From: an uncultured Candidatus Saccharibacteria bacterium
GTDB lineage: Bacteria > Patescibacteriota > UBA1384 > CAILIB01
Reading direction: 5' to 3'
Length of the DNA: 64,000 bases
Assembly (NCBI GenBank): GCA_964593885.1
Contig: CAZQKK010000002.1
Location: forward strand, 11,997-75,996
Shown: positions 1 to 64,000 of the stretch, piece after piece
Numbering within the stretch: the stretch's first letter is position 1
Layout: each line of letters starts with the position of its first letter
Made by a program: the position numbers and the translations under genes
Notes under the pieces: model-generated
Databases searched by the model: none
Seen by the model: only the letters and a program-made list of their open reading frames with translations
What the model was told of the DNA's origin: nothing

Positions 1-370
1 CCCTTCGAGCGGCAACGGCAGCCATGAGCCCACCTGAGATTCCTCTAGGGAGGATACTGTCTGACTCACTGCTAATGGATGATGCGCCATCAAAGACTGC
101 GTAGCACCTGTGCTCAGGCATGAGGAGCACGATATCTTCACAGGGCTTTTCCGGGTTTCCCGGAGAGACGTACGAGAATGATTCAATGTGCATGTAACGT
201 AACCATATTCTGACCTGATTAGGTCGGGGTTACCTTACCTGAAAAACCTCTTTTGGTCAATCAAGAGAGCCCCTACTTTGAGGATGTTCACAAGTCACGT
301 AAAGTGTAACTAAGAAACAGCTAACACTACTCCTATGGGCTTACGCGATTGGCTAATGGTAGGAAAAATC

Positions 371-931
371 ATGAAGAAGGGGATTGATGTTGGGTTAGGA
401 AAGAAAACCGAGGCCCAGATGGCCCAGGAAATTGAGGGGATCTTTACTGGAGAGGCATCTAGCCTGATGCCGGTACCACTCAATAACATGATCAAGACGG
501 CCGCAAACATTCAGGAGAAAATTACCGCCATGCAGGCATCGCCGAGTAGTGGCGATGTTACCCACCTGAGAACCTACATGATGAGCTACTACGGCAACCT
601 GATGAATGGGGGCGACCCGGCACCAGAGGCACTAGAGGCGGCGGCGATCAAGCTGATGCCTGAGTACAAAGAGCTGGTTGCTGGCTACCCAGCCCTCCAC
701 CAGGCGCTAGCTGCCCTGGAGATGCAGATTGAACAGTGCACCTTTGGCTACCAAATGGCGGACGGCACGATCTACGCGCCAGATGTGAACTGGACCTCAG
801 AGCAGTGGGAGAGCATGCGCGAACAGTCAGTGGATCAAACGGCACGATGCTGGAAGGTGGAGGCGCCTGTTGCTCCTGTTGCCGAAGCGCCAGCCGCTGA
901 ACCAGCCACTCCAACAGAGCCTGCGGCCTAG
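371..931 (+). CDS. hypothetical protein with Ala/Pro-rich C-terminus
   Basis: ORF 335-931. An internal ATG at 371 is preceded by an AGGAAAAA Shine-Dalgarno-like motif. No recognisable domain. Confidence 0.5.
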   Translation: MKKGIDVGLGKKTEAQMAQEIEGIFTGEASSLMPVPLNNMIKTAANIQEKITAMQASPSSGDVTHLRTYMMSYYGNLMNGGDPAPEALEAAAIKLMPEYKELVAGYPALHQALAALEMQIEQCTFGYQMADGTIYAPDVNWTSEQWESMREQSVDQTARCWKVEAPVAPVAEAPAAEPATPTEPAA

Positions 932-1353
932 GCTCTCCGCGGCTCGCGTAGGATCAGGTACTTTTTTGGGTTGCGCGGGTTAACCTTGATTTGGATACTA
1001 TCGCCCACCTTAAAGTCCCTTGCTTGTTGGAGGGTGAATTCCAGGATTGCGGTGTAGCTTTTGCCGTCAGGACCAGTGTATGAAGTGGTGAAAACCTTGT
1101 TTTCCCTCCTGAAGAGAGGCCCTCTTGGGGCGATGGAGGTGATGACGGCAGTTGTCTCAAGTGAGCAGAGCAGGTAGCGGATGAGCAGGGGAATGCCAAA
1201 GAGTACAAAGTTGGCAAAGACTACGGTGTAGGCTACTGGCTGGGCTTGGAAGGGGGTGCCGGCGGCTTTAGCTTCGCTCTGAAAAAGCCAGACCAGGAGG
1301 AAGGAGAAGATGAAGAAAACCCAGAGAGATACGGTGTAGGTGCGAGGGTGCAT
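928..1353 (-). CDS. hypothetical membrane protein (2-3 N-terminal TM helices plus a C-terminal soluble domain)
   Basis: 141-aa ORF with hydrophobic N-terminal segments. It is compactly spaced with the downstream ABC-F gene. Confidence 0.5.
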   Translation of the reverse strand: MHPRTYTVSLWVFFIFSFLLVWLFQSEAKAAGTPFQAQPVAYTVVFANFVLFGIPLLIRYLLCSLETTAVITSIAPRGPLFRRENKVFTTSYTGPDGKSYTAILEFTLQQARDFKVGDSIQIKVNPRNPKKYLILREPRRA

Positions 1354-1369
1354 CGTAAGGTAACTATAC

Positions 1370-3013
1370 CTAGGCTTTGCCTACCTGGATAGTTCGACCG
1401 CCCATGCCCTCGGCAAAGTAGCTGTCGTGGGTAACGTAGATGATGGCGCCGGTGAATGCCTGGAGGGCTTCCTCAAGCTCTTCAATGGAGGGGAGATCGA
1501 GGTGGTTTGATGGCTCGTCCAAGATGAGGAGGTTGGGGTTGTTGGCAAGCATCTTTATCAGCTGCAGCCGTGCTTTCTGGCCACCTGAAAGCTGCCTTAC
1601 CGGAAGCTCTAGGTCATTCACGGGGTTGAAGAGGTAGGTTGCCAAAATGGAGCGAACCTCATCAATGGGGATGCTGATGCCGGCCTCGTGGTAGCACTGG
1701 CTCACCGCATCTCCCAGCTTCATGTCTAGGTAGGTACTACTTATCTCCTGCTCGTAGAAGCCAATCCTCAGCTTTGGGCTGGCTTTTATCTCGCCCTTCT
1801 TGAGGGTTTCAGGCTTCTTGCCAGCGGCAGCCGCCATGATGGTGCTAATGAGGGTAGACTTTCCGGCACCATTCCTGCCCCTAAACTGTAGCCTTTCGCC
1901 ATGCTTGATGGTGAAGTTGATCCGCTCTACCAGGTGGTGGGTGTAGCCCACGGCCACATCCTCAAGTTCCAAGAGCTGGAAGACGTGCGAGTCTGGCTTG
2001 GCCACCCGCACGGTGATGCCGCGCGCTTTGTACTTGTCATAGGATTCGGTTACCGTATCTGACAAACTCTCAACGGTGTCCTTATCAATCCAGAATGATG
2101 GCTTGGTGAGCGAGTCTTTCAGAGCGTCATGCTCTCCCTTCAGGCGTTCGTAGAGAATTTTGGGGCGATTATCGCTGGCGCCTCCCATCCGAGCCTTAGC
2201 CGTATTCATCTGGGTCTTCAGCACCTTCAGGCGCTTGAGGGTAGATTCGTACTGGCTAATCTGAGTTACGGTACTCGTACCGTTCTGCTTGATGTAGGAA
2301 TCGTAGTTTCCCGAGTACATGAAGAGCTGCTTGTCTCGCAGTTCCAGGACGCTGTCTACCTCACGCAGGACATCTCTGTCGTGGCTGATGATGAGGGCGG
2401 CGGTGTTGAGCTTCTTGAGCCACGAGAGGAACTGCGCCTTGCCGTGGTAGTCAAGGTGGTTGGTAGGCTCGTCAAGGAGGAGGAGGTCTGCCTGAGAGAA
2501 GCTAATCTTTACTAGCTCAACAAAGCGCTTCTGGCCACCGGAGAGGCTTCCCATGGGGCGATAGGCGGCGTCCAAGTCAATCTCAAATCCTTCAAGCATC
2601 TGGACGATTTCTTCCTCTACGGTGTAGTAGTTCCGGTCTGTGAAGGTTTGGAGCGCCTCGGTGAAGGTGTGGATTTTATCGAGGTCATCTCCCATCTGAT
2701 CCGGGTAGGTGTCCAGGACGTGCTTGAGGGTGTAGTAGTCGGGGATGTAGTCCAGGATGTAGTTGACGGGGGTGGTGGTGTCTACGTCGTGGTGCTCCTG
2801 GGCGGTGGCCACAATCCTCAGGCTCTTGGGGGTATCGATGGTGCCTACGTAGTCTGTATCGTCTCCCGTGAGGAGGTGGAAGAGGGTAGACTTGCCGGCG
2901 CCGTTCCGGCCGATGAGGGCAGTTTTCCGGTTTTCCTGCAGCATGAAGCTAGCTTCCTTGAGGAGAAGCTTTGAGCCCATGTACTTTTCGGAGATGGTGG
3001 CGGAGAGGAGCAT
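1370..3013 (-). CDS. ABC-F family ATPase (two ABC domains, no TM domain)
   Basis: Two Walker A motifs (GRNGAGKST twice), two LSGGQK signature motifs and two hhhhDEPTNHLD Walker B motifs. Length 547 aa. Confidence 0.9.
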   Translation of the reverse strand: MLLSATISEKYMGSKLLLKEASFMLQENRKTALIGRNGAGKSTLFHLLTGDDTDYVGTIDTPKSLRIVATAQEHHDVDTTTPVNYILDYIPDYYTLKHVLDTYPDQMGDDLDKIHTFTEALQTFTDRNYYTVEEEIVQMLEGFEIDLDAAYRPMGSLSGGQKRFVELVKISFSQADLLLLDEPTNHLDYHGKAQFLSWLKKLNTAALIISHDRDVLREVDSVLELRDKQLFMYSGNYDSYIKQNGTSTVTQISQYESTLKRLKVLKTQMNTAKARMGGASDNRPKILYERLKGEHDALKDSLTKPSFWIDKDTVESLSDTVTESYDKYKARGITVRVAKPDSHVFQLLELEDVAVGYTHHLVERINFTIKHGERLQFRGRNGAGKSTLISTIMAAAAGKKPETLKKGEIKASPKLRIGFYEQEISSTYLDMKLGDAVSQCYHEAGISIPIDEVRSILATYLFNPVNDLELPVRQLSGGQKARLQLIKMLANNPNLLILDEPSNHLDLPSIEELEEALQAFTGAIIYVTHDSYFAEGMGGRTIQVGKA

Positions 3014-3100
3014 TTGGCTACTATACCAGATTAGAAAGGGGTTGTCCTGTGTTGTTGGTGAAGTTTTTGCTAATCTATTCTTAACCGAACAAATTCTTAC

Positions 3101-3448
3101 ATGAAATCACTTCAAGATCTTCAGGATATGGTCGTTAAGCTTAGGGATGAGCGAGACTGGAAGCAATTCCATAACCCAAAGGACTTAGCCCTTACACTTA
3201 CCCTTGAAGCCACAGAAGTTTTGGAGCATTTTCAGTGGAAAACAAACGAAGAGTCTTTTGATCACATAAAAAAGAACAAACAAAAAGTTGCACACGAACT
3301 TGCTGACGTACTATATTCTGTTTTGCTCATGGCAAATGATTTTGATATTGATCTTGCAGAATCTTTCCTAGAGAAAATTGAAGAAATTTCAAAAAAGTAC
3401 CCTGTAGAGAAGTCAAGAGGAAATCATAAAAAATATACTGAGCTATGA
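3101..3448 (+). CDS. MazG-like nucleotide pyrophosphohydrolase (small all-alpha NTP-PPase)
   Basis: 115 aa with the EATEVLEHF and HELADVLY E-x-x-E/D helical motifs typical of the MazG/HisE superfamily. AT-rich relative to flanks. Its stop overlaps the next start (ATGA). Confidence 0.75.
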   Translation: MKSLQDLQDMVVKLRDERDWKQFHNPKDLALTLTLEATEVLEHFQWKTNEESFDHIKKNKQKVAHELADVLYSVLLMANDFDIDLAESFLEKIEEISKKYPVEKSRGNHKKYTEL

Positions 3449-5367
3449 TTGTTTATCAAGCTACAAAGCAATCTTTCCATCACGATATTCTCACTCACAG
3501 AATTGAGAAGATTGTTGCTAATGAGTTACTAAAAAAGACTGGAAAGCATGTGGGAGATGCAGAGGTGAGGTCATGGAAAGAATCGCTTGGCTACATGAGC
3601 AATGTGCTTTTGGATAACGATATTCCAAACGATGTTGGTATTGCCATTGAGTACCACATACCTCAAACCACCAAACGGATCGACTTTATTCTCACTGGTC
3701 AGAATGAGCATAATATTGACCATGCAATTCTTGTTGAGTTAAAGCAATGGTCGTCGGCAAAGCTGAGCGACCGAGATGGTGTGGTGTATACGTATGTTGG
3801 CGGAGGAGAGCGTGATATGAGCCACCCCTCATATCAGGCATGGTCATATGCTGCACTCCTTGAAGGATTTAATGAAACGGTTTACCAGGAAAACGTCCAG
3901 CTTAAGCCTTGTGCGTATTTGCACAACTATGAAGAGGATGAGGTTATCCGTAGTGATTTCTATCAAGAGTACCTAGATAAGGCACCGGCGTTTCTTGCTG
4001 GTGATGACGAGACAGAGAAGTTGAGAGATTTTATAAAAAGATACGTAAAGCGCGGGGATGTCTCGAATATTATGTATCGCATTGAGTGCGGTAGGATCCG
4101 CCCTTCAAAAGCTCTTGTGGATAGCCTTGTATCAATGCTTGATGGAAATGATGAGTTTGTCCTTGTTGATGATCAAAAGACAGTATTTGAGGAAGCAAGA
4201 TCACTAGTGCTTAATGCTTCAGATGATAATAAAAAAGTTCTCATTGTAGAGGGAGGGCCAGGAACAGGAAAAACACTTGTTGCTGTGAACCTTTTGGTAA
4301 AGGCCACAGCTGAAAACCTAGTTGCGCTTTATGTTACAAAAAACGCTGCGCCAAGAGCGGTCTATGAAAGCTTACTCACAAAGAGTCCCAGAAAAAGTGT
4401 ATACACATCTCTTTTCTCTGGCTCAGGTGCCTTTACCCAATCAAAGGAAAATGAGTTTGATGTCTTGATTGTTGATGAGGCGCACAGACTCAATGAAAAG
4501 TCTGGAATGTATAAGAACCTAGGTGAAAACCAGGTGAAAGAAATTATTACTGCTGCAAAATGTTCAATCTTCTTTATTGATGAAGATCAGCGTGTGACGT
4601 GGGGAGATATTGGAACAAAAGAAGAAATCATCAAATGGGCAAGGCAATGTGGAGCTGAGGTTGTCGAGAAAAACCTTTCATCACAGTTTAGGTGTAATGG
4701 TTCTGATGGTTACCTTGCATGGCTTGATGATGTTCTCCAAGTTAGAGAAACGGCAAACTACACTCTTGAAGAAGGTCAGTATGATTTTCAAGTTTTTTCA
4801 GACCCAAACGAACTTCGTAGAGCGATTCAACTTAATAATGTTGATAGAAATAAATCTCGTTTAGTTGCTGGCTACTGTTGGGAATGGGCAACTAAGTCTG
4901 GAAAAGCTGAATATGATGTCGTGTTGCCTGAGTATGATTTCAAAATGAAATGGAACCTTGCCAGTGACGGTAGTCTCTGGATAGTAGGAAAGAATTCAGT
5001 TAATGAAGTTGGCTGCATTCATACCTGCCAAGGTCTTGAGTTAGATTATGTAGGGGTGATTATTGGCGATGACTTTGTTGTGAGAGATGGTGAGGTTGTC
5101 ACAAATCCATCGGCTAGAGCACGTAGCGATAAATCACTTTCTGGATATGTGAAGGCCTCAAAGGATAGCCCAGAAGAATCATCTCAAAAAGCTGATCTTA
5201 TTATTAAGAATACCTACCGCACGCTCATGACGCGTGGGATGAAGGGTTGCTACGTTTACTGCACTGATAAAGAAACTGAAGATTACTTTAGAGAACGTCT
5301 CACACAGGTAGCTCATCTTTCTGGAAGCGAGATTGAAGGATTTGAAGATGAATTGGAGATTGCATAA
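3445..5367 (+). CDS. DUF2075 / Schlafen-group-3-like protein: N-terminal PD-(D/E)xK-like nuclease motif fused to SF1-type helicase ATPase
   Basis: N-terminus has IEYHIP...KRIDFIL...ILVELKQW (an E...D...ELK restriction-endonuclease-like signature). Walker A is GGPGTGKT. Walker B/DEAH-like is LIVDEAHRL. Motif VI-like is CIHTCQGLELDYVGVII. 640 aa, low GC. Confidence 0.8.
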   Translation: MIVYQATKQSFHHDILTHRIEKIVANELLKKTGKHVGDAEVRSWKESLGYMSNVLLDNDIPNDVGIAIEYHIPQTTKRIDFILTGQNEHNIDHAILVELKQWSSAKLSDRDGVVYTYVGGGERDMSHPSYQAWSYAALLEGFNETVYQENVQLKPCAYLHNYEEDEVIRSDFYQEYLDKAPAFLAGDDETEKLRDFIKRYVKRGDVSNIMYRIECGRIRPSKALVDSLVSMLDGNDEFVLVDDQKTVFEEARSLVLNASDDNKKVLIVEGGPGTGKTLVAVNLLVKATAENLVALYVTKNAAPRAVYESLLTKSPRKSVYTSLFSGSGAFTQSKENEFDVLIVDEAHRLNEKSGMYKNLGENQVKEIITAAKCSIFFIDEDQRVTWGDIGTKEEIIKWARQCGAEVVEKNLSSQFRCNGSDGYLAWLDDVLQVRETANYTLEEGQYDFQVFSDPNELRRAIQLNNVDRNKSRLVAGYCWEWATKSGKAEYDVVLPEYDFKMKWNLASDGSLWIVGKNSVNEVGCIHTCQGLELDYVGVIIGDDFVVRDGEVVTNPSARARSDKSLSGYVKASKDSPEESSQKADLIIKNTYRTLMTRGMKGCYVYCTDKETEDYFRERLTQVAHLSGSEIEGFEDELEIA

Positions 5368-5369
5368 CA

Positions 5370-5723
5370 ATGAATGCGAAACCATTACTCATAGCTGGTA
5401 GCGTCTCCCTTCTATCTGTAGCAGCTTTTGCCGCAGGTATGGAATCTCCAGAGGTTGCAGAAAGGTTGGGTAGTTCTCCGCAGATTACTTCAACAATTCC
5501 AGCTACTAACACACCAAAAGCGACTTCTGCTCCAACGCCTAAACCCACTGAGAGTAGCAAAGCTACTACATCAAATTGTGATTCGAACTACAGTCCCTGT
5601 ATTCCTAAGGTGAGTTATGACCTTGATTGTGGGGATATTGGAAAATTTGTGTACGTTATTGGTGTTGATGTACATGGATTTGACAGAGATGGGGATGGAG
5701 AAGGATGTGAGAGCTACAAATGA
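5370..5723 (+). CDS. secreted Excalibur (extracellular calcium-binding) domain protein
   Basis: N-terminal signal peptide, a Thr/Pro/Ser-rich linker, and a C-terminal DCGDIG...DRDGDGEGCE motif matching the Excalibur DxDxDGxxCE signature. Confidence 0.75.
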   Translation: MNAKPLLIAGSVSLLSVAAFAAGMESPEVAERLGSSPQITSTIPATNTPKATSAPTPKPTESSKATTSNCDSNYSPCIPKVSYDLDCGDIGKFVYVIGVDVHGFDRDGDGEGCESYK

Positions 5724-6049
5724 AATCCTTAAAATTCCAACCTCATCTAGCGCAGATGATTCGAGAGGGCAGAAAGACAACGACGTGGAGGCTCTTTGAT
5801 GACAAGGATCTCCAAGTTGGTGATGAGATTGAGTTGGTAGAAAAGGGTCAGAATGCGCCCTTCGCCCACACAACAATTACAAAGATGGTCTATAAGACAC
5901 TGGGCTCATTGCAAGATGAGGATTGGGTTGGGCATGAGAAATTTGCCTCAGAAGAAGAAATGTACGCAACATACCAAAATTACTACGGACCAAGTGTTGG
6001 TCCGGATATTGAAGTAAAGATTATCTGGTTTGGAACTATTGATTTGTGA
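5720..6049 (+). CDS. ASCH domain (PUA-like fold) protein
   Basis: 109 aa. The N-terminus KFQPHLAQMIREGRKTTTWRLFDD with a conserved GxKTxExR-type core is typical of ASCH. Start overlaps the previous stop (ATGA). Confidence 0.7.
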   Translation: MKSLKFQPHLAQMIREGRKTTTWRLFDDKDLQVGDEIELVEKGQNAPFAHTTITKMVYKTLGSLQDEDWVGHEKFASEEEMYATYQNYYGPSVGPDIEVKIIWFGTIDL

Positions 6050-6093
6050 GCAAGTCACTCAAGATTTTGCTACACTACCCATAACAACCCGTA

Positions 6094-6206
6094 ACCATCA
6101 AGAGAGGTAGTCAGGGCTCCAGAGCCCGCCAAAAGCTACCCAGCAACTGAGAACCGTCGTGTTCCGCAGTGCTAGAATCTGGTCCCGCCATGGGAAGATG
6201 TGGCCT
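6094..6206 (+). promoter_or_regulatory. SAM-I (S-box) riboswitch aptamer in the metK leader
   Basis: Contains AUCAAGAGAGG, then GGGCUCCAGAGCCCGCCAAAAGCUACCCAGCAACU, then CAGUGCUAGAAUCUGG. These closely match the conserved S-box core AUCAAGAGAGG...GGGACUGGCCCGAUGAAGCC...CAGCAACC...GGUGCUAAAUCCAGC. A GC-rich segment plus a T6 tract follows at 6255-6268, immediately before the metK ATG. Confidence 0.7.
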
Positions 6207-6270
6207 CGCGCAAACTAGAGCAACGGGCAAACACAGCGTACCTTGTGGGAAGAAAGGCGCGCTTTTTTGT

Positions 6271-7386
6271 ATGTCGCACACGAAAGTCTTTACCTCGGAA
6301 TCGGTCTGTTCCGGGCACCCTGACAAAATTTGTGATCAGGTGAGTGATGCTATCCTCGATGCAATTATCGCCCAAGATCCCTATGCAAGAGTGGCGGTGG
6401 AAACGGTGGTGGGGAAGAACCTCGTGGTGCTCGTGGGCGAGGTTACCGCAACCGCAACCGTAGACTACGAGGCAATTGCTCGCAGCGAGATACAGCGGCT
6501 TGGCTACACAGATCCGGCCCTTGGATTTTCGCACCAATCACCTATCACCGTTGCCATCCACTCGCAGTCTCCCGAGATTGCCAAAGGGGTTTCCAAGAAG
6601 GTGAAGGGGGCGGGAGACCAGGGGATGATGTTTGGCTACGCCTGCAACGAAACGCCAGAGCTGATGCCGTTCCCCATTAGCATCGCTCATGCGCTAACTA
6701 GAGCCATAGATGGGGTACGAGAGGACAAAACGATGCCGTACCTTCGCCCCGATGGGAAGAGTCAGGTAACCGTCTCGTACCATGATGGCAAGCCAGTTGG
6801 CGTTACCAAGGTTGTCTTGGCGGTACCTCACCACCCAGACACTACCCTCAAGCAGGTGGAGGCAGACCTCCTCAATCACGTGCTTACCCCGGTGCTTACC
6901 CGCTACGGCTTTGACGCAAAGGGCGTGAAACTCACGGTAAACGGCACCGGAGTGTGGCACCACGGCGGGCCAGCCTCGGATGCGGGGCTCACCGGAAGGA
7001 AGATTGTGGTTGACGGCTACGGAGGCTACGCCCGGGTGGGTGGGGGAGCCTTCAGCGGCAAAGACCCCTCAAAAGTAGACCGGTCCGGAGCCTACGCCGC
7101 TAGGTACATCGCCAAGAACATTGTGGCGGCGGGCCTGGCTACCCGTGCCGAGGTGGCGCTGGCGTACTGCATTGGGAAGCCTCAGCCGGTGATGAAAAAC
7201 GTGGAAACATTTGGGACCGCGGTTGCCTCGGATGCGGAGATTGCTGCGTTTGTGGAGGGACTCTTGGATTGCTCGGTGGAGGGGATTATCACCGGCCTGG
7301 ATTTGCGGAAACCGGTATTCCACCAGACTGCCGCCTACGGGCACTTTGGGCGGGAGGGGGTGAGTTGGGAGAGAGTTGCTGCTTAA
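6271..7386 (+). CDS. metK: S-adenosylmethionine synthetase
   Basis: MSHTKVFTSESVCSGHPDKICDQVSDAILDAI is the canonical bacterial MetK N-terminus. The hexapeptide GAGDQG and the C-terminal GGGAFSGKD P-loop are present. The tracked ORF start at 6169 lies inside the riboswitch, so the ATG at 6271 is preferred. Confidence 0.92.
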   Translation: MSHTKVFTSESVCSGHPDKICDQVSDAILDAIIAQDPYARVAVETVVGKNLVVLVGEVTATATVDYEAIARSEIQRLGYTDPALGFSHQSPITVAIHSQSPEIAKGVSKKVKGAGDQGMMFGYACNETPELMPFPISIAHALTRAIDGVREDKTMPYLRPDGKSQVTVSYHDGKPVGVTKVVLAVPHHPDTTLKQVEADLLNHVLTPVLTRYGFDAKGVKLTVNGTGVWHHGGPASDAGLTGRKIVVDGYGGYARVGGGAFSGKDPSKVDRSGAYAARYIAKNIVAAGLATRAEVALAYCIGKPQPVMKNVETFGTAVASDAEIAAFVEGLLDCSVEGIITGLDLRKPVFHQTAAYGHFGREGVSWERVAA

Positions 7387-7392
7387 GTACTC

Positions 7393-7421
7393 ATTGACAA
7401 ATAGGGGTATTTGTGCTAAAA
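7393..7421 (+). promoter_or_regulatory. sigma70-type promoter (TTGACA-17-TAAAAT)
   Basis: cattGACAaataggggtatttgtgcTAAAATcc gives a perfect -35 and a near-consensus -10 with a 17-nt spacer, about 40 nt upstream of the 7458 ORF. Confidence 0.6.
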
Positions 7422-7457
7422 TCCCAGCGTTCTCAAATCAGGTAGCGCTCATTGTGA

Positions 7458-7904
7458 GTGACCAAAGTTGAGGTGGCTAGCATGACAAGTTTAGTAGAAC
7501 CAATTGACGTCTCGTTGGTAAAAGACGACTTCCCCAACCTGAAGCTCGTAGAGCTTCCTGACTTTCCTGGGATCGTCTTCGTGAACTATGGTGAGGTTGT
7601 CACTTCGAAAGAGGTTACCAATACCATGATCACGATGAAGCTCCACTCTCCCGATTTGCCTGAGATGCTCATGCAGCAGGCCTTCGAGAGGAAGCCGCCG
7701 CTCCATGAACTGCCCGACTTCAACAGTGCTCCGGTTGTCCTCATTGCAAACCGAGTGCCAGGTCAGTATTGGTCGGTGAATGAGGAGTGGCTCAACATTG
7801 CTACTTGCGCTGAAGAGTTCCGCATTCACCTTTGGCTCGCTGACTCCGGCGATGAGTATGAGGGGAACTACTGGTTCCTGGCAGTGCCAAGTACAACTAG
7901 CTAG
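7458..7904 (+). CDS. hypothetical protein
   Basis: 148-aa ORF downstream of a strong promoter. No recognisable domain. An alternative start MTSLVEP lies at 7482. Confidence 0.5.
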   Translation: MTKVEVASMTSLVEPIDVSLVKDDFPNLKLVELPDFPGIVFVNYGEVVTSKEVTNTMITMKLHSPDLPEMLMQQAFERKPPLHELPDFNSAPVVLIANRVPGQYWSVNEEWLNIATCAEEFRIHLWLADSGDEYEGNYWFLAVPSTTS

Positions 7905-8075
7905 CTCCTCTCAGCAAATGTTTCGGCTCTCACCTTGTGTGAGGGCCATTTTTGTAGCTGTAATGGTTGACAAAAATGGATTTTTTCCCTACAGTCGCGG
8001 TACCTTTCGCCCCGCTCAATTGCCACTCGCACCGCCAACATTGCGGGGAGCGAAAGGTACTCGGTCATTAACATC

Positions 8076-8942
8076 ATGCCTAGTGAAACTATCGGAACAC
8101 ACAAGAAAACGTTTGCGGCGCATACCGCTCGTTTGCTTGCAAGTGAACCCTTCTCCACCGGAGTTGGGTCCCTGCTCATAGTACTTCCTTCCATCATCTT
8201 ACTAAGCCAGCGCTGTGCGCAGTGCCGAACAGCAAGTGTGGTGCAGGGACTGGTACTTCCTCTGGTGGGAATTGCATTTGGCTTGCTCATGCTTGCCAGT
8301 GCAGTTGCGCCAAAAGTGAGGTTGGTAATCTCGGTTGCAAATGCTTGTCTCGTACTAGCGGGCCTCATAAGCCCACTTGTGCTTGGCACCTTGCTCCTTG
8401 GGTACCACCCGTGCACGTACTGTATCATCGTCTGGTTTGGGGTTATCGCGCTTTTTGCGGGGATGCCTCTGGACGAAAGTCGTGCTAGCAAGCTGAGGTT
8501 GGTTTGGACCTGCTGCGCGGTTCTCACGCTCATTGTGTGGGGAGTGCCAGCTACTAACCTTGAGGCTAAGCGCCTCCTGATCGCGGCGGGACTCAGTACC
8601 ACCGCCACAGAGAACGGACCAACGGTTGGAAGTGTCGCTCCAATGGAGCCATCACTTCCTAGTACAGTAACGGTTGTCTTCTGGACGCAGTGCCCATGTC
8701 CACTGCCCCAGCTGCAAGAAGCGCTCAGAGCGCTCAACCAAAAAGGTGTCGTGCCGGTAATCATTACTACCGTGCGCGTTCCCGAAATGAAGGCTTGGGC
8801 TCCCCGGAGCTCGGTACTCATAGTTGATGACAGCGTCTTCCAGCAATGGGGGGTGGATCGTCACCAGACACACGTGGTGGTTAGGATTGAGGGTGGCATT
8901 GTCGTCACCAGCAACCCTGCCAGCCAGGTCAAAAGTAAATGA
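8076..8942 (+). CDS. VKOR/DsbB-like polytopic membrane thiol oxidoreductase with C-terminal thioredoxin-like soluble domain
   Basis: Four to five TM helices. A loop Cys pair CAQC sits after TM1 and a CTYC sits at the start of a TM helix, matching the VKOR active-site arrangement. The C-terminal domain carries a FWTQCPCP Cys motif. The exact start is uncertain. Confidence 0.55.
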   Translation: MPSETIGTHKKTFAAHTARLLASEPFSTGVGSLLIVLPSIILLSQRCAQCRTASVVQGLVLPLVGIAFGLLMLASAVAPKVRLVISVANACLVLAGLISPLVLGTLLLGYHPCTYCIIVWFGVIALFAGMPLDESRASKLRLVWTCCAVLTLIVWGVPATNLEAKRLLIAAGLSTTATENGPTVGSVAPMEPSLPSTVTVVFWTQCPCPLPQLQEALRALNQKGVVPVIITTVRVPEMKAWAPRSSVLIVDDSVFQQWGVDRHQTHVVVRIEGGIVVTSNPASQVKSK

Positions 8943-9544
8943 AACGGTTACCATACCTGAGAACTAGGTTGGGATTCACGATGGTTGAGGTCATCGTGGT
9001 AATTCTGATCATCGCCGTTCTCGCTGCTATCATCTTTCCTGTTGTCAGTTCCACTAGGGAACAGGCACGGAAAACAGACACCTCAGCAAGGCTCCACCAG
9101 GTTGCACAGGCCATTTCACTCTACCAAGATGAAAATGACCAGAGCTTGCCACCTCGGTTGAGTAGCCTGTCCTTGAAGCCTGAAATGCTTCGTTGCTCCA
9201 AGAGTGGGTATACGTTCTACTACCCGTTGAACTACTCCTTCCTCCAGCGCTACGGCAATCGCAAGGAAATTGCTCCCGAGTTTGAGCCAAGTCAGAACGC
9301 TGCTGTTAAGGCGATGTTCTGGCACACCTTCAACTGTGGGATGGCAAACAAGAACTGTGATGTCAAAACGCACGTGGTGGATGGGGTAAATTACACGTAC
9401 ACCATTCCACGCATGACGGAAGATACACCAAGTACCTACAAGGTGCTCGGCGTGAGGCTGGATGGGAGCGTTGGCGAATTCCCGGTCCTCGAAGACTGGG
9501 AGAAAAACCACCTTGAAGAGGGTGGCGTAGGGAAAGACAAATGA
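8939..9544 (+). CDS. type IV pilin-like protein (prepilin N-terminal methylation/cleavage motif)
   Basis: A basic leader is followed by G|FTMVEVIVVILIIAVLAAIIFPV: a class III signal peptide with Glu at +5 and a hydrophobic helix. The globular domain has 4 Cys. Start overlaps the previous stop. Confidence 0.8.
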   Translation: MKRLPYLRTRLGFTMVEVIVVILIIAVLAAIIFPVVSSTREQARKTDTSARLHQVAQAISLYQDENDQSLPPRLSSLSLKPEMLRCSKSGYTFYYPLNYSFLQRYGNRKEIAPEFEPSQNAAVKAMFWHTFNCGMANKNCDVKTHVVDGVNYTYTIPRMTEDTPSTYKVLGVRLDGSVGEFPVLEDWEKNHLEEGGVGKDK

Positions 9545-9978
9545 AACGAATACACATGTTAGCTCTGGGTTGCATTTTTACCCTTGCAACCCTTGCATTC
9601 GCAGATGACGGTTCGTGCTGGAAACGAGCACGACCTATCTGCCCCGACGGTGTCTCAGACGAGAATGGTGCTCGATGTGGCGCGAAGTCCGTCATTGTAG
9701 TCAGTCCTGACGCAGAGCGCGCGTTGGACAAGTTCTGCAGCGGCCACTCTCGCAACTGCAGCAATAGCGGTAAATCGTGCAACCAGCGATGGCTGATGGA
9801 CGCAATGTGGCGCAGGGTATCCTGCGTCAACCAGCAAACCGGCGCTAGCACCCCTCTTGGGTGGTGCTTAGACTACCAGATCAGCAACAAAGCCCTCAAC
9901 GAGGACTGCTCTGGAAATCCCTGCCGAAAGAGTGTGGTGGAAGCTGAACCAGCTGAGCCACCCGCTGGTACCCAGTAA
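9541..9978 (+). CDS. secreted cysteine-rich protein (about 10 Cys in mature part)
   Basis: Sec-type signal peptide MKRIHMLALGCIFTLATLAFA. The mature region has many Cys. Translationally coupled to the pilin gene. Confidence 0.6.
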   Translation: MKRIHMLALGCIFTLATLAFADDGSCWKRARPICPDGVSDENGARCGAKSVIVVSPDAERALDKFCSGHSRNCSNSGKSCNQRWLMDAMWRRVSCVNQQTGASTPLGWCLDYQISNKALNEDCSGNPCRKSVVEAEPAEPPAGTQ

Positions 9979-10025
9979 CCTCGAATCCTCCTGTATCAAC
10001 AGGGGGATTTTTTTGTGGGGGGTTT

Positions 10026-10685
10026 CTAGACCTCGCTGAAAAAAGCTTTACCACCCTCTAGTAGTTCCATTACCTCTCCAAACCCGGGGCATCGCTCATC
10101 TGTGGGGATTTCGCCCAACGTGCCCCAGAAGCACTCACCTAGGGCGGCTTCCTGGATGATTTCGCCGCTGTATTCAAGAGAAAACACGTGGGACTCCATG
10201 TGGTTGAGGAGTACGTCGCCCTCAAAGCTCCTAATAAAGATGGTACCGCGGTATTCTAGGTCTTCAGTGGCTGCCGTGATGCCGGTTTTCTCGTCAAGCT
10301 CCCTCACGGCTGCGGCGAAGATACTCTCGCCCAGGTGTACCTTGCCGTAGGGGAGGCTGACCTTCCCGAGGAATGGCTGCTTATTCCACCTGAAGAGCAC
10401 GTACTGCCCCTCGGCGTTTTTCACAGAAAGCATGGTGGTGACTTTGGGCTGCTCGCGTTTCTCGCCGGTGGAAGTACTCATCGTTCCGACAAACCGCCTA
10501 CCCTCGGTGCTGAGCGCGTAACCGCCATCAACCTTCTCCACGAGGCCTGCCGCCATGAGAGATTTCAGGTGGTAGGTGTGGAGGTTGCCGTCAACGTCGT
10601 CGGGCTGCAGCTCTGAGTACCTCAAATGAGCCGCCAGGGCGAGGCGACGAAGGATTTCACGTTGATTTAATGGAAGGTGTGACAT
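10026..10685 (-). CDS. winged-helix DNA-binding domain fused to NUDIX hydrolase domain (NrtR-like regulator/hydrolase)
   Basis: N-terminal wHTH-like region (REILRRLALAAHLRYSEL...LKSLMAAGLVEKV). C-terminal Nudix box GKVHLGESIFAAAVRELDEKTGI. Confidence 0.7.
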   Translation of the reverse strand: MSHLPLNQREILRRLALAAHLRYSELQPDDVDGNLHTYHLKSLMAAGLVEKVDGGYALSTEGRRFVGTMSTSTGEKREQPKVTTMLSVKNAEGQYVLFRWNKQPFLGKVSLPYGKVHLGESIFAAAVRELDEKTGITAATEDLEYRGTIFIRSFEGDVLLNHMESHVFSLEYSGEIIQEAALGECFWGTLGEIPTDERCPGFGEVMELLEGGKAFFSEV

Positions 10686-10785
10686 ACTCAGGCAAAACTG
10701 ACTCAGTAACCGCTGCTTAATGGTGATAACCCAATCTGGCTAGAGTGTACCAGAAGGGTCACCCCTTCACAAAAGGTAGAAGACG

Positions 10786-11115
10786 ATGGCTGAAACAGTG
10801 TTACGAAGCGCGGAACTTGCCGCAGAGATTTCCAAGGCACAGCAGGAGCTGGTAGCAATCCAGCGCACCTGCACTCACCCTTCCTGGGAGTTCTCCCGGG
10901 AGTGTCACATTGAGAGCGAGATGGCTCACGCGGTAGTCAGGTGTAAGACGTGCCGGAAGGAGGAAACGCGAGACTTCTTCCACAACTGCCCGGTCTGCCA
11001 GACGGCGCTAGAGCTTGCAGGCTGGAACGACGAGCACAGCCGGATGCACGCCTACTACCAGTTCACCTGCCCATCCTGCAAATTCACCACTACCCAGCGG
11101 GTGGTGGACTACTAA
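10786..11115 (+). CDS. zinc-ribbon protein (multiple CxxC pairs)
   Basis: 109 aa with the Cys pairs CKTCRK, CPVCQ and CPSCK. No other domain. Confidence 0.5.
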   Translation: MAETVLRSAELAAEISKAQQELVAIQRTCTHPSWEFSRECHIESEMAHAVVRCKTCRKEETRDFFHNCPVCQTALELAGWNDEHSRMHAYYQFTCPSCKFTTTQRVVDY

Positions 11116-11150
11116 TCCCAGAGCTACCCTTCGTGAGGGTGGCTTTTTTC

Positions 11151-11885
11151 TTACCTAACCATTTCTAAAAGGCTCTTCTCCAACCTAGTTGCCCCAAGCC
11201 AGTTGTTCTCAACGGTGAAGGTTTGGAATGTCTTGTCTAGGCCACTGATGATTGCCAGCCCCACAAGAATGAGGAGCACGGCGAGGCTTTTCCTAAACCA
11301 CCCATTTGGGTTGGCCGTCCAGGCGAGTTTCTTGGTGAGATTTCTTCCAGCAAGTGAAATCGCCAACAATGCTGAAGCGAGCCCCAGCGCATAGAAACAA
11401 ATGTAGATGAAACCGAGGGCGAAGTTTGAAGGTAGCACCGTTGCTAGCACCAACCCGTACACCGGGCTGCAGCTTGAGAACACTGGCCCCAGCGAGGCGC
11501 CGGTGAGTACCTGTCCAAGCACCCCCGTGCGGTGGGAGGCATTCTCAAGGAGCTTGTTGCTCTGGGATTCAAGGCCAAGCTTGAGGGCAATACTGGTCCA
11601 GAGGTTAGGGAAGAGCATGCTCAATCCAAGGATCAGGACGATACCCCCAGAGATGGTTAGCCAGACCTGCAGATCAACACCAATCAGCGAGGTTGAGGCC
11701 TTGAGGATGAGGGTGAAGACGGTAACTGATACGGCGAGGCTGAGCGCAATGACGTACGGTTTGCGCGGGTCTTCTCGCTCCCCGGGAGCTACCGAGGTGC
11801 CCACAATCACCGGCAAGAGCGGCAGGACGCAGGGTGCGAGGGAGGTGAGAACTCCAGCCAGGAACGAGGTTACCAGGAGCAACAT
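11151..11885 (-). CDS. ccdA: cytochrome c-type biogenesis / thiol-disulfide transporter CcdA (DsbD transmembrane domain family)
   Basis: Six TM helices with conserved Cys in TM1 (LAPCVLPLLP) and TM4 (FSSCSPVY). Confidence 0.8.
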   Translation of the reverse strand: MLLLVTSFLAGVLTSLAPCVLPLLPVIVGTSVAPGEREDPRKPYVIALSLAVSVTVFTLILKASTSLIGVDLQVWLTISGGIVLILGLSMLFPNLWTSIALKLGLESQSNKLLENASHRTGVLGQVLTGASLGPVFSSCSPVYGLVLATVLPSNFALGFIYICFYALGLASALLAISLAGRNLTKKLAWTANPNGWFRKSLAVLLILVGLAIISGLDKTFQTFTVENNWLGATRLEKSLLEMVR

Positions 11886-11900
11886 TGCGGTTGCTGGCGG

Positions 11901-12446
11901 CTAGTTAGTCTGGGTGGTGAGCTCGGCGTAGCTGGTGGAGCCGCTCCACTTCTTGATCAGGTTGCCACTTGCGTCCACCTGGACGAAGGTGTGCTGGTAG
12001 GTGACACCGTACTTTTTCTTGAGCTCGGTGGCGCTGTCGTAGTCAACTTTGAGGAGGGTGAGGCCGCCTGGTGGAGTGTTGGCATTGAAGGCAATGTTTG
12101 CCTCTTTGCAGGTTGGGCACCACGGGGCACTGAAGAAGAGGACAACGTCGCTGGTTGAGGCATTTGCTAGTTTTGCGGAGTCGTAGTCTGTAAAGATGCC
12201 GGCAGCCTTAGGGGAGGACTCAGTGGTAGCACTTGGGGTGGTAGTTGGGGAAGCGGTGGTGCTAGCAACCTTGGTATCTGTGGTTTTTTTGCTGGTAGCG
12301 ATAACGTAGCCGCCGCCAACGATAAGGAGGATGGCAATGGCGCCAAGGGTGATTTTTGAGTTCACAATTGCGTTTACGAGTAGAGCCCCAGTGTAGCAGA
12401 AAGACCGGCATTGGCGGTCGGTCGAAACCCTATACAAAAAACCCAC
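11901..12446 (-). CDS. membrane-anchored TlpA/ResA-like thioredoxin-fold thiol-disulfide oxidoreductase
   Basis: WCPTC active site, N-terminal TM anchor and a Thr/Ser-rich linker. The tracked GTG start at 12446 lies inside a terminator hairpin, so the true start is probably downstream (about 12380). Confidence 0.7.
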   Translation of the reverse strand: MGFLYRVSTDRQCRSFCYTGALLVNAIVNSKITLGAIAILLIVGGGYVIATSKKTTDTKVASTTASPTTTPSATTESSPKAAGIFTDYDSAKLANASTSDVVLFFSAPWCPTCKEANIAFNANTPPGGLTLLKVDYDSATELKKKYGVTYQHTFVQVDASGNLIKKWSGSTSYAELTTQTN

Positions 12447-12460
12447 CGGGATGGTGGGTC
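12434..12460 (-). terminator. rho-independent terminator (GACCCACC-loop-GGTGGGT + T6) for the 12459-13241 gene
   Basis: The minus-strand sequence gacccaccatcccggtgggttttttgt lies immediately after the stop codon. Confidence 0.65.
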
Positions 12461-13241
12461 AGGCAAACTGGAGAACGGGCTGCTGTGATACGGCTGGCCA
12501 AATCTCCTTACAGACTGCCACGACGGCGCACATCGCGATGATGTGGGCGAGTGCTTGCTCGGGCGTATCGGTGTTGTGGTCGGTGAGCTGGAAAGGTCCG
12601 GTGCGCGGTTTTTGCGCTCCGGCAATTGAGAGTTCGCTCCCAACCGGGTGCATCATCTGAAGGATGACCCCTTCTGATCCTTGCCATACGGTTCCGTACT
12701 GACCGGGCATCTCCCGATTGAGGTGCTCCTCCCAGTACGTCCTCACAACCTCGTTCACCGGCTCAAGTACCGCACCATGGCGCTTATCCAGCAGCTCCCA
12801 AACCGGTGGACTGAAAGAGGCTTGTATAATGTAGCCCCTACTTGGTAGCTCGCAGTTGAGGGCGAGCGCCGGTTTCGTGAGTGTTTGAAGGTGCGCAAGT
12901 GGCAGATGACCGTCATGAGCATCTTGGTAGGCGTGGTCGAAGACTCGACGGAGCTTACTGTAGCTCTTGAGGCAGTCGTCTATCTGATTAGGCTTCCAAT
13001 GGAGCGAAATCCAGTCAGGGTGAGCGTCGGGGCCGTTAGGCATCCAGAAGCAGTAGTTGCTGCCGGTGGATGAACCGCGGGCGAAGTCAACGTTTGACCA
13101 TTCGCTGAGGTGCTGGTTTCCCAGTTCCTCAACCATCGCTGCTGCGTACACTCGTGGTATACGTGTCAGGATGTTACATCGGCCAAACGGTGAGAGAAGA
13201 GAATGCATCAGCTTTGGCTGGCTGCAAGGAGATGATGTCAT
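12459..13241 (-). CDS. hypothetical cytoplasmic protein
   Basis: 260-aa ORF with no recognised motif. Terminated by a hairpin before the TlpA/CcdA operon. An alternative start MHSLLSPF lies further in. Confidence 0.5.
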   Translation of the reverse strand: MTSSPCSQPKLMHSLLSPFGRCNILTRIPRVYAAAMVEELGNQHLSEWSNVDFARGSSTGSNYCFWMPNGPDAHPDWISLHWKPNQIDDCLKSYSKLRRVFDHAYQDAHDGHLPLAHLQTLTKPALALNCELPSRGYIIQASFSPPVWELLDKRHGAVLEPVNEVVRTYWEEHLNREMPGQYGTVWQGSEGVILQMMHPVGSELSIAGAQKPRTGPFQLTDHNTDTPEQALAHIIAMCAVVAVCKEIWPAVSQQPVLQFA

Positions 13242-13356
13242 CGTGTACTACCCTCCTCACTCACGCTACCAAGTTGTTTTGGGGGCGTCTAGGTTGCACA
13301 CTATCCACCCCGTAACTCCTACCCACACGTGCCGTTTCGGGGTATAGTGCAACAGC

Positions 13357-14535
13357 ATGCAAATCCTTCGTACCATCACCCGTCGGCCTAGCCGTTCCAT
13401 CCTCACTGCCCTCGGCATTGCCATTGGTATCTTCGCCCTGGTAGTGGTTGGTGCACTTGCTGAGAGGGTGCAACAGATTGTCGGTGGAGGAGTCTCCTAC
13501 TACGGCACCAGGATTATCGTCCAGGATGCCGCAAACGATGGAAACTTCTTCAGGCTCACCAACCCCGTCAACCTAGACCGGCTTGAGCCGGTGCGCGCCC
13601 TAGATGGTGTTGAGGCCGCTTTCCCGGAAGTCACCATGCTCTACTCGGATGCTAAACGGGGCGAAAACTCCTTCGGTCAACCTCCCTTCATTATTGGGAG
13701 AGACCCAGAAGCTAACCAGAAAGACCCACAACCACTAAAAGTAAGGGCGGGACGAGGCCTCCAAAAAGGTGAGCGCTCAGTGGCGGTACTAGGGGAAGAC
13801 CTCCAGAAGCAGCTTGGCGCCAAGGTGGGCGAGAGCATCATCGCTAACGGTGCAACCTTCACCGTCATCGGGGTGTACGACAAGAACTTCACCATCAACG
13901 ACACCGCAGCCGTAGTTCCTCTCCTGGACGCTCAGCTCCTCACCCGCACTCCCATTACCAGCACCGGTGAGGTGAGCAAGCTTGGGGTAACTGAGGCTGC
14001 TTCCCAGATTGTGGTTTTCTCTAAACCAGGAGTTGATCCCCAGGTTCTCACCAAACAGATTACTGCAGGCGTTACTGGCGTGAAGGCGCTGGATCCTGAA
14101 TCGTTCAAGCGTCAGGTTGCTAACAGTACCCGCCTTTTCAATACCGTGGTTTTTGGCGCTGCCCTCATCGCCCTGCTCATTGGGAGCCTCTCTGTGGTGA
14201 ACACCATGGTCATGGCGGTGGCAGAGAGAACCCGCGAGATTGGGATTAGGAAGGCCATTGGTGCCACAGACGGCAGGATCCTTAGAGACTTCATTGGTGA
14301 AGCAGCGGTAATCGGTCTCCTTGGGGGACTACTGGGTATTTTCTTTGGTGAGCTCTTGGTGCTCTTCATCAACCGCTACACCGCCAGCAACGGCAGCGTC
14401 CTGTTCCAGGTGAGTCCGCGCTTACTCCTTGGCGCCTACTCATTCTCAGTGCTCCTTGCGGTAGTTGCTGGGCTCTGGCCGGCTTTCAAGGCCTCGCGCA
14501 TGCAGCCAATTGATGCCCTAAACCGGGAGCGCTAG
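13357..14535 (+). CDS. ABC transporter permease, FtsX/MacB-like (N-terminal TM, large extracytoplasmic domain, 3 C-terminal TMs)
   Basis: MacB-type topology. The C-terminal FtsX-like segment has a conserved RTREIGIRKAIGA motif. Confidence 0.85.
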   Translation: MQILRTITRRPSRSILTALGIAIGIFALVVVGALAERVQQIVGGGVSYYGTRIIVQDAANDGNFFRLTNPVNLDRLEPVRALDGVEAAFPEVTMLYSDAKRGENSFGQPPFIIGRDPEANQKDPQPLKVRAGRGLQKGERSVAVLGEDLQKQLGAKVGESIIANGATFTVIGVYDKNFTINDTAAVVPLLDAQLLTRTPITSTGEVSKLGVTEAASQIVVFSKPGVDPQVLTKQITAGVTGVKALDPESFKRQVANSTRLFNTVVFGAALIALLIGSLSVVNTMVMAVAERTREIGIRKAIGATDGRILRDFIGEAAVIGLLGGLLGIFFGELLVLFINRYTASNGSVLFQVSPRLLLGAYSFSVLLAVVAGLWPAFKASRMQPIDALNRER

Positions 14536-15230
14536 TGAAGAGTATCATCGCCCACAACCTGAAGAAGTACTACAACTCCGGCAAGCCAAATGAGGTGCGC
14601 GCCCTCCACAACGTCAGCTTAGAGGTAGGCGAAGGTGACTTGGTGGCAATTATCGGCCCATCTGGTTCCGGGAAATCCACCCTCATGCACATCTTGGGAA
14701 TCTTGGATCAGCCCCAGTCAGGCACCCTCACCGTGAGGGGAACTGAGGTTGCCAAGGTGCCTCGCAAAGCCCTCCCACGGATGCGCGCAAAAGAGATTGG
14801 CTTCATCTTCCAGGGCTTCAACCTCCTCCCAACCCAAACCGCCCTCGAGAACGTAACCGAGGCCGCCCACTACGGTGGCATGTCAGGACGAAAAGCTCGT
14901 GAGGCTGCCACCGAGGTACTTACCCAAGTAGGATTGGCTGACAGGCTGGATAACTTCCCCAACCAGCTCTCAGGTGGACAGCAGCAGCGCGTGGCAATTG
15001 CTCGGGCTCTGGTGAACAATCCGGCTATTATCCTTGGGGACGAACCCACCGGCGAGCTTGATAGTGGCAACGCCGACGCCATCATTGACCTCCTCATCAA
15101 GTTGAATAAAGAGCGAAAGCAAACCATCATCATCGTTACCCACAACCGCGAGATTGCCGAGCGGTGTCGCACCATTGTCACCATGCGCGATGGGGAAATT
15201 GCCAGTATCACCACCAAAAACCATGATTAA
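14535..15230 (+). CDS. ABC transporter ATP-binding protein (MacB/LolD-type)
   Basis: Walker [10 protein letters not shown], signature [15 protein letters not shown] and Walker [12 protein letters not shown]. Confidence 0.9.
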
Positions 15231-15966
15231 ACCAAAGCTCAGCACCGGAAACCGCGCGGGGGACTGGTTCCTCCTCGTCATCTTCCTCCTTGTTGCAGGC
15301 GTGGGAGTGCTCACCACCAGCTTCTTGGTGAAGTTTGATAGTGGCAAAACTAACCTCATTTCTACGGAGGTACCGGTGCAAACAGAAGCTCCTCGTAGTG
15401 TGGTAATCATGGGCGACAGCCTCGCCCAGGGGGTAGGTGCAACTGGTTCAGAAAACACCCTTGCCGCCCAGATTTTCACAGCTCGCTCCTCAAACCTACC
15501 TGGGGCAACTCTCTGGAACTTTGGCTTGGCGGGAGCTACCATCTCAAACGTTGTAACTGACCAACTCCAGAGGTTGAAAGAGGTGAAGCCTGTTGAAATC
15601 TACCTGGTCATTGGCGCAAACGACGTCACCAAACAGACCAACCCTGACGCTTTCGTAGAATCCTACCGCAGCGTCCTGTCAGCACTCACCAAAACCGGAG
15701 CGAAGGTAATTGTGGTGACCATCCCAAAACTTTCAGCTACTCCTGCAGTGCCTGAAGCTCAGAAAGCTGCAGCCGATGCACGCACCAAGCTGCTCAACGA
15801 GAAGATCCTTTTCGCTGTTAGAGAGTACCCAAACAGTGTGCGGGTAGTGGACGGGTATGGCTTCAGTGAGCGCGAACTGCAACCCGGATCAAACCTACTA
15901 TCAGACGATCAGTTTCACCCCAACAACGAGGGGTACGCAAAGTTTGCGGCAGAGATAGTCAAATAA
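15223..15966 (+). CDS. SGNH/GDSL-family hydrolase (lipase/esterase/acylhydrolase) with N-terminal TM anchor
   Basis: [14 protein letters not shown](L) block, GAND block, and a DQFHPN Asp/His catalytic pair. Start overlaps the ABC ATPase stop by 8 nt. Confidence 0.8.
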
Positions 15967-15990
15967 AAAAGCACCCGGAATGGGTGCTTG
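15964..15990 (-). terminator. hairpin terminator (AAGCACCC-GGAA-TGGGTGCTT) between convergent SGNH and glpX genes
   Basis: The minus strand reads stem then TTTTTTA. The plus strand has an A-run upstream, so it may be bidirectional. Confidence 0.6.
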
Positions 15991-15996
15991 GAATGC

Positions 15997-17142
15997 CTAG
16001 CGATTTGCGAGAACCAGGACTGGTGGCTCTCGGTGGAGCGTCTGCGTCACGTTGGTACTTCCCGTTCGAGATCGTCCTGTGTAGGAGACGGTCTCTATTT
16101 GGGTACCTGTCGTGTACCTCACCCCGCGACCAAAGCAGGCTTCGGTCACGGCAGTCATGCTGAAAAACGCATCGCCGGGGACGAGGTCATCCATGGTGTA
16201 GACCTTGGTGGGGTCAATCTTGCTGGCAATGAGCTCAGCCCGATCTTCCTCACCCTCAGCATCATTGCTGAACCACGGTCGCATCTCCATGTACCCATCG
16301 GCACACTTGAGGACGGCAGCGGCAATGACACCCTCGGGGCTCCCACCAATACCGGCGTAGATATCTACGTTATGGTAGTCTTCCTGGATTCGCACCGCCG
16401 AGGCAACATCACCTGATTGGATGGGATGGGGGAGTGCTCCGGCTTGCCGGATTGCTTCCATCACATACTCGTTACGTGGCCTCCCCGTGAGGAATTCCAC
16501 GGCCACCCTTCGCCCCAGCACTTCACGAGCAAAGGTGAGGAAGGTGGCAAGGTTTTGGTCTAGGAGTGGCACACCCTTCACGAGAGGCTTTCCTTCGAGC
16601 GCAAAGCATTTCGTAGAGTTGCAGAACTCCCACCAAGCTGTCGCCAGCTGGGAGGAGATCATGATCTTCTCGGCGTAACCTTCCGGTGCTCCCCAGAGGC
16701 CACTCTTGTGGTCTCCTTGTTGCCTAACCGACCCGGCCAAGACCGAGATTGCTCCCGGGGTATTGTCGGCGGCGGCGGAGGTGCCGTCTAGTGGGTCGGC
16801 TGCCAGCTCGATGTAGTACTCGCCACCACCAAGGTCGTAGCTTGGCTTGATCTCCATGCCGGGGAAGATGCCCGAGGCTCCGTCCTTCTTGCCTTCACCG
16901 ATTACGCAGGTAATGGGAACGGGGGTTACTTCGCGTAGTTTCTCCAGCTGGGTGCGTGTAGCTACATCGTCGAGGAGAAACTTGTCTCCACCTCCAATGC
17001 CCAGCAAGCACTGCATCGCACCATGCTGGGTTGCGGCTTGAAGCGCGCTTTGACCATATTTTTCAATGGTACCAATAGGAATCGTGTTCATGTTGTTATC
17101 GACCGCCTTCTCCCGAGAGAGAACGTGTATGGAGTGTAGCAA
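15997..17142 (-). CDS. glpX: fructose-1,6-bisphosphatase class II
   Basis: IGEGKKDG, AADPLDGT and GIGGSPEGVIAAAVLKC align to the GlpX conserved blocks. The true start is possibly the internal ATG at 17091 (MNTIPIG). Confidence 0.8.
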   Translation of the reverse strand: MLHSIHVLSREKAVDNNMNTIPIGTIEKYGQSALQAATQHGAMQCLLGIGGGDKFLLDDVATRTQLEKLREVTPVPITCVIGEGKKDGASGIFPGMEIKPSYDLGGGEYYIELAADPLDGTSAAADNTPGAISVLAGSVRQQGDHKSGLWGAPEGYAEKIMISSQLATAWWEFCNSTKCFALEGKPLVKGVPLLDQNLATFLTFAREVLGRRVAVEFLTGRPRNEYVMEAIRQAGALPHPIQSGDVASAVRIQEDYHNVDIYAGIGGSPEGVIAAAVLKCADGYMEMRPWFSNDAEGEEDRAELIASKIDPTKVYTMDDLVPGDAFFSMTAVTEACFGRGVRYTTGTQIETVSYTGRSRTGSTNVTQTLHREPPVLVLANR

Positions 17143-17178
17143 AAATGGCTCCTGAAGTCACCTAGCGCGTACTGCAAG

Positions 17179-17207
17179 TATAAGAAAACCCACCGGTGAG
17201 GGTGGGT
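17179..17207 (-). terminator. hairpin terminator for 17224-17601 gene
   Basis: Minus strand: aacccaccctcaccggtgggtt + ttttctt. Confidence 0.55.
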
Positions 17208-17223
17208 TGAAGAGGAGGTGGGG

Positions 17224-17601
17224 CTACGTTTTGCTGAGTTCTGCTTTCAGCTTGTCGTGCCTGTTCCCGATAACGGTGAAGATGACGATAACTACAATGA
17301 GCTGAGAGCTAAACGTGTCGAGGAGAAGTGTGAGCGAAGTAGCTCGTGCCATCCAGAGGTACGTTCCAACGAGGGCAAACGCTGTCCACCATGCGGCACT
17401 CCATGTCCACAGGTACCTACTTGACCCCCAGAGGAGGAAAAACAGCATGCCGTTTGTGGCAAGAACCAAGCCAAGTTGCATGCTTGCTACTTGATCCATG
17501 GGTTTGCTGAAGGTAGCTATCCCGTAGAAAACGGCACAGCACAGCGTAAAGATGAGAATGAGGACAAGAAAGGGAGATCTCAAGATTCTAACCTGCTGCA
17601 C
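17224..17601 (-). CDS. hypothetical membrane protein (4 TM)
   Basis: 125-aa hydrophobic ORF flanked by a terminator. Confidence 0.5.
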   Translation of the reverse strand: MQQVRILRSPFLVLILIFTLCCAVFYGIATFSKPMDQVASMQLGLVLATNGMLFFLLWGSSRYLWTWSAAWWTAFALVGTYLWMARATSLTLLLDTFSSQLIVVIVIFTVIGNRHDKLKAELSKT

Positions 17602-17684
17602 GAGTCATTTCTGACCCTCTGCAGCAACAGCTCCTTCTACCACAATTACCACAAAATAGCAAGATGTAGAGCCGTTTGTGAGTA

Positions 17685-17710
17685 TGAAAAAGCACCCGGG
17701 TGGGGTGCTT
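17685..17710 (-). terminator. hairpin terminator (AGCACCCGGGTGGGGTGCT) for 17719-17943 gene
   Basis: Minus strand: stem + ttttt. Confidence 0.55.
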
Positions 17711-17718
17711 GAGAAGCC

Positions 17719-17943
17719 TCACATTCGGAAGCCAAGGCCGGTGTAGAGCGTGATAGCTGCGATGATGAGGCAGAGGGCGGCTAGCCCAGAACAGATAGGG
17801 ATGGCGTAGTCCTTCGTGAAGCACGAATCGTCTGCTCTCGGGCCCTTGGCAGCGACGGCACGCTTCATGAGGAACGCGATGATGGTGAGGACAGCGGCTG
17901 CGATGGCGCAGTACTGTGAGTAAACCAACTGCTCGTGATTCAT
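17719..17943 (-). CDS. small membrane protein (2 TM)
   Basis: 74 aa with two hydrophobic helices and its own terminator. Confidence 0.5.
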   Translation of the reverse strand: MNHEQLVYSQYCAIAAAVLTIIAFLMKRAVAAKGPRADDSCFTKDYAIPICSGLAALCLIIAAITLYTGLGFRM

Positions 17944-18030
17944 GTTCTAACCTGCCCAGGAAGATACCAGATTGGGGTTGCGCTTTCAATATACGCTGAC
18001 GCGCCAGTGCTTTTGGCGTAGCATGGGGGT

Positions 18031-19119
18031 ATGGAACGAAGTACCCGTGTAGTTGCAATTGTCGTGGTGAGCCTCGGCCTCATTACCACACTTGTTGTTG
18101 CGGTGAAGGGGCGAAACAGCGATCCGGTTTCGGCTGAGGTTGCGCTAGCTACACCCACCCCCACGTTCACTCCAACCCCAAGTCCTTCGCCTACCCCACC
18201 GGTGAGCACCAAGTCCGCCACCCTCCTCTTTGGTGGCGATGTGATGCTGGGGCGAACGGTTGAGCAGCGAATGGATGCGCGCGGGGCAACCTGGCCTTTC
18301 AGTAGTATCGCCTCAACTATGAAGGCCTCAGACTACACGGTGGTAAACCTTGAATCACCATTCAAGGAAGATCACGCTACCACCCCTATCAACTCTCTCG
18401 TCTTGCGGGGTGATCCAAAAGGTATCGCTGGGCTCACGCTTGCTGGAATTGACCTGGTGAGCCTCGCCAACAATCACATCACCGACATGGGGAAGGTAGG
18501 TTTGGCTGAAACTGAGACTATCCTGGGTGACGCGAAGATCTCGCACACCGGAGCTGGGAGCAGCAAGGCCGCGGCAGAGGTACCTGTGATTGCCGATATC
18601 AAAGGGTTAAAGGTGGGGTTTATCAGTGCCGCCTATGGGGTGAACTTTGGTAGTCCCGGCGTCTACTACAACACGGCGACAGCTGCGTGGGTAACCGAGC
18701 AGGTTGCAGCGCTACGACAAAAGACGGATGCGGTTGTTTTCCTCTGCCACTGTGGTACTGAGTATGCGGCAGGCGCCAACGCCATGCAAAAGGAGGTCTC
18801 ACACGCCGCCATTGATGCAGGTGCTAGCCTCGTTATTGGCCACCACCCTCACGTACCTCAGCCGGTTGAGGCCTACAAGAACGGGTTGATTATCTACAGC
18901 CTTGGAAACTTGGTCTTCGATCAGCTCCAGAGTGGGAACCGTAACGTTTCGGCTCTTGCAGAAGTGAAGCTCACGGGTGCAAACGTGGTGAGCCTCAAGC
19001 TCGTGCCATACCAAATCTTTGAGTACGGGCAGCCTCGCCTCACCACCGATACGGCAGCTAAAGATGCCGTCTGGAAACTCTTCAACCTACCTGGTGGCGT
19101 CTGGTCACCTACAACGTAA
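18031..19119 (+). CDS. CapA/PgsA-family metallophosphatase (poly-gamma-glutamate capsule biosynthesis protein-like), membrane anchored with PT-rich linker
   Basis: N-terminal TM anchor and a TPTPTFTPTPSPSPTPP linker. LLFGGDVMLGR and GHHPHVPQP are characteristic CapA/PGA_cap blocks. Confidence 0.8.
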   Translation: MERSTRVVAIVVVSLGLITTLVVAVKGRNSDPVSAEVALATPTPTFTPTPSPSPTPPVSTKSATLLFGGDVMLGRTVEQRMDARGATWPFSSIASTMKASDYTVVNLESPFKEDHATTPINSLVLRGDPKGIAGLTLAGIDLVSLANNHITDMGKVGLAETETILGDAKISHTGAGSSKAAAEVPVIADIKGLKVGFISAAYGVNFGSPGVYYNTATAAWVTEQVAALRQKTDAVVFLCHCGTEYAAGANAMQKEVSHAAIDAGASLVIGHHPHVPQPVEAYKNGLIIYSLGNLVFDQLQSGNRNVSALAEVKLTGANVVSLKLVPYQIFEYGQPRLTTDTAAKDAVWKLFNLPGGVWSPTT

Positions 19120-19128
19120 CACCATCAC

Positions 19129-19302
19129 ATGCCCTCAAAAGCTGCAATTTGGATTGGTCTGACCATTGGTTCTTGGATGGGTGCCTACATCCCAACCTTC
19201 TTTGGCGCTGATATGCTCTCAGGCTGGTCTATTGTGTTCTCAGCTCTAGGAGCTTTTGCTGGAATGTACGTAGGCTACAAGCTCTCTGAAGGTTACTTTT
19301 AA
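19129..19302 (+). CDS. small two-TM membrane protein (57 aa), not in ORF track
   Basis: ATG lies 10 nt after the CapA stop. MPSKAAIWIGLTIGSWMGAYIPTFFGADMLSGWSIVFSALGAFAGMYVGYKLSEGYF, with a clean stop at 19300-19302. Confidence 0.5.
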   Translation: MPSKAAIWIGLTIGSWMGAYIPTFFGADMLSGWSIVFSALGAFAGMYVGYKLSEGYF

Positions 19303-19358
19303 CTATCTTTTGGGTTACCGCCTGAAGTACCATAGGAGTACTACTAGCTGTAACCTGC

Positions 19359-20039
19359 ATGCCAAAAACTATTATTGAACTGCGAGACGTCAGTAAGACG
19401 TACAAGCTGGGTGACGAGGTGGTGAATGCCCTCGATCACGTGGATTTTGAGGTTGAGGAGGGGGCTTTCATCGCAATCATGGGACCATCTGGCTCGGGTA
19501 AGTCTACCCTCGCCAACATTATTGGAGGATTAGACGCTCCAAGTGGTGGGAGTGTAATTGTTGATGGAGAAGATCTCTCCAAGGTGAGTGATGTCACACT
19601 CTCGGGCTACCGCAACAAGCACATTGGGTTCGTCTTCCAGTCATTCAACCTGCAGCCAAACTACACAGCGCTTGAGAACGTGATGCTCCCACTGGTTCTT
19701 GGAAAGATGGGAACTAAGGAGCGAAGCCAGCGCGCAGAAGCCTGTCTCAAGACAGTGGGACTAGAATCTCGGATGCGCCACGTGCCAACTCAGCTCTCTG
19801 GTGGGCAGCGTCAGCGTGTGGCAATTGCCAGGGCTCTCGCCAACAGCCCAAAGATTATCATCGCCGATGAGCCAACGGGGAACCTGGACTCGCAGAAAGG
19901 TGAGGAGATTATGGGAGTCCTCAAAGATCTCAACAAGCAGGGGATTACCCTCATCATCATCACCCACGATCCAAACGTCGCTAAGCACGCCCACCGGGTG
20001 CTCTCAATTACCGACGGCAAAATTCACGAACACCGATGA
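19359..20039 (+). CDS. ABC transporter ATP-binding protein (MacB-type)
   Basis: Walker [10 protein letters not shown], signature [15 protein letters not shown] and Walker B IIADEPTGNLD. Confidence 0.9.
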   Translation: MPKTIIELRDVSKTYKLGDEVVNALDHVDFEVEEGAFIAIMGPSGSGKSTLANIIGGLDAPSGGSVIVDGEDLSKVSDVTLSGYRNKHIGFVFQSFNLQPNYTALENVMLPLVLGKMGTKERSQRAEACLKTVGLESRMRHVPTQLSGGQRQRVAIARALANSPKIIIADEPTGNLDSQKGEEIMGVLKDLNKQGITLIIITHDPNVAKHAHRVLSITDGKIHEHR

Positions 20040-21454
20040 AACTCCTAGACTACTTCCGCTTCGGCCTCAAGAACATTTGGCGCCAGAAAGCCCGAACCAT
20101 TTTGACTATTTTCGCCATCATGATTGGTGCAACCTCGGTGGTTGCCATGCTTACCATTGTTGTAACTGCCAAGGCTTTGATTGTGGGGCAAATCCAGAGT
20201 GCAGGAGCCCTCACGCTCATTAGTATCTCGTCTAACACCGACATGCGAAGTGACGATCCTTTCAACACCTACGGGGGGAGCGATACCGGTGTGAAACTCC
20301 TAGATGAAACGGTGACCGAAATAAAGCAGATTCCCCACGTCAAATCGGCAGAGCCAATTTTGGGTGCTTGGCAGCTTCGCACCGCAAACATAGCTGGCAG
20401 CGAGAAGAAGGTTACCTTTGACCAGATTAGTGGAATCAACCCGGTACCTCAGAACGAGAAAGAGATGGCAGCGGGGAGAAACTTCACCAGTGCCGATACG
20501 AAGAGCGTGATTATTGGTGGAAGGTACCTTGAGAGCTTGGGGTACAAGGGTGATCCTTCAGGTATTATCGGCAAAACTCTGGTGTTCCAGGTAAAAGGGT
20601 ATACCGGCGAGGGGGCAGAGCCGCCAAAGCCAACCATGAGCGCGGATGGAAAGATGGGTGGGAATGATAAAGATAGCCAAGAGAAGGTGGTTACTCTTGA
20701 GGGAAAGGTGGTGGGGGTAATGGCATCATCGCTCTACGACAACCAGGTGTTCGTCCCAATGTCCTGGGCACGCCAGCTTCAGGTGAACAAGCGCTGGGAG
20801 TTCAAACAGGCGGCAAACCAAAATCAGAACCAAAACCAGAAGCAGGGACCAAGCCAGCCTTCTGGCGAGTTTGTTCTGGTTTCTGAGGATAACTTCCCGA
20901 GGATGGGGTACTCAGCTATCCAGGCCTACGCTGACGACACCACACAGGTTGCGGGTATCGCAGAAAAGGTGAAGGAGAAGAAGCTTGGAGCCGCAACGGC
21001 ACAGGAGATGATCGACCAAATCCAGAAGATGCTCAACCTCCTCGGGCTTGCACTCGGTGCTGTTGGCGCCATTTCGCTCAGTGTGGCAGCAATTGGGGTG
21101 ATCAACACCATGGTGATGGCTACGCTTGAGCGAACCCGCGAGATCGGCGTACTCCGCGCCTGTGGTGCAACCAGGTCTACGATTAGACGACTCTTCACCT
21201 TTGAGGCCTCGATGCTTGGGTTCTGGGGAGGGGTGTTTGGGGTGGGAGTAGCCTACGCGGTGGTGATGCTGGCGCGTATCTTTGGGACCAGTATCCTAGC
21301 TGAACAGGGATTGCAGGCTAGCCTCATTCAAATTCCAATCTGGCTTGCCCTCGCTACCATTGGGGTTACCACGGTGATTGGCACCCTCGCTGGCCTCCTG
21401 CCAGCCATCAGGGCTTCCAGGATGAACCCAGTAGAGGCGCTGCGGTACGAATAG
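20036..21454 (+). CDS. ABC transporter permease, FtsX/MacB-like with large extracytoplasmic domain containing NQ-repeat
   Basis: N-terminal TM, a roughly 300-aa external domain including NQNQNQNQKQG low complexity, and a C-terminal FtsX-like 3-TM segment with RTREIGVLRACGA. Confidence 0.85.
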   Translation: MKLLDYFRFGLKNIWRQKARTILTIFAIMIGATSVVAMLTIVVTAKALIVGQIQSAGALTLISISSNTDMRSDDPFNTYGGSDTGVKLLDETVTEIKQIPHVKSAEPILGAWQLRTANIAGSEKKVTFDQISGINPVPQNEKEMAAGRNFTSADTKSVIIGGRYLESLGYKGDPSGIIGKTLVFQVKGYTGEGAEPPKPTMSADGKMGGNDKDSQEKVVTLEGKVVGVMASSLYDNQVFVPMSWARQLQVNKRWEFKQAANQNQNQNQKQGPSQPSGEFVLVSEDNFPRMGYSAIQAYADDTTQVAGIAEKVKEKKLGAATAQEMIDQIQKMLNLLGLALGAVGAISLSVAAIGVINTMVMATLERTREIGVLRACGATRSTIRRLFTFEASMLGFWGGVFGVGVAYAVVMLARIFGTSILAEQGLQASLIQIPIWLALATIGVTTVIGTLAGLLPAIRASRMNPVEALRYE

Positions 21455-21751
21455 CTAGCTGGCGGGGAAGTTTTCTTGTAGTTTCGCCGCAAGCTCACGG
21501 GGCGAAGTGGTGTAGAACCGTAGCTCTTGGATTGAGATCCCACCTCTGACGGTGAGCTTGAGACAGGCTGGTTCACTGAGGTCGTACTTGATCCGGTGGA
21601 GGTTGGTGCCATTACCCTTAATGGACCTAATAAACCCGAGCGAAATCTTGCTCACCTCGGGGAGGGAGTTTGCTTTTTTCACAATACCCTCGGCCGCACT
21701 AATGAGGGTGCTGTGGGATGTACTGAACTTTCCGCCGCTGTAGCTACCCAT
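21455..21751 (-). CDS. hypothetical small protein (about 98 aa) coupled to GIY-YIG gene
   Basis: An internal ATG overlaps the GIY-YIG stop by 8 nt. The upstream part of the tracked 166-aa ORF is low-complexity and overlaps the GIY-YIG gene in another frame, so the shorter form is preferred. Confidence 0.4.
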   Translation of the reverse strand: MGSYSGGKFSTSHSTLISAAEGIVKKANSLPEVSKISLGFIRSIKGNGTNLHRIKYDLSEPACLKLTVRGGISIQELRFYTTSPRELAAKLQENFPAS

Positions 21752-21989
21752 TGGCGAGAGCTTGTTTTTGGGTGTGTGTGAGCTTCCGTAGGACGTACTC
21801 GCGCTGCTGGGCGCTCGACCTGTCAGGATGCGGTTCTTGGTAGGCCAGCTGTACTGGCCTGCGAGCTTTGGTGTAGGCTGCACCCTTTTGCGAGGTATTG
21901 TGTTCGGCAAGCCTTCGCTCCATGTCAGTGGTAACACCGGTGTAAAAGGTGCCATCTGAACAGCGGAGGAGGTAGACGATATAGTTCAC
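21744..21989 (-). CDS. GIY-YIG nuclease domain protein (stand-alone, UPF0213-like)
   Basis: NYIVYLLRCSDGTFYTGVTTDMERRLAEHN is the canonical GIY-YIG motif with conserved Arg/Glu/His. GTG start abuts the esterase stop. Confidence 0.8.
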   Translation of the reverse strand: MNYIVYLLRCSDGTFYTGVTTDMERRLAEHNTSQKGAAYTKARRPVQLAYQEPHPDRSSAQQREYVLRKLTHTQKQALANG

Positions 21990-22910
21990 CTAGAGGGCAG
22001 CGTCTAGGAGACTGAGAGCTTGCTTGGGTAGCCCAAGGCTGGACATGTGGAAGGCGCCGTGTCCGCCGTTAAGATCAGTAACCGTACCAACTACATTAGC
22101 ACCATGTGAGGTAAGGAAGGTTGAGGTTTCGGCCATTCCGGGGCAGCCGTCTCGGTCTGGGTTATCATCCTTACCACCACAGGCGAGCACCCAAGGGATG
22201 TTCTTGAAGGCAGCGGTGATCTCGGCGTCTGTGGGAGTCTTCGAAGCGAGAGGAAAGTCTGACTGGTACTTTCCTGCATTTGAGATGACCGCGTCAAACA
22301 CCGGGGCTCCTTTCAGGTGGTCTTGGAAAATGACCGCGTAGGTGTTGGCACTCCCACGTGAGAAGCCGTGGAGGATTACCGTATCGCCAGATTTGTAGCC
22401 TTGCTGATTGAGGAAGGCTCTAGCCTGCATCACCACATCTGAAGGCTGGTAGTAGTTGGTGGTTTTTTCGCCACCACCATCCCACCAGTTGAACTCAGCG
22501 AGGGCAAAATCTCCTGACAGGTGGTTTTTCCACGCAACGTAGCCATCATCTGCGGTGGTGCCGTGACCAGGGAGCGAGATGATGATCTTCTTGGTGGTTT
22601 TGTTGTTCTGCCCAGCTGGTGCACCGTAGATGAAATAGGTTTTGCTATCGGCGCTGGTTACCTTTGTAGGGCTTGTGAGGGTATTAGCAGAGTCAGCGGC
22701 TTTGGTTGGCGTAGGAGTTGGACTTGGAGTAGGTGTTGGTGTGGGCGAAGGAGAAGCCTTGGCGGAAGGTGTTGAAGTAGCGGTTGGGGTGGGGGTGACT
22801 TCAGAAACTGCTTTTGGTGATCTCACCAGGAAGTAGGCTGCCGTTGCGAGAACTGCAACAATTGCAACGGCAATAGCGGCGGCACGGAGGGGTTGCGGGT
22901 GTGGTTCCAT
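21990..22910 (-). CDS. alpha/beta-hydrolase fold esterase (PHB depolymerase/feruloyl esterase-like) with N-terminal anchor and PT-rich linker
   Basis: N-terminal TM, a PTPTPTPSPTPTPT linker and a GFSRG nucleophile elbow (GxSxG). Confidence 0.7.
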   Translation of the reverse strand: MEPHPQPLRAAAIAVAIVAVLATAAYFLVRSPKAVSEVTPTPTATSTPSAKASPSPTPTPTPSPTPTPTKAADSANTLTSPTKVTSADSKTYFIYGAPAGQNNKTTKKIIISLPGHGTTADDGYVAWKNHLSGDFALAEFNWWDGGGEKTTNYYQPSDVVMQARAFLNQQGYKSGDTVILHGFSRGSANTYAVIFQDHLKGAPVFDAVISNAGKYQSDFPLASKTPTDAEITAAFKNIPWVLACGGKDDNPDRDGCPGMAETSTFLTSHGANVVGTVTDLNGGHGAFHMSSLGLPKQALSLLDAAL

Positions 22911-23005
22911 GGGTGTGTTGGTACTGATAAGTCTATTCTATGCCCGAACATTGTCTGTCACAACTGTTACTTGTGGCATCTCTAGAGAAAACCTAGACTA
23001 AACGT

Positions 23006-23539
23006 ATGCAGTATGTAGCCCTCCTTCGCGGTATCAATGTTGGTGGCAACGCAAAGGTCTCCATGGCGCTCTTGAAGCAAACCTTTGAGAGGGTTGGCTT
23101 TACCGATGTCAAAACCTACATCAACTCAGGGAATGTCATCTTTTCATCTCCTGAAAGTGCTGCAAGTGAAATGTGTGAAACTATTGAATCAGCCATCGCT
23201 TCAGATTTTGGTTTCAAGGTACCTGTGGTTGTGAGGAGCGTTACTTCGCTCCAAGAGATTGTCACTAAAACTCCAGAAACGTGGCAGAACAACAGTGAGA
23301 TGAAAACCGATGTGATGTTCCTCTGGGAGGCAGTTGATGCACCGGCAGTCTTGGAACAGCTGAGAATATCTCCTGGTATGGATGAGGTGGTGTACCTGCC
23401 TGGTGCCGTGGTTTGGCGGGTGAACCGAGAACACCAGAGTAAGAGCGGGATGCTGGATATTGTAGGAACCAAGCTTTACAAACAGATGACGGTGAGGAAC
23501 ATCAATACGGTGAGGAAGCTTGTTGAGCTGATGGCGTAG
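23006..23539 (+). CDS. DUF1697 family protein
   Basis: MQYVALLRGINVGGNAKVSMALLKQTF is the hallmark DUF1697 N-terminus. Confidence 0.7.
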   Translation: MQYVALLRGINVGGNAKVSMALLKQTFERVGFTDVKTYINSGNVIFSSPESAASEMCETIESAIASDFGFKVPVVVRSVTSLQEIVTKTPETWQNNSEMKTDVMFLWEAVDAPAVLEQLRISPGMDEVVYLPGAVVWRVNREHQSKSGMLDIVGTKLYKQMTVRNINTVRKLVELMA

Positions 23540-23578
23540 CACCTACCTTTTTGAGGTGGTTTCTGCTATAAGGAACCC

Positions 23579-24451
23579 ATGGCTTTCACAGGAGGACCTT
23601 TACTTATTGCAGAACCATGGTGCCTCACTCTGAAAGGAGAGTGGCAAGCATGGCAGGAAACATTACCGGGAGACATTTCCCGGGTACACAGCATGGCGCC
23701 CATGCTCGCTACGGCGAGTGAAGCGCTACAGCACTGGAACACGCCAGATAACGTGCAGTTCAGGGCAATTGTCTTTGAGTGCATGCGCGCGTTCAGCTTC
23801 GACAACTATGAAGAAGCAATACTCGCCACCGACGGCACCCACTGGCCGATCTGGGAGATTGGCATGGATACCTGGCTTGGGAAGCGGATGGCATCAACCA
23901 TCTTTGCTCTCCGACAGGTTAGGAAAATGCTCACTGCCGGGAAACTAGTACAGCCTCTCGAAGAAGATGAAGTAGCCGCAGAGGTGCTCACCCTAGAGCA
24001 GGGAGTGCGAGATGACTACGCCAGCTTGCTTGGAGAAGACTACCGCGATAGCCGCAACCTTCCCACACTGCTCAATGGCATCATTGAGGTGTGCGAAGCT
24101 TCCATGCTTCCCTGCAGTGTGAAGTACATGCACCTGCTCCTCGGTCAGGTGAGGCAGCACAGCAAGTGGGGCAAATCAACGCTTGAGGATCATGCGTACG
24201 TACCAGCGGGTACCTTCGCCAAGCTTTTCCACCCGCTCAACCTTGAGCGTTGGGATAGGGGTGAGGAAGGCTTTGACCTCGCCGATAGATTTATCTACGG
24301 CGTGGTAGAGCGAACCCTTGAGGGCGCTGGAAAGCACCTCGTGGAGTGCCACAGGGTTGTGTCGGAAATGGCTGATGACGACTATCCCTTCTGCTCAGCA
24401 GTTGTGGTGAGGGAAGCACTTGCTGAAGTGCTCTCTCCCAAGTTCAGATGA
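23579..24451 (+). CDS. hypothetical protein
   Basis: 290-aa ORF with no recognisable domain, followed by a strong terminator. Confidence 0.5.
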   Translation: MAFTGGPLLIAEPWCLTLKGEWQAWQETLPGDISRVHSMAPMLATASEALQHWNTPDNVQFRAIVFECMRAFSFDNYEEAILATDGTHWPIWEIGMDTWLGKRMASTIFALRQVRKMLTAGKLVQPLEEDEVAAEVLTLEQGVRDDYASLLGEDYRDSRNLPTLLNGIIEVCEASMLPCSVKYMHLLLGQVRQHSKWGKSTLEDHAYVPAGTFAKLFHPLNLERWDRGEEGFDLADRFIYGVVERTLEGAGKHLVECHRVVSEMADDDYPFCSAVVVREALAEVLSPKFR

Positions 24452-24457
24452 TTCTCA

Positions 24458-24486
24458 AACCACCTTCACCGAGGGTGGTTTTTTCT
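24458..24486 (+). terminator. rho-independent terminator (AACCACCTTCACCGAGGGTGGTT + TTTTCT)
   Basis: Perfect 8-bp stem and a T-run. The T-run overlaps the stop of the convergent heliorhodopsin gene. Confidence 0.7.
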
Positions 24487-25241
24487 TACGGCCTCAATGT
24501 GCCGGCGAATACCTGCCAAGCCAAGAGTGACTTCGCTACTAAGCTCAAGATGATGTACGCGCGCTCACCGTAGAGGTAGTCCTTCCACTTGCCAACCTTC
24601 TTGTACTGGAGCCACATGTTGATAGCGAAGGTGTTAAAGAAGATGAAGATTGAGACAAAGATCCAGTAGACAAAGGTAGGGGCACTACTGCCGTTAGCCG
24701 ATCCTGTCCAGAGGTAGAGGGCAACCACCACCCATGGAAGGGCACCGAGAATGCAGCCAATCCAGTACGAGAGCCAGTCGGTGGTCTTGGTGGTCTGGTT
24801 GTGTACCTCCATCACGAGACCCATGAGGTTCATACCTGCGGTGAGGCCAAATATCATGATAAGGCTGCTCACATCGTAGATGCCTACCAGGAGCGAGATA
24901 GCCACCATCATCACACTTGCCGACAGGGAGTACTCAAACCAGCGCGCCTTGTTCATCCCTTTTGCAAGGTTTGCCTCGTAGGTTTTGCGGTAAGTTGTTG
25001 CAATCACCAGGTGGAAGATTGCTGACAAGCAGAAGAAACCTGCAATGAGGGTTGGGAGTGACAGGTTGAAGGCAGCTGCTGTAGCGGGCTCAAGCGTCTG
25101 GCTACTCGGGTTGAACTTCAGGAAGCTGTTGGTGAGGGGGAGCGAAAAACTCTTACTGAGGGCAATGACTGCCAAGCCTTGGAGGGCGTGGAGCAAGCTC
25201 ATCACCAAGTTGAAGTTCTTGAGTTTAGTAAACTTATCCAT
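24486..25241 (-). CDS. heliorhodopsin (7-TM retinal-binding protein with inverted topology)
   Basis: 251 aa. Blocks RWFEYSLSASVMMVAISLL, IFGLTAG and YLYGERAYIILSLVAKSLLAWQVFAGTLRP align closely to the reference heliorhodopsin 48C12 (RWVEYSLSSSVMIVLIAQI...YLRGERAYIVLSLVAKSALAWQIFSGTLIP). The Schiff-base Lys (SLVAKS) is present in TM7. Confidence 0.85.
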   Translation of the reverse strand: MDKFTKLKNFNLVMSLLHALQGLAVIALSKSFSLPLTNSFLKFNPSSQTLEPATAAAFNLSLPTLIAGFFCLSAIFHLVIATTYRKTYEANLAKGMNKARWFEYSLSASVMMVAISLLVGIYDVSSLIMIFGLTAGMNLMGLVMEVHNQTTKTTDWLSYWIGCILGALPWVVVALYLWTGSANGSSAPTFVYWIFVSIFIFFNTFAINMWLQYKKVGKWKDYLYGERAYIILSLVAKSLLAWQVFAGTLRP

Positions 25242-25308
25242 CTGGTTTGTTATGGGTTGCTACATCTAGTCTATGCTGACCGCCCAAGAATATCTATACT
25301 TTGGCGTA

Positions 25309-26300
25309 TGAAGCGTCGCAGCTACCTCCGCGTCATCCTGCCAGTTGTCGGCATAGTGAGTCTCCTTGTAGTTGGCTTTGTGGCAGGGAGGTACCTACCC
25401 ACAAACCTAGTTACACAGAGTGGCCTTACCTGCCAGCGTGAAGCGGGGTATGATCTGATCAATCCTCTCCTCTTTTGTGATCCTGTAGCTGAGGCTGATG
25501 CAAAGCGTTTTGCGAAGCTGAGTACAGAACTCTCAACCTACATTTCAGAGCAGGTTGAGAAGAAAGATGTTGATCAAGTTTCAGTCTTTGTGAGAGATAT
25601 TACCCAACGTGAGGAGTTTGGGATTGGCTCTGATCAGAAGTACTTTCCGGCAAGTCTCGGTAAGCTTCCGGTAATGGTTGCGGTGTACAAGCAAGCAGAG
25701 CGTGATCCTGCATTCCTCAATAGTATCGCCAAGGTAGAACCGACAGACTACAACACTGGGGTTGAGATCCTTCCTTCTGATCCTGTTGCCCCAGGCAGCT
25801 CACATACCGTCAAAACACTCCTTGAAAGTATGATTAAACAGTCGGACAATAACGCTTTCTACGCGCTTGCAAGGGTGATTAGCGAAGATGATTACTATGG
25901 TCTCTTCAGTACCCTAAAGCTACCGTTATCAGATGACAGGAATGCACTAGCTGACATTATTTCGTCACGTGAAGTTTTCAACTACTTCAGGGTGCTCTAC
26001 AATGCCACGTACCTTGAGCGAAGGTTTTCAAAGGAGGCTCTCAGTATGCTCACCGAAACCAACTACAAGCAGGGTCTTGTCGCAACCATACCTGGTGAGG
26101 TGAAGGTATCTCACAAGTTTGCCGTCCATACCCTCAAGCAGGATGAGAAGCTGGTTCAACGTCAGCTCCACGACTGCGGTATCGTGTATAAAGGGGACCA
26201 CCCCTACTTCATATGTGTCATGACGAAGAGTAGTGGGGAGCTTACAGCTGCCGAGGGGGTGATCCAAGAAATTTCTAAGCGGGTATATGAGCAAATCTAG
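25309..26300 (+). CDS. class A beta-lactamase-fold serine hydrolase (membrane anchored)
   Basis: N-terminal TM, an S-x-x-K element (PASLGK) and an SDN loop (SDNNAFYAL). Tracked start 25179 overlaps the divergent heliorhodopsin gene, so the ATG at 25309 is preferred. Confidence 0.65.
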
Positions 26301-26907
26301 TTCGCACCAGGTTACTATCCACAAAGACCTACCTGTCTACAGGTTTCCAAGACCCTCTGATTTTGAGGCCTGGCTTGCTGCCAATTCCGAAAATCCTCAG
26401 GCAATTTGGCTGCAGTTTGCAAAAAAGGTATCCTCGCACACTACCATTACCTACATTGAGGCACGTGATGTAGCCCTCTGTTTTGGTTGGATAGATAGCG
26501 TCATCAACGCGTATGATGCCGATTTCTACCTCACCAAGTTTACCCAGCGTCGCAAGAAGAGCATCTGGTCTCAGGTGAACGTGGGGGTGGTTGGGAGACT
26601 CATCTCAGAAGGGAAAATGAGGCCGCGAGGATTACAGGAAGTGGAGGCAGCCAAAGCTGATGGGAGGTGGGAACAAGCGTATGCACCCCAATCAAGTGCT
26701 GCTATTCCAGATGACCTCCAAACAGCAATTGATGCATCGCCGAAAGCGAAAGCATTCTTTGAGACGCTCACTGGTGCTTCACGCTACGCCCTGTTCTTCA
26801 GAATGAACCACCTCAAAGACCCAGTTAAGCGGGAAGAGAAGATCTCACAGTTTGTTGTAATGCTCGAAAGGGGAGAAGCTCCCCACCTCATAGCTCCTAA
26901 AAAGTAG
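26287..26907 (+). CDS. YdeI/OmpD-associated family protein (DUF1801-related)
   Basis: WLAANSENPQAIWLQFAKK...ARDVALCFGWIDS resembles the YdeI bacteriocin-protection family. Overlaps the upstream stop by 14 nt. Confidence 0.6.
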   Translation: MSKSSSHQVTIHKDLPVYRFPRPSDFEAWLAANSENPQAIWLQFAKKVSSHTTITYIEARDVALCFGWIDSVINAYDADFYLTKFTQRRKKSIWSQVNVGVVGRLISEGKMRPRGLQEVEAAKADGRWEQAYAPQSSAAIPDDLQTAIDASPKAKAFFETLTGASRYALFFRMNHLKDPVKREEKISQFVVMLERGEAPHLIAPKK

Positions 26908-26977
26908 CAACAAGAGCCAAAAATGGCTAGAGTGAGGTTACGTCCACGAAACATGGACATGAGTAGGAAGTGACAGA

Positions 26978-28285
26978 TTGACAAAAGATAGACCGGCAGT
27001 AACAATTCCCATCCCCTACGTGGGGGTGGTTCGGGTGGGAGAAGTCCTGCCCATCATTGATAGTAGACCATTCCAAAACTTGGACATGCGCAAGCAGCTC
27101 GGCTTCATGCACATGATCTTTCGTGGCGCAGGCTACAGCCGCTACATCCACTCTATGGTGGTGTACTGGCTAACCTGCAGGCGGATGCAACGTTTGGTTG
27201 AGTGGGGTAGCTGCACCTTGCAAGACAAGATCAACGTAGAGGTAGCATCGCTCCTCCACGACATTGGGCACGGCCCAGGTTCGCACCTGACCGACCCACT
27301 GGTGGCTGAAGACCATGAAGAGCGAGGGTACCTGATTGCCGTGGGTCTCCGCAGAGAGATTGAGGAGTGTGGGGCAGAGTTTGAGGTGGTTATGGCCATC
27401 CTCAGACGAGAAGACCCACTCCATGTGATCATCTACGACACTCCGCTTGGAACTGACAAGCTGGCATACCTCTGGATTGATTCCGAGGTCACCGGCATTG
27501 GCGGGATGCCACCACGGGCGGCGTTCTTGGATAACGTCTACTACCAGGTAGCACCTTACGGCAAGGGTATGCTCCTCGTAGACCCCAAGGTGGGCACTCA
27601 GGTGAAGAACCTGATTAACCACTACATCAAGATGTATGCCGATGGGTACTACAAGAAGGCCTCGGCGGTGTACGAGAGGGGTTTCCAGCAGAACATCGCT
27701 ATCCTTTTGGGGATAGAGGGTGGAGAAGCTCACTTCACGATTGAAGATCTCGTGAGACTTTCAGATGATGGCTTGGTTGAGCGCATGCTCACCAGTTCCC
27801 ACGATCAGGTAAGGGCAAACACCGAGCGCCTCATTGAGCGCGGACACCCGCGCTCTGCGGTAGTGATGGTGGCAGGATCTTCGGAGGGTTTCTTCGCTCC
27901 TGATGGCAAGCCTATGGCGTGTCGGACGGTGGAAGAAGCGTACTTCGAGGAGCGAAAGATCGCAAAGCCTGGCTTCCTAGCCTTGCTTGAGCGAGAGCTT
28001 GCTCCTGAGCTTGGTTTGGTGCCCGGAGACCTCGTGATCACCCCGCCACTCCTCAAGCGGCGGTTCCTGCCGCCTAACGTGTACATGGCCACTAACAAGG
28101 GACCCATGCACATCAGGGAGTACTGGCCCGACCAGTACCGAGCTTGGGAAGCTGAGGCAACGAGCTACCTCAAGTTCCACATCTGCGTGGTACCCAGCGA
28201 GCGAGCCAGGGTTTCCGCCATGGCTGACCAGGTGGTGGAGCACTTCCAGCGCGTGGTTGGCGAGCTGCTCCCAACATTCCACTAG
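26978..28285 (+). CDS. HD-domain dNTP triphosphohydrolase-like protein (dGTPase/SAMHD1 family)
   Basis: HSMVVYWL...LLHDIGHGPGSH matches the dGTPase HD motif (LLHDIGHPPFGH). 435 aa. Confidence 0.75.
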   Translation: MTKDRPAVTIPIPYVGVVRVGEVLPIIDSRPFQNLDMRKQLGFMHMIFRGAGYSRYIHSMVVYWLTCRRMQRLVEWGSCTLQDKINVEVASLLHDIGHGPGSHLTDPLVAEDHEERGYLIAVGLRREIEECGAEFEVVMAILRREDPLHVIIYDTPLGTDKLAYLWIDSEVTGIGGMPPRAAFLDNVYYQVAPYGKGMLLVDPKVGTQVKNLINHYIKMYADGYYKKASAVYERGFQQNIAILLGIEGGEAHFTIEDLVRLSDDGLVERMLTSSHDQVRANTERLIERGHPRSAVVMVAGSSEGFFAPDGKPMACRTVEEAYFEERKIAKPGFLALLERELAPELGLVPGDLVITPPLLKRRFLPPNVYMATNKGPMHIREYWPDQYRAWEAEATSYLKFHICVVPSERARVSAMADQVVEHFQRVVGELLPTFH

Positions 28286-28314
28286 CCTTCCTCAATCGAG
28301 GGAGGTTTTTTTTA
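28286..28314 (+). terminator. rho-independent terminator (CCTTCCTC-AATC-GAGGGAGG + T8)
   Basis: Hairpin plus a long T tract between convergent genes. Confidence 0.7.
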
Positions 28315-29637
28315 TTTAGTTTTTCTGAAAGCAACCCTGAAGAGCATGCTGAGTCGTCTTCGGTTTCGGGGCACTACCAGGAACCCAAGCATTGCTAAGG
28401 TGAGACCACTCCCAATAAGGAAACCAGGACTCTCAGCGGCACCATCGCGCCAGAAACCTTTCACATCGTTTACAAACTTCTGAATAATCTCAGGGATGGG
28501 TGCGAGTTGGTCTGGGGAAGGGGTTGGAGTTCCAACTGTGGGAGTAGGCTTGGTAGCTGGTTGCTGCTTCGCTTCGCGGGCTGCGTTGGTTGGCTCTGGA
28601 ATACCGCTTGGAGTAGGAGTTAGCTGTGGCGTACTAGTTGGTTTGGGAGTGGTTTTGGTGCTGCCATTGGTGAGACCTCCTCCCGTACTTGGTGGGGCGA
28701 AGAAAGCTGCCGCCGCTTCTTTAAATGCGGCTTTGGAAGCTTCAGTTGTGTGGATTCTCCAATCCCTCTCGCGTTTCCGGTTAAACCACGTGAAGCCAGA
28801 GATTTGAGGGAAGTTTTTAAATCCGGCAAACATGTCTCGGATCCACTGAGGCTTACTCCCACCTTCCTCAGCGCAACCAACCTCCATAATTTGGATTGGT
28901 TTACTACTGATTGCCACCTGGGCATCGTAGGAGTACCTGAAGACCTGCTCAAAACTTTGCCAGGTTCCACCACTGTTGGTTCCCCAGTTGTAGCCATCCA
29001 TCCCCATGTAGGTAACGTAGGCATCGCCTGGGTAGAGCTCGGCATAGCTGTAGCGCTGGGGACCTCCAGGAGCCTGGACGTTTGGTGCCCAAACCCAGGC
29101 GACGCTCGTGGCGTTCTCCTCGTTGAAGATGTCCACAATCCGGCGGTAACCGTTGATGTAGTCTACATTTGTTCGCCCCTTCTCACCGTTAATCGCCCAG
29201 GGACTCCACCAGCCATCCATCTCAGGAGCGATGGCAATCTGGACGGGGTAGCCAACTGACTTGGTGTCACGGGCAAACTGCCTGATGTAGGTGTCGTAGG
29301 TGCCTGAAGCGATGTCACCAAAGGCAATCCCTACTCCTGCCATCCATGGTTGCCAGGTTATTTCCAGCTTTTTTCCTAAGCTCTTAATGAGCGAAGCTCC
29401 AGCAAACGGAAAGTTCTGATCCCAGTCAACGTACCACTTGTGCTGGGTGAACCTGATATCCAGGCTAGCCTCGTAAGCTGCCAGGGTTACCCCTTCGCCG
29501 AGGTCTGACTGAAGCTGCCAGGCACCGAGAATGAAAGGTGAGCCGTCATTAACGGCGGCACTGCTCTCACGAGGAAAGCTGGTGAGAGCACCTGCGCACG
29601 CGGCAAAGGTGAGGCAAATTGCGATGAGTTTTCGCAT
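28312..29637 (-). CDS. secreted glycoside hydrolase, GH26-like (beta-mannanase/endoglucanase clan GH-A) with PT-rich linker and C-terminal TM anchor
   Basis: Signal peptide MRKLIAICLTFAACAGA (ATG at 29637). A (beta/alpha)8-type QIAIAPEMDGWWSPW block resembles the GH26 catalytic acid region. C-terminal TTPKPTSTPQLTPTP linker, then PGF-LIGSGLTLAMLGFLVV-PRNRRR. Confidence 0.55.
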   Translation of the reverse strand: MRKLIAICLTFAACAGALTSFPRESSAAVNDGSPFILGAWQLQSDLGEGVTLAAYEASLDIRFTQHKWYVDWDQNFPFAGASLIKSLGKKLEITWQPWMAGVGIAFGDIASGTYDTYIRQFARDTKSVGYPVQIAIAPEMDGWWSPWAINGEKGRTNVDYINGYRRIVDIFNEENATSVAWVWAPNVQAPGGPQRYSYAELYPGDAYVTYMGMDGYNWGTNSGGTWQSFEQVFRYSYDAQVAISSKPIQIMEVGCAEEGGSKPQWIRDMFAGFKNFPQISGFTWFNRKRERDWRIHTTEASKAAFKEAAAAFFAPPSTGGGLTNGSTKTTPKPTSTPQLTPTPSGIPEPTNAAREAKQQPATKPTPTVGTPTPSPDQLAPIPEIIQKFVNDVKGFWRDGAAESPGFLIGSGLTLAMLGFLVVPRNRRRLSMLFRVAFRKTK

Positions 29638-29738
29638 GGTCTTTCTAGTATACGCTACCCAGCTCACAGGACTAAACTGGTTGCCAAAAAGGGTTTCTTC
29701 TGCTACTCTGCAGCCAACTGCTAGGGCAGAGGTTATAC

Positions 29739-30425
29739 ATGATAAAGCAATTGACAATTCACACGGTGCCTCTCTCATTGGGAGTAGCATCGGAATGTAT
29801 CAACGGGCTCTTCGCCAAATGGGGAGTGAGCCGGAGCATCCAGGATAGGATGTTGACCGTACAGCGGGGGGAGCGCGTAATCTACACCAGTGATGGTGAT
29901 GAGGAAACGCGTTCTCGGGGAGGCGCAGAATACCACTACCTGCGGCAGTTTATGTTTGGTGATGCGCTCTCAATTACCTTCAACATTGCTGGTGAACCCC
30001 ACCATGAGCAAGAGGTTTCTTCCATCGTCTTTGAGGCATTTGGTGTGACTCACCATTGCTTGGGAGATCAAACCGTCGAGAAGCGTCTCGCACTGGAAGC
30101 AATCGTGGGTTACGCCATCGATCTCCTTGACGCCCTTATTCAGATTAGTAAGATCGTATCAACGGTTCCGTTTGGTGCCGATGTTATCTGGGCAATTCCG
30201 GTGATCTTCACTTCTGAAGATCCCGAGTTTGGCCAGGTTGAGGCTGAGTACATTGATCTCTTCTGGCTCATGCACGTGCTCAAGGGCGCGAAAAAGGGTA
30301 CGACGGCTCAACTCCAGGGTCTCAAGCCCGTGACCATCGCTGCCCAGACGCTCGGCTCTGTGCTAGGTAATGCGCGGTTTCGGATGAGTGCTGGATCACA
30401 GGTGATGGGATGTCCTACCCGGTAG
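29739..30425 (+). CDS. hypothetical protein
   Basis: 228-aa ORF with no recognisable domain. Terminator follows. Confidence 0.5.
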   Translation: MIKQLTIHTVPLSLGVASECINGLFAKWGVSRSIQDRMLTVQRGERVIYTSDGDEETRSRGGAEYHYLRQFMFGDALSITFNIAGEPHHEQEVSSIVFEAFGVTHHCLGDQTVEKRLALEAIVGYAIDLLDALIQISKIVSTVPFGADVIWAIPVIFTSEDPEFGQVEAEYIDLFWLMHVLKGAKKGTTAQLQGLKPVTIAAQTLGSVLGNARFRMSAGSQVMGCPTR

Positions 30426-30450
30426 TAATTGCTACCGGGTTTTTTATTTT
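30421..30450 (+). terminator. rho-independent terminator (GGTAGTAATTGCTACC + GGGTTTTTTATTTT)
   Basis: Perfect 6-bp stem/4-nt loop overlapping the stop codon, followed by a T-run. Confidence 0.65.
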
Positions 30451-30468
30451 CCGAGAACTGTAGCAGCT

Positions 30469-31254
30469 TTAGCGAGGTGTCAGGCTAATGAATGGGTTCC
30501 CGGTAGTTGCCTGTGGTAGCTTACCGTCCCACTTCTCAATGGCGCGGAGCTGCAGGAGGTCAGGGGAGAGAACTTCGCGTTGGAGGCGGAGCGAGTCTGC
30601 TTCGGCACGGGCGGTTGTGACACGCTGCTCGGCCTCAATCTTGATTCTCTCAAGATCTTGGCGGGCTTTGAGGGCAGACTGTTCGGCAACCTGCTTGGCT
30701 TCAACAGCCTTCTCAAACTCACCAGAGAACCTGAAGTCGGTGATTGAAACATCGTCTACTGTAATGTACTTGCTGCTCAGGCGGGTTTTCAGGAGCTCGG
30801 AAACAGCAGATTTCATCTCGGATCGCTTCGTAATCAGCTCTTCGGCGGTGAACTGGGCAGTTGCGCTCTTCACGCTCTCTTGAATGGCAGGGTCCACAAT
30901 TCTTGCTTGCCAGTCTGTCCCTACCTCTTGGTAGAGCTTGTTGATGCTCTTGGCATCTAGCTGGAAGTTGAGGGCAATTTTAGTGGTCACAGACTGGAGA
31001 TCCTTACTAGCAGAATCAGAGCTGGCCTCCATTTTTCTAATTCGGGTACTGAAGATGTAGAGCCTGTCTACAAGAGGCGCAACGAAGTGAATGCCGGGTG
31101 CGAGAGTTTCGCCCTGCACTTTTCCAAGACGGGTGATTACTCCTTGCTCACCGGCGTCAATAATTTTGAACGACGAAACCACCAGAATGAAGAGGACTAA
31201 GACACCTACCATATAGAGGGTCTTTTTGACCGCAAGAGTTGCAAGTTGCTGCAT
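30469..31254 (-). CDS. SPFH/band-7 (prohibitin-like) membrane protein
   Basis: N-terminal TM, an SPFH core and a long coiled-coil (AEQRVTTARAEADSLRLQREV). Confidence 0.8.
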   Translation of the reverse strand: MQQLATLAVKKTLYMVGVLVLFILVVSSFKIIDAGEQGVITRLGKVQGETLAPGIHFVAPLVDRLYIFSTRIRKMEASSDSASKDLQSVTTKIALNFQLDAKSINKLYQEVGTDWQARIVDPAIQESVKSATAQFTAEELITKRSEMKSAVSELLKTRLSSKYITVDDVSITDFRFSGEFEKAVEAKQVAEQSALKARQDLERIKIEAEQRVTTARAEADSLRLQREVLSPDLLQLRAIEKWDGKLPQATTGNPFISLTPR

Positions 31255-31329
31255 GGATTGGTAATTAGCTGCTACTACCGTAAGTATACTGCATTGCAGG
31301 AAGCTGCCAAGCAGGGCTACACTGGGTAT

Positions 31330-32067
31330 ATGCGCGTACCGCTTTTCATTAAGATTATCGTTCCAATCATTCTCCTCTTCCTTGTGCTAGGTCTAGGCTT
31401 TGTCGGCTGGGCAAAGCAGGTGTACGAAGCTGAAGAAGAGCCACTAGCTCTAGCTCGTGCCAATGAGCAGGTGGTTATCACCGATACTGCTCAGTACATC
31501 TGGATTAAACCGGCTACGGTAACCAGTAATGCGCTCATCTTCTACCCTGGAGCGAAAGTTGATCCCCATGCCTACCTCTGGAAACTGAGCGATATTTCGA
31601 TCAGGAACAACCTCCAGATTTTCATCACAAAGCCACGTCTCAACATGGCAATCTTTGGCATTAGGCAGGCTGACATTGTGAGGAAAGACTTCCCAGAGGT
31701 AAGTAAGTGGTACGTTGGAGGTCACTCACTTGGAGGGGCTATGGCGTGCTTTTACGCAAAGCAGAATCCCGAGCTTGCTGGAGTTATGCTCTTTGGAAGC
31801 TACTGCAGCACCGACCTCAGTGATCACGAGGGGAAGTTCCTCAGTATCACCGGTGGAAGGGATAACCTGACCTCAAGCGATACGGTAAATGAGAATCGTA
31901 GCCACCTCCCGGCATCTGCTTCAATGCGAGAAATTCCTGGTATGAACCACGCACAAGTGGGAGACTACGGCCCACAAGATGGTGATACCCCTGCTTCAAT
32001 TAGCGACGAAGAGGTAAAAGAGGCTCTGAGTGGTCTCACTCTCCAGTTCTTTGTTGGCGTAAAGTAG
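31330..32067 (+). CDS. alpha/beta hydrolase with N-terminal TM anchor
   Basis: GHSLGGAMA nucleophile elbow. Start chosen at the ATG before the TM helix (MRVPLFIKIIVPIILLFLVLGL). Confidence 0.7.
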   Translation: MRVPLFIKIIVPIILLFLVLGLGFVGWAKQVYEAEEEPLALARANEQVVITDTAQYIWIKPATVTSNALIFYPGAKVDPHAYLWKLSDISIRNNLQIFITKPRLNMAIFGIRQADIVRKDFPEVSKWYVGGHSLGGAMACFYAKQNPELAGVMLFGSYCSTDLSDHEGKFLSITGGRDNLTSSDTVNENRSHLPASASMREIPGMNHAQVGDYGPQDGDTPASISDEEVKEALSGLTLQFFVGVK

Positions 32068-32505
32068 CTACTCCGGCTGAGGTGACCTAGCAGCCCAGTA
32101 CGCGTGGGCGTCATTGTAAGCAACCGTAATGAGCTTTTGGAGAAGTGAGAGATCAACATCCTCAAGCCTTTTGACGTAGAGACAGCCTACACCAGATTTT
32201 GTCTTACCTAGCTTTGCTACTTCTTTGGCATGATTTCTTGCTCCAAGTCCTAGGTAGAGCGAAAGAGCCTGCTTGCGGGCTGAGAAGCCAACGAGTGGGG
32301 CGTCTCCCTCTCTGCCAGATTCGTACTTGTAGTGGTAGGCGCCAAATCCCACAATTGCTGTTCCCCACATTGTGGCTTGCTTACCTGTAGCTTCGCCCAT
32401 CATCTTCAAGAGAACCTTACAGTCTTCCTGTTGCGCTTCTGGGAGCGAATTGATGTAGTCTTCTACACTTCGAGTTGTTGCCTGGGTATTGTTTGGCTTG
32501 GTCAT
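32068..32505 (-). CDS. DUF1801 (YdhG-like) domain protein
   Basis: VEDYINSLPEAQQEDCKVLLKMM...GFSARKQALSLYL is the typical DUF1801 pattern. Confidence 0.65.
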   Translation of the reverse strand: MTKPNNTQATTRSVEDYINSLPEAQQEDCKVLLKMMGEATGKQATMWGTAIVGFGAYHYKYESGREGDAPLVGFSARKQALSLYLGLGARNHAKEVAKLGKTKSGVGCLYVKRLEDVDLSLLQKLITVAYNDAHAYWAARSPQPE

Positions 32506-32557
32506 GAGGTAATACTACTAAGAAATTCATGCAGAAAAAACTACCCGGGTAGGGTAG

Positions 32558-32935
32558 CTAGGATCTTGAGTACGCTGCGCGACGAGTGGCCCCTAGTTCT
32601 GCATAGACATCGTTGACGATACCGTCATCACGGTTTGTGCGTGCTGTCTCGATCACTATTTTCATTGCATCTGCGAGAGCTCCTTCACGGGATGCAGCTA
32701 CAGCAAACCCGGTAATGCCACTCTTTGGGCAGATGGCCTCAATATTGACGAGTTCCCAAGCAGATGCGTTTTCAACGAGCCAGGCATGGACGTGATCTGA
32801 GTACTTCTTCAGACGTGCCTTACCTACTACTCTTGCCAAGCCTTCGCGCCAGGTATTCTGGTTTGGAGTGGTGATGACTACGAGAACGTAGTCATACTTG
32901 GAAAATGCTTTCTTCACTTCTTCTAAATGTTCCAT
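32558..32935 (-). CDS. hypothetical protein
   Basis: 126 aa from the internal ATG (MEHLEEV). The upstream tracked extension is implausible. No confident domain. Confidence 0.45.
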   Translation of the reverse strand: MEHLEEVKKAFSKYDYVLVVITTPNQNTWREGLARVVGKARLKKYSDHVHAWLVENASAWELVNIEAICPKSGITGFAVAASREGALADAMKIVIETARTNRDDGIVNDVYAELGATRRAAYSRS

Positions 32936-33133
32936 AGTCACCTCAACACTAACGTGCCACCATCCTAGCGGGAAATATATCGTAGAGGAATGGGAGGTAG
33001 AGATAATTGACAAACCAGATAAGATACTCTATAGTAAATGGCATCTTACACCGCAGCTCTGTCTGCAGTTCTCCGCTCTCAGCATCATTACACCAGTATG
33101 ATCCTCGGGACGGGATCATAACTGGATTTTTGC

Positions 33134-34585
33134 ATGTCACAAACCGATATTCAGCCAGTCGCTGGCTTTGATGAGCTTGGTCTTATTCCGTCACTCCACG
33201 GAATGCTCCACAAACTCAACTTTGTTACCCCAACCCCAATTCAGGGGAAGGCTATTCCTATTGCCCTCACCGGACAGGATGTAGTTGGTATTGCTCAGAC
33301 AGGAACCGGTAAAACCCTCGCGTTTGCCCTTCCTATCCTCAATAACCTCCTCACCACTCAGTCTCGTGCACTCATCTTGGTTCCTACCAGAGAGCTTGCT
33401 ATCCAGGTAGAGGACAACATTAGGGACCTCCTCAAGCACCTCGTGCCACAGCTCAGGACAACCTGTCTCATTGGTGGTGCTCCAATCTACCGTCAACGTC
33501 AGGAGCTCTCACGTAAGCCTCAGATCATCGTTGCTACCCCAGGGCGTCTCAATGACCACCTCGGTCAGCGCAACGTTGAGCTTTCACAGGTTAAGTTCCT
33601 CGTGCTAGACGAGGCAGACCGAATGCTCGATATGGGCTTCGCTCCACAGATTGCTCAAATTGGTCAGCACCTCCCAGAGGCTCGTCAGACCATGCTGTTC
33701 TCAGCAACCATGTCTTCTGAGGTTGCTCAGATTGCAAGCGCCTACCTCAAGAACCCAATCAGGGTTGAGGTTGCTCGCTCAGGAACTAGCGCCGCACAGG
33801 TTGCCCAGGAAATCTGCTTCATCCCAGTTCCTGGAAAGTATTCAGTCCTCCAACACCTCCTCAAAGAAGAGACGGGCACGGTAATTGTATTTAGCCGTAC
33901 CAAGCACGGTGCAGCAAAGCTCACCCGTCAGCTCAACCTCGATGGCGTTAAGGCTGCAGAGATTCACGCAAACCGTTCACTCGGTCAGCGTCGACACGCC
34001 CTCGATGGCTTCAAAGATGGAAGGTACCGCGTTCTTGTGGCAACCGACATTGCTGCCCGTGGAATTGATGTCCAAGATATCGCATTGGTACTCAACTACG
34101 ATCTCCCAGACAGTGCTGAAGACTACATCCACCGTATCGGCCGTACTGGTCGCGCTGGAAAGAGTGGTAAGGCTGTTTCACTCGCAGCTCCAGACCAGCT
34201 CAGGCAGGTTGAGGCCATTGAGCGTCTCATGCAGAAAGAGCTCCCTCTCGCCCCTTACTCAGACCCACGTCCTCACAATGCCCGCGCAGGAGCCTACAGC
34301 CGTCAGGCACGTCCTCACCGCACCGGTGGCTACAGCTCTTCTAGGGGCGGTTACCAAGGTGGCCAGCGTCAGCAGTCAGGTGGCTCTTCGTACAGCAGCC
34401 AAGGTTCAAGCCAGGGCGGGCGAAGTTCATACGGTGATCGCGGGAACGATAGGCGCGATGACCGTCGTTCAAGCGACAGCTCAAACTCAGGTAGGCCTCG
34501 TTCAGGTGGTTTCTCCGGTGGCTCAAGCCACGGGAGGCCGATGAAGAACCAGAACCGAAAACTCTCTTTCGGAAAGTTTTCCTAA
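33134..34585 (+). CDS. DEAD-box ATP-dependent RNA helicase with long C-terminal RGG/SY low-complexity tail
   Basis: Q-motif, AQTGTGKT, PTRELA, DEAD (VLDEADRML), SAT and HRIGRTGR motifs. About 110-aa Gly/Ser/Arg/Tyr-rich tail. Confidence 0.9.
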   Translation: MSQTDIQPVAGFDELGLIPSLHGMLHKLNFVTPTPIQGKAIPIALTGQDVVGIAQTGTGKTLAFALPILNNLLTTQSRALILVPTRELAIQVEDNIRDLLKHLVPQLRTTCLIGGAPIYRQRQELSRKPQIIVATPGRLNDHLGQRNVELSQVKFLVLDEADRMLDMGFAPQIAQIGQHLPEARQTMLFSATMSSEVAQIASAYLKNPIRVEVARSGTSAAQVAQEICFIPVPGKYSVLQHLLKEETGTVIVFSRTKHGAAKLTRQLNLDGVKAAEIHANRSLGQRRHALDGFKDGRYRVLVATDIAARGIDVQDIALVLNYDLPDSAEDYIHRIGRTGRAGKSGKAVSLAAPDQLRQVEAIERLMQKELPLAPYSDPRPHNARAGAYSRQARPHRTGGYSSSRGGYQGGQRQQSGGSSYSSQGSSQGGRSSYGDRGNDRRDDRRSSDSSNSGRPRSGGFSGGSSHGRPMKNQNRKLSFGKFS

Positions 34586-34644
34586 CGGTTGCCGTTACCC
34601 TTAAAACAGCCTAGTATGGGGACACCTCGTCCCCATACTTTTTT

Positions 34645-34869
34645 ATGTACCCACTTGCTCTGTTTGTCGCGGCTATCTTCATCTTCATGCCATCACCAGC
34701 GGGTGCCTACCTTGATCCAGGAACCGGCAGCTACATTACCCAGGTACTCGTGGCAAGTTTCCTTGGCGGGTTGTATGCCCTCAAGCTCTCATGGTCTCGG
34801 ATCAAGCTCTTTTTCACCAGCAAGTCTTCAGCAAGGTCAGCTCGGGGGGAGCAACCTGATAAGCAATGA
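34645..34869 (+). CDS. small membrane protein (2 TM), possible
   Basis: 74-aa hydrophobic ORF whose stop overlaps the next gene start. Confidence 0.4.
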   Translation: MYPLALFVAAIFIFMPSPAGAYLDPGTGSYITQVLVASFLGGLYALKLSWSRIKLFFTSKSSARSARGEQPDKQ

Positions 34870-36251
34870 GCGAAGCACGAGCTGCGCGAGACACAGCGTC
34901 ATTTAAGGATCCAGCTGGCAGTGTGTTTACGCGTGCTGGTAAGTTGTACCGCCAGGTAAACAAGGTAGGAGCCAAAGACTACCGCAAGTTTATGGACTCT
35001 GGTCTCTACCAAGAGTTAGTTGATGCTCGACTCCTCATTTCGCATACCGAAGCACCTCTCAGCGCCGCACTCAATCCTGGTAGCGCCTACGCCGTTCTCC
35101 AGCCTGAAAACCTACCTTTCATCAGCTACCCCTACGAGCTTAGCTTCACTCAACTGAAGCGAGCCGCCCTCCTCACCCTTGAGGTTGAGGAAAGGTCTCT
35201 CACACACGGCATGACGCTCAAAGACGCATCCGCGTATAACGTCCAGTTCTTGGGACAGAAACCAGTTTTCATTGATACCCTCTCCTTTACCAACTACGAG
35301 GAGGGAGCTCCTTGGGCTGCCTACCGTCAGTTCTGCCAGCACTTCCTTGCACCCCTCGTCCTCATTTCCACCACCGACATCAGGCTCAGCTACCTCCAAC
35401 GTCACTACCTCGATGGTATTCCTCTCGATCTTGCCGCAAAGCTCCTCCCACAGAGTGCCCGCTGGAGCCTTGGGGTTGCCACTCACCTCATCTTCCACTC
35501 ACGGCAGCAGGTGAGGTTTGCGGGAAGTAGGGACGAGAGAACAAGTTCGCTCAAGCTTTCGCTCCATGGGCGAAAAGCACTCCTCGATTCACTCAGGTCA
35601 ACCATTGAGAAACTCAAGCTACCTAAACAGGAAACTGAGTGGGCTGGCTACTACGACGACACCAACTACACCTCGGCATCGTTTAAAGCCAAGCACGAGC
35701 AGGTGAGACGACTCGTTCGCGAGGTGAAGCCCGTGATGGTCTGGGATCTCGGTGCAAACACCGGTGAGTTCAGTAAGACGGCGGTTGAGGCTGGGGCAAC
35801 TCACGTTATCGCCTTTGATATCGATCCTCAAGCTGTGGATAGCCTAGCCCAAGACAAGAACGCTGAAGGAATTATTCCGCTCGTCATGGATCTCCTGAAC
35901 CCAAGTAGCAACCAAGGATGGGCGCAGCTAGAACGTAAGGGACTCAGGGAACGCGGTCCAGCTGACCTCCTCATGGCACTTGCTTTGGTGCACCACCTGG
36001 CAATTGGGGCTAATGTGCCGCTGGCTGATCTCGCCCAGAGCTTTTCAGAGCTTGGGAACAACCTCCTCATTGAGTTTGTGCCAAAAGAGGACTCACAGGT
36101 GAAGCGGTTGCTCACCACCCGCCCAGATATCTTCCCCAACTACACCCGTGATGGGTTTGAAGCTGCCTTCAAGCCTTTCTGGGAGGTAATCTCGTGTGAG
36201 AAGGTTCCCGATAGCAAGCGCTACCTCTACCTGTTCAAGAAGATCTCGTGA
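34866..36251 (+). CDS. two-domain protein with C-terminal class I SAM-dependent methyltransferase
   Basis: VWDLGANTGEFS (motif I GxGxG-like) and AFDIDPQAV (motif II acidic) in the C-terminal half. The N-terminal half is unknown. Confidence 0.65.
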   Translation: MSEARAARDTASFKDPAGSVFTRAGKLYRQVNKVGAKDYRKFMDSGLYQELVDARLLISHTEAPLSAALNPGSAYAVLQPENLPFISYPYELSFTQLKRAALLTLEVEERSLTHGMTLKDASAYNVQFLGQKPVFIDTLSFTNYEEGAPWAAYRQFCQHFLAPLVLISTTDIRLSYLQRHYLDGIPLDLAAKLLPQSARWSLGVATHLIFHSRQQVRFAGSRDERTSSLKLSLHGRKALLDSLRSTIEKLKLPKQETEWAGYYDDTNYTSASFKAKHEQVRRLVREVKPVMVWDLGANTGEFSKTAVEAGATHVIAFDIDPQAVDSLAQDKNAEGIIPLVMDLLNPSSNQGWAQLERKGLRERGPADLLMALALVHHLAIGANVPLADLAQSFSELGNNLLIEFVPKEDSQVKRLLTTRPDIFPNYTRDGFEAAFKPFWEVISCEKVPDSKRYLYLFKKIS

Positions 36252-37810
36252 TGAAGGTTGTCGCTACCATTTGGCGTTGGCCCCTTCACGTCCTCTTCTT
36301 TGGAATGTACCCCGTCCTTTTCCTCTTTGGTAGAAACCAGCGTGAGCTTGAGTTTGGGGTTGTCGTACTCCCAATCCTACTCATTTGGTTGGCAGGATTT
36401 ACCTTGGTGAGCGTGCTATCGCTCCTGACGCGGAGTTGGCTTCGTGCCAGTCTCCTCGCAAGCGCGTTCATCGTCATCTTCTTCACCTACCCCCACCTCT
36501 ACGATGTTTTTGGGTACGGAAAAATTGAGCTCCTCGGGGCTACACTTACCACCAGTAAGGTTACAAATGCTATAGCGGTTCTTGTGACGATCTTTGCTAC
36601 CGCCTGGGTAATGCGGAGCAGGGTTTCGCTCCCTTCACTCACACGGGTTGCTAATACAACGGCCTGCATCTTGGTGGTACTCAGCCTCGTGACGGTGGTG
36701 ACTAACCGCGCAAGTGGAAACGAATCAGGGAGGTTTAGTAGAGAAGAGGTGGGGGATGTGAAGGGGACTACCACAGAAAAGAGTCCGGATATCTACTACT
36801 TCATCTTTGATCGCTACGCCAACGAGGCTTCACTCACCGAGTATGGCTTTGACAACACCCCATTCCTCAGCTCACTTACTGGAGAAGGCTTTGAGGTGGT
36901 TCATCACTCACCTGGTAACTACCCCAACACTACCGAGTCACTGGCATCGTCCCTGAACATGAAGTACCTGGATGAGCTAGCTGGACGGGTGGGAGTAGAG
37001 AGTAGCTCCATTACCCCAATGAGGCAGAGTATTAAAGACAACGCCGTCAGTGAGTTTCTCAGGGGGCGGGGCTACGATTTCTACAACGTTGGCTCGTGGT
37101 GGGAGGGGACGCGTACCAATGATTTTGCCAAGAAGAGCTATGTGGCCGAGCAAAGGAGCCTTGGGCTGAATGAATTTTCTACCAACCTGTTCTTGAAGGA
37201 TACGCTCCTTGGGAAAATGGCAGCTAGGTTCTTTCCTGAAACCTACACTGGGCACGCCGATAGGTTTGAGTACCAGCTCAGTGCGGTGAGGGAAGTTGCT
37301 GCAAAGCCAGAGGCTACCTACACCTTCGCCCACTTCCTGATGCCACACGACCCGTACGTCTTCAACGCAGATTGCACCCCTCGGTCTCCTGAAAAGGTGG
37401 GCGAGAGTACCTACCAGCAAAACTACCTCGATCAGCTGCAGTGTGCCAATACCAAGATCCTCGATCTCATGAGGGACATAAAAGCTGCTTCGGCTACCCC
37501 ACCTTTGATTGTCCTCCAGTCAGACGAGGGTCCTCACCCCATCCTTTCGCCAAGAACCACCTCAAGCTGGCTTGACCTGCCAGACAGATCGTACCGTGAG
37601 AAGCTGCGAATCTTAAACGCAACCTTCGCGCCGGATGGGTTTCATCTCCCTGAGGGGACAACCCCAGTGAATACTTTCAGGTACGTTTTTAACCACTACT
37701 TTGGGACAAGCTTTGAGATTCTCCCAAACAAATCTTTCGTCTTTGAGCGAGAGGAGCGACCCTACAAATTCATCGAGGTTACCGACAAAGTTACCTTCCC
37801 TAATGACTAG
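36248..37810 (+). CDS. polytopic membrane protein with C-terminal sulfatase/alkaline-phosphatase-superfamily domain (LtaS / phosphotransferase-like)
   Basis: About 5 N-terminal TM helices. The extracytoplasmic domain has FLMPHDPYVF and DEGPHP blocks typical of the sulfatase fold. Start overlaps the previous stop (ATGA). Confidence 0.65.
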   Translation: MMKVVATIWRWPLHVLFFGMYPVLFLFGRNQRELEFGVVVLPILLIWLAGFTLVSVLSLLTRSWLRASLLASAFIVIFFTYPHLYDVFGYGKIELLGATLTTSKVTNAIAVLVTIFATAWVMRSRVSLPSLTRVANTTACILVVLSLVTVVTNRASGNESGRFSREEVGDVKGTTTEKSPDIYYFIFDRYANEASLTEYGFDNTPFLSSLTGEGFEVVHHSPGNYPNTTESLASSLNMKYLDELAGRVGVESSSITPMRQSIKDNAVSEFLRGRGYDFYNVGSWWEGTRTNDFAKKSYVAEQRSLGLNEFSTNLFLKDTLLGKMAARFFPETYTGHADRFEYQLSAVREVAAKPEATYTFAHFLMPHDPYVFNADCTPRSPEKVGESTYQQNYLDQLQCANTKILDLMRDIKAASATPPLIVLQSDEGPHPILSPRTTSSWLDLPDRSYREKLRILNATFAPDGFHLPEGTTPVNTFRYVFNHYFGTSFEILPNKSFVFEREERPYKFIEVTDKVTFPND

Positions 37811-37827
37811 TGGTATGCTGGATCCAC

Positions 37828-38883
37828 ATGAAAAGGAAAATCGAGAAGTGTAAGGTCTGTGGTTCGTGGAGCTGGACTGATGTCTACCCAGAAGTCCTGG
37901 GGTTTAGGATTGACCGAAAGTTTGCAATCCACCGCTGTGCTGACTGCCGCACCGTAGCAACTTCGCACCCACTTACGGGAAAAGAGCTTGCAAGCTACTA
38001 CGATAGCCAGCCAGTGGCTAGTAACGGCAAGAGTGAAGACGAGTGGGTAGAGGACTACCTGCGCAACCGTGAGGACTACTGGTACAAACTTGGCTACTAC
38101 AACCGCCTCGCCGAGATTAGGCGTATTTTCCCAAAAGCGAAGAAGATCCTGGACATTGGGTGTGATGCTGGGTTCTTCCTAGACTTCCTGAGGGAGCACG
38201 GCTACGAAACATTTGGTCTCGAGGTTTCGGAGCGCTGTCATGCTATTGCTACCAAGAAGCTCAAACTCAACGTCAAGAAAGCTCAAGTGAGCGAACTTGC
38301 TAAAGGTGAGCTTCCACCCATTGATGTGGTAACGATGTACGACGTGCTTGAGCACACCGAAGATCCACGCAGTGACCTCGTTGCCATAAAGGAAATCATG
38401 GAGTATGACGGCAAGATTATCATCAACCTCCCCAACCTCGATAGCTTCATTTCGCGCGTAACCGGTGCACAGTGGAATAAGCTCATCCCACCAAGCCACA
38501 CCTTCTTCTTTACCGCAAAGACACTCAGACACCTCGTGGAAGAAGTTGACTACGATTTTGTCAGCGTGAGCACCAACAACGGCACGGCCAGTGAGCTGGC
38601 CTCAGAGCTTGGAACCTCACTTTGGAGGTTGCTCGGCTTTATCTTCACACCCATTGCTGATGCCTACGCTTGCAAAGACCTGCCATTTGGTGAACACAAG
38701 AGCATCCTAGTGGCGATGGTAAAACTTACCAAAAAGCTCTGTGGTTACCTTGGTTTCCTGGTTGTGCCTCTCATGCCTTTCCTCACCCTCTTCAAGAAAG
38801 GGGAGGGCCTTCACCTGATCGCCGAGAAAGAACAGTACTACACCTCTGGGATCCATCTAAATGGGCCCCTCAAATTTACCTAG
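37828..38883 (+). CDS. class I SAM-dependent methyltransferase with N-terminal zinc ribbon
   Basis: CKVCGSW...CADCRT zinc ribbon. ILDIGCDAGFFL (motif I) and MYDVLEH (motif III-like). The ATG at 37828 is preferred over the tracked GTG at 37810. Confidence 0.7.
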   Translation: MKRKIEKCKVCGSWSWTDVYPEVLGFRIDRKFAIHRCADCRTVATSHPLTGKELASYYDSQPVASNGKSEDEWVEDYLRNREDYWYKLGYYNRLAEIRRIFPKAKKILDIGCDAGFFLDFLREHGYETFGLEVSERCHAIATKKLKLNVKKAQVSELAKGELPPIDVVTMYDVLEHTEDPRSDLVAIKEIMEYDGKIIINLPNLDSFISRVTGAQWNKLIPPSHTFFFTAKTLRHLVEEVDYDFVSVSTNNGTASELASELGTSLWRLLGFIFTPIADAYACKDLPFGEHKSILVAMVKLTKKLCGYLGFLVVPLMPFLTLFKKGEGLHLIAEKEQYYTSGIHLNGPLKFT

Positions 38884-39501
38884 GAATCGTGGAGCTGGCT
38901 TGAGAACGGCAATATCTAACCACGCTTTGTAGGAAGCAGCTATTTCACGCATCGTGTATGAGGTTTTGAGGTTAGGGTACTTCTCAAAGTCTTCAATACC
39001 TAGGCCATCTGCGGCGATACCAAAACTCCTGCAGAGGTAGAGCGCACGCGGGAGATGGAACTTCTGGGTAACCAGGATGGCATCGGTAACCCCAAAAATC
39101 TCCTTGGCTCGGTAGCAGCTATCGTAGGTACTAAACCCGGCGTAGTCCAGCACTATCTGATCAGGGGTAGCACCAGCGGCGATGGCATTCTTTTTCATGG
39201 CTGAGACTTCGTCGTAGTCAACACTGCCGTTATCACCTGTCATCAGGAGCTTCTCAACCTTCCCAGACTGGAGGAGCGATACACCGGTGAGCACCCTGTC
39301 GAGCAAGATTGGGCTCAGGCTGCCATCGCGTCTTACTGCAGCTCCAAAAATGATCGCTACCCTGTGGTCGGGGATGGTTTCTGTGGTGTAGGTGAAGGCC
39401 GCCTCGGTTTCACGCATGATGTAGACCACTCCTGCTACATGGCTGAGGAAGAGCGTGACGAGGATTGCTGTGGTGATTGCCGCAGGTTTGAGGTAGCGCA
39501 T
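38857..39501 (-). CDS. DUF218 (SanA/ElyC/YdcF) family envelope protein
   Basis: N-terminal TM then AIIFGAAVRRDGSLSPILLDRV...LLMTGDNGSVDYDEVSAMK, the hallmark DUF218 core. Confidence 0.75.
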   Translation of the reverse strand: MRYLKPAAITTAILVTLFLSHVAGVVYIMRETEAAFTYTTETIPDHRVAIIFGAAVRRDGSLSPILLDRVLTGVSLLQSGKVEKLLMTGDNGSVDYDEVSAMKKNAIAAGATPDQIVLDYAGFSTYDSCYRAKEIFGVTDAILVTQKFHLPRALYLCRSFGIAADGLGIEDFEKYPNLKTSYTMREIAASYKAWLDIAVLKPAPRFLGKFEGPI

Positions 39502-39569
39502 GTGGTCATTCTAGCAGTACGTCTGGAGGTGTCTACTAACAAAAAACCTCCTTGTAGGAGGTTGAGAAT

Positions 39570-40184
39570 TTAGCTGCTCACCAGGCCGATGCCGTAGCTG
39601 AGCCTCCAGACGTCTCGTTTCTCCACCGTTACCTTGGTGAAGAACAGGAGGAGCTGGACGTCACCAACGAATGGCTTATCCGGTGGTTTGTTGATGGTGA
39701 ACTGGATTATCTGGGTTTTCTCGAGAGGAAAACCATCCATGAACTTCCGGTCAAGCTTCTGGTTAGTGTCAATTCTCTCCAAGGCGTCTTCGTAGAGCTT
39801 CTTTGCCTCTGAGAGGCTGATGGTAGCCGCCTTGGCGGTTCCACCTGGCTCAAAGAGTGGCTTAAAACCATCTCTGCTTGCCCTAGCAAATGACGCAACG
39901 CCGTAGAGGAAGTTCCGCGTGGTGGCGTAGTCGTCGGTTGCCTCAGCGGGGAGGACAACAGGCTTAACCATCAGGAAACTATTGTAGGCGGCCGTGTAGA
40001 CGAGGTGTCGAGCAGCAGCACTCAGGTCTTTCTCGCTGGCAAGTTTGTCAAACTCAGCCTGGAACGAGGTAGGTGGTGCTGGGGTTTCTTGGGCGAAGCT
40101 CACGCTCGCCAGAAGTGATAGACAGAGGCACAGGAGAATGGCTCCGAAGCTCCAGAATTGGCGAATACTCAAAGTAGCTTTCAC
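39570..40184 (-). CDS. secreted hypothetical protein
   Basis: Signal peptide followed by a 180-aa domain of unknown function. Confidence 0.5.
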   Translation of the reverse strand: MKATLSIRQFWSFGAILLCLCLSLLASVSFAQETPAPPTSFQAEFDKLASEKDLSAAARHLVYTAAYNSFLMVKPVVLPAEATDDYATTRNFLYGVASFARASRDGFKPLFEPGGTAKAATISLSEAKKLYEDALERIDTNQKLDRKFMDGFPLEKTQIIQFTINKPPDKPFVGDVQLLLFFTKVTVEKRDVWRLSYGIGLVSS

Positions 40185-40222
40185 GCGCGTAAGCTACCAG
40201 AAAACGTATGAAAATGCCAGGC

Positions 40223-40993
40223 TTAGGCTTCGCCCCAGCCCAGCTCAATGGCGGCGAGTGATGATGTGTAGCCGGAGATGAGGCAGAAGAAGTCGGTTAT
40301 GTCACCGTTCCAGTAGCTCCCAATGTTGTGTCGGTAGAGGAAGAGAACAAGTGCCACCGCTAGGAACCCGAGGGAGAGGAAGTAGAGCTTTAGTGATTTT
40401 GCTGAGGTACCTCCACTTGAGCGTGAGGCAATCATTACCAGTGACATCAGGGCACAGGCAATCACCGGGTAGACAATGGTGAAGAACCTGACAATAGGAT
40501 CTGAGGTAAACCTGAGAGATGGAATAATGAAGAAGACAAATACGAGGATGAAACCAAGCGTCGCAACACCCACAGACTGAAAGACAATTCTCCTGGTGAG
40601 GGTAGGACCTAGGAGCTCTAGGATGGCAACGCACGCTACACCAACCGAGATAGTGTAGAGGGTGAAGAATACATCAGCACTTGAGGGGAAGGGAGTGGAG
40701 ATACCCTTCACGATGCCAGAGTACGCCCAGATGTAGAGAGCAATAGCAAACGAGAGTGACCCCAGCGAGAAGAGCCAGAGTGCCTTTCCTTGAGCTCCGC
40801 TGATGTAGCGTCTCTTGTGGGCGATAAACCCAAGGAGGGCACTTGCCACAAATACTGATGCATACCCGGCGTTAAACCACGAGTTAACTACCTCATGCTT
40901 TGTTCCACTTGCGTACAGCGTTAACTGCCAGAGAAGGAGCAGTCCAGTGAGGACTGACATGAGTATTCTCAGGGTGTGAGCGACGCGGTGCAT
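40223..40993 (-). CDS. polytopic membrane protein (about 7 TM), possible sensory/transport module
   Basis: 256 aa with 7 hydrophobic segments. Divergently oriented to the histidine kinase gene. Confidence 0.5.
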   Translation of the reverse strand: MHRVAHTLRILMSVLTGLLLLWQLTLYASGTKHEVVNSWFNAGYASVFVASALLGFIAHKRRYISGAQGKALWLFSLGSLSFAIALYIWAYSGIVKGISTPFPSSADVFFTLYTISVGVACVAILELLGPTLTRRIVFQSVGVATLGFILVFVFFIIPSLRFTSDPIVRFFTIVYPVIACALMSLVMIASRSSGGTSAKSLKLYFLSLGFLAVALVLFLYRHNIGSYWNGDITDFFCLISGYTSSLAAIELGWGEA

Positions 40994-41031
40994 GGTATGA
41001 GGAGGGTACTTTCAAGTAGACTGTATATACT

Positions 41032-42513
41032 ATGGGTCTCTTCACCATCTTTCGCAAGCCACAACCCGAGGCCAGTCCTTCAGCCCTTGCTGTTGAGCGG
41101 GTAATTGGGTTCCTTTTCTCGTGTTTCGTCAACCAGGAACCGGTGAGAGAGCCGCTCCATAGGTTCCTCGAGCTGCAAGCAGGAGCAAACACCGCAGATA
41201 GGCTCCTGGAGTACCTCAACCTCTACACCACAGTTGAACGGGTGCTCGTCAGCCAGCAGCCACCAGTGGTGGAGCGAAACTACACTCGGGAAGAGATTAG
41301 ACACGAGATTATCACAAGATTTTCGCCAGAGCAGCTACCCCCAACTTTCGCCGTCATTTTTCTCACTCCAAAAGGGCAGTACCGCTACTTGGGAGAGCTT
41401 GCGGTAACCACCTACAGTAACTACCTCACCCACGCCTTTGGGGTGGCAAAGCTGAGGTTGATGATTGACGCCCATCCCCTCAACCACCCGATGCGAAGCC
41501 TCAAAGTGTCTGATAGTGGCCAGCTAGACTGGACGGTGGCGGGGAAGTTTTTGGACGAGCTACCTGAAGAGCAGGTGGTGGAGGCACTTTCAGAAACTAT
41601 CACGAAACTCCACGATGAGCTGGTTACCCACTTTGGTGAGCACACCGCTGATGACCTGGTAGGCAAGCTCTACCTTCCAATCAAGCACTCCTACGACTTT
41701 GATGTGGTAAACCGCATGCTTGCTCTTCTCCCTGCCACGGTGCTAGAAGATGAGAGGCTCACCTTCCTCAGTAGGGAAGAGCTTGAGAAACGGCTGACAG
41801 ATGCCCGTAATGCCGAGAGATCACGTGAGGAGTTCTTCTCCATTGCCTCACACGAGCTGAGGACTCCACTTACCGCTATTAGGGGGTACTCAGAGCTCCT
41901 AGAGCAGATGTACGTGCCAACGGTGAACGACCCCCAGTTCACCAAGTTTGTCCTTGCCATCCACGACAGTAGCAAACGGCTGATTGAGATTGTGAATGAC
42001 TTCCTCAACATGTCCAGCCTCGAGCAGGGGAAGATTTCCTTTGATAACCAGCCGCTCGTGCTCACCAACCTTCTCAACGAGGTGAGCGATGACGTAGCTT
42101 CGGTTGCCTCGCAGCGTGGAATTACCTTAACCCGGGACTACGTTGATTCGCCCTACGAGGTTACCGCAGATGCCAACCGCCTCAAGCAGGTACTCATTAA
42201 CCTCCTGGGCAATGCCATCAAGTTCAGTGATGAGGGAGCAGTTTCCATTGGTATTCGTTTGCTGCCATCGGACATTGAAATCACCATCACCGATACAGGC
42301 AAAGGCATTAGCCCAGAAAACCAGCACCTCCTCTTCAGGAAGTTCCAGCAGGCAGGGGACAGCATCCTCACCCGCGATGCTTCTAGGGGTACCGGCCTTG
42401 GCCTCTACATCTCCAAGCTGATCATGGAGGGTTTGCATGGGAGCATTTACCTGAAAGAATCAGTGGTGGGTGAGGGGAGTACTTTCGCCCTCTCGCTGCC
42501 TAGAACGAAGTAA
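41032..42513 (+). CDS. sensor histidine kinase (cytoplasmic; HisKA + HATPase_c)
   Basis: H-box SHELRTPLTAIRGY, N-box LLGNAIKFS, and G-boxes DTGKGI and GTGLGL. No TM segments in the 230-aa N-terminal region. Confidence 0.85.
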   Translation: MGLFTIFRKPQPEASPSALAVERVIGFLFSCFVNQEPVREPLHRFLELQAGANTADRLLEYLNLYTTVERVLVSQQPPVVERNYTREEIRHEIITRFSPEQLPPTFAVIFLTPKGQYRYLGELAVTTYSNYLTHAFGVAKLRLMIDAHPLNHPMRSLKVSDSGQLDWTVAGKFLDELPEEQVVEALSETITKLHDELVTHFGEHTADDLVGKLYLPIKHSYDFDVVNRMLALLPATVLEDERLTFLSREELEKRLTDARNAERSREEFFSIASHELRTPLTAIRGYSELLEQMYVPTVNDPQFTKFVLAIHDSSKRLIEIVNDFLNMSSLEQGKISFDNQPLVLTNLLNEVSDDVASVASQRGITLTRDYVDSPYEVTADANRLKQVLINLLGNAIKFSDEGAVSIGIRLLPSDIEITITDTGKGISPENQHLLFRKFQQAGDSILTRDASRGTGLGLYISKLIMEGLHGSIYLKESVVGEGSTFALSLPRTK

Positions 42514-42522
42514 CACCTACCT

Positions 42523-42927
42523 ATGGCTACCATTCTCCTCGTAGAAGATGATGCAACCCTCGCTGACATGTACCAGCTGATGCTCCAGATGAAGGGGCAC
42601 ACGGTGCTGGTATCTCACAACGGACAGGATGCCATTGTCCAGGCAAAAGCTTCAAAGCCAGATGCCATCCTCTTAGACATGATGATGCCGGTGCTCAACG
42701 GCATTGAGACCCTGAAGCAAATGAAGGCACTACCTGAGCTCAACGATATTCCCGTAGCGATGCTCAGCAACCTCGCCGACGACCAGCAAGCTGAGATTGC
42801 GATGCTCACTGGAGCAACCAAGTACGTCATCAAGAGCAACTGCACTGCAGATAGCCTGCATGATCTGGTTTTTGGTATGCTACAGAAGAAGGTTCCTCAC
42901 ACCGCCCCAAATCAACCACCGGCCTAA
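42523..42927 (+). CDS. single-domain response regulator (CheY-like receiver only)
   Basis: DD acidic pocket, phospho-acceptor Asp in LLDMMMP and conserved Lys in YVIKS. No output domain. Confidence 0.85.
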   Translation: MATILLVEDDATLADMYQLMLQMKGHTVLVSHNGQDAIVQAKASKPDAILLDMMMPVLNGIETLKQMKALPELNDIPVAMLSNLADDQQAEIAMLTGATKYVIKSNCTADSLHDLVFGMLQKKVPHTAPNQPPA

Positions 42928-42938
42928 ATCTTTGCTCC

Positions 42939-45900
42939 CCATGCCTGAAAAAGACGCCACACACGTTGTTGCTACTGATTGGAATGCCAAAATGGTGAAT
43001 TGGTTCACCAAGAATACCTACGTAGCCCTCCTCCTCTTCATCGGTCTCATCCTTGCAGGTACCGGAGCACTTCTTTCACTTAGGCGAGAAGGCTTTCCTT
43101 CACCGGACATTAACGTTGCGGTAATTACCACTGTCTACCGAGGTGCCAGTCCAACAGCGGTTGAGCAGCAGATTGTGAAGCCTATTGAGGCGGCAATCTC
43201 GGGTGTGGCAGGAGTCTCCGAGGTTACCTCGCAGGCTGCCAACAGTTTTGGCACGGTAAGTGTTAGCTTCAAAGCTGGCACAGACTTCGCCTCGGGCCTC
43301 TCCGAGTTGAGGACTGAGGTGCAGAGCTTAGTTTTACCAAGTGATGCTGACCAACCTGAAATCATCGTCCCAAGTTTTGGTGGTAACATTTCCTACTACG
43401 CTGTAGCTGGCGAAGGCGAGCCTGCGGCCTTGAGATCAATTGGTGATGAGATTAGGAAAGACCTCGAGGCAGTTTCCGGGGTGAAGAGCTTCAAGCTCCT
43501 CTCGGGGGTTAAGGACACCCTTACCATTGCGTGGAAAGGTTCAGAGCTTGCCAAGTTTGGGCTAACCCCACAAGACATCCAGAATTCCCTCCAGGCAAAC
43601 AACCTCACCATTCCAGCTGGCACCCTCCCAATTCAAGGTGTAGATACCAGTGTTGTAACCTCAGCAAACCTTACCAGCGCCAACCAGGTTAGCGAGATGA
43701 CGGTAAAGCTGGTGAATGGCAAGGCTATCAAGGTGAGCGATGTTGCTACGGTAACCCCAGGCTACGACTACGATTCGCTCATGAACAGCGTTGGTTTTAA
43801 AGGGGTTGATGATGCTAGCGGGAGCCTCGTCAAGAAATCTGCTCTCATCTACGCACTTGAGTACGAGGACGATGTTGATGTCTTGAGAACCAACGCTAAG
43901 GTTGAGGAAGTTCTCTCCTCAAACCGTGAAAAGCTTGCCGCAGGAAACCACCTCGTTACCCTGAGCGATGTTGCAGAAGCCACCCGTGACCAGATCACGG
44001 AGATTGAAGAGGGTGCGATTGGTGGCGCCATAGGTGATGGTCCTTTCAAGAACCTCGGCTACATCCTTGGTGGTATCTGGTTGATCATGCTAGCGATGCT
44101 CCTGCTGGTGAGCTGGAGGGCAGCCCTCATTTCTACCCTTGCCATTCCGCTTTCGCTCCTCTTCACTTTCCTTTCGCTTCAGATCCTTGGGGTTACCCTC
44201 AACACCCTGACGCTCTTTTCGATGGTTCTGGTTCTCGGTCTCATCGTAGACCCCGCCATTGTGGTGCTTGAGGCTATTCAACGTGAACTTGACCTTGGGA
44301 AGCGTGGGAGAGATGCGGTTACGGCGGCAATGAACACCATTGGTACCGGCGTCTTTGTGGCAGTACTCACCAGCATCATTGTCTTCGTGCCATTTGGTGT
44401 CGTATCAGGGATCTTCGGCGAAATCATCAAGTACATTCCACTCACCATTATCCCAGCCCTCCTAGCCTCGTACTTCATTCCGGTGTTCTTTCTCACCTGG
44501 GCAGCTCAGCGCTGGCTGAGGCCTTCACGCCTTGCCAGAGACGATGAAGCCATTGGTAACCTTTGGAAGCTGGCACAGTGGTTCATCAAAACTAACACCT
44601 CCATCCTTAAGCGCCCAGTGCTCCAGGTGGTGATTATCGTTGCGGCAGTAGTGCTCCCACTTGGGGTGACAGGCTACCTCTTCGCTACCAAGGGAGTAGT
44701 TCCGGTGCAGTTCTCAGCTCCGGTTGATGCAGACTCAATGACCGTAAGGCTAGACTACCCTGGAAACTTCACAGAAGGACAGAAGCAAGAGGTTATCGCC
44801 AAGGTGGAAGAGGTGCTCCTGGGAGAAAAGACCATCCAGCGCTACTTCCCATTCAGCCAAGATGGAGTGATGACTATCTCAGCGTGGTTCCTACCTCGTT
44901 CGCTCCGAGATACCGACAGTCCAGCCATTGTGGAAAGGGTCAACGAGAAGTTCAAGAAGATTGAGAACCCAGACAAACGTATCTTCGTGACTGCTGGTGC
45001 CGACAGCGTTGGTACCCCACAAAATCAGTACCCGGTTGCGGTGAACATCTTTGACGACTCACTTGAAGACCTTAAGGCAGCTGCAATCAAGACAGGTGAG
45101 ATTCTGCGCGAGCAGCCAAACGTAACCCGGGTTGAAGATGGCTTTACGGGACGAAACAACAGCCAGCTTGAGGTGGTACTCAACCGTGAGAAGCTCAACT
45201 CTCTTGGCCTTCCAGCTATTGCTGTTGCTCAAACCCTAGCCGGGGTGATTGGCGAGTCTGAGGTGAGCAAGTTTGAAAGGGAAGTTGACGGAGACGTCAG
45301 AACCGTTGAGGTACTCCTCACCAATGCCTCAAAGCCTACCGATAAGGCAGCGGTGGCTGGAACGGTACTCTTGGCCACCCCTCAAGGAGTGGTGAAGGTT
45401 TCAGATGTTGCAACGGTTCAGGAAGTGAATGGCTTTGCGGGCATTCAGCGTCTCAACGGCAGCAGGTTTGTTACCGTACAGGCAAAGGTGGTAGACGAGC
45501 TCAAAGATGCAGCAGCTCCCCAGCAGGCAGTAAAGGATTTCTGGACGAAGGATAAACTTGCGGAATTCAACCTGAGAGAAGATGCCCTCGAGAGCCGGGG
45601 AAGCGGGGATGAGTTCATTAAGAGCTTCCAAGATCTCTTCATCGCCCTTGGGGTTGCCATTCTCCTTCTCTACGTTACCCTCGTTATCTTCCTGAAGAGC
45701 TTCAGTCAGCCTTTCATCATCCTCTTTGCAGTTCCGCTCACCTTCCTAGGAGTCTTCCCTGCACTCACCTTGGTGGGAGGACAATTTGGCTTCCTTGAGA
45801 TCCTTGGAATTATTACCCTCTCGGGGATTGTGGTAAACGTAGGTATCTTCCTGATTGACCTCGCCAACCAGAAACGTGCCGAAGGTATGGATTACAAACA

Positions 45901-46150
45901 AGCCATTGCTGAGGCAAGTGGAATTAGGTTCAGACCAATCATCCTCACAAAGCTGACGACACTTGGAGGACTACTGCCGCTCATCCTGCTCAGCCCATTC
46001 TGGCAGAGCTTGGCAACCGTGGTTACGGCAGGCGTCCTTGTAAGTGGCTTCCTTTCGCTCTTCACCACGCCAATTCTCTACAGCTGGTTTGTGGGAGGTA
46101 AGCTCAGGGTGGTAAAGGGAATTCAGGCTCGGCGTGCGGTAAGGCGCTAG
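42939..46150 (+). CDS. RND superfamily efflux transporter (AcrB/HAE-type, 12 TM with two large external loops)
   Basis: About 1070 aa with the typical RND repeat architecture and length. The ATG at 42939 is preferred because the tracked start overlaps the response regulator. No adjacent membrane fusion protein or outer membrane factor gene. Confidence 0.85.
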
Positions 46151-46281
46151 CGTGAAGTACGTCTTTCTTGCTTTTATACTGGTTGTGCTTGGGGGAGTTG
46201 CGGTGTATGCCGCAACTTCACCTGAGGATGGGAGCGAAAAGCGAGCGGCTTCGGTAATCCAGTACAGCCCTTCTCCCAGTC

Positions 46282-46749
46282 CTACTTTTCAGTAGCACCT
46301 GCAAGGCTGATGACAGCCTCGTACTCCTCTTTGGTGACAGGTTGCACCGAGAGCCTCATACCCCGTTTTACCACCAGCATGCTTGAGGTAGAGGGGTTTT
46401 CGCGTAGCTCTTGCAGCGTAACCATGCGCTTGAATGTAGAGGCGTAGTGAATATCAACTAAGAACCAGACTGGCTTTTCTGGTGTAGCACGTGGCTCAAA
46501 GTACTCGCCCTTTTCATCAAACTGGGTTGGGTCTGCGTAAGGAGTACTCCCAACGGTTGCGGTACCCACAACTCCTGCCGGGGTGATACTTGAGTGGTAG
46601 AAGAGAATAGTATCGCCGACCTGCATATGGTCTCGCATGTAGTTGCGAGCTTGGTAGTTTCGCACCCCTGTCCAAGGCTCCACACCTTTCTGTTTGAGGT
46701 CTGCTAGGGAGAACTCCGAAGGTTCACTTTTCATGAGCCAGTATCGCAT
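46282..46749 (-). CDS. EVE domain (PUA-like) protein
   Basis: MRYWLMKSEPSEFSLADL...GVRNYQARNYMRDHMQVGDTILFYHS is the canonical EVE N-terminus. Confidence 0.8.
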   Translation of the reverse strand: MRYWLMKSEPSEFSLADLKQKGVEPWTGVRNYQARNYMRDHMQVGDTILFYHSSITPAGVVGTATVGSTPYADPTQFDEKGEYFEPRATPEKPVWFLVDIHYASTFKRMVTLQELRENPSTSSMLVVKRGMRLSVQPVTKEEYEAVISLAGATEK

Positions 46750-46817
46750 AGGTAGGTGTGAGTAGTAGGTAGTGCTATACTAGCAGAAGACGTTAAGTAA
46801 CAAAAAGTAAGTACCCC

Positions 46818-47381
46818 ATGGAAGATCAAATCAAGCTGGTAGTGCTGCTCGGTACCGTGAGAGCAGAGAGACTCAGTGAGCGAGCTCTCAAGTTTGTGCA
46901 ACGTGAAATGGGCGAAAAGTACCCCCAGGTCTCGCTGCAGGTGTTTGACGTCAGAAACCTCTCCATGCCAATGGATGATGATGGACCAGATATCGGCGAT
47001 GCAAACCCGGAGTACAAGCAAGCGGTGCAAGGTATGGATGCCCTCCTCGTAGTTTCGCCAGAGTACAACCACAGTTTCCCGGGAACCCTCAAGCGAGCCC
47101 TAGACATGCTCAACATTTCAGACTGCCTTCATAAGGCGGTGGGGGTGGTTGGGGTGTCTAACGGGATGTTTGGCGGGGGAAGGATGGCAGAGTCACTCTT
47201 GCCGGTTTTCCGTACCCTAGGTCTGGTCTCAATTAAGCCTGATCACTACTTTCCCAAAGCCCAGGAAGCCCTCACCGAGGATGGTGTAGCACTCCAGCCA
47301 ATCTCAGTGGAGAGCTTCGCGAGGTTCATGGATGAGCTACTCTGGATGGCAAACGTGTTGCGAGAGGGTCGAAGAAAATAA
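46818..47381 (+). CDS. NADPH-dependent FMN reductase family protein
   Basis: LLGTVRAERLS...LLVVSPEYNHSFPGTLKRALD matches NADPH-dependent FMN reductase blocks. Confidence 0.8.
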   Translation: MEDQIKLVVLLGTVRAERLSERALKFVQREMGEKYPQVSLQVFDVRNLSMPMDDDGPDIGDANPEYKQAVQGMDALLVVSPEYNHSFPGTLKRALDMLNISDCLHKAVGVVGVSNGMFGGGRMAESLLPVFRTLGLVSIKPDHYFPKAQEALTEDGVALQPISVESFARFMDELLWMANVLREGRRK

Positions 47382-47406
47382 AAAAACCACCCGGGTGGGG
47401 TGGTTA
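47378..47406 (-). terminator. hairpin terminator (AACCACCCGGGTGGGGTGGTT) flanked by A-run/T-run, likely bidirectional
   Basis: The minus strand gives stem + TTTTTTTATTTT. It sits between convergent genes. Confidence 0.65.
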
Positions 47407-47994
47407 GAGAGATCGTTCTCCGGGTCTGTAGATGGTAGCGAGGCACTGGAGTTGCTTTGAGGAGTCCTTTCCAATGAGGAGGATCTCTTCGTTGAAAGGA
47501 GTCCCGCTCTCAAGGAAGCACTCGAGAGGAATGTAGACTTTTTCACCATCTCTAGAGGTAGCTAGGACGTAGATAGTCTGCTCCTTGCCGTTACGCGTGG
47601 CTAGTAGGCGTGAAACTAGTTCAGCTTTATGTAGCCATGCTTTCTGGGGTTGGAATACTTCGGGCAATACAATTATTTCTGCGAGTAGTGTCAGGAAAAA
47701 TAGTATAAGGATGATGGTGGCCATAAGATAGCTCATCCCAAAATATTTCCAGACCTCTGCTGAGATCGTCATGAAGACGGCAAAGATGAGTATGGCTGTG
47801 CTAACCATGAAGATTTGGTGTGTGCACACTACCATCCGCCCCACTGGGTCCTCTCGGAACTCCACACTTGGAATGTAGACCCTAGGATCCACCTTTGTTT
47901 CCTGACTAGTATTCTGTTCTGTCAAATACGTTTCCGATACCGTGCGTACTACGCACGTTGCCGGCAGAGTACCAAAAAACAGCCAAAAAGGCAA
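47404..47994 (-). CDS. hypothetical membrane protein (2-3 TM) with C-terminal soluble domain
   Basis: 196-aa ORF with no recognised motif. Confidence 0.5.
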   Translation of the reverse strand: MPFWLFFGTLPATCVVRTVSETYLTEQNTSQETKVDPRVYIPSVEFREDPVGRMVVCTHQIFMVSTAILIFAVFMTISAEVWKYFGMSYLMATIILILFFLTLLAEIIVLPEVFQPQKAWLHKAELVSRLLATRNGKEQTIYVLATSRDGEKVYIPLECFLESGTPFNEEILLIGKDSSKQLQCLATIYRPGERSL

Positions 47995-48016
47995 TGAGAT
48001 TAACCCTGTTGTAAGC

Positions 48017-49207
48017 TTACGCCCTACCCTCTAGGTAGTGCCTGACCATCATGGCGGCGGTAGCTCCTTCGCCTACAGCTGCTGCAACCTGCATGGTGGC
48101 GCCGGCACGGCAGTCTCCGGCGGCAAACACACCAGGAATGGTGGTTTGGAGGGTCTTGTCTGTCTCAATGAAACCAGCCTTGTTTCTGGTGATGGTTTCA
48201 GGAAGCCAGCTGGTTTGGGGGGTGAGGCCAACAAAAACAAAAACACCTTCGCCACTTACGGTTGTAATTTCACCAGTATCGCGGTGCTCCATCCGGATGC
48301 CGGTAACGCGGTCATCCTCAGAGGTGATTTCTAGGGTTTTCTGGTTGAAGTAGCTGGTAACCTTATTGCCAATCTTCTTGAGTTTTGCCTGGAGGGTTTG
48401 GCTAGCGCTGAAGATTGGCTCAAAGCTCACAATGTGGACGTGTGAGGCAAACTGGGTGAGGAAGAGAGATTCTTGGAGTGCCGAGTTTCCTCCTCCAATC
48501 ACGATAACTTCCTTGCCACGGTAGAAAGGTCCGTCGCAGGTGGCACAGTTGTGAACACCTCTCCCGCTAAACTCAGCTTCCCCAGGAACGTTGAGCTGAC
48601 GGTACTTGGTCCCAAGGGCGAGGATTACAGACTTTGCCCTAACTTCGCCACTGCTCGTGGTGATGCCAATGTAGCCTGGAGTTTCCTGGTGGATGGTGGT
48701 TACCTCTTCACCAGCCTTAATATCGGTACCAAACTTCATCGCTTGGTTTCCCATGTGCTGCATGAGCTCAAACCCAGAGATGGGTTCCTCAAAGCCAGGG
48801 TAGTTCTCAATGGCCGAGGTAATAATCGCTTGTCCGCCAACTCCAACCTTGTCAAAGACAACCGTTTTGAGCTGCTCTCGTGAGCAGTAGATGGCGGCAG
48901 TGAGTCCCGCTGGACCAGCTCCAATGATGGCAACATCGCAGGTTTTGGCATCAGTAGGAGCATCCTGGTCTCCAAGGGCGGCGGTGAGAACCTCGGTGCT
49001 TGGACAGATGAGTACTTCACCGTTAGCTAGAATGACTACAGGAATCTCATCGCTCCCGCCTGCGCTTACTGAGGCTTCTGAGAGGTGCTTCTCGCTAGCA
49101 TCAACGTTAACAAACTTGTAATCAAGGTGCTGAGACGAGAGGTAGTCGGTAACCCTCGTGCAGTCTGGGCACCATCGCGCCCCGTAGACGATGATGGGAT
49201 CAGCCAT
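48017..49207 (-). CDS. trxB: thioredoxin-disulfide reductase with N-terminal glutaredoxin/NrdH-like CPDC domain fusion
   Basis: N-terminal 85 aa: IIVYGARWCPDCTRVTDYL. Then a FAD-binding GAGPAGLTAA motif, the redox-active CATCDG and NADPH-binding GGGNSA, as in TrxR. Confidence 0.85.
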   Translation of the reverse strand: MADPIIVYGARWCPDCTRVTDYLSSQHLDYKFVNVDASEKHLSEASVSAGGSDEIPVVILANGEVLICPSTEVLTAALGDQDAPTDAKTCDVAIIGAGPAGLTAAIYCSREQLKTVVFDKVGVGGQAIITSAIENYPGFEEPISGFELMQHMGNQAMKFGTDIKAGEEVTTIHQETPGYIGITTSSGEVRAKSVILALGTKYRQLNVPGEAEFSGRGVHNCATCDGPFYRGKEVIVIGGGNSALQESLFLTQFASHVHIVSFEPIFSASQTLQAKLKKIGNKVTSYFNQKTLEITSEDDRVTGIRMEHRDTGEITTVSGEGVFVFVGLTPQTSWLPETITRNKAGFIETDKTLQTTIPGVFAAGDCRAGATMQVAAAVGEGATAAMMVRHYLEGRA

Positions 49208-49216
49208 GGTGTGAAC

Positions 49217-49861
49217 TTAGGCTTCTGGATTTGCTTCCTTGGCAGCTTTGAGAGCTCTTTTCTTTGCTTTCTTTTTCGCACCCGCATAGCCGAGTGCTGC
49301 TGGGCTTAGGCTCACCAAAATGATGAAAGCGATGACGGGGAGAATGAACTTATCGATGTTTGGGATGGTCCTACCCAGGAAGAACCCAAGGGACAGCATA
49401 CCGGCAATCCAGCCAATGCCTCCCATGGTGTTGTAGAGTGCAAAGGTTTTGTAATTCATCTTTGAGACGCCTGCTAGCATTGGGGCGAAGCTACGCACGA
49501 CGGGCGTAAACCTTGCGAGAATAATGGTTTTGACCCCGTGCTCCTCATAGAATGCCTCAGCCTTTTTGAGCTGCTCAAGGTTGAAGAACTTTCGTTTGGG
49601 ATCAGGCGTGAATAGTTTTGGCCCCAGCTTGTAGCCAATTCTGTAGCCAACAGCATCTCCACTAACTGCGGCGATAATACCCACAACAATCAAGATGGGT
49701 AGGCTGAGCTTACCTTGGGAGGCAAACAGTCCGAGGGTGAAGAGGAGTGAGTCACCAGGGAGGAAGAAGCCAATGAGGAGGCCGCTCTCAGCAAAGATGA
49801 TGGCAAAGAACGCCACGTAGGCGAGGGTGAGACCGAGGGTGAGGAGCCAGTTTTCAATCAT
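49217..49861 (-). CDS. DedA/SNARE-associated family membrane protein
   Basis: FFLPGDSLLF...AFYEEHGVKTIILARFTPVVRSFAPMLAG are the typical DedA blocks. Confidence 0.8.
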   Translation of the reverse strand: MIENWLLTLGLTLAYVAFFAIIFAESGLLIGFFLPGDSLLFTLGLFASQGKLSLPILIVVGIIAAVSGDAVGYRIGYKLGPKLFTPDPKRKFFNLEQLKKAEAFYEEHGVKTIILARFTPVVRSFAPMLAGVSKMNYKTFALYNTMGGIGWIAGMLSLGFFLGRTIPNIDKFILPVIAFIILVSLSPAALGYAGAKKKAKKRALKAAKEANPEA

Positions 49862-49869
49862 GGAGGTGG

Positions 49870-51039
49870 TTACTTAGTGCGAATGCAGCCCTCGGCCTGT
49901 GCTGCTGCAGCAACGGCTGCGGCAATGCGTGGGACAACTTGTTTATCGAGTGGGTTTGGAAGGATGAGATCAGGTGTAGGAGTTGGGACAGCCTGCGCAA
50001 GTGCCGTAACGGCAGCATTGAGCATTCCCTGGGTGATCTTGGTTGCGCCAGCGTCGAGAGCTCCTCTAAAGATACCAGGGAAGGCGAGAACGTTATTCAC
50101 CTGGTTAGGGAAATCTGATCTGCCTGTAGCCACAATAGCAGCTCCCGCGGCTTTCGCCTCGTCTGGCATGATTTCAGGCACTGGGTTAGCGAGCGCGAAG
50201 ATGACCGGGTTTGCAGCCATCTTTCCCATAAGGCTTGCTGGGAGGGCGCCGGCCTTTGAGAGGCCAATGAATATCTGTGCACCTTCAAGGGCTGCTTCAA
50301 GTGAGCCAGTGAGGTGGCGCGGGTTGGTTCGTCCCAACAGCTGCTGCTTTTCTGGGTTGAGATCGCTCCGGTCTGGCCCGATGATTCCCTTGCTGTCTAC
50401 TACGGTGATGTCTACACCAGGAGCAGTAGCAAGGATCATGTCGGTAACAGCGGTGCCGCCGGCGCCAGCCCCGTTCACCACAATTTTGGTTTCAGCAAGG
50501 TTGAGGTTGAGCGCGCGCATGGCGTTAAGGAGGCCTGCAACTACCACCACGGCGGTACCGTGTTGGTCGTCGTGCATGACCGGGATGCCAAGGTCTTGGA
50601 GAGCAGCTTCAACAGCGAAACAGCGAGGGGCGCTAATATCCTCAAGGTTGATGCCGCCAAAGCTAGGAGCGAGACGGGTAACGGTATCAATAATTTCTTG
50701 GGTGTCCTGGGTGTCTAGTACAAGCGGGATGGCGTCAATACCAGCAAACTCCTTGAAGAGCAGCGCCTTTCCGGCCATAACAGGTTGAGCAGCTAAAGCA
50801 CCAATGTTTCCAAGTCCCAAGACGGCAGAACCATCTGAAACGATGGCAACAGTGTTGGAACGCCAAGTGAGATCCCAGGAGAGGTGGGGGTTTTCGGCAA
50901 TGGCACTGGAGACGGCTCCCACACCTGGAGAGTAGAAGGTGGCAAGATCGTCTTTGGTGGTAACAGAGGCCTTTGCCTTCATCTCAATCTTTCCCTTGAG
51001 TTTGCGGTGTTCTTCTAGTGAGGCAGCGGCGTAATCCAT
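49870..51039 (-). CDS. NAD(P)-dependent malic enzyme (short form)
   Basis: LATFYSPGVGAVSSAI, the GxGxxG NAD-binding motif VVNGAGAGGTAV, and a length of 389 aa. Confidence 0.85.
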   Translation of the reverse strand: MDYAAASLEEHRKLKGKIEMKAKASVTTKDDLATFYSPGVGAVSSAIAENPHLSWDLTWRSNTVAIVSDGSAVLGLGNIGALAAQPVMAGKALLFKEFAGIDAIPLVLDTQDTQEIIDTVTRLAPSFGGINLEDISAPRCFAVEAALQDLGIPVMHDDQHGTAVVVVAGLLNAMRALNLNLAETKIVVNGAGAGGTAVTDMILATAPGVDITVVDSKGIIGPDRSDLNPEKQQLLGRTNPRHLTGSLEAALEGAQIFIGLSKAGALPASLMGKMAANPVIFALANPVPEIMPDEAKAAGAAIVATGRSDFPNQVNNVLAFPGIFRGALDAGATKITQGMLNAAVTALAQAVPTPTPDLILPNPLDKQVVPRIAAAVAAAAQAEGCIRTK

Positions 51040-51078
51040 GGTGCATGCAGGCGTTAGTGGTGCTCAAATGAGTATACC

Positions 51079-51108
51079 AAAAAAGACCGCCGGAGCGGTC
51101 TCTTTTGC
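51079..51108 (-). terminator. hairpin terminator (AGACCGC-CGGA-GCGGTCT) with flanking A/T runs
   Basis: The minus strand gives stem + TTTTTTGG, downstream of the RRM protein gene. Confidence 0.65.
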
Positions 51109-51119
51109 AGTGAGGTAGG

Positions 51120-51716
51120 TTAGTACCTGCTGTTGTAGCTATTGCCACCGCCGAAACGGTCGCCGCCACGGTCGTCACGACTTCCGCCGCGATCATCGCG
51201 TGAACGTGGCTGCTGTGGGCGAGCTACGTTAACGGTGATTGTGCGTCCATCGATTTCCTTCTCGTGGAACATCTCGATAGCTGCCTGAGCTTCTTCATCT
51301 GTGCCCATCTCTACAAAACCAATACCACGGGACTTGCCCATGTCATTGAGAGGGATTTTGACAGACATAACGGTTCCGGCCTGGCTGAAAGCCTCACGGA
51401 GACCATCTTCAGTTGTTGACCATGCGAGGCTACCAACGAAGAGCTTCTTGTTGTTGACTGCGCCTGCGGCTGGAGCCTGACCGGCTTCATTTACGCGGAG
51501 AACGCGGCCATCAACTTCAGCGTTGTTGAACATCTGAATAGCGGCCTGAGCCTCTTCATCAGTGCTCATTTCAATAAAACCAAAACCACGGGACTTGCCC
51601 ATGTCATTCATCGGGATCTGTGACGAAGTAACTGTACCAGCCTTGCTAAATGCTTCTTGAAGTGAAGCTTCTGTTGTTCCCCAAGAGAGGTTTCCAACGT
51701 AGAGTTTGTTTCCCAT
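51120..51716 (-). CDS. RNA-binding protein with two tandem RRM domains and C-terminal RGG/RDD tail
   Basis: RNP2 (LYVGNLSW / LFVGSLAW) and RNP1 (KSRGFGFIEM / KSRGIGFVEM) each occur twice. The two RRMs are about 65% identical to each other. The tail is RDDRGGSRDDRGGDRFGGG. Confidence 0.85.
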   Translation of the reverse strand: MGNKLYVGNLSWGTTEASLQEAFSKAGTVTSSQIPMNDMGKSRGFGFIEMSTDEEAQAAIQMFNNAEVDGRVLRVNEAGQAPAAGAVNNKKLFVGSLAWSTTEDGLREAFSQAGTVMSVKIPLNDMGKSRGIGFVEMGTDEEAQAAIEMFHEKEIDGRTITVNVARPQQPRSRDDRGGSRDDRGGDRFGGGNSYNSRY

Positions 51717-51830
51717 GTAACGATACTTTCTAAAAATAATATATCCGAGTACGAACGACCGTCTTCAGATAAACTGAGGACACCGACTGGTTGCTTTGAT
51801 AGTAGCGTAAACCAGGAAAATTGCAATAGC

Positions 51831-52298
51831 CTAAGCTGTTAATCGCTTGATTTCAGCCACAACTACCGCGCCATGGTTGAGGGGGTTTACGTTTGAGAAT
51901 GCCATCGCCACCTTGCCTTCAGGGCTTATGATGTAGGTGCTCCTGTCCATCCCAAAGTACTTCTTCCCAAACATCGACTTCTCTACCCACACCTGGAATG
52001 CCTCGGCAACCTGGTGGTTAGGGTCTGAGAGGAGGGGGAACCCGAGGGAGTGGTTGGCGATGAACTTCTGGTGTGACTTTGTGCTATCTTTACTCACCCC
52101 AAACACCTGAGCGCCAAGTGCTTTCAATTCCTCGGCTGAATCTCTGAATGAGCACGCCTGGATGGTGCAGCCTGGAGTTTCATCGCGAGGATAGAAGTAC
52201 AAAACTGTCCAAGTACCGAGGAAGTTGGCTTCGGTAGTGGTTTCACCATCCTGGTTTATCGCAGAAAAGTGGGGGGTTGGAGAACCTACTGCAAGCAT
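51831..52298 (-). CDS. bcp: peroxiredoxin, Bcp type
   Basis: FYPRDETPGCTIQACSF contains the peroxidatic Cys motif PxxxTxxC. Confidence 0.85.
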   Translation of the reverse strand: MLAVGSPTPHFSAINQDGETTTEANFLGTWTVLYFYPRDETPGCTIQACSFRDSAEELKALGAQVFGVSKDSTKSHQKFIANHSLGFPLLSDPNHQVAEAFQVWVEKSMFGKKYFGMDRSTYIISPEGKVAMAFSNVNPLNHGAVVVAEIKRLTA

Positions 52299-52364
52299 CG
52301 GGGCGAAGTTAGTGACTCAGATGTTAGGGTACACCAGCAGCCTTCCTCCTGCTAGTATGGCTAC

Positions 52365-52811
52365 ATGCAGCCTACGGTAACGATTACCCGCCTAGACCCA
52401 GACCTTCCGTTACCGCGCTACCACACAGAGAAATCCGTGGGGTTAGATTTAGCGGTTCGAGCTAGCATGAGCATTCCTGCCCATGAAATTGCCAGGGTAC
52501 CCCTTGGGGTGCTCATCGAGCCGCCGGCTGGGTATTGGACAATGCTCGTGCCACGTAGCTCGCTCCACAAGAAAGGGCTCATACCTGCAAACGGGGTTGG
52601 TATCATCGACCCAGACTACTGTGGTGAAAGCGACGAGTACCAGGCGCTCCTCTACAACGCAACCAATTACCTGGTTAATTTGGAGAAAGGGGAGCGAATC
52701 ATGCAGGTTGTCTTCCTCCCAGTTCAGCAACCAACCGTAGTTGAAGGAAGCTTACCTACTAACAATCACCAAACCCGGGGCGGGCTTGGCAGCACAGGAA
52801 CCCACGCATGA
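52365..52811 (+). CDS. dut: dUTP diphosphatase
   Basis: Motif blocks AGLDL, RSS and GVGIIDPDYCGE are typical of trimeric dUTPase. Confidence 0.85.
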   Translation: MQPTVTITRLDPDLPLPRYHTEKSVGLDLAVRASMSIPAHEIARVPLGVLIEPPAGYWTMLVPRSSLHKKGLIPANGVGIIDPDYCGESDEYQALLYNATNYLVNLEKGERIMQVVFLPVQQPTVVEGSLPTNNHQTRGGLGSTGTHA

Positions 52812-54016
52812 CCTACCAACCATCTCCAGAAATCCTCAAGAAGTATGCAGATCTCCTGGTAAAGTACGCCCTCAATAGCGGCGAAGGGGTGAAGCAGGGT
52901 GAAGTAGTTCAGGTAATGGTGCCTGAGTGTGCTAAGCCCATGTACGTCCCGCTACGCACCAGCTTGCTTGAGGCAGGAGCCATTCCACTCATGCAGTACC
53001 TCCCTGATGACGTGGACATGGCAGGTTACTTTAACCAAGCAACCGAGGACCAGCTGACGTTCTTCATGGAGAAGTACTACCGTGGCATTGTTGACCAAGT
53101 AGACCACAGCATCAACATCTTAGCCGAGGCAAACAAGCACGAGCTTGAGACGGTTGAGCCTCAGAAGCTCATCTCACGCTCCGTGGCGATGAAGCCCTAC
53201 CGAGACTGGCGCGAAGCCAAGGAGAACGATGGGATGTTCACCTGGACGCTCGCCCTCTACGGTACTCCAGCCATGGCAGCAGAGGTTGGGATGACTGAAG
53301 AAGAGTACTGGGCCCAGATTATCTCAGCCTGCTACCTGGACGATCCAGATCCCGTGGCAAAGTGGCGCGAGGTGAGCGAGAGCCTAGAGGATACCCGAGG
53401 CTGGCTCAACTCACTGGAGATCCAGAAGGTGCACGTAGAAGCTGAGGACATTGACCTCTGGGTGCAGCTTGGCAGCGATAGGCACTGGCTTGGGGGAAGT
53501 GGTAGGAACATTCCAAGCTTTGAGCTCTTCATCTCGCCAGACTGGCGTGGCACTGAGGGAACTATTAGCTTCAACCAGCCTCTCTACTACATGGGTAAGC
53601 TGATTGAGGGAGTGAAGCTCAAGTTTGAAAAAGGGGTGGTAGTTGAGTCATCGGCAACCAGGAACGAAGCTCTCCTGAAAGAGATGATTGCAGCGCCCAA
53701 CGCTGATAAGGTTGGCGAATTCTCTCTCACCGATGGCAGACTCTCGCACATTACCAAGCTCATGGGCGAAACGCTCTACGATGAAAACCGGGGAGGCGAG
53801 CAGGGGAATACCCACGTTGCCTTGGGCAACGCCTACAAAGATTCCTTTACCGGGAATATTTCAAAACTTACTGAGGATGAGTGGGCTTCACGCGGATTCA
53901 ACGCTTCGGTGATTCACACAGATATTATCAGTACTTCACAACGGAAAGTTACCGCTTACCTAGCTGATGGGAGCGAAGTAGTAATCTACGAGAACGGTAA
54001 ATTCACCCACCGCTAG
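52808..54016 (+). CDS. aminopeptidase, M29 family (AmpS/PepS-like)
   Basis: The N-terminal ILKKYADLLVKYALNSGEGVKQGEVVQV and overall length match thermophilic metalloprotease M29. Confidence 0.75.
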   Translation: MTYQPSPEILKKYADLLVKYALNSGEGVKQGEVVQVMVPECAKPMYVPLRTSLLEAGAIPLMQYLPDDVDMAGYFNQATEDQLTFFMEKYYRGIVDQVDHSINILAEANKHELETVEPQKLISRSVAMKPYRDWREAKENDGMFTWTLALYGTPAMAAEVGMTEEEYWAQIISACYLDDPDPVAKWREVSESLEDTRGWLNSLEIQKVHVEAEDIDLWVQLGSDRHWLGGSGRNIPSFELFISPDWRGTEGTISFNQPLYYMGKLIEGVKLKFEKGVVVESSATRNEALLKEMIAAPNADKVGEFSLTDGRLSHITKLMGETLYDENRGGEQGNTHVALGNAYKDSFTGNISKLTEDEWASRGFNASVIHTDIISTSQRKVTAYLADGSEVVIYENGKFTHR

Positions 54017-54092
54017 AGCCTCAGGTAATTGCTTTTTTGGTGAAGATTCGATAAAAATCAGGTGACTCTTTTACTTGGCGTAGAAGGGGTGA

Positions 54093-54785
54093 ATGCTCAT
54101 GATCACGGTCACTTTTGTTGTCTTTGCTATCTTCTGGGCGCTCCTTCTACTCCAAGTTGGAGGAGTGTTTAGCTTGCGTCAGCTACCGTTGGGACTTCGG
54201 TCAGTTCGCTACCTACAAACGCGTCCTCACCACGCCGATACCCACCACTGGTCCTACCAGCAGCTGTCTTGGGCTGTTGGGTTATGCTTTGGCACCTTCA
54301 ACGCACACCTTGGTCCTTCAACTCGTTTCTCTAGGGATCTCAAAAAGATCTTTAGGAAGCGTGAAGGGTGTCCTACGGGTAAGTACCATAACCTTCCTGA
54401 GGTAGTGGTTTACTACCAGGAGAGTTCATCCTCTGCCTGGCAGCGTACCGCGCTCCTGCGCTTTACCAACCACCCTAGACACCCTACCTACGGGGTAGAG
54501 GCTGTCTACTGGATTGCCCATGTCATCTACTCTAGTGGTGAATCGCTGATGGTAACCAGTCACGGTGATGTGATCACCGTTTCTGAACTTGGCGAAAGAG
54601 CCGGTGCACTCCTTGGGGTGAACCTCTGGAAAGGAGCTTCAGTAACTGAAAGGTGTAACGGCATCCTTGGGGATGTTCTCGCTCTTACTGGAAACCAAAC
54701 GGCGGTTCAATTCTGCCAGAGGCTTCTCGTTGAGGGTACCGACAATAAGGGCGGGAGGGGTCTCCAGCTTAACCTCAATTACTAG
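54093..54785 (+). CDS. hypothetical protein with N-terminal TM anchor
   Basis: 230-aa ORF followed by a terminator. Confidence 0.45.
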   Translation: MLMITVTFVVFAIFWALLLLQVGGVFSLRQLPLGLRSVRYLQTRPHHADTHHWSYQQLSWAVGLCFGTFNAHLGPSTRFSRDLKKIFRKREGCPTGKYHNLPEVVVYYQESSSSAWQRTALLRFTNHPRHPTYGVEAVYWIAHVIYSSGESLMVTSHGDVITVSELGERAGALLGVNLWKGASVTERCNGILGDVLALTGNQTAVQFCQRLLVEGTDNKGGRGLQLNLNY

Positions 54786-54812
54786 CCACCCAACCGGGTG
54801 GTTTTTTATTTC
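54786..54812 (+). terminator. rho-independent terminator (CCACCCAACCGGGTGG + T7)
   Basis: Hairpin plus a T-run immediately after the stop. Confidence 0.7.
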
Positions 54813-54896
54813 TCGTGTTCTGTGGTGGATATTGACATTTTTCAGGTTTAATGCTACATTTCCCCCGCCAGCAAATAGAACAGCTGGTACAAAAAA

Positions 54897-55916
54897 ATGC
54901 AAAGAAACATGACAGGACTTTTACAGCTTGCCTTGCTGCTCACGGGAGTGACAGCACAGGCCCAGACTGTTCAACTATGGAAGCTACCCAATGCAAACCT
55001 AGGAGGCACTAGTATGTTTGCCTCGCCAACTGCCAAGAAAATGGCAGGATCGGTGTATGACAATGGTGTGGCAATGATCTTTATCATTCAAGGGTCTACG
55101 CTCCAGCTGGTTCCAGCTCCGTTAGCCCAAACGCCAGGAAACGCTCCTCTCAGCCCGAGGGATGTGACGGAAGCGGGAGATGTGCTCCTCGCCAATAGTG
55201 CTGATTGCGCAATACGCGACCTAACTGGTTTCGTGACATGGCTGCCTTCAGCGGGCTCAAACTACTACACCTACTCTTGTTACTTTGGGAGTAGTGGTGG
55301 GTCTGTGCTCATTGGCAGAGATGACGGCAACTTTCCGGGCCAGAGTTCGGCGGGGCTTCTTGATCCCAATGGCTTCACTCCATTCCAGCAGCTCAGCAAT
55401 ATTGCAGGGTATGAAGTTCCCGCAGGGACTTCTGAGGCGGGGTACAACGTTGGGAGAGTCTACTATCCTCCCTACGGCAGTACCACAAATTGGTTTGGCA
55501 AAGAGTCAGGTGAGCGGCACGAGCTTCCATCGGTTGCTGGTGGCGTTGGTTTCAGAACTGAAGCATACGCAATCTCAGGTGATGGCCGCTGGGCAGCCGG
55601 AGACTTCACGCAGTTCCCAGGGTTAGTGAGTAGGGGTCCGGTGCTCTGGGATACGCTGCAAAACAAGATTGTTTTCTTCATAACAGCAAATCAGGTTGGA
55701 GAGCCCGGGATTACTGACTGGAATGTGATGGGGGTCGATAACAAGGGGCGTATAGCACTTACAACAAGCAGCCTCGGAGGGTTGTACAACAGCACCGCAA
55801 GGACGTTCCGGAAGCCTAACGTCCCAGGAACGTACCGGGTTGCAGGTGTGAGTGATACTGGCAGGCTCTTTGGTCTTACATCCATTGACGGCCAGCTCTA
55901 CGCCTGGCGAGAATAG
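54897..55916 (+). CDS. secreted hypothetical protein
   Basis: Signal peptide MQRNMTGLLQLALLLTGVTAQA. Gly/Ser-rich domain of unknown function, possibly a beta-propeller. Confidence 0.5.
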   Translation: MQRNMTGLLQLALLLTGVTAQAQTVQLWKLPNANLGGTSMFASPTAKKMAGSVYDNGVAMIFIIQGSTLQLVPAPLAQTPGNAPLSPRDVTEAGDVLLANSADCAIRDLTGFVTWLPSAGSNYYTYSCYFGSSGGSVLIGRDDGNFPGQSSAGLLDPNGFTPFQQLSNIAGYEVPAGTSEAGYNVGRVYYPPYGSTTNWFGKESGERHELPSVAGGVGFRTEAYAISGDGRWAAGDFTQFPGLVSRGPVLWDTLQNKIVFFITANQVGEPGITDWNVMGVDNKGRIALTTSSLGGLYNSTARTFRKPNVPGTYRVAGVSDTGRLFGLTSIDGQLYAWRE

Positions 55917-55932
55917 GTAGACACACGTATGA

Positions 55933-55962
55933 GTCCTCTCTTAGTTGAGAGGGCTTTTTTAT
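55933..55962 (+). terminator. rho-independent terminator (CCTCTC-TTAGTT-GAGAGG + GCTTTTTTA)
   Basis: Hairpin plus a T-run between convergent genes. Confidence 0.7.
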
Positions 55963-55981
55963 TGCGAGTTTCTTACTTCGG

Positions 55982-56800
55982 TTAGCTCAACCAGACGTAG
56001 AGCAGGAGTGCTGCCCCAAGTGCAAACCTGTAGTAGGCGAAAATAGCGAGGGAAGACTTCTGGAGGTAGCCAATCAAGAACCTGAGGGAGAAGTAGCCAA
56101 CAATACCTGCTGCAAGTGCTCCAACCACGTAGAAGGCTGCAAGATCAGCGGTGATCGTAAGTTCTGAAGCCGCCGTAGCGAGACGCTTGAGGGTGGCAGC
56201 GGCAATGATAGGCACGGAGAGTAAGAAGCTGTAGCGGGCTGCAGTTGCTCGCGAAAGCCCACTGAAAAGTCCGGTTGAGATGGTTGCACCAGAACGTGAA
56301 ACTCCAGGAACGAAGGCGAGAATCTGGGAGAAACCTACCAAGTAGGCTTGGCGAGACGATAGTTCGCCATTACTGTTTTTAGCTCCCACCTTCTCTGCCC
56401 TGAGCATCACAGCGCCGAAAACAATCAACATGCTCCCTATAACGGTGAGGCTCCTGAAATCTGAGGCTATCTTGTCTTCAAGCAAGAGTCCTGCAACTCC
56501 CACAACTGCAGTGATGAGCAAGATCTGCCAAGGGAGCTTTTCTTCGGCCGTAAAGGCTTTCCTTGAGGGGAGGCGAAGCTTCCCAAAGATGCTGAGTAAA
56601 TCTTTCCAGTAGAAGGCAATGAGGGCAGTGGTTGTCCCAATGTTCGTGAACATGTCAAACGAGAGACCAAAGTTCTTGGGGTCTAGTCCTAGGAAGTGTT
56701 GGGCGATAACCAGGTGTCCGGTGGATGAGATGGGGAGGAACTCGGTGAAGCCTTGAATGGCTCCTAGAAACGTTGCTTGGAGGAGTGAGATGGTAGTCAT
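55982..56800 (-). CDS. uppP: undecaprenyl-diphosphate phosphatase
   Basis: LQATFLGAIQGFTEFLPISSTGHL is the canonical UppP/BacA N-terminal motif. 8 TM. Confidence 0.9.
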   Translation of the reverse strand: MTTISLLQATFLGAIQGFTEFLPISSTGHLVIAQHFLGLDPKNFGLSFDMFTNIGTTTALIAFYWKDLLSIFGKLRLPSRKAFTAEEKLPWQILLITAVVGVAGLLLEDKIASDFRSLTVIGSMLIVFGAVMLRAEKVGAKNSNGELSSRQAYLVGFSQILAFVPGVSRSGATISTGLFSGLSRATAARYSFLLSVPIIAAATLKRLATAASELTITADLAAFYVVGALAAGIVGYFSLRFLIGYLQKSSLAIFAYYRFALGAALLLYVWLS

Positions 56801-56804
56801 GCAA

Positions 56805-57908
56805 CTAGTCTAGCAGTTCCGGGTGTGCCAGCACACGCTTCACATCCTCGAGGTTTCTGATGCTCGAGAGCTGCTGTCTGACGTGCTTGGCACCAGGGAA
56901 ATCTCTGGTGTACTCCAGGAGGTGCTTCCTAATTCTAACAAACCCGCGCTCACCAAAGAGGCCTGCAAGGTAGTCTGCGTGCTCGAGGGCCGCGGTGTGA
57001 CGTTCTTCAAGGGTGCTCTCTCGCCCCAAGAAGACCCACGGGTTGCCAATAGCCTTCCTTCCAATGAGGAAGCCGTCGGTGCCGGCAGCTTCCATTTTGG
57101 TGATACCGTCTTCAAGTGACTGCACGTCACCATTCCCCAGGACAAGGATGCCTGCATCCTTAATGATTTTGGCGCCACGAGCGATGGCTTCCCAGTCTGC
57201 AAAGCCGCTGTAGAGCTGCTTGAGGGTTCTCCCGTGGAGGGTAATGGCAACTGGGTTAACCGTGATCAGTTCTCTTACCCAGTCTTCAACGGTGATACTA
57301 TCGTAGCCAATACGGGTTTTGACACTGACGGGGATTTGTCGACGTTCTAGCTTCGCCCCAGCTTCACTTTCAATTGAGGCAATTCGCTCCTCAATGAGGG
57401 GGATGAGTCGCTCGTGGATACCGAGGAGTTCTAGGCTCTCGCCCCCAACCCACCTATCTATTCCCTCACGCGCAGCCAGGACAATCTGTTTGGCGCGCTC
57501 CGGGTCTCTAATGAGGGCTGCACCCGCTCCTCTTTCGGTGACATTCTTGGCTGGGCAACCCATGTTGATATCTACCCCATCAAAGCCAAGGGCTGCCGCA
57601 ATGGCGGCTCCTTGAATGAAGGCATTAGGGTCTGAGCCAAAGAGCTGAGCCACTACGGGACGCTCAAGTGGACTGTAGGCGAAGTCATCCAGGAGCCTAT
57701 CGGCACCAGCGCGTAAGCCTTCTACCGCGGTGAACTCGGTGAAGGTAATTGCGGGGTGGCCAATCCTTGCGGTGATTGCTCTACAGGCTGCGTCGGTAAC
57801 CCCGTCCATTGGAGCAAGCCCAATAATAGGGGTTTGGAGGTGATCCCAAAAACCCTTAGGTGCTGAAGGTGGGGTGAACTGAGAGTGCTGCATACGAGGC
57901 AAGCGCAT
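56805..57908 (-). CDS. dus: tRNA-dihydrouridine synthase
   Basis: GLAPMDGVTDAACRAI, the TIM-barrel FMN-binding blocks and the Cys in MGCPAKNV. Confidence 0.85.
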   Translation of the reverse strand: MRLPRMQHSQFTPPSAPKGFWDHLQTPIIGLAPMDGVTDAACRAITARIGHPAITFTEFTAVEGLRAGADRLLDDFAYSPLERPVVAQLFGSDPNAFIQGAAIAAALGFDGVDINMGCPAKNVTERGAGAALIRDPERAKQIVLAAREGIDRWVGGESLELLGIHERLIPLIEERIASIESEAGAKLERRQIPVSVKTRIGYDSITVEDWVRELITVNPVAITLHGRTLKQLYSGFADWEAIARGAKIIKDAGILVLGNGDVQSLEDGITKMEAAGTDGFLIGRKAIGNPWVFLGRESTLEERHTAALEHADYLAGLFGERGFVRIRKHLLEYTRDFPGAKHVRQQLSSIRNLEDVKRVLAHPELLD

Positions 57909-58319
57909 GCTACACTAATCTTACTAATCCTTCTAGCGTGTCACATGGCTTCCACACCTGAAGAATCATTCAAAGATTTCAAACACCCAGATGACGCCAG
58001 CTTCGATAAGCTGGTTGCTGCTATAGATCGTGCCTACCATCGCCCCTTCCGGATGGCAATGAGGAGCTTTCTTCACGGCATGATGACGGCTCTTGGAGCT
58101 ACGGTTGGTGCTGGTCTCGTCTTCCTCCTCCTCTTCTACATCTTGAGGAGCGTTGACTTTGGACCATACGCCGAGAAGTTTCAGAACCTGATCATTCCAG
58201 AGTCAATTAGGAAGCAGCTTGATCCAGAGGCGTACCAAAGCAGTGCTTCTCAGCAGAGCCAAGCAGTACAGCAGGCGCTGGATACGTACATTAAGCAGCA
58301 GTCGGCAAACAGTAAGTAG
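57885..58319 (+). CDS. hypothetical membrane protein
   Basis: 144-aa ORF. The true start may be the internal ATG at 57945. One central TM helix. Confidence 0.45.
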   Translation: MLHTRQAHATLILLILLACHMASTPEESFKDFKHPDDASFDKLVAAIDRAYHRPFRMAMRSFLHGMMTALGATVGAGLVFLLLFYILRSVDFGPYAEKFQNLIIPESIRKQLDPEAYQSSASQQSQAVQQALDTYIKQQSANSK

Positions 58320-58324
58320 GCTGC

Positions 58325-59290
58325 ATGATTGATTTTGCCAAGCTCCACGCGCAGGTTAGACACCACCATAAGAAGGCTCGCCACGCCTTTCACACCACCC
58401 ACAGGCACGCTAAGCGGTTGCTCAAGAAGCACAGGTTGCCTCTGGAAGAACTGAGGCAACACTCAGTTAAAACTGTGGCTGCAGCTGCCATAGTTTCTGG
58501 AGTTTTCTCAGGCCCTGCTTTTGCTTTTACCAACCAACCTGAACAGCTCAAAGATACCAAGGCCATCCAGCAAGAGGTAATTGCAGACCAGGCGGCGAGC
58601 ATCGGTGCGGTAATTGAAACCACCACCGATACCCCAGCCGGCCCTGATGCAAGCCTCGCCAATAAGGCAGGTCTCTTCACCAAGCAAATCACCAGGATCT
58701 CTCCTACCCCAAACAGCATGCTCACCGGAGAACAGGAGCAGCAGGTTGAACAGCTCATCCTGGACAACTACGGTATCCCAGCAAAGGCTGAGCTTGAGGG
58801 GATTAGGCTCAACACCACGTACGGTGTGATGGCGGGCGAACAGCACCTGCCGCTCTACCCAGGCGACACCCTCGAGAACCACGGTTCAGACCCTACCAAG
58901 CACCTCACGGGGATGGTGCCAGGGCTGCCATCGTGGGGCTACTTCGCTAAGGATAAAGCCTCGGTGACGCAGAAAGATATTGAAAGGGAGCGATACTACA
59001 TTGCCGCCCAGACCTTTTTGGCTCCCGGTTGGAACCAGAACGTCCAGAAGTACTACCAGTGGTTCAAGTACCGAAAAATGATTGTGGTGAACCCTGAAAC
59101 TGGGCAAGCCTGTGTAGTAGTGATAGGTGATGCCGGCCCAAGTCCTTTCCTCAAGCGAAGCTTTGGAGGCTCCAACGAGGTAATGATGCACGTAGGCCTC
59201 GGCCTCAAGCGCAAGGGAGCCGTGTATGCACTCTTCGTTGACGATCCAAACGACACCATACCCCTAGGACCTGTAGGAGGAACACCATGA
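58325..59290 (+). CDS. secreted/anchored protein with His/Lys/Arg-rich N-terminal tail and possible C-terminal double-psi beta-barrel (RlpA/3D-like) domain
   Basis: N-terminal HAQVRHHHKKARHAFHTTHRHAKRLLKKHR before a TM segment. The C-terminal KMIVVNPETGQACVVVIGDAGPSP...GGSNEVMMHVGLGL resembles the DPBB xVxDRGP pattern. Confidence 0.45.
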   Translation: MIDFAKLHAQVRHHHKKARHAFHTTHRHAKRLLKKHRLPLEELRQHSVKTVAAAAIVSGVFSGPAFAFTNQPEQLKDTKAIQQEVIADQAASIGAVIETTTDTPAGPDASLANKAGLFTKQITRISPTPNSMLTGEQEQQVEQLILDNYGIPAKAELEGIRLNTTYGVMAGEQHLPLYPGDTLENHGSDPTKHLTGMVPGLPSWGYFAKDKASVTQKDIERERYYIAAQTFLAPGWNQNVQKYYQWFKYRKMIVVNPETGQACVVVIGDAGPSPFLKRSFGGSNEVMMHVGLGLKRKGAVYALFVDDPNDTIPLGPVGGTP

Positions 59291-59613
59291 GCATGTTCTA
59301 CGACCACCTCGTTGCCTGGCCAGTGGTGAACGCAAAGCTCTCTGAATTTGACCTCACCAGTGGTGAGAGAGATGAGCTTTTGAGGCTCCTAGATGAAACT
59401 ATTCACTTTGAGGTTATGCGCCACCTCTTTGAGGTGCTCCCACTCCACGTTCACGAGAGCTTCGTTCTCCAGGTAAAGGAGGCGCCTCACCGCCCTGAGA
59501 GGCTCACCTTCATCAGGCAGTACCACCCAACAGCCGAGGATACCATTAGAATGGTGGCTGAGAGATCAACATCTCGGTTCCTCGATACCATCCACGCCAG
59601 CATGCTACACTAG
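59287..59613 (+). CDS. hypothetical protein
   Basis: 108-aa ORF translationally coupled to its neighbours. Confidence 0.45.
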   Translation: MSMFYDHLVAWPVVNAKLSEFDLTSGERDELLRLLDETIHFEVMRHLFEVLPLHVHESFVLQVKEAPHRPERLTFIRQYHPTAEDTIRMVAERSTSRFLDTIHASMLH

Positions 59614-59617
59614 GAAT

Positions 59618-60148
59618 ATGGAACAGCCTGGCACTACCCCCTACACCGACGCCGAGTACATCGCCTTCAGACCCGTAATGGACTGGTGGGTGGTTGGTGT
59701 GTTCATCCTCGTGATTACCGTTTTGATTGCGGGCATCCCGCTCATCCTCTGGACAGCTTCGGTTGGTCCAGTGGCAAGTGCTGCCACTGTGCTTGCGATG
59801 GTCTTGGGGAGCATCTACTACATCGATATTGCTTTCTACAGCTACTACGTCCTGGATAGGGAGCAGCTTGTGGTAACCAGTCACATCAGGCAGCTCTTCT
59901 TCCCGTACCGCACCATGGTTTCCTTGAAGCCAGGGGGCTTGCACGGTCTCCTCTCAATCGGGCCTAAGAAGCGTTTTGCGCTTTCACGGAAAAATGTCAT
60001 TATCAAACTTGCGAAAGGTCCATGGAAGAGCATTTCGGTGAGTCCGAAAGACCGGGAACTTTTCATTCAAACTATCTTGGAGCGAATTGATGGAGAGCGT
60101 TCAAAGCGAGCCTCTCGAACAAAGGGTGGGGCGCCCAAACATTCGTAA
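59618..60148 (+). CDS. membrane protein with bacterial PH (bPH_2/YdbS-like) domain
   Basis: Two TM helices followed by a roughly 90-aa domain with the YVLDREQLVV...KLAKGP pattern typical of bPH_2. Confidence 0.55.
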   Translation: MEQPGTTPYTDAEYIAFRPVMDWWVVGVFILVITVLIAGIPLILWTASVGPVASAATVLAMVLGSIYYIDIAFYSYYVLDREQLVVTSHIRQLFFPYRTMVSLKPGGLHGLLSIGPKKRFALSRKNVIIKLAKGPWKSISVSPKDRELFIQTILERIDGERSKRASRTKGGAPKHS

Positions 60149-60165
60149 GTAACGCAGGAGGTCAG

Positions 60166-60816
60166 ATGAAATTTGCTATCGCAGGAATGATTGCATTTTG
60201 TGTGTTGCTCATTGGCGGTGCTGTCTTTTTTGCAACTCGTCCTGAAGCTCCTCAGGTGAGAACCATCCCTATGAGCGAACAGTACACCAAGCGGGTTGAG
60301 GAAGGTTCATGGGTGAAGGGTGCAGCCAACGCTACAGTCACCATCACCGAGTACGCTGACTACCAGTGTCCAGGGTGTGCTGGGATGGCACCTATCATCA
60401 CTGAGGTGCTCTCAAAGACTGACTTCGTGAAGCTTGAGTACCGTAACTACCCACTCACCCAGCACAACAAGGCTCGCCTTGCAGCGCGTGCCGCTGAGGC
60501 TGCAGGGAGACAGGGAAAGTACTGGGACATGCACGGGGTACTGTTTGCAAACCAGTCTAGCTGGGAGAACCTTTCACTTGCAGTCTTTAGGGATACCGTA
60601 AAGGATTACGCTAAGAACCTCGGACTCAACGCTGAGCAGTTTGTGGCAGACCTTGATGATAAGACCATTGATGATCAGGTCAACAAGGATATTACCGAGG
60701 GAAACAAAGTGCCGGTAACCGGAACCCCAACCATTTCAATCAATGGCAAGAAGCTTGAGACACTCCCAAAGAGTGCTGATGAATTCATTTCGCTACTCCA
60801 GGCTGCAAAACAGTAG
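60166..60816 (+). CDS. DsbA-like thioredoxin-fold thiol-disulfide oxidoreductase (membrane anchored)
   Basis: N-terminal TM plus a YQCPGCAG CxxC active site in a thioredoxin-like domain. Confidence 0.8.
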   Translation: MKFAIAGMIAFCVLLIGGAVFFATRPEAPQVRTIPMSEQYTKRVEEGSWVKGAANATVTITEYADYQCPGCAGMAPIITEVLSKTDFVKLEYRNYPLTQHNKARLAARAAEAAGRQGKYWDMHGVLFANQSSWENLSLAVFRDTVKDYAKNLGLNAEQFVADLDDKTIDDQVNKDITEGNKVPVTGTPTISINGKKLETLPKSADEFISLLQAAKQ

Positions 60817-60818
60817 TA

Positions 60819-62012
60819 GTGGAGTACCTTTCAGGAGAATCACTTCCGGAACTCACCGTTTCGCAGGCCCTCGCGGTCTGTAATCGGTGCTTTGAAGGCC
60901 TCGAGCTTCTCGTTGAGGGAGAGGTGAGCGGCTACGGGGTGAGCCAGGGGAAGTGGGTTTTCTTTGACCTCAAGGACACCACGGTTGAGGCTAAGGTGAG
61001 GTGCTTTACCACCGTCCACCAGCTCTCGGTGCAGCTTGAGGACGGGATGCGGGTACTCATGAAGGCTAGGCCAAACATCCACGCCAAAACAGGGAACTTT
61101 AGTTTCATCCCTTCCTACATTGAGCCGCGGGGAGAGGGAAGCCTCAAGCGCGCCTTTGAGCTCCTCAAGAAGAAGCTTGAAGCAGAGGGGTTGTTTGATG
61201 TTTATCGCAAGCGCCAAATTCCTGCCATTCCCCAGCACGTTGGCATCCTCTCATCAGAGGGAGCTGCTGGTTTTGGGGACTTCATGAGGATAGCTAAGGA
61301 TAGGCTCCCAGGGGTGACGTACACCTTGGCGAATGTAGCGGTCCAGGGGGTGAATGCTGAGGCAGAGCTAGTGGCTGGCCTAGACTACCTTAACAGCTAC
61401 GTTGAGCCTGAGGTTATCGTGATTATCAGGGGAGGGGGTAGCCTAGAGGATCTCCAAGCTTTCAATAGTGAGCACCTCGCCCGGGCGATTATAAGATCCA
61501 AAGCTCCGGTGATAGTTGGAGTTGGTCATGAGCGAGACGTGAGCATCGCAGATTTTGTGGCTGACGTGAGGGCATCAACTCCAAGCAACGCTGCCGAGAG
61601 GGTGGTGCCAACTAGGGAAAGTATCCAGACAAAGGTGGTGTACGTGGTGAGTAGCATGGAGCGATCAACCCTGTCGCACCTCCAGCGTTTGCGCAACCTG
61701 ATCACCCAGCAGCTCTCGCGTGAGAGCGAGAGTATCTTGAGGTTCACCTATGGCGTGAGAGCTCAGGTTACCCAGCAGCTAGCCTTAGGTAAGCAGACCA
61801 TTACCTACCACCTCCAGACTCTCAGGAGCCAGGTGCACTCACGTCTCGTGACGGTGGAGGCACTGGCACCAACCAATGTGCTCTCTCGTGGCTACAGTGT
61901 CACTACAGTGGCTGGGAAGGTGGTGCGAAAGGTAGGCGATGCACCAGCAGGGAGCAACCTCACCACCCACGTTTCAGATGGAACTATAACCTCACTAGTA
62001 ACTAAGGAGTAG
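60819..62012 (+). CDS. xseA: exodeoxyribonuclease VII large subunit
   Basis: N-terminal OB-fold (VEGEVSGYGVSQGKWVFFDLKD) and the catalytic domain GGGS (IRGGGSLEDL). GTG start just after the dsbA-like stop. Followed by xseB. Confidence 0.85.
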   Translation: MEYLSGESLPELTVSQALAVCNRCFEGLELLVEGEVSGYGVSQGKWVFFDLKDTTVEAKVRCFTTVHQLSVQLEDGMRVLMKARPNIHAKTGNFSFIPSYIEPRGEGSLKRAFELLKKKLEAEGLFDVYRKRQIPAIPQHVGILSSEGAAGFGDFMRIAKDRLPGVTYTLANVAVQGVNAEAELVAGLDYLNSYVEPEVIVIIRGGGSLEDLQAFNSEHLARAIIRSKAPVIVGVGHERDVSIADFVADVRASTPSNAAERVVPTRESIQTKVVYVVSSMERSTLSHLQRLRNLITQQLSRESESILRFTYGVRAQVTQQLALGKQTITYHLQTLRSQVHSRLVTVEALAPTNVLSRGYSVTTVAGKVVRKVGDAPAGSNLTTHVSDGTITSLVTKE

Positions 62013-62014
62013 CC

Positions 62015-62230
62015 ATGCCAACAAAACCACAAGCTGGTGAAGGAAGTAGCCTCTCAGCAAAACTTTCACGCCTTGCCGAACTTGAAACCTTTTTTCAGCA
62101 ACCAGACCTCAACCTTGATGAGGCGCTTGAGAAGCACCGGGAGGCAGTGAAGCTGGGTACCGAAATCCTCACCTACCTTGAAACAGCCGAGAGCGAACTG
62201 AAGAAGGTAAAGCTTCCCACAGCTGAGTAG
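62015..62230 (+). CDS. xseB: exodeoxyribonuclease VII small subunit
   Basis: 71-aa helical protein (LSRLAELETFFQQPDLNLDEALEKHREAVKL) immediately downstream of xseA. Confidence 0.8.
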   Translation: MPTKPQAGEGSSLSAKLSRLAELETFFQQPDLNLDEALEKHREAVKLGTEILTYLETAESELKKVKLPTAE

Positions 62231-62450
62231 GACAGGTAGGGGGTTAGAGGCTTGAGAAAACCCCTGCTTTCTGGTATTTTGCCCTTACCTTACGCCGAGT
62301 GTACGCAGACATACTGCGTGCATCGAGGGGAAAAGTGTAAGAAATTGCCTCTAGAAGCTAATAAACAAAAACTTCTTTTTCAAAGCTATTGCACCAGGTT
62401 AGTAACTCTACTATCCTCATCCTCGTAACAAGTCGTAACCTCTCCTGCGT

Positions 62451-62612
62451 ATGAATGCTCGCGCCATCGATAGCCTGGACCTTCAGTTCTCAGAGCGTGA
62501 CAACACGGCTGATGCCCTCTTCGAAGAAGAGACCACAGCAGTTGCCACAGAAGACAGTACCGAACTTGAGCTGATGGACCCTGAGCTTATCGGGTACGAT
62601 CCCTTCTTCTAG
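62451..62612 (+). CDS. small acidic protein (53 aa), not in ORF track
   Basis: MNARAIDSLDLQFSERDNTADALFEEETTAVATEDSTELELMDPELIGYDPFF. A candidate promoter TTGCAC-17-TATCCT sits at 62389-62417 and a terminator at 62642-62676. Confidence 0.45.
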   Translation: MNARAIDSLDLQFSERDNTADALFEEETTAVATEDSTELELMDPELIGYDPFF

Positions 62613-62641
62613 CGACGCCCGGTCAATCCCAGACCATACAA

Positions 62642-62676
62642 AAACGCCCCCTCCACCTGGACAGGGCGTTTTTTCG
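62642..62676 (+). terminator. rho-independent terminator (AACGCCC-loop-GGGCGTT + T6)
   Basis: Hairpin with a T-run after the small acidic ORF. Confidence 0.6.
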
Positions 62677-62692
62677 ACCCTACAATGAAAAC

Positions 62693-63154
62693 ATGCGAAT
62701 CACCCTTGGTGCTGACCACCGTGGTTTTGAACTAAAAAATCTTCTCACTTCAGAGGTGGGGAGGCTTGGACACGTCGCGGTAGATCAGGGAGCGAAGGAG
62801 CTCATCCCAGGTGATGACTACACTCCCTACGCTGACGCCGTGGTACTTGCGGTGAAGCGGGGCGAAGCAGATCTTGGGGTACTCATCTGCGGGAGCGGTG
62901 AAGGAATGGCTATGGAGGCAAACCGCTTCATAGGCATTAGAGCAGCCGTTGTCTGGCGTCCCGAGGTTGCTACTACCTCAAGGCAGCACAACAACGCCAA
63001 TATTCTGGTACTCCCAGCTGACTACCTTGATGCTGAGACAGCAAAAGCATGCCTGGAGAAGTTTGTAGCAACGCCTTTCTCAAGGGAGGAGCGACACCAG
63101 CGCCGAATCCTCGCCATGGATGCGCCTCACCAACCACAACCAATCAACGTCTGA
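62693..63154 (+). CDS. rpiB: ribose-5-phosphate isomerase B
   Basis: MRITLGADHRGFELK...ICGSGEGMAMEANRF are the canonical RpiB/LacAB blocks. Confidence 0.85.
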   Translation: MRITLGADHRGFELKNLLTSEVGRLGHVAVDQGAKELIPGDDYTPYADAVVLAVKRGEADLGVLICGSGEGMAMEANRFIGIRAAVVWRPEVATTSRQHNNANILVLPADYLDAETAKACLEKFVATPFSREERHQRRILAMDAPHQPQPINV

Positions 63155-63157
63155 AAG

Positions 63158-63814
63158 ATGTCACCTGAAATTATTCCTGCAATTCTTGCCCATAGTTTTG
63201 AAGAGTACACCACGCGGTTGAGCTTGGTGGAAGCTAGTAACGCAACATGGGTACACGTGGATATTATGGATGGGCAGTTTGTTCCAAACATTACCGTGAT
63301 GCCCCACGAGATTATGAGCATCGGCACAAGGCTGAAGCTTGAAGCCCACCTCATGACACAAGCTCCTGAAAGGTACTTCTCAGACCTCACGGTAGCCGGC
63401 TGTGCACGGGTACTCCTGCATAGGGAAGCTTACTCAGACCTAGCGGCCTGCGCTAAGGCGCTCAAACAGGCAAAAGACTACTTTGGTGAGGTTGGTCTCG
63501 TCCTCAACCCAGGTACCGCACTTGAGCCATACGAGGGGCTTGAGCTCAACTCAATTCAGGTGATGGGAGCAGAGCCAGGACACTCGGGTCAGATGCTCTT
63601 AGATAGTACCTTTGACCGTCTGCGTGAGCTTTCCTCACAGCGCCTACCAGGTGTAACCCTTGCAGTAGACTGCGGGGTAAGCGAAGATACCATTGCACCA
63701 CTCAAAGAAGCGGGGGCAAAACGGTTTGTTATCGCAACTCACCTATTTGTGAATAACGCCGTGAGTCAAAATTTTACCTACTTTAGTCAGTTAGTAACAG
63801 GAGGGGCAGCATGA
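63158..63814 (+). CDS. rpe: ribulose-phosphate 3-epimerase
   Basis: IIPAILAHSFEEY...HVDIMDGQFVPNIT...EAHLM are the typical Rpe motifs. Confidence 0.85.
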   Translation: MSPEIIPAILAHSFEEYTTRLSLVEASNATWVHVDIMDGQFVPNITVMPHEIMSIGTRLKLEAHLMTQAPERYFSDLTVAGCARVLLHREAYSDLAACAKALKQAKDYFGEVGLVLNPGTALEPYEGLELNSIQVMGAEPGHSGQMLLDSTFDRLRELSSQRLPGVTLAVDCGVSEDTIAPLKEAGAKRFVIATHLFVNNAVSQNFTYFSQLVTGGAA

Positions 63815-64000
63815 GAAAAGTACGAATTGGTATCAACGGCTTCGGACGTATTGGCCGAAACGCACTCAAGGTAGCATTCGCCCACAGAGAGCACTGTGAA
63901 GTGGTAGGTATCAACGATCTCACCGATACCAAGACACTCGCTCACCTCCTTCGCCACGACACCGCTTACGGCACCTACGATAAAGAAATCTCTTTTGATG
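63811..64000 (+). CDS. gap: glyceraldehyde-3-phosphate dehydrogenase (5' partial, continues beyond window)
   Basis: MRKVRIGINGFGRIGRNALK NAD-binding N-terminus. Start overlaps the rpe stop (ATGA). Truncated by the window edge. Confidence 0.85.
   Translation, partial: MRKVRIGINGFGRIGRNALKVAFAHREHCEVVGINDLTDTKTLAHLLRHDTAYGTYDKEISFD

Follow-up and report, generated by a model that had tools for sequence, protein, structure and literature searches.

What does a heliorhodopsin (HeR) do in a bacterium that apparently makes no retinal of its own, and do the genes around it say anything about its output? This question is raised by one gene in a 64,000-nt stretch of DNA from an uncultured Candidatus Saccharibacteria bacterium (hereafter the window, meaning the whole of the DNA analyzed). 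For most lineages, the function of heliorhodopsins has yet to be settled, and Saccharibacteria offer an attractive case owing to tiny genomes, the lack of chromophore synthesis, and an episymbiotic lifestyle. The presence of the family in this group has been documented by Chiriac et al. (2022), who screened 1,326 CPR genomes, reported 80 heliorhodopsins in Saccharimonadia, listed SLVAK as one of the most frequent TM7 motifs, and considered a role in oxidative-stress sensing (PMC9166423).

The first-pass annotation of this DNA had called a heliorhodopsin gene at 24486-25241, and the call is borne out by the ORF list, a full-length Pfam match, and matches in the PDB (Table 1). Specifically, the sole Pfam family matched by the window HeR was PF18761 Heliorhodopsin (330.2 bits against a cut-off of 26.7; E = 8.4e-99), with profile positions 1-242 of 242 spanned, and PF01036 Bac_rhodopsin, the type-1 family, gave no match at E ≤ 0.01. 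A phmmer search of all PDB chains returned six matches, heliorhodopsins without exception, the best being TaHeR (6is6; E = 6e-78) followed by 48C12 (6su3; E = 7e-64). The block alignment to 48C12 described earlier also stands, both in SLVAKS and in the segment YLYGERAYI...LAWQVF, which reads YLRGERAYI...LAWQIF in 48C12. More than 7,400 homologues were scored; among the matches listed (n = 120), identity to the window HeR ranged from 69% to 96%, and NCBI already holds a protein that is 100% identical to it (P0243).

Table 1. Coordinates of the HeR gene, its key codons, its flanking DNA, and its neighbors in the window
Feature	Position	Strand	Basis or remark
Heliorhodopsin (HeR) CDS	24486..25241	-	ATG start, 251 aa, TAA stop; ORF list
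K237, retinal Schiff-base lysine, TM7 SLVAK	24531..24533 (AAG codon)	-	= 48C12 K241, TaHeR K238
E103, single Schiff-base counterion, TM3 RWFEYS	24933..24935 (GAG codon)	-	= 48C12 E107, TaHeR E108
Hairpin with an 11-bp stem, between the stops at which HeR and the 290-aa gene converge	24457..24481	.	terminator-like site
HeR/Beta-lactamase2 divergent intergenic region, presumed promoter region for both	25242..25307	.	conservation; promoter role presumed
DUF1697 protein	23006-23539	+	Pfam
290-aa protein, no Pfam match	23579-24451	+	
Beta-lactamase2-domain protein	listed 25179, probable start 25308, to 26300	+	Pfam
OmdA/YdeI-like protein	26287-26907	+	Pfam

A scan for relatives that took one genome per GTDB species yielded 142 loci. 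The best 80 of these 142 belong overwhelmingly to Candidatus Saccharibacteria/Saccharimonadales MAGs, with HeRs 53-74% identical to that of the window, and the remainder among the best 80 consists of a few other Patescibacteria and some Thermoplasmatales. Two HeR paralogues (L025 and L035) lie ~54 kb apart on one Saccharimonadales contig (DASTXH010000031.1). Saccharibacteria-like HeRs (56-59% identity) were also found in MAGs labelled "uncultured Gammaproteobacteria bacterium" (L052, L057, and L076), with the HeR of L076 sitting on a 179-kb contig; either these MAGs were binned or labelled wrongly, or they break the rule that confines heliorhodopsins to monoderms.

Residue correspondence between the window HeR and 48C12 or TaHeR was rebuilt from HMMER alignments, and the TaHeR residue identities printed in the literature match the numbering used, which validates the offset. 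Positions H23, S76, H80, N101, R104, E107, E149, Y226, E230, S237, K241, and W246 of 48C12 are all conserved in the window HeR, as H18, S73, H77, N97, R100, E103, E145, Y222, E226, S233, K237, and W242, respectively. The histidine pair near the Schiff-base network (48C12 H23/H80) is among them (H18/H77), and the Schiff-base lysine, the absence of which had been named as an argument against a heliorhodopsin, is in place on proper alignment. It closes an SxxxK motif in TM7, S233-L-V-A-K237, whose serine corresponds to S237 of 48C12 and S234 of TaHeR. The motif described for the lateral fenestration and carotenoid site, namely aromatics at 48C12 positions 162 and 206, small residues at 166 and 210, G169, and N207 (preprint 10.1101/2025.11.27.691015), is complete in the window HeR, where it reads Y159, F202, C163, A206, G166, and N203. 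In an alignment of 35 relatives, K237, E103, H18, S233, and most pocket positions were invariant. The window HeR thus has the full set of residues required to form a protonated retinal Schiff base with one glutamate as its counterion.

An AlphaFold2 model of the window HeR, built with 35 relatives, has a mean pLDDT of 83 and contains seven helices, with a beta-hairpin between helices 1 and 2 (strands 33-44 and 49-61; block pLDDT ~87-92). Seven helices and a beta-hairpin in this position are the heliorhodopsin arrangement. One of the five models exceeded a pLDDT of 70, and the other four scored poorly; superposition of the HeR model on HeR crystal structures gave TM-scores of 0.51-0.57 at an RMSD of ~17 Å. 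Since this makes it a moderately good model, we relied on it for secondary structure and the class of fold and not for pocket geometry. A Foldseek search of the PDB with the model produced ten significant matches, all of them heliorhodopsins (E from 5.5e-20 to 1.5e-13), and type-1 rhodopsin structures appeared only at E-values of at least 0.06. With the hydrophobic cores of the helices taken from the model, the window HeR carries 14 lysines and arginines on its N-terminal side versus 3 on the opposite side, an imbalance that by the positive-inside rule points to a cytoplasmic N-terminus. The predicted topology is therefore N-in, with an extracellular C-terminus, and not the N-out arrangement that the first-pass annotation would have taken as evidence against a heliorhodopsin. 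The missing PF01036 match, SxxxK instead of DxxxK in TM7, and the predicted N-in orientation all speak against a type-1 microbial rhodopsin. Judged from its sequence, the window HeR is almost certainly an intact, bona fide heliorhodopsin.

The closest relative (P0001) has a HeR protein 96% identical to that of the window, encoded on contigs L081-L084, which are collinear with the window at ~79% nucleotide identity. Comparison of the HeR gene with its L081 orthologue gave dN = 0.032 and dS = 0.91, i.e., a dN/dS of 0.035, which is among the lowest four values of 14 collinear genes (range, 0.029-0.25) and comparable to those of a DEAD-box helicase and a Band 7 protein. A ratio this low indicates strong purifying selection and, thus, a functional gene and not a relic.

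By its layout, the gene is transcribed alone. A divergent Beta-lactamase2 gene lies upstream across a gap of 66 bp, and the 290-aa gene converges on HeR from downstream; the stop codons of these convergent genes lie 34 bp apart (24452-24485), and the interval contains a hairpin that is probably a shared bidirectional terminator. This combination of divergent and convergent flanks with a terminator hairpin argues for a monocistronic HeR. The start listed for the Beta-lactamase2 gene, a TTG, would make it overlap HeR; the 331-aa orthologue in L081 and a conserved ATG place the probable start at 25308. Compared with L081, the divergent intergenic region is 89% identical over 111 aligned bp, against a background of ~79%, and includes two invariant blocks, ACGCCAAAGTATAGATATTCTT and AGCATAGACTAG. 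It is better conserved than the coding DNA on its flanks, which suggests a shared regulatory element; no site passed in a scan of this region with the sigma-70 consensus.

At its 3′ end, the HeR locus differs even from that of its closest relative. In L081 (10771-11799), as well as in L082-L084, a gene for a 342-aa class I methyltransferase (Methyltransf_11) is inserted between HeR and the same terminator hairpin, at a distance of 14 bp from the HeR stop codon, so that the homologous hairpin of L081 follows the HeR-methyltransferase pair; on these contigs, the two genes form an apparent operon. With and without the methyltransferase, the loci differ by a clean indel of 1.04 kb at the 3′ end of HeR. 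The enzyme is missing from the whole window (tblastn; best E = 2.3), and its absence rules it out as an obligate HeR partner. The surroundings of HeR turn over quickly, as a hotspot of gene gain and loss, around a HeR protein that stays nearly unchanged.

Pfam confirmed the identities previously assigned to the four nearest neighbors, i.e., a DUF1697 protein, a beta-lactamase-fold protein, a YdeI-like protein, and a 290-aa protein of unknown family, the last of which has no Pfam match. These neighbors had also been put forward for co-evolution or pull-down experiments, and for that purpose they are poor candidates. When 20 flanking proteins were compared with 84 related loci by tblastn, the window neighbors recurred solely in the four contigs with the 96%-identical HeR protein; near the HeR genes of the 80 species-level loci, none of the 19 tested neighbors was found, apart from generic ABC ATPases. 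With recurrence limited to four near-identical contigs, the window neighbors were rejected as HeR partners. In de novo clustering of all ORFs, each family located within four genes of HeR was limited to 8 or fewer of the 85 loci, so that no general partner stood out, the commonest being an unannotated 263-aa family, an ABC ATPase, and a histidine kinase/response regulator (HK/RR) pair. Since the neighbors are not conserved with HeR, they offer no clue to its signaling output. Nor did Pfam place next to the window HeR any of the partner families of Cho et al. (2024), which comprise glutamine synthetase (GS), NAD synthetase, photolyase, MerR, TerC, ABC transporter, SDR, alpha/beta hydrolase, DUF2177, and DUF2238.

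Several other features of the window deserve a brief record. A MacB-type ABC ATPase and permease pair at 19359-21454 is not at that position in L081, which marks it as an insertion, and a second MacB pair is found at 13357-15230. An orphan neighbor protein (21990-22910) shares 72% identity with a protein from a Saccharimonadales contig, and other window proteins have moderate matches (25-54%) within the HeR-relative loci. Together with the relatives of HeR, these matches give good support, short of proof, to a Saccharimonadales (CPR) host. A low-GC patch at 3101-6049 (GC of 0.42 at 4001-6000 vs ~0.53 elsewhere in the window) encodes a MazG-like protein, a 640-aa Schlafen-group-3 helicase (357 bits), a small protein, and an ASCH-domain protein, and looks like a horizontally acquired island, possibly related to defense. 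Redox genes occupy 46818-52298, 22-27 kb from HeR and not linked to it; they include an FMN reductase, a glutaredoxin-thioredoxin-reductase fusion (48017-49207), and an AhpC/TSA peroxiredoxin (51831-52298), with a protein carrying two RRM_1 domains among them (51120-51716). Thematically, these genes fit the oxidative-stress hypothesis for HeRs. Scans of the window for tRNAs and Rfam families found nothing relevant.

One pattern among the related loci concerns histidine kinases. Co-directional histidine kinase-HeR arrays with gaps of 10-60 bp occur at L056:4643-7179, L058:7674-10771, L060:8331-10753, L062:8879-10750, and L064:4665-7201, all within a sub-clade of Saccharibacteria HeRs 57-59% identical to the window HeR. 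At four of these five loci, the kinase is immediately preceded by an OmpR-type response regulator, and one extra ORF separates kinase and HeR at L058. A response regulator-histidine kinase pair also lies a few genes downstream of HeR at L018 and L048. The arrays are the only neighborhood pattern that we regard as suggestive, and they agree with the findings of Bulzu et al. (2021; PMC8612252). The window itself encodes a HisKA/HATPase_c kinase (41032-42513, + strand), divergently paired with a 256-aa multi-pass membrane protein without a Pfam match (40223-40993, - strand). As an orthologue of the HeR-linked kinases, this kinase is ruled out, for its catalytic core alone matches them, at 25-29% identity.

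As for the source of the chromophore, none of the 72 window ORFs of at least 80 aa gave a Pfam match to Blh/BCD, phytoene synthase, phytoene desaturase, lycopene cyclase, or type-1 rhodopsin, in agreement with the earlier remark that retinal-synthesis genes (blh/crt) are absent from the window. In rhodopsin-bearing Saccharibacteria, blh is missing, as documented by Jaffe et al. (2022), and actinobacterial hosts are the probable source of their retinal; TaHeR, whose source organism likewise has no retinal pathway, takes up external retinal quickly through its fenestration (PMC9296517). As neither the window nor the published Saccharibacteria genomes contain a retinal pathway, we infer that the window HeR scavenges its retinal. 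An extension of this idea is that HeR is functional only on or near a host that produces retinal or xanthophylls (e.g., an actinobacterium) and, therefore, acts as a sensor of "host present and daylight" that gates attachment, division, or stress responses. This reading draws on the apparent inability of the organism to make retinal or carotenoids and on the retention of an outward-facing fenestration, and we consider it improbable; if true, HeR would sense the symbiotic state and not light alone.

Taken together, these results make it probable that the window HeR is a TaHeR-like, non-transporting heliorhodopsin that binds scavenged retinal and through which light regulates an unlinked partner by contact. 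By analogy with characterized family members, a sensory or regulatory mechanism fed by scavenged retinal is reasonably likely in general terms, and its most likely form would be a light sensor with a slow photocycle and an unlinked partner. In such a mechanism, all-trans retinal from other organisms would enter the apoprotein through the fenestration, and light would isomerize it on the K237 Schiff base. The Schiff-base proton would then pass into a hydrogen-bond network on the cytoplasmic side without crossing the membrane, giving rise to a long-lived intermediate that alters the cytoplasmic loops. These loops, in turn, may modulate by direct contact a partner protein encoded elsewhere in the genome. 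The step of partner regulation is modeled on AbHeR, TfHeR, and OcHeR.

Signaling through a histidine kinase and a response regulator would follow the precedent of the kinase-HeR arrays in L056, L058, L060, L062, and L064 and of the downstream pairs in L018 and L048, and it would accord with a statistical enrichment that includes Patescibacteria (Bulzu et al., PMC8612252). The arrangement is, however, confined to ~8% of related loci, and the one histidine kinase encoded in the window lies 16 kb from HeR, with none within 15 kb; a Pfam search of the window ORFs also found no response-regulator domain, and we regard this route as unlikely for the window HeR. Even less probable is a light-regulated module with a neighbor, be it the Beta-lactamase2 protein, the 290-aa protein, the DUF1697 protein, or the MacB-type ABC transporter. 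Here, the well-conserved HeR/Beta-lactamase2 intergenic region (89% vs ~79% background) and the MacB pair 3 kb from HeR, an ABC transporter being a demonstrated actinobacterial HeR partner (PMC11109279), have to be set against the absence of all candidates from the vicinity of HeR in the 80 species-level relatives. Just four contigs with a 96%-identical HeR retain them, each family within four genes on either side is limited to at most 8 of 85 loci, the MacB pair represents an insertion relative to the closest relative, and HeR shares an operon with none of the candidates.

HeR could, alternatively, use light to drive or gate proton transport, as the viral V2HeR3 does, and supplement the energy of a fermentative episymbiont, given that proton transport has been shown for some (viral) heliorhodopsins (PMC9448325), that Saccharibacteria use type-1 rhodopsin pumps (PMC9296517), and that the conserved E226 of the window HeR is the counterpart of V2HeR3 E215. 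What makes this very unlikely is the absence of the TM6 hallmark of V2HeR3, E191/W195 (PMC9448325), in place of which the window HeR has I198/F202, as TaHeR has I199/F203. The window HeR also has Q212 where V2HeR3 has E205, again like the non-transporting TaHeR, for which, as cited in PMC9448325, no ion transport was detected and which is 53% identical to the window HeR. Moreover, the mainly viral HeR subfamily that includes ion transporters is reported to be without the fenestration motif (preprint 10.1101/2025.11.27.691015) that the window HeR possesses. As for a non-functional relic, that is, an apoprotein never given its chromophore by an organism unable to make retinal, the lack of a retinal pathway in the window and in published Saccharibacteria (PMC9296517) would fit. 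Such a relic is scarcely credible for a gene with an intact reading frame, all functional residues, the retinal-uptake fenestration motif, and thousands of close homologues, constrained like a DEAD-box helicase (dN/dS of 0.035 at a dS of ~0.9). A TaHeR-like, non-transporting heliorhodopsin with an unlinked partner, thus, remains our preferred reading.

The first-pass annotation had described the signaling output of heliorhodopsins as unknown, which is now dated, for partners have been reported and proton transport is known from viral members (PMC9448325). The partner is glutamine synthetase for AbHeR (PMC9529153), photolyase for TfHeR (PMC9769723), and the OmrDE ABC transporter for OcHeR of an actinobacterium (PMC11109279). 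These proteins and the window HeR belong to the same family and presumably have in common a light-dependent protein-protein regulation via cytoplasmic loops. The operon-linked HeRs of Cho et al. share an operon with their partner, whereas the window HeR is monocistronic and has no conserved neighbor; in this, it resembles the 61% of helR genes that stand alone (PMC11109279). With the Saccharimonadia heliorhodopsins surveyed previously (PMC9166423), it has lineage, the call of an inverted topology, and the SLVAK motif in common, and there is no substantive difference other than that the survey did not dissect individual loci. Published work already covers the HeR family, its presence in Saccharibacteria, the SLVAK motif, and the lack of blh, and the locus departs from this picture in nothing: it has no fused domain, operon partner, conserved neighbor, or unusual residue and so provides no new handle on HeR function.

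Among heliorhodopsins of known structure, 48C12, from an actinobacterial fosmid (6su3/6uh3), is 45% identical to the window HeR and differs from it by several short loop indels. Its Q213 is replaced by M209 in the window HeR, as in TaHeR, and the pocket-neighboring positions 142 and 146 (I and W in 48C12) are N138 and L142. Closer is TaHeR of the Thermoplasmatales archaeon SG8-52-1 (6is6/7u55), which is 53% identical across its full length, with a single indel of four residues, and whose E108, Y164, I199, F203, N204, A207, Q213, E227, S234, and K238 all recur unchanged in the window HeR. The host of TaHeR is archaeal and that of the window HeR bacterial (CPR), and ~47% of the residues differ; the two nevertheless share their length class, the TM1-TM2 beta-hairpin, and a likely need for retinal from outside. 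The window HeR, therefore, offers a clean, strongly constrained, TaHeR-like representative of the CPR heliorhodopsins for expression.
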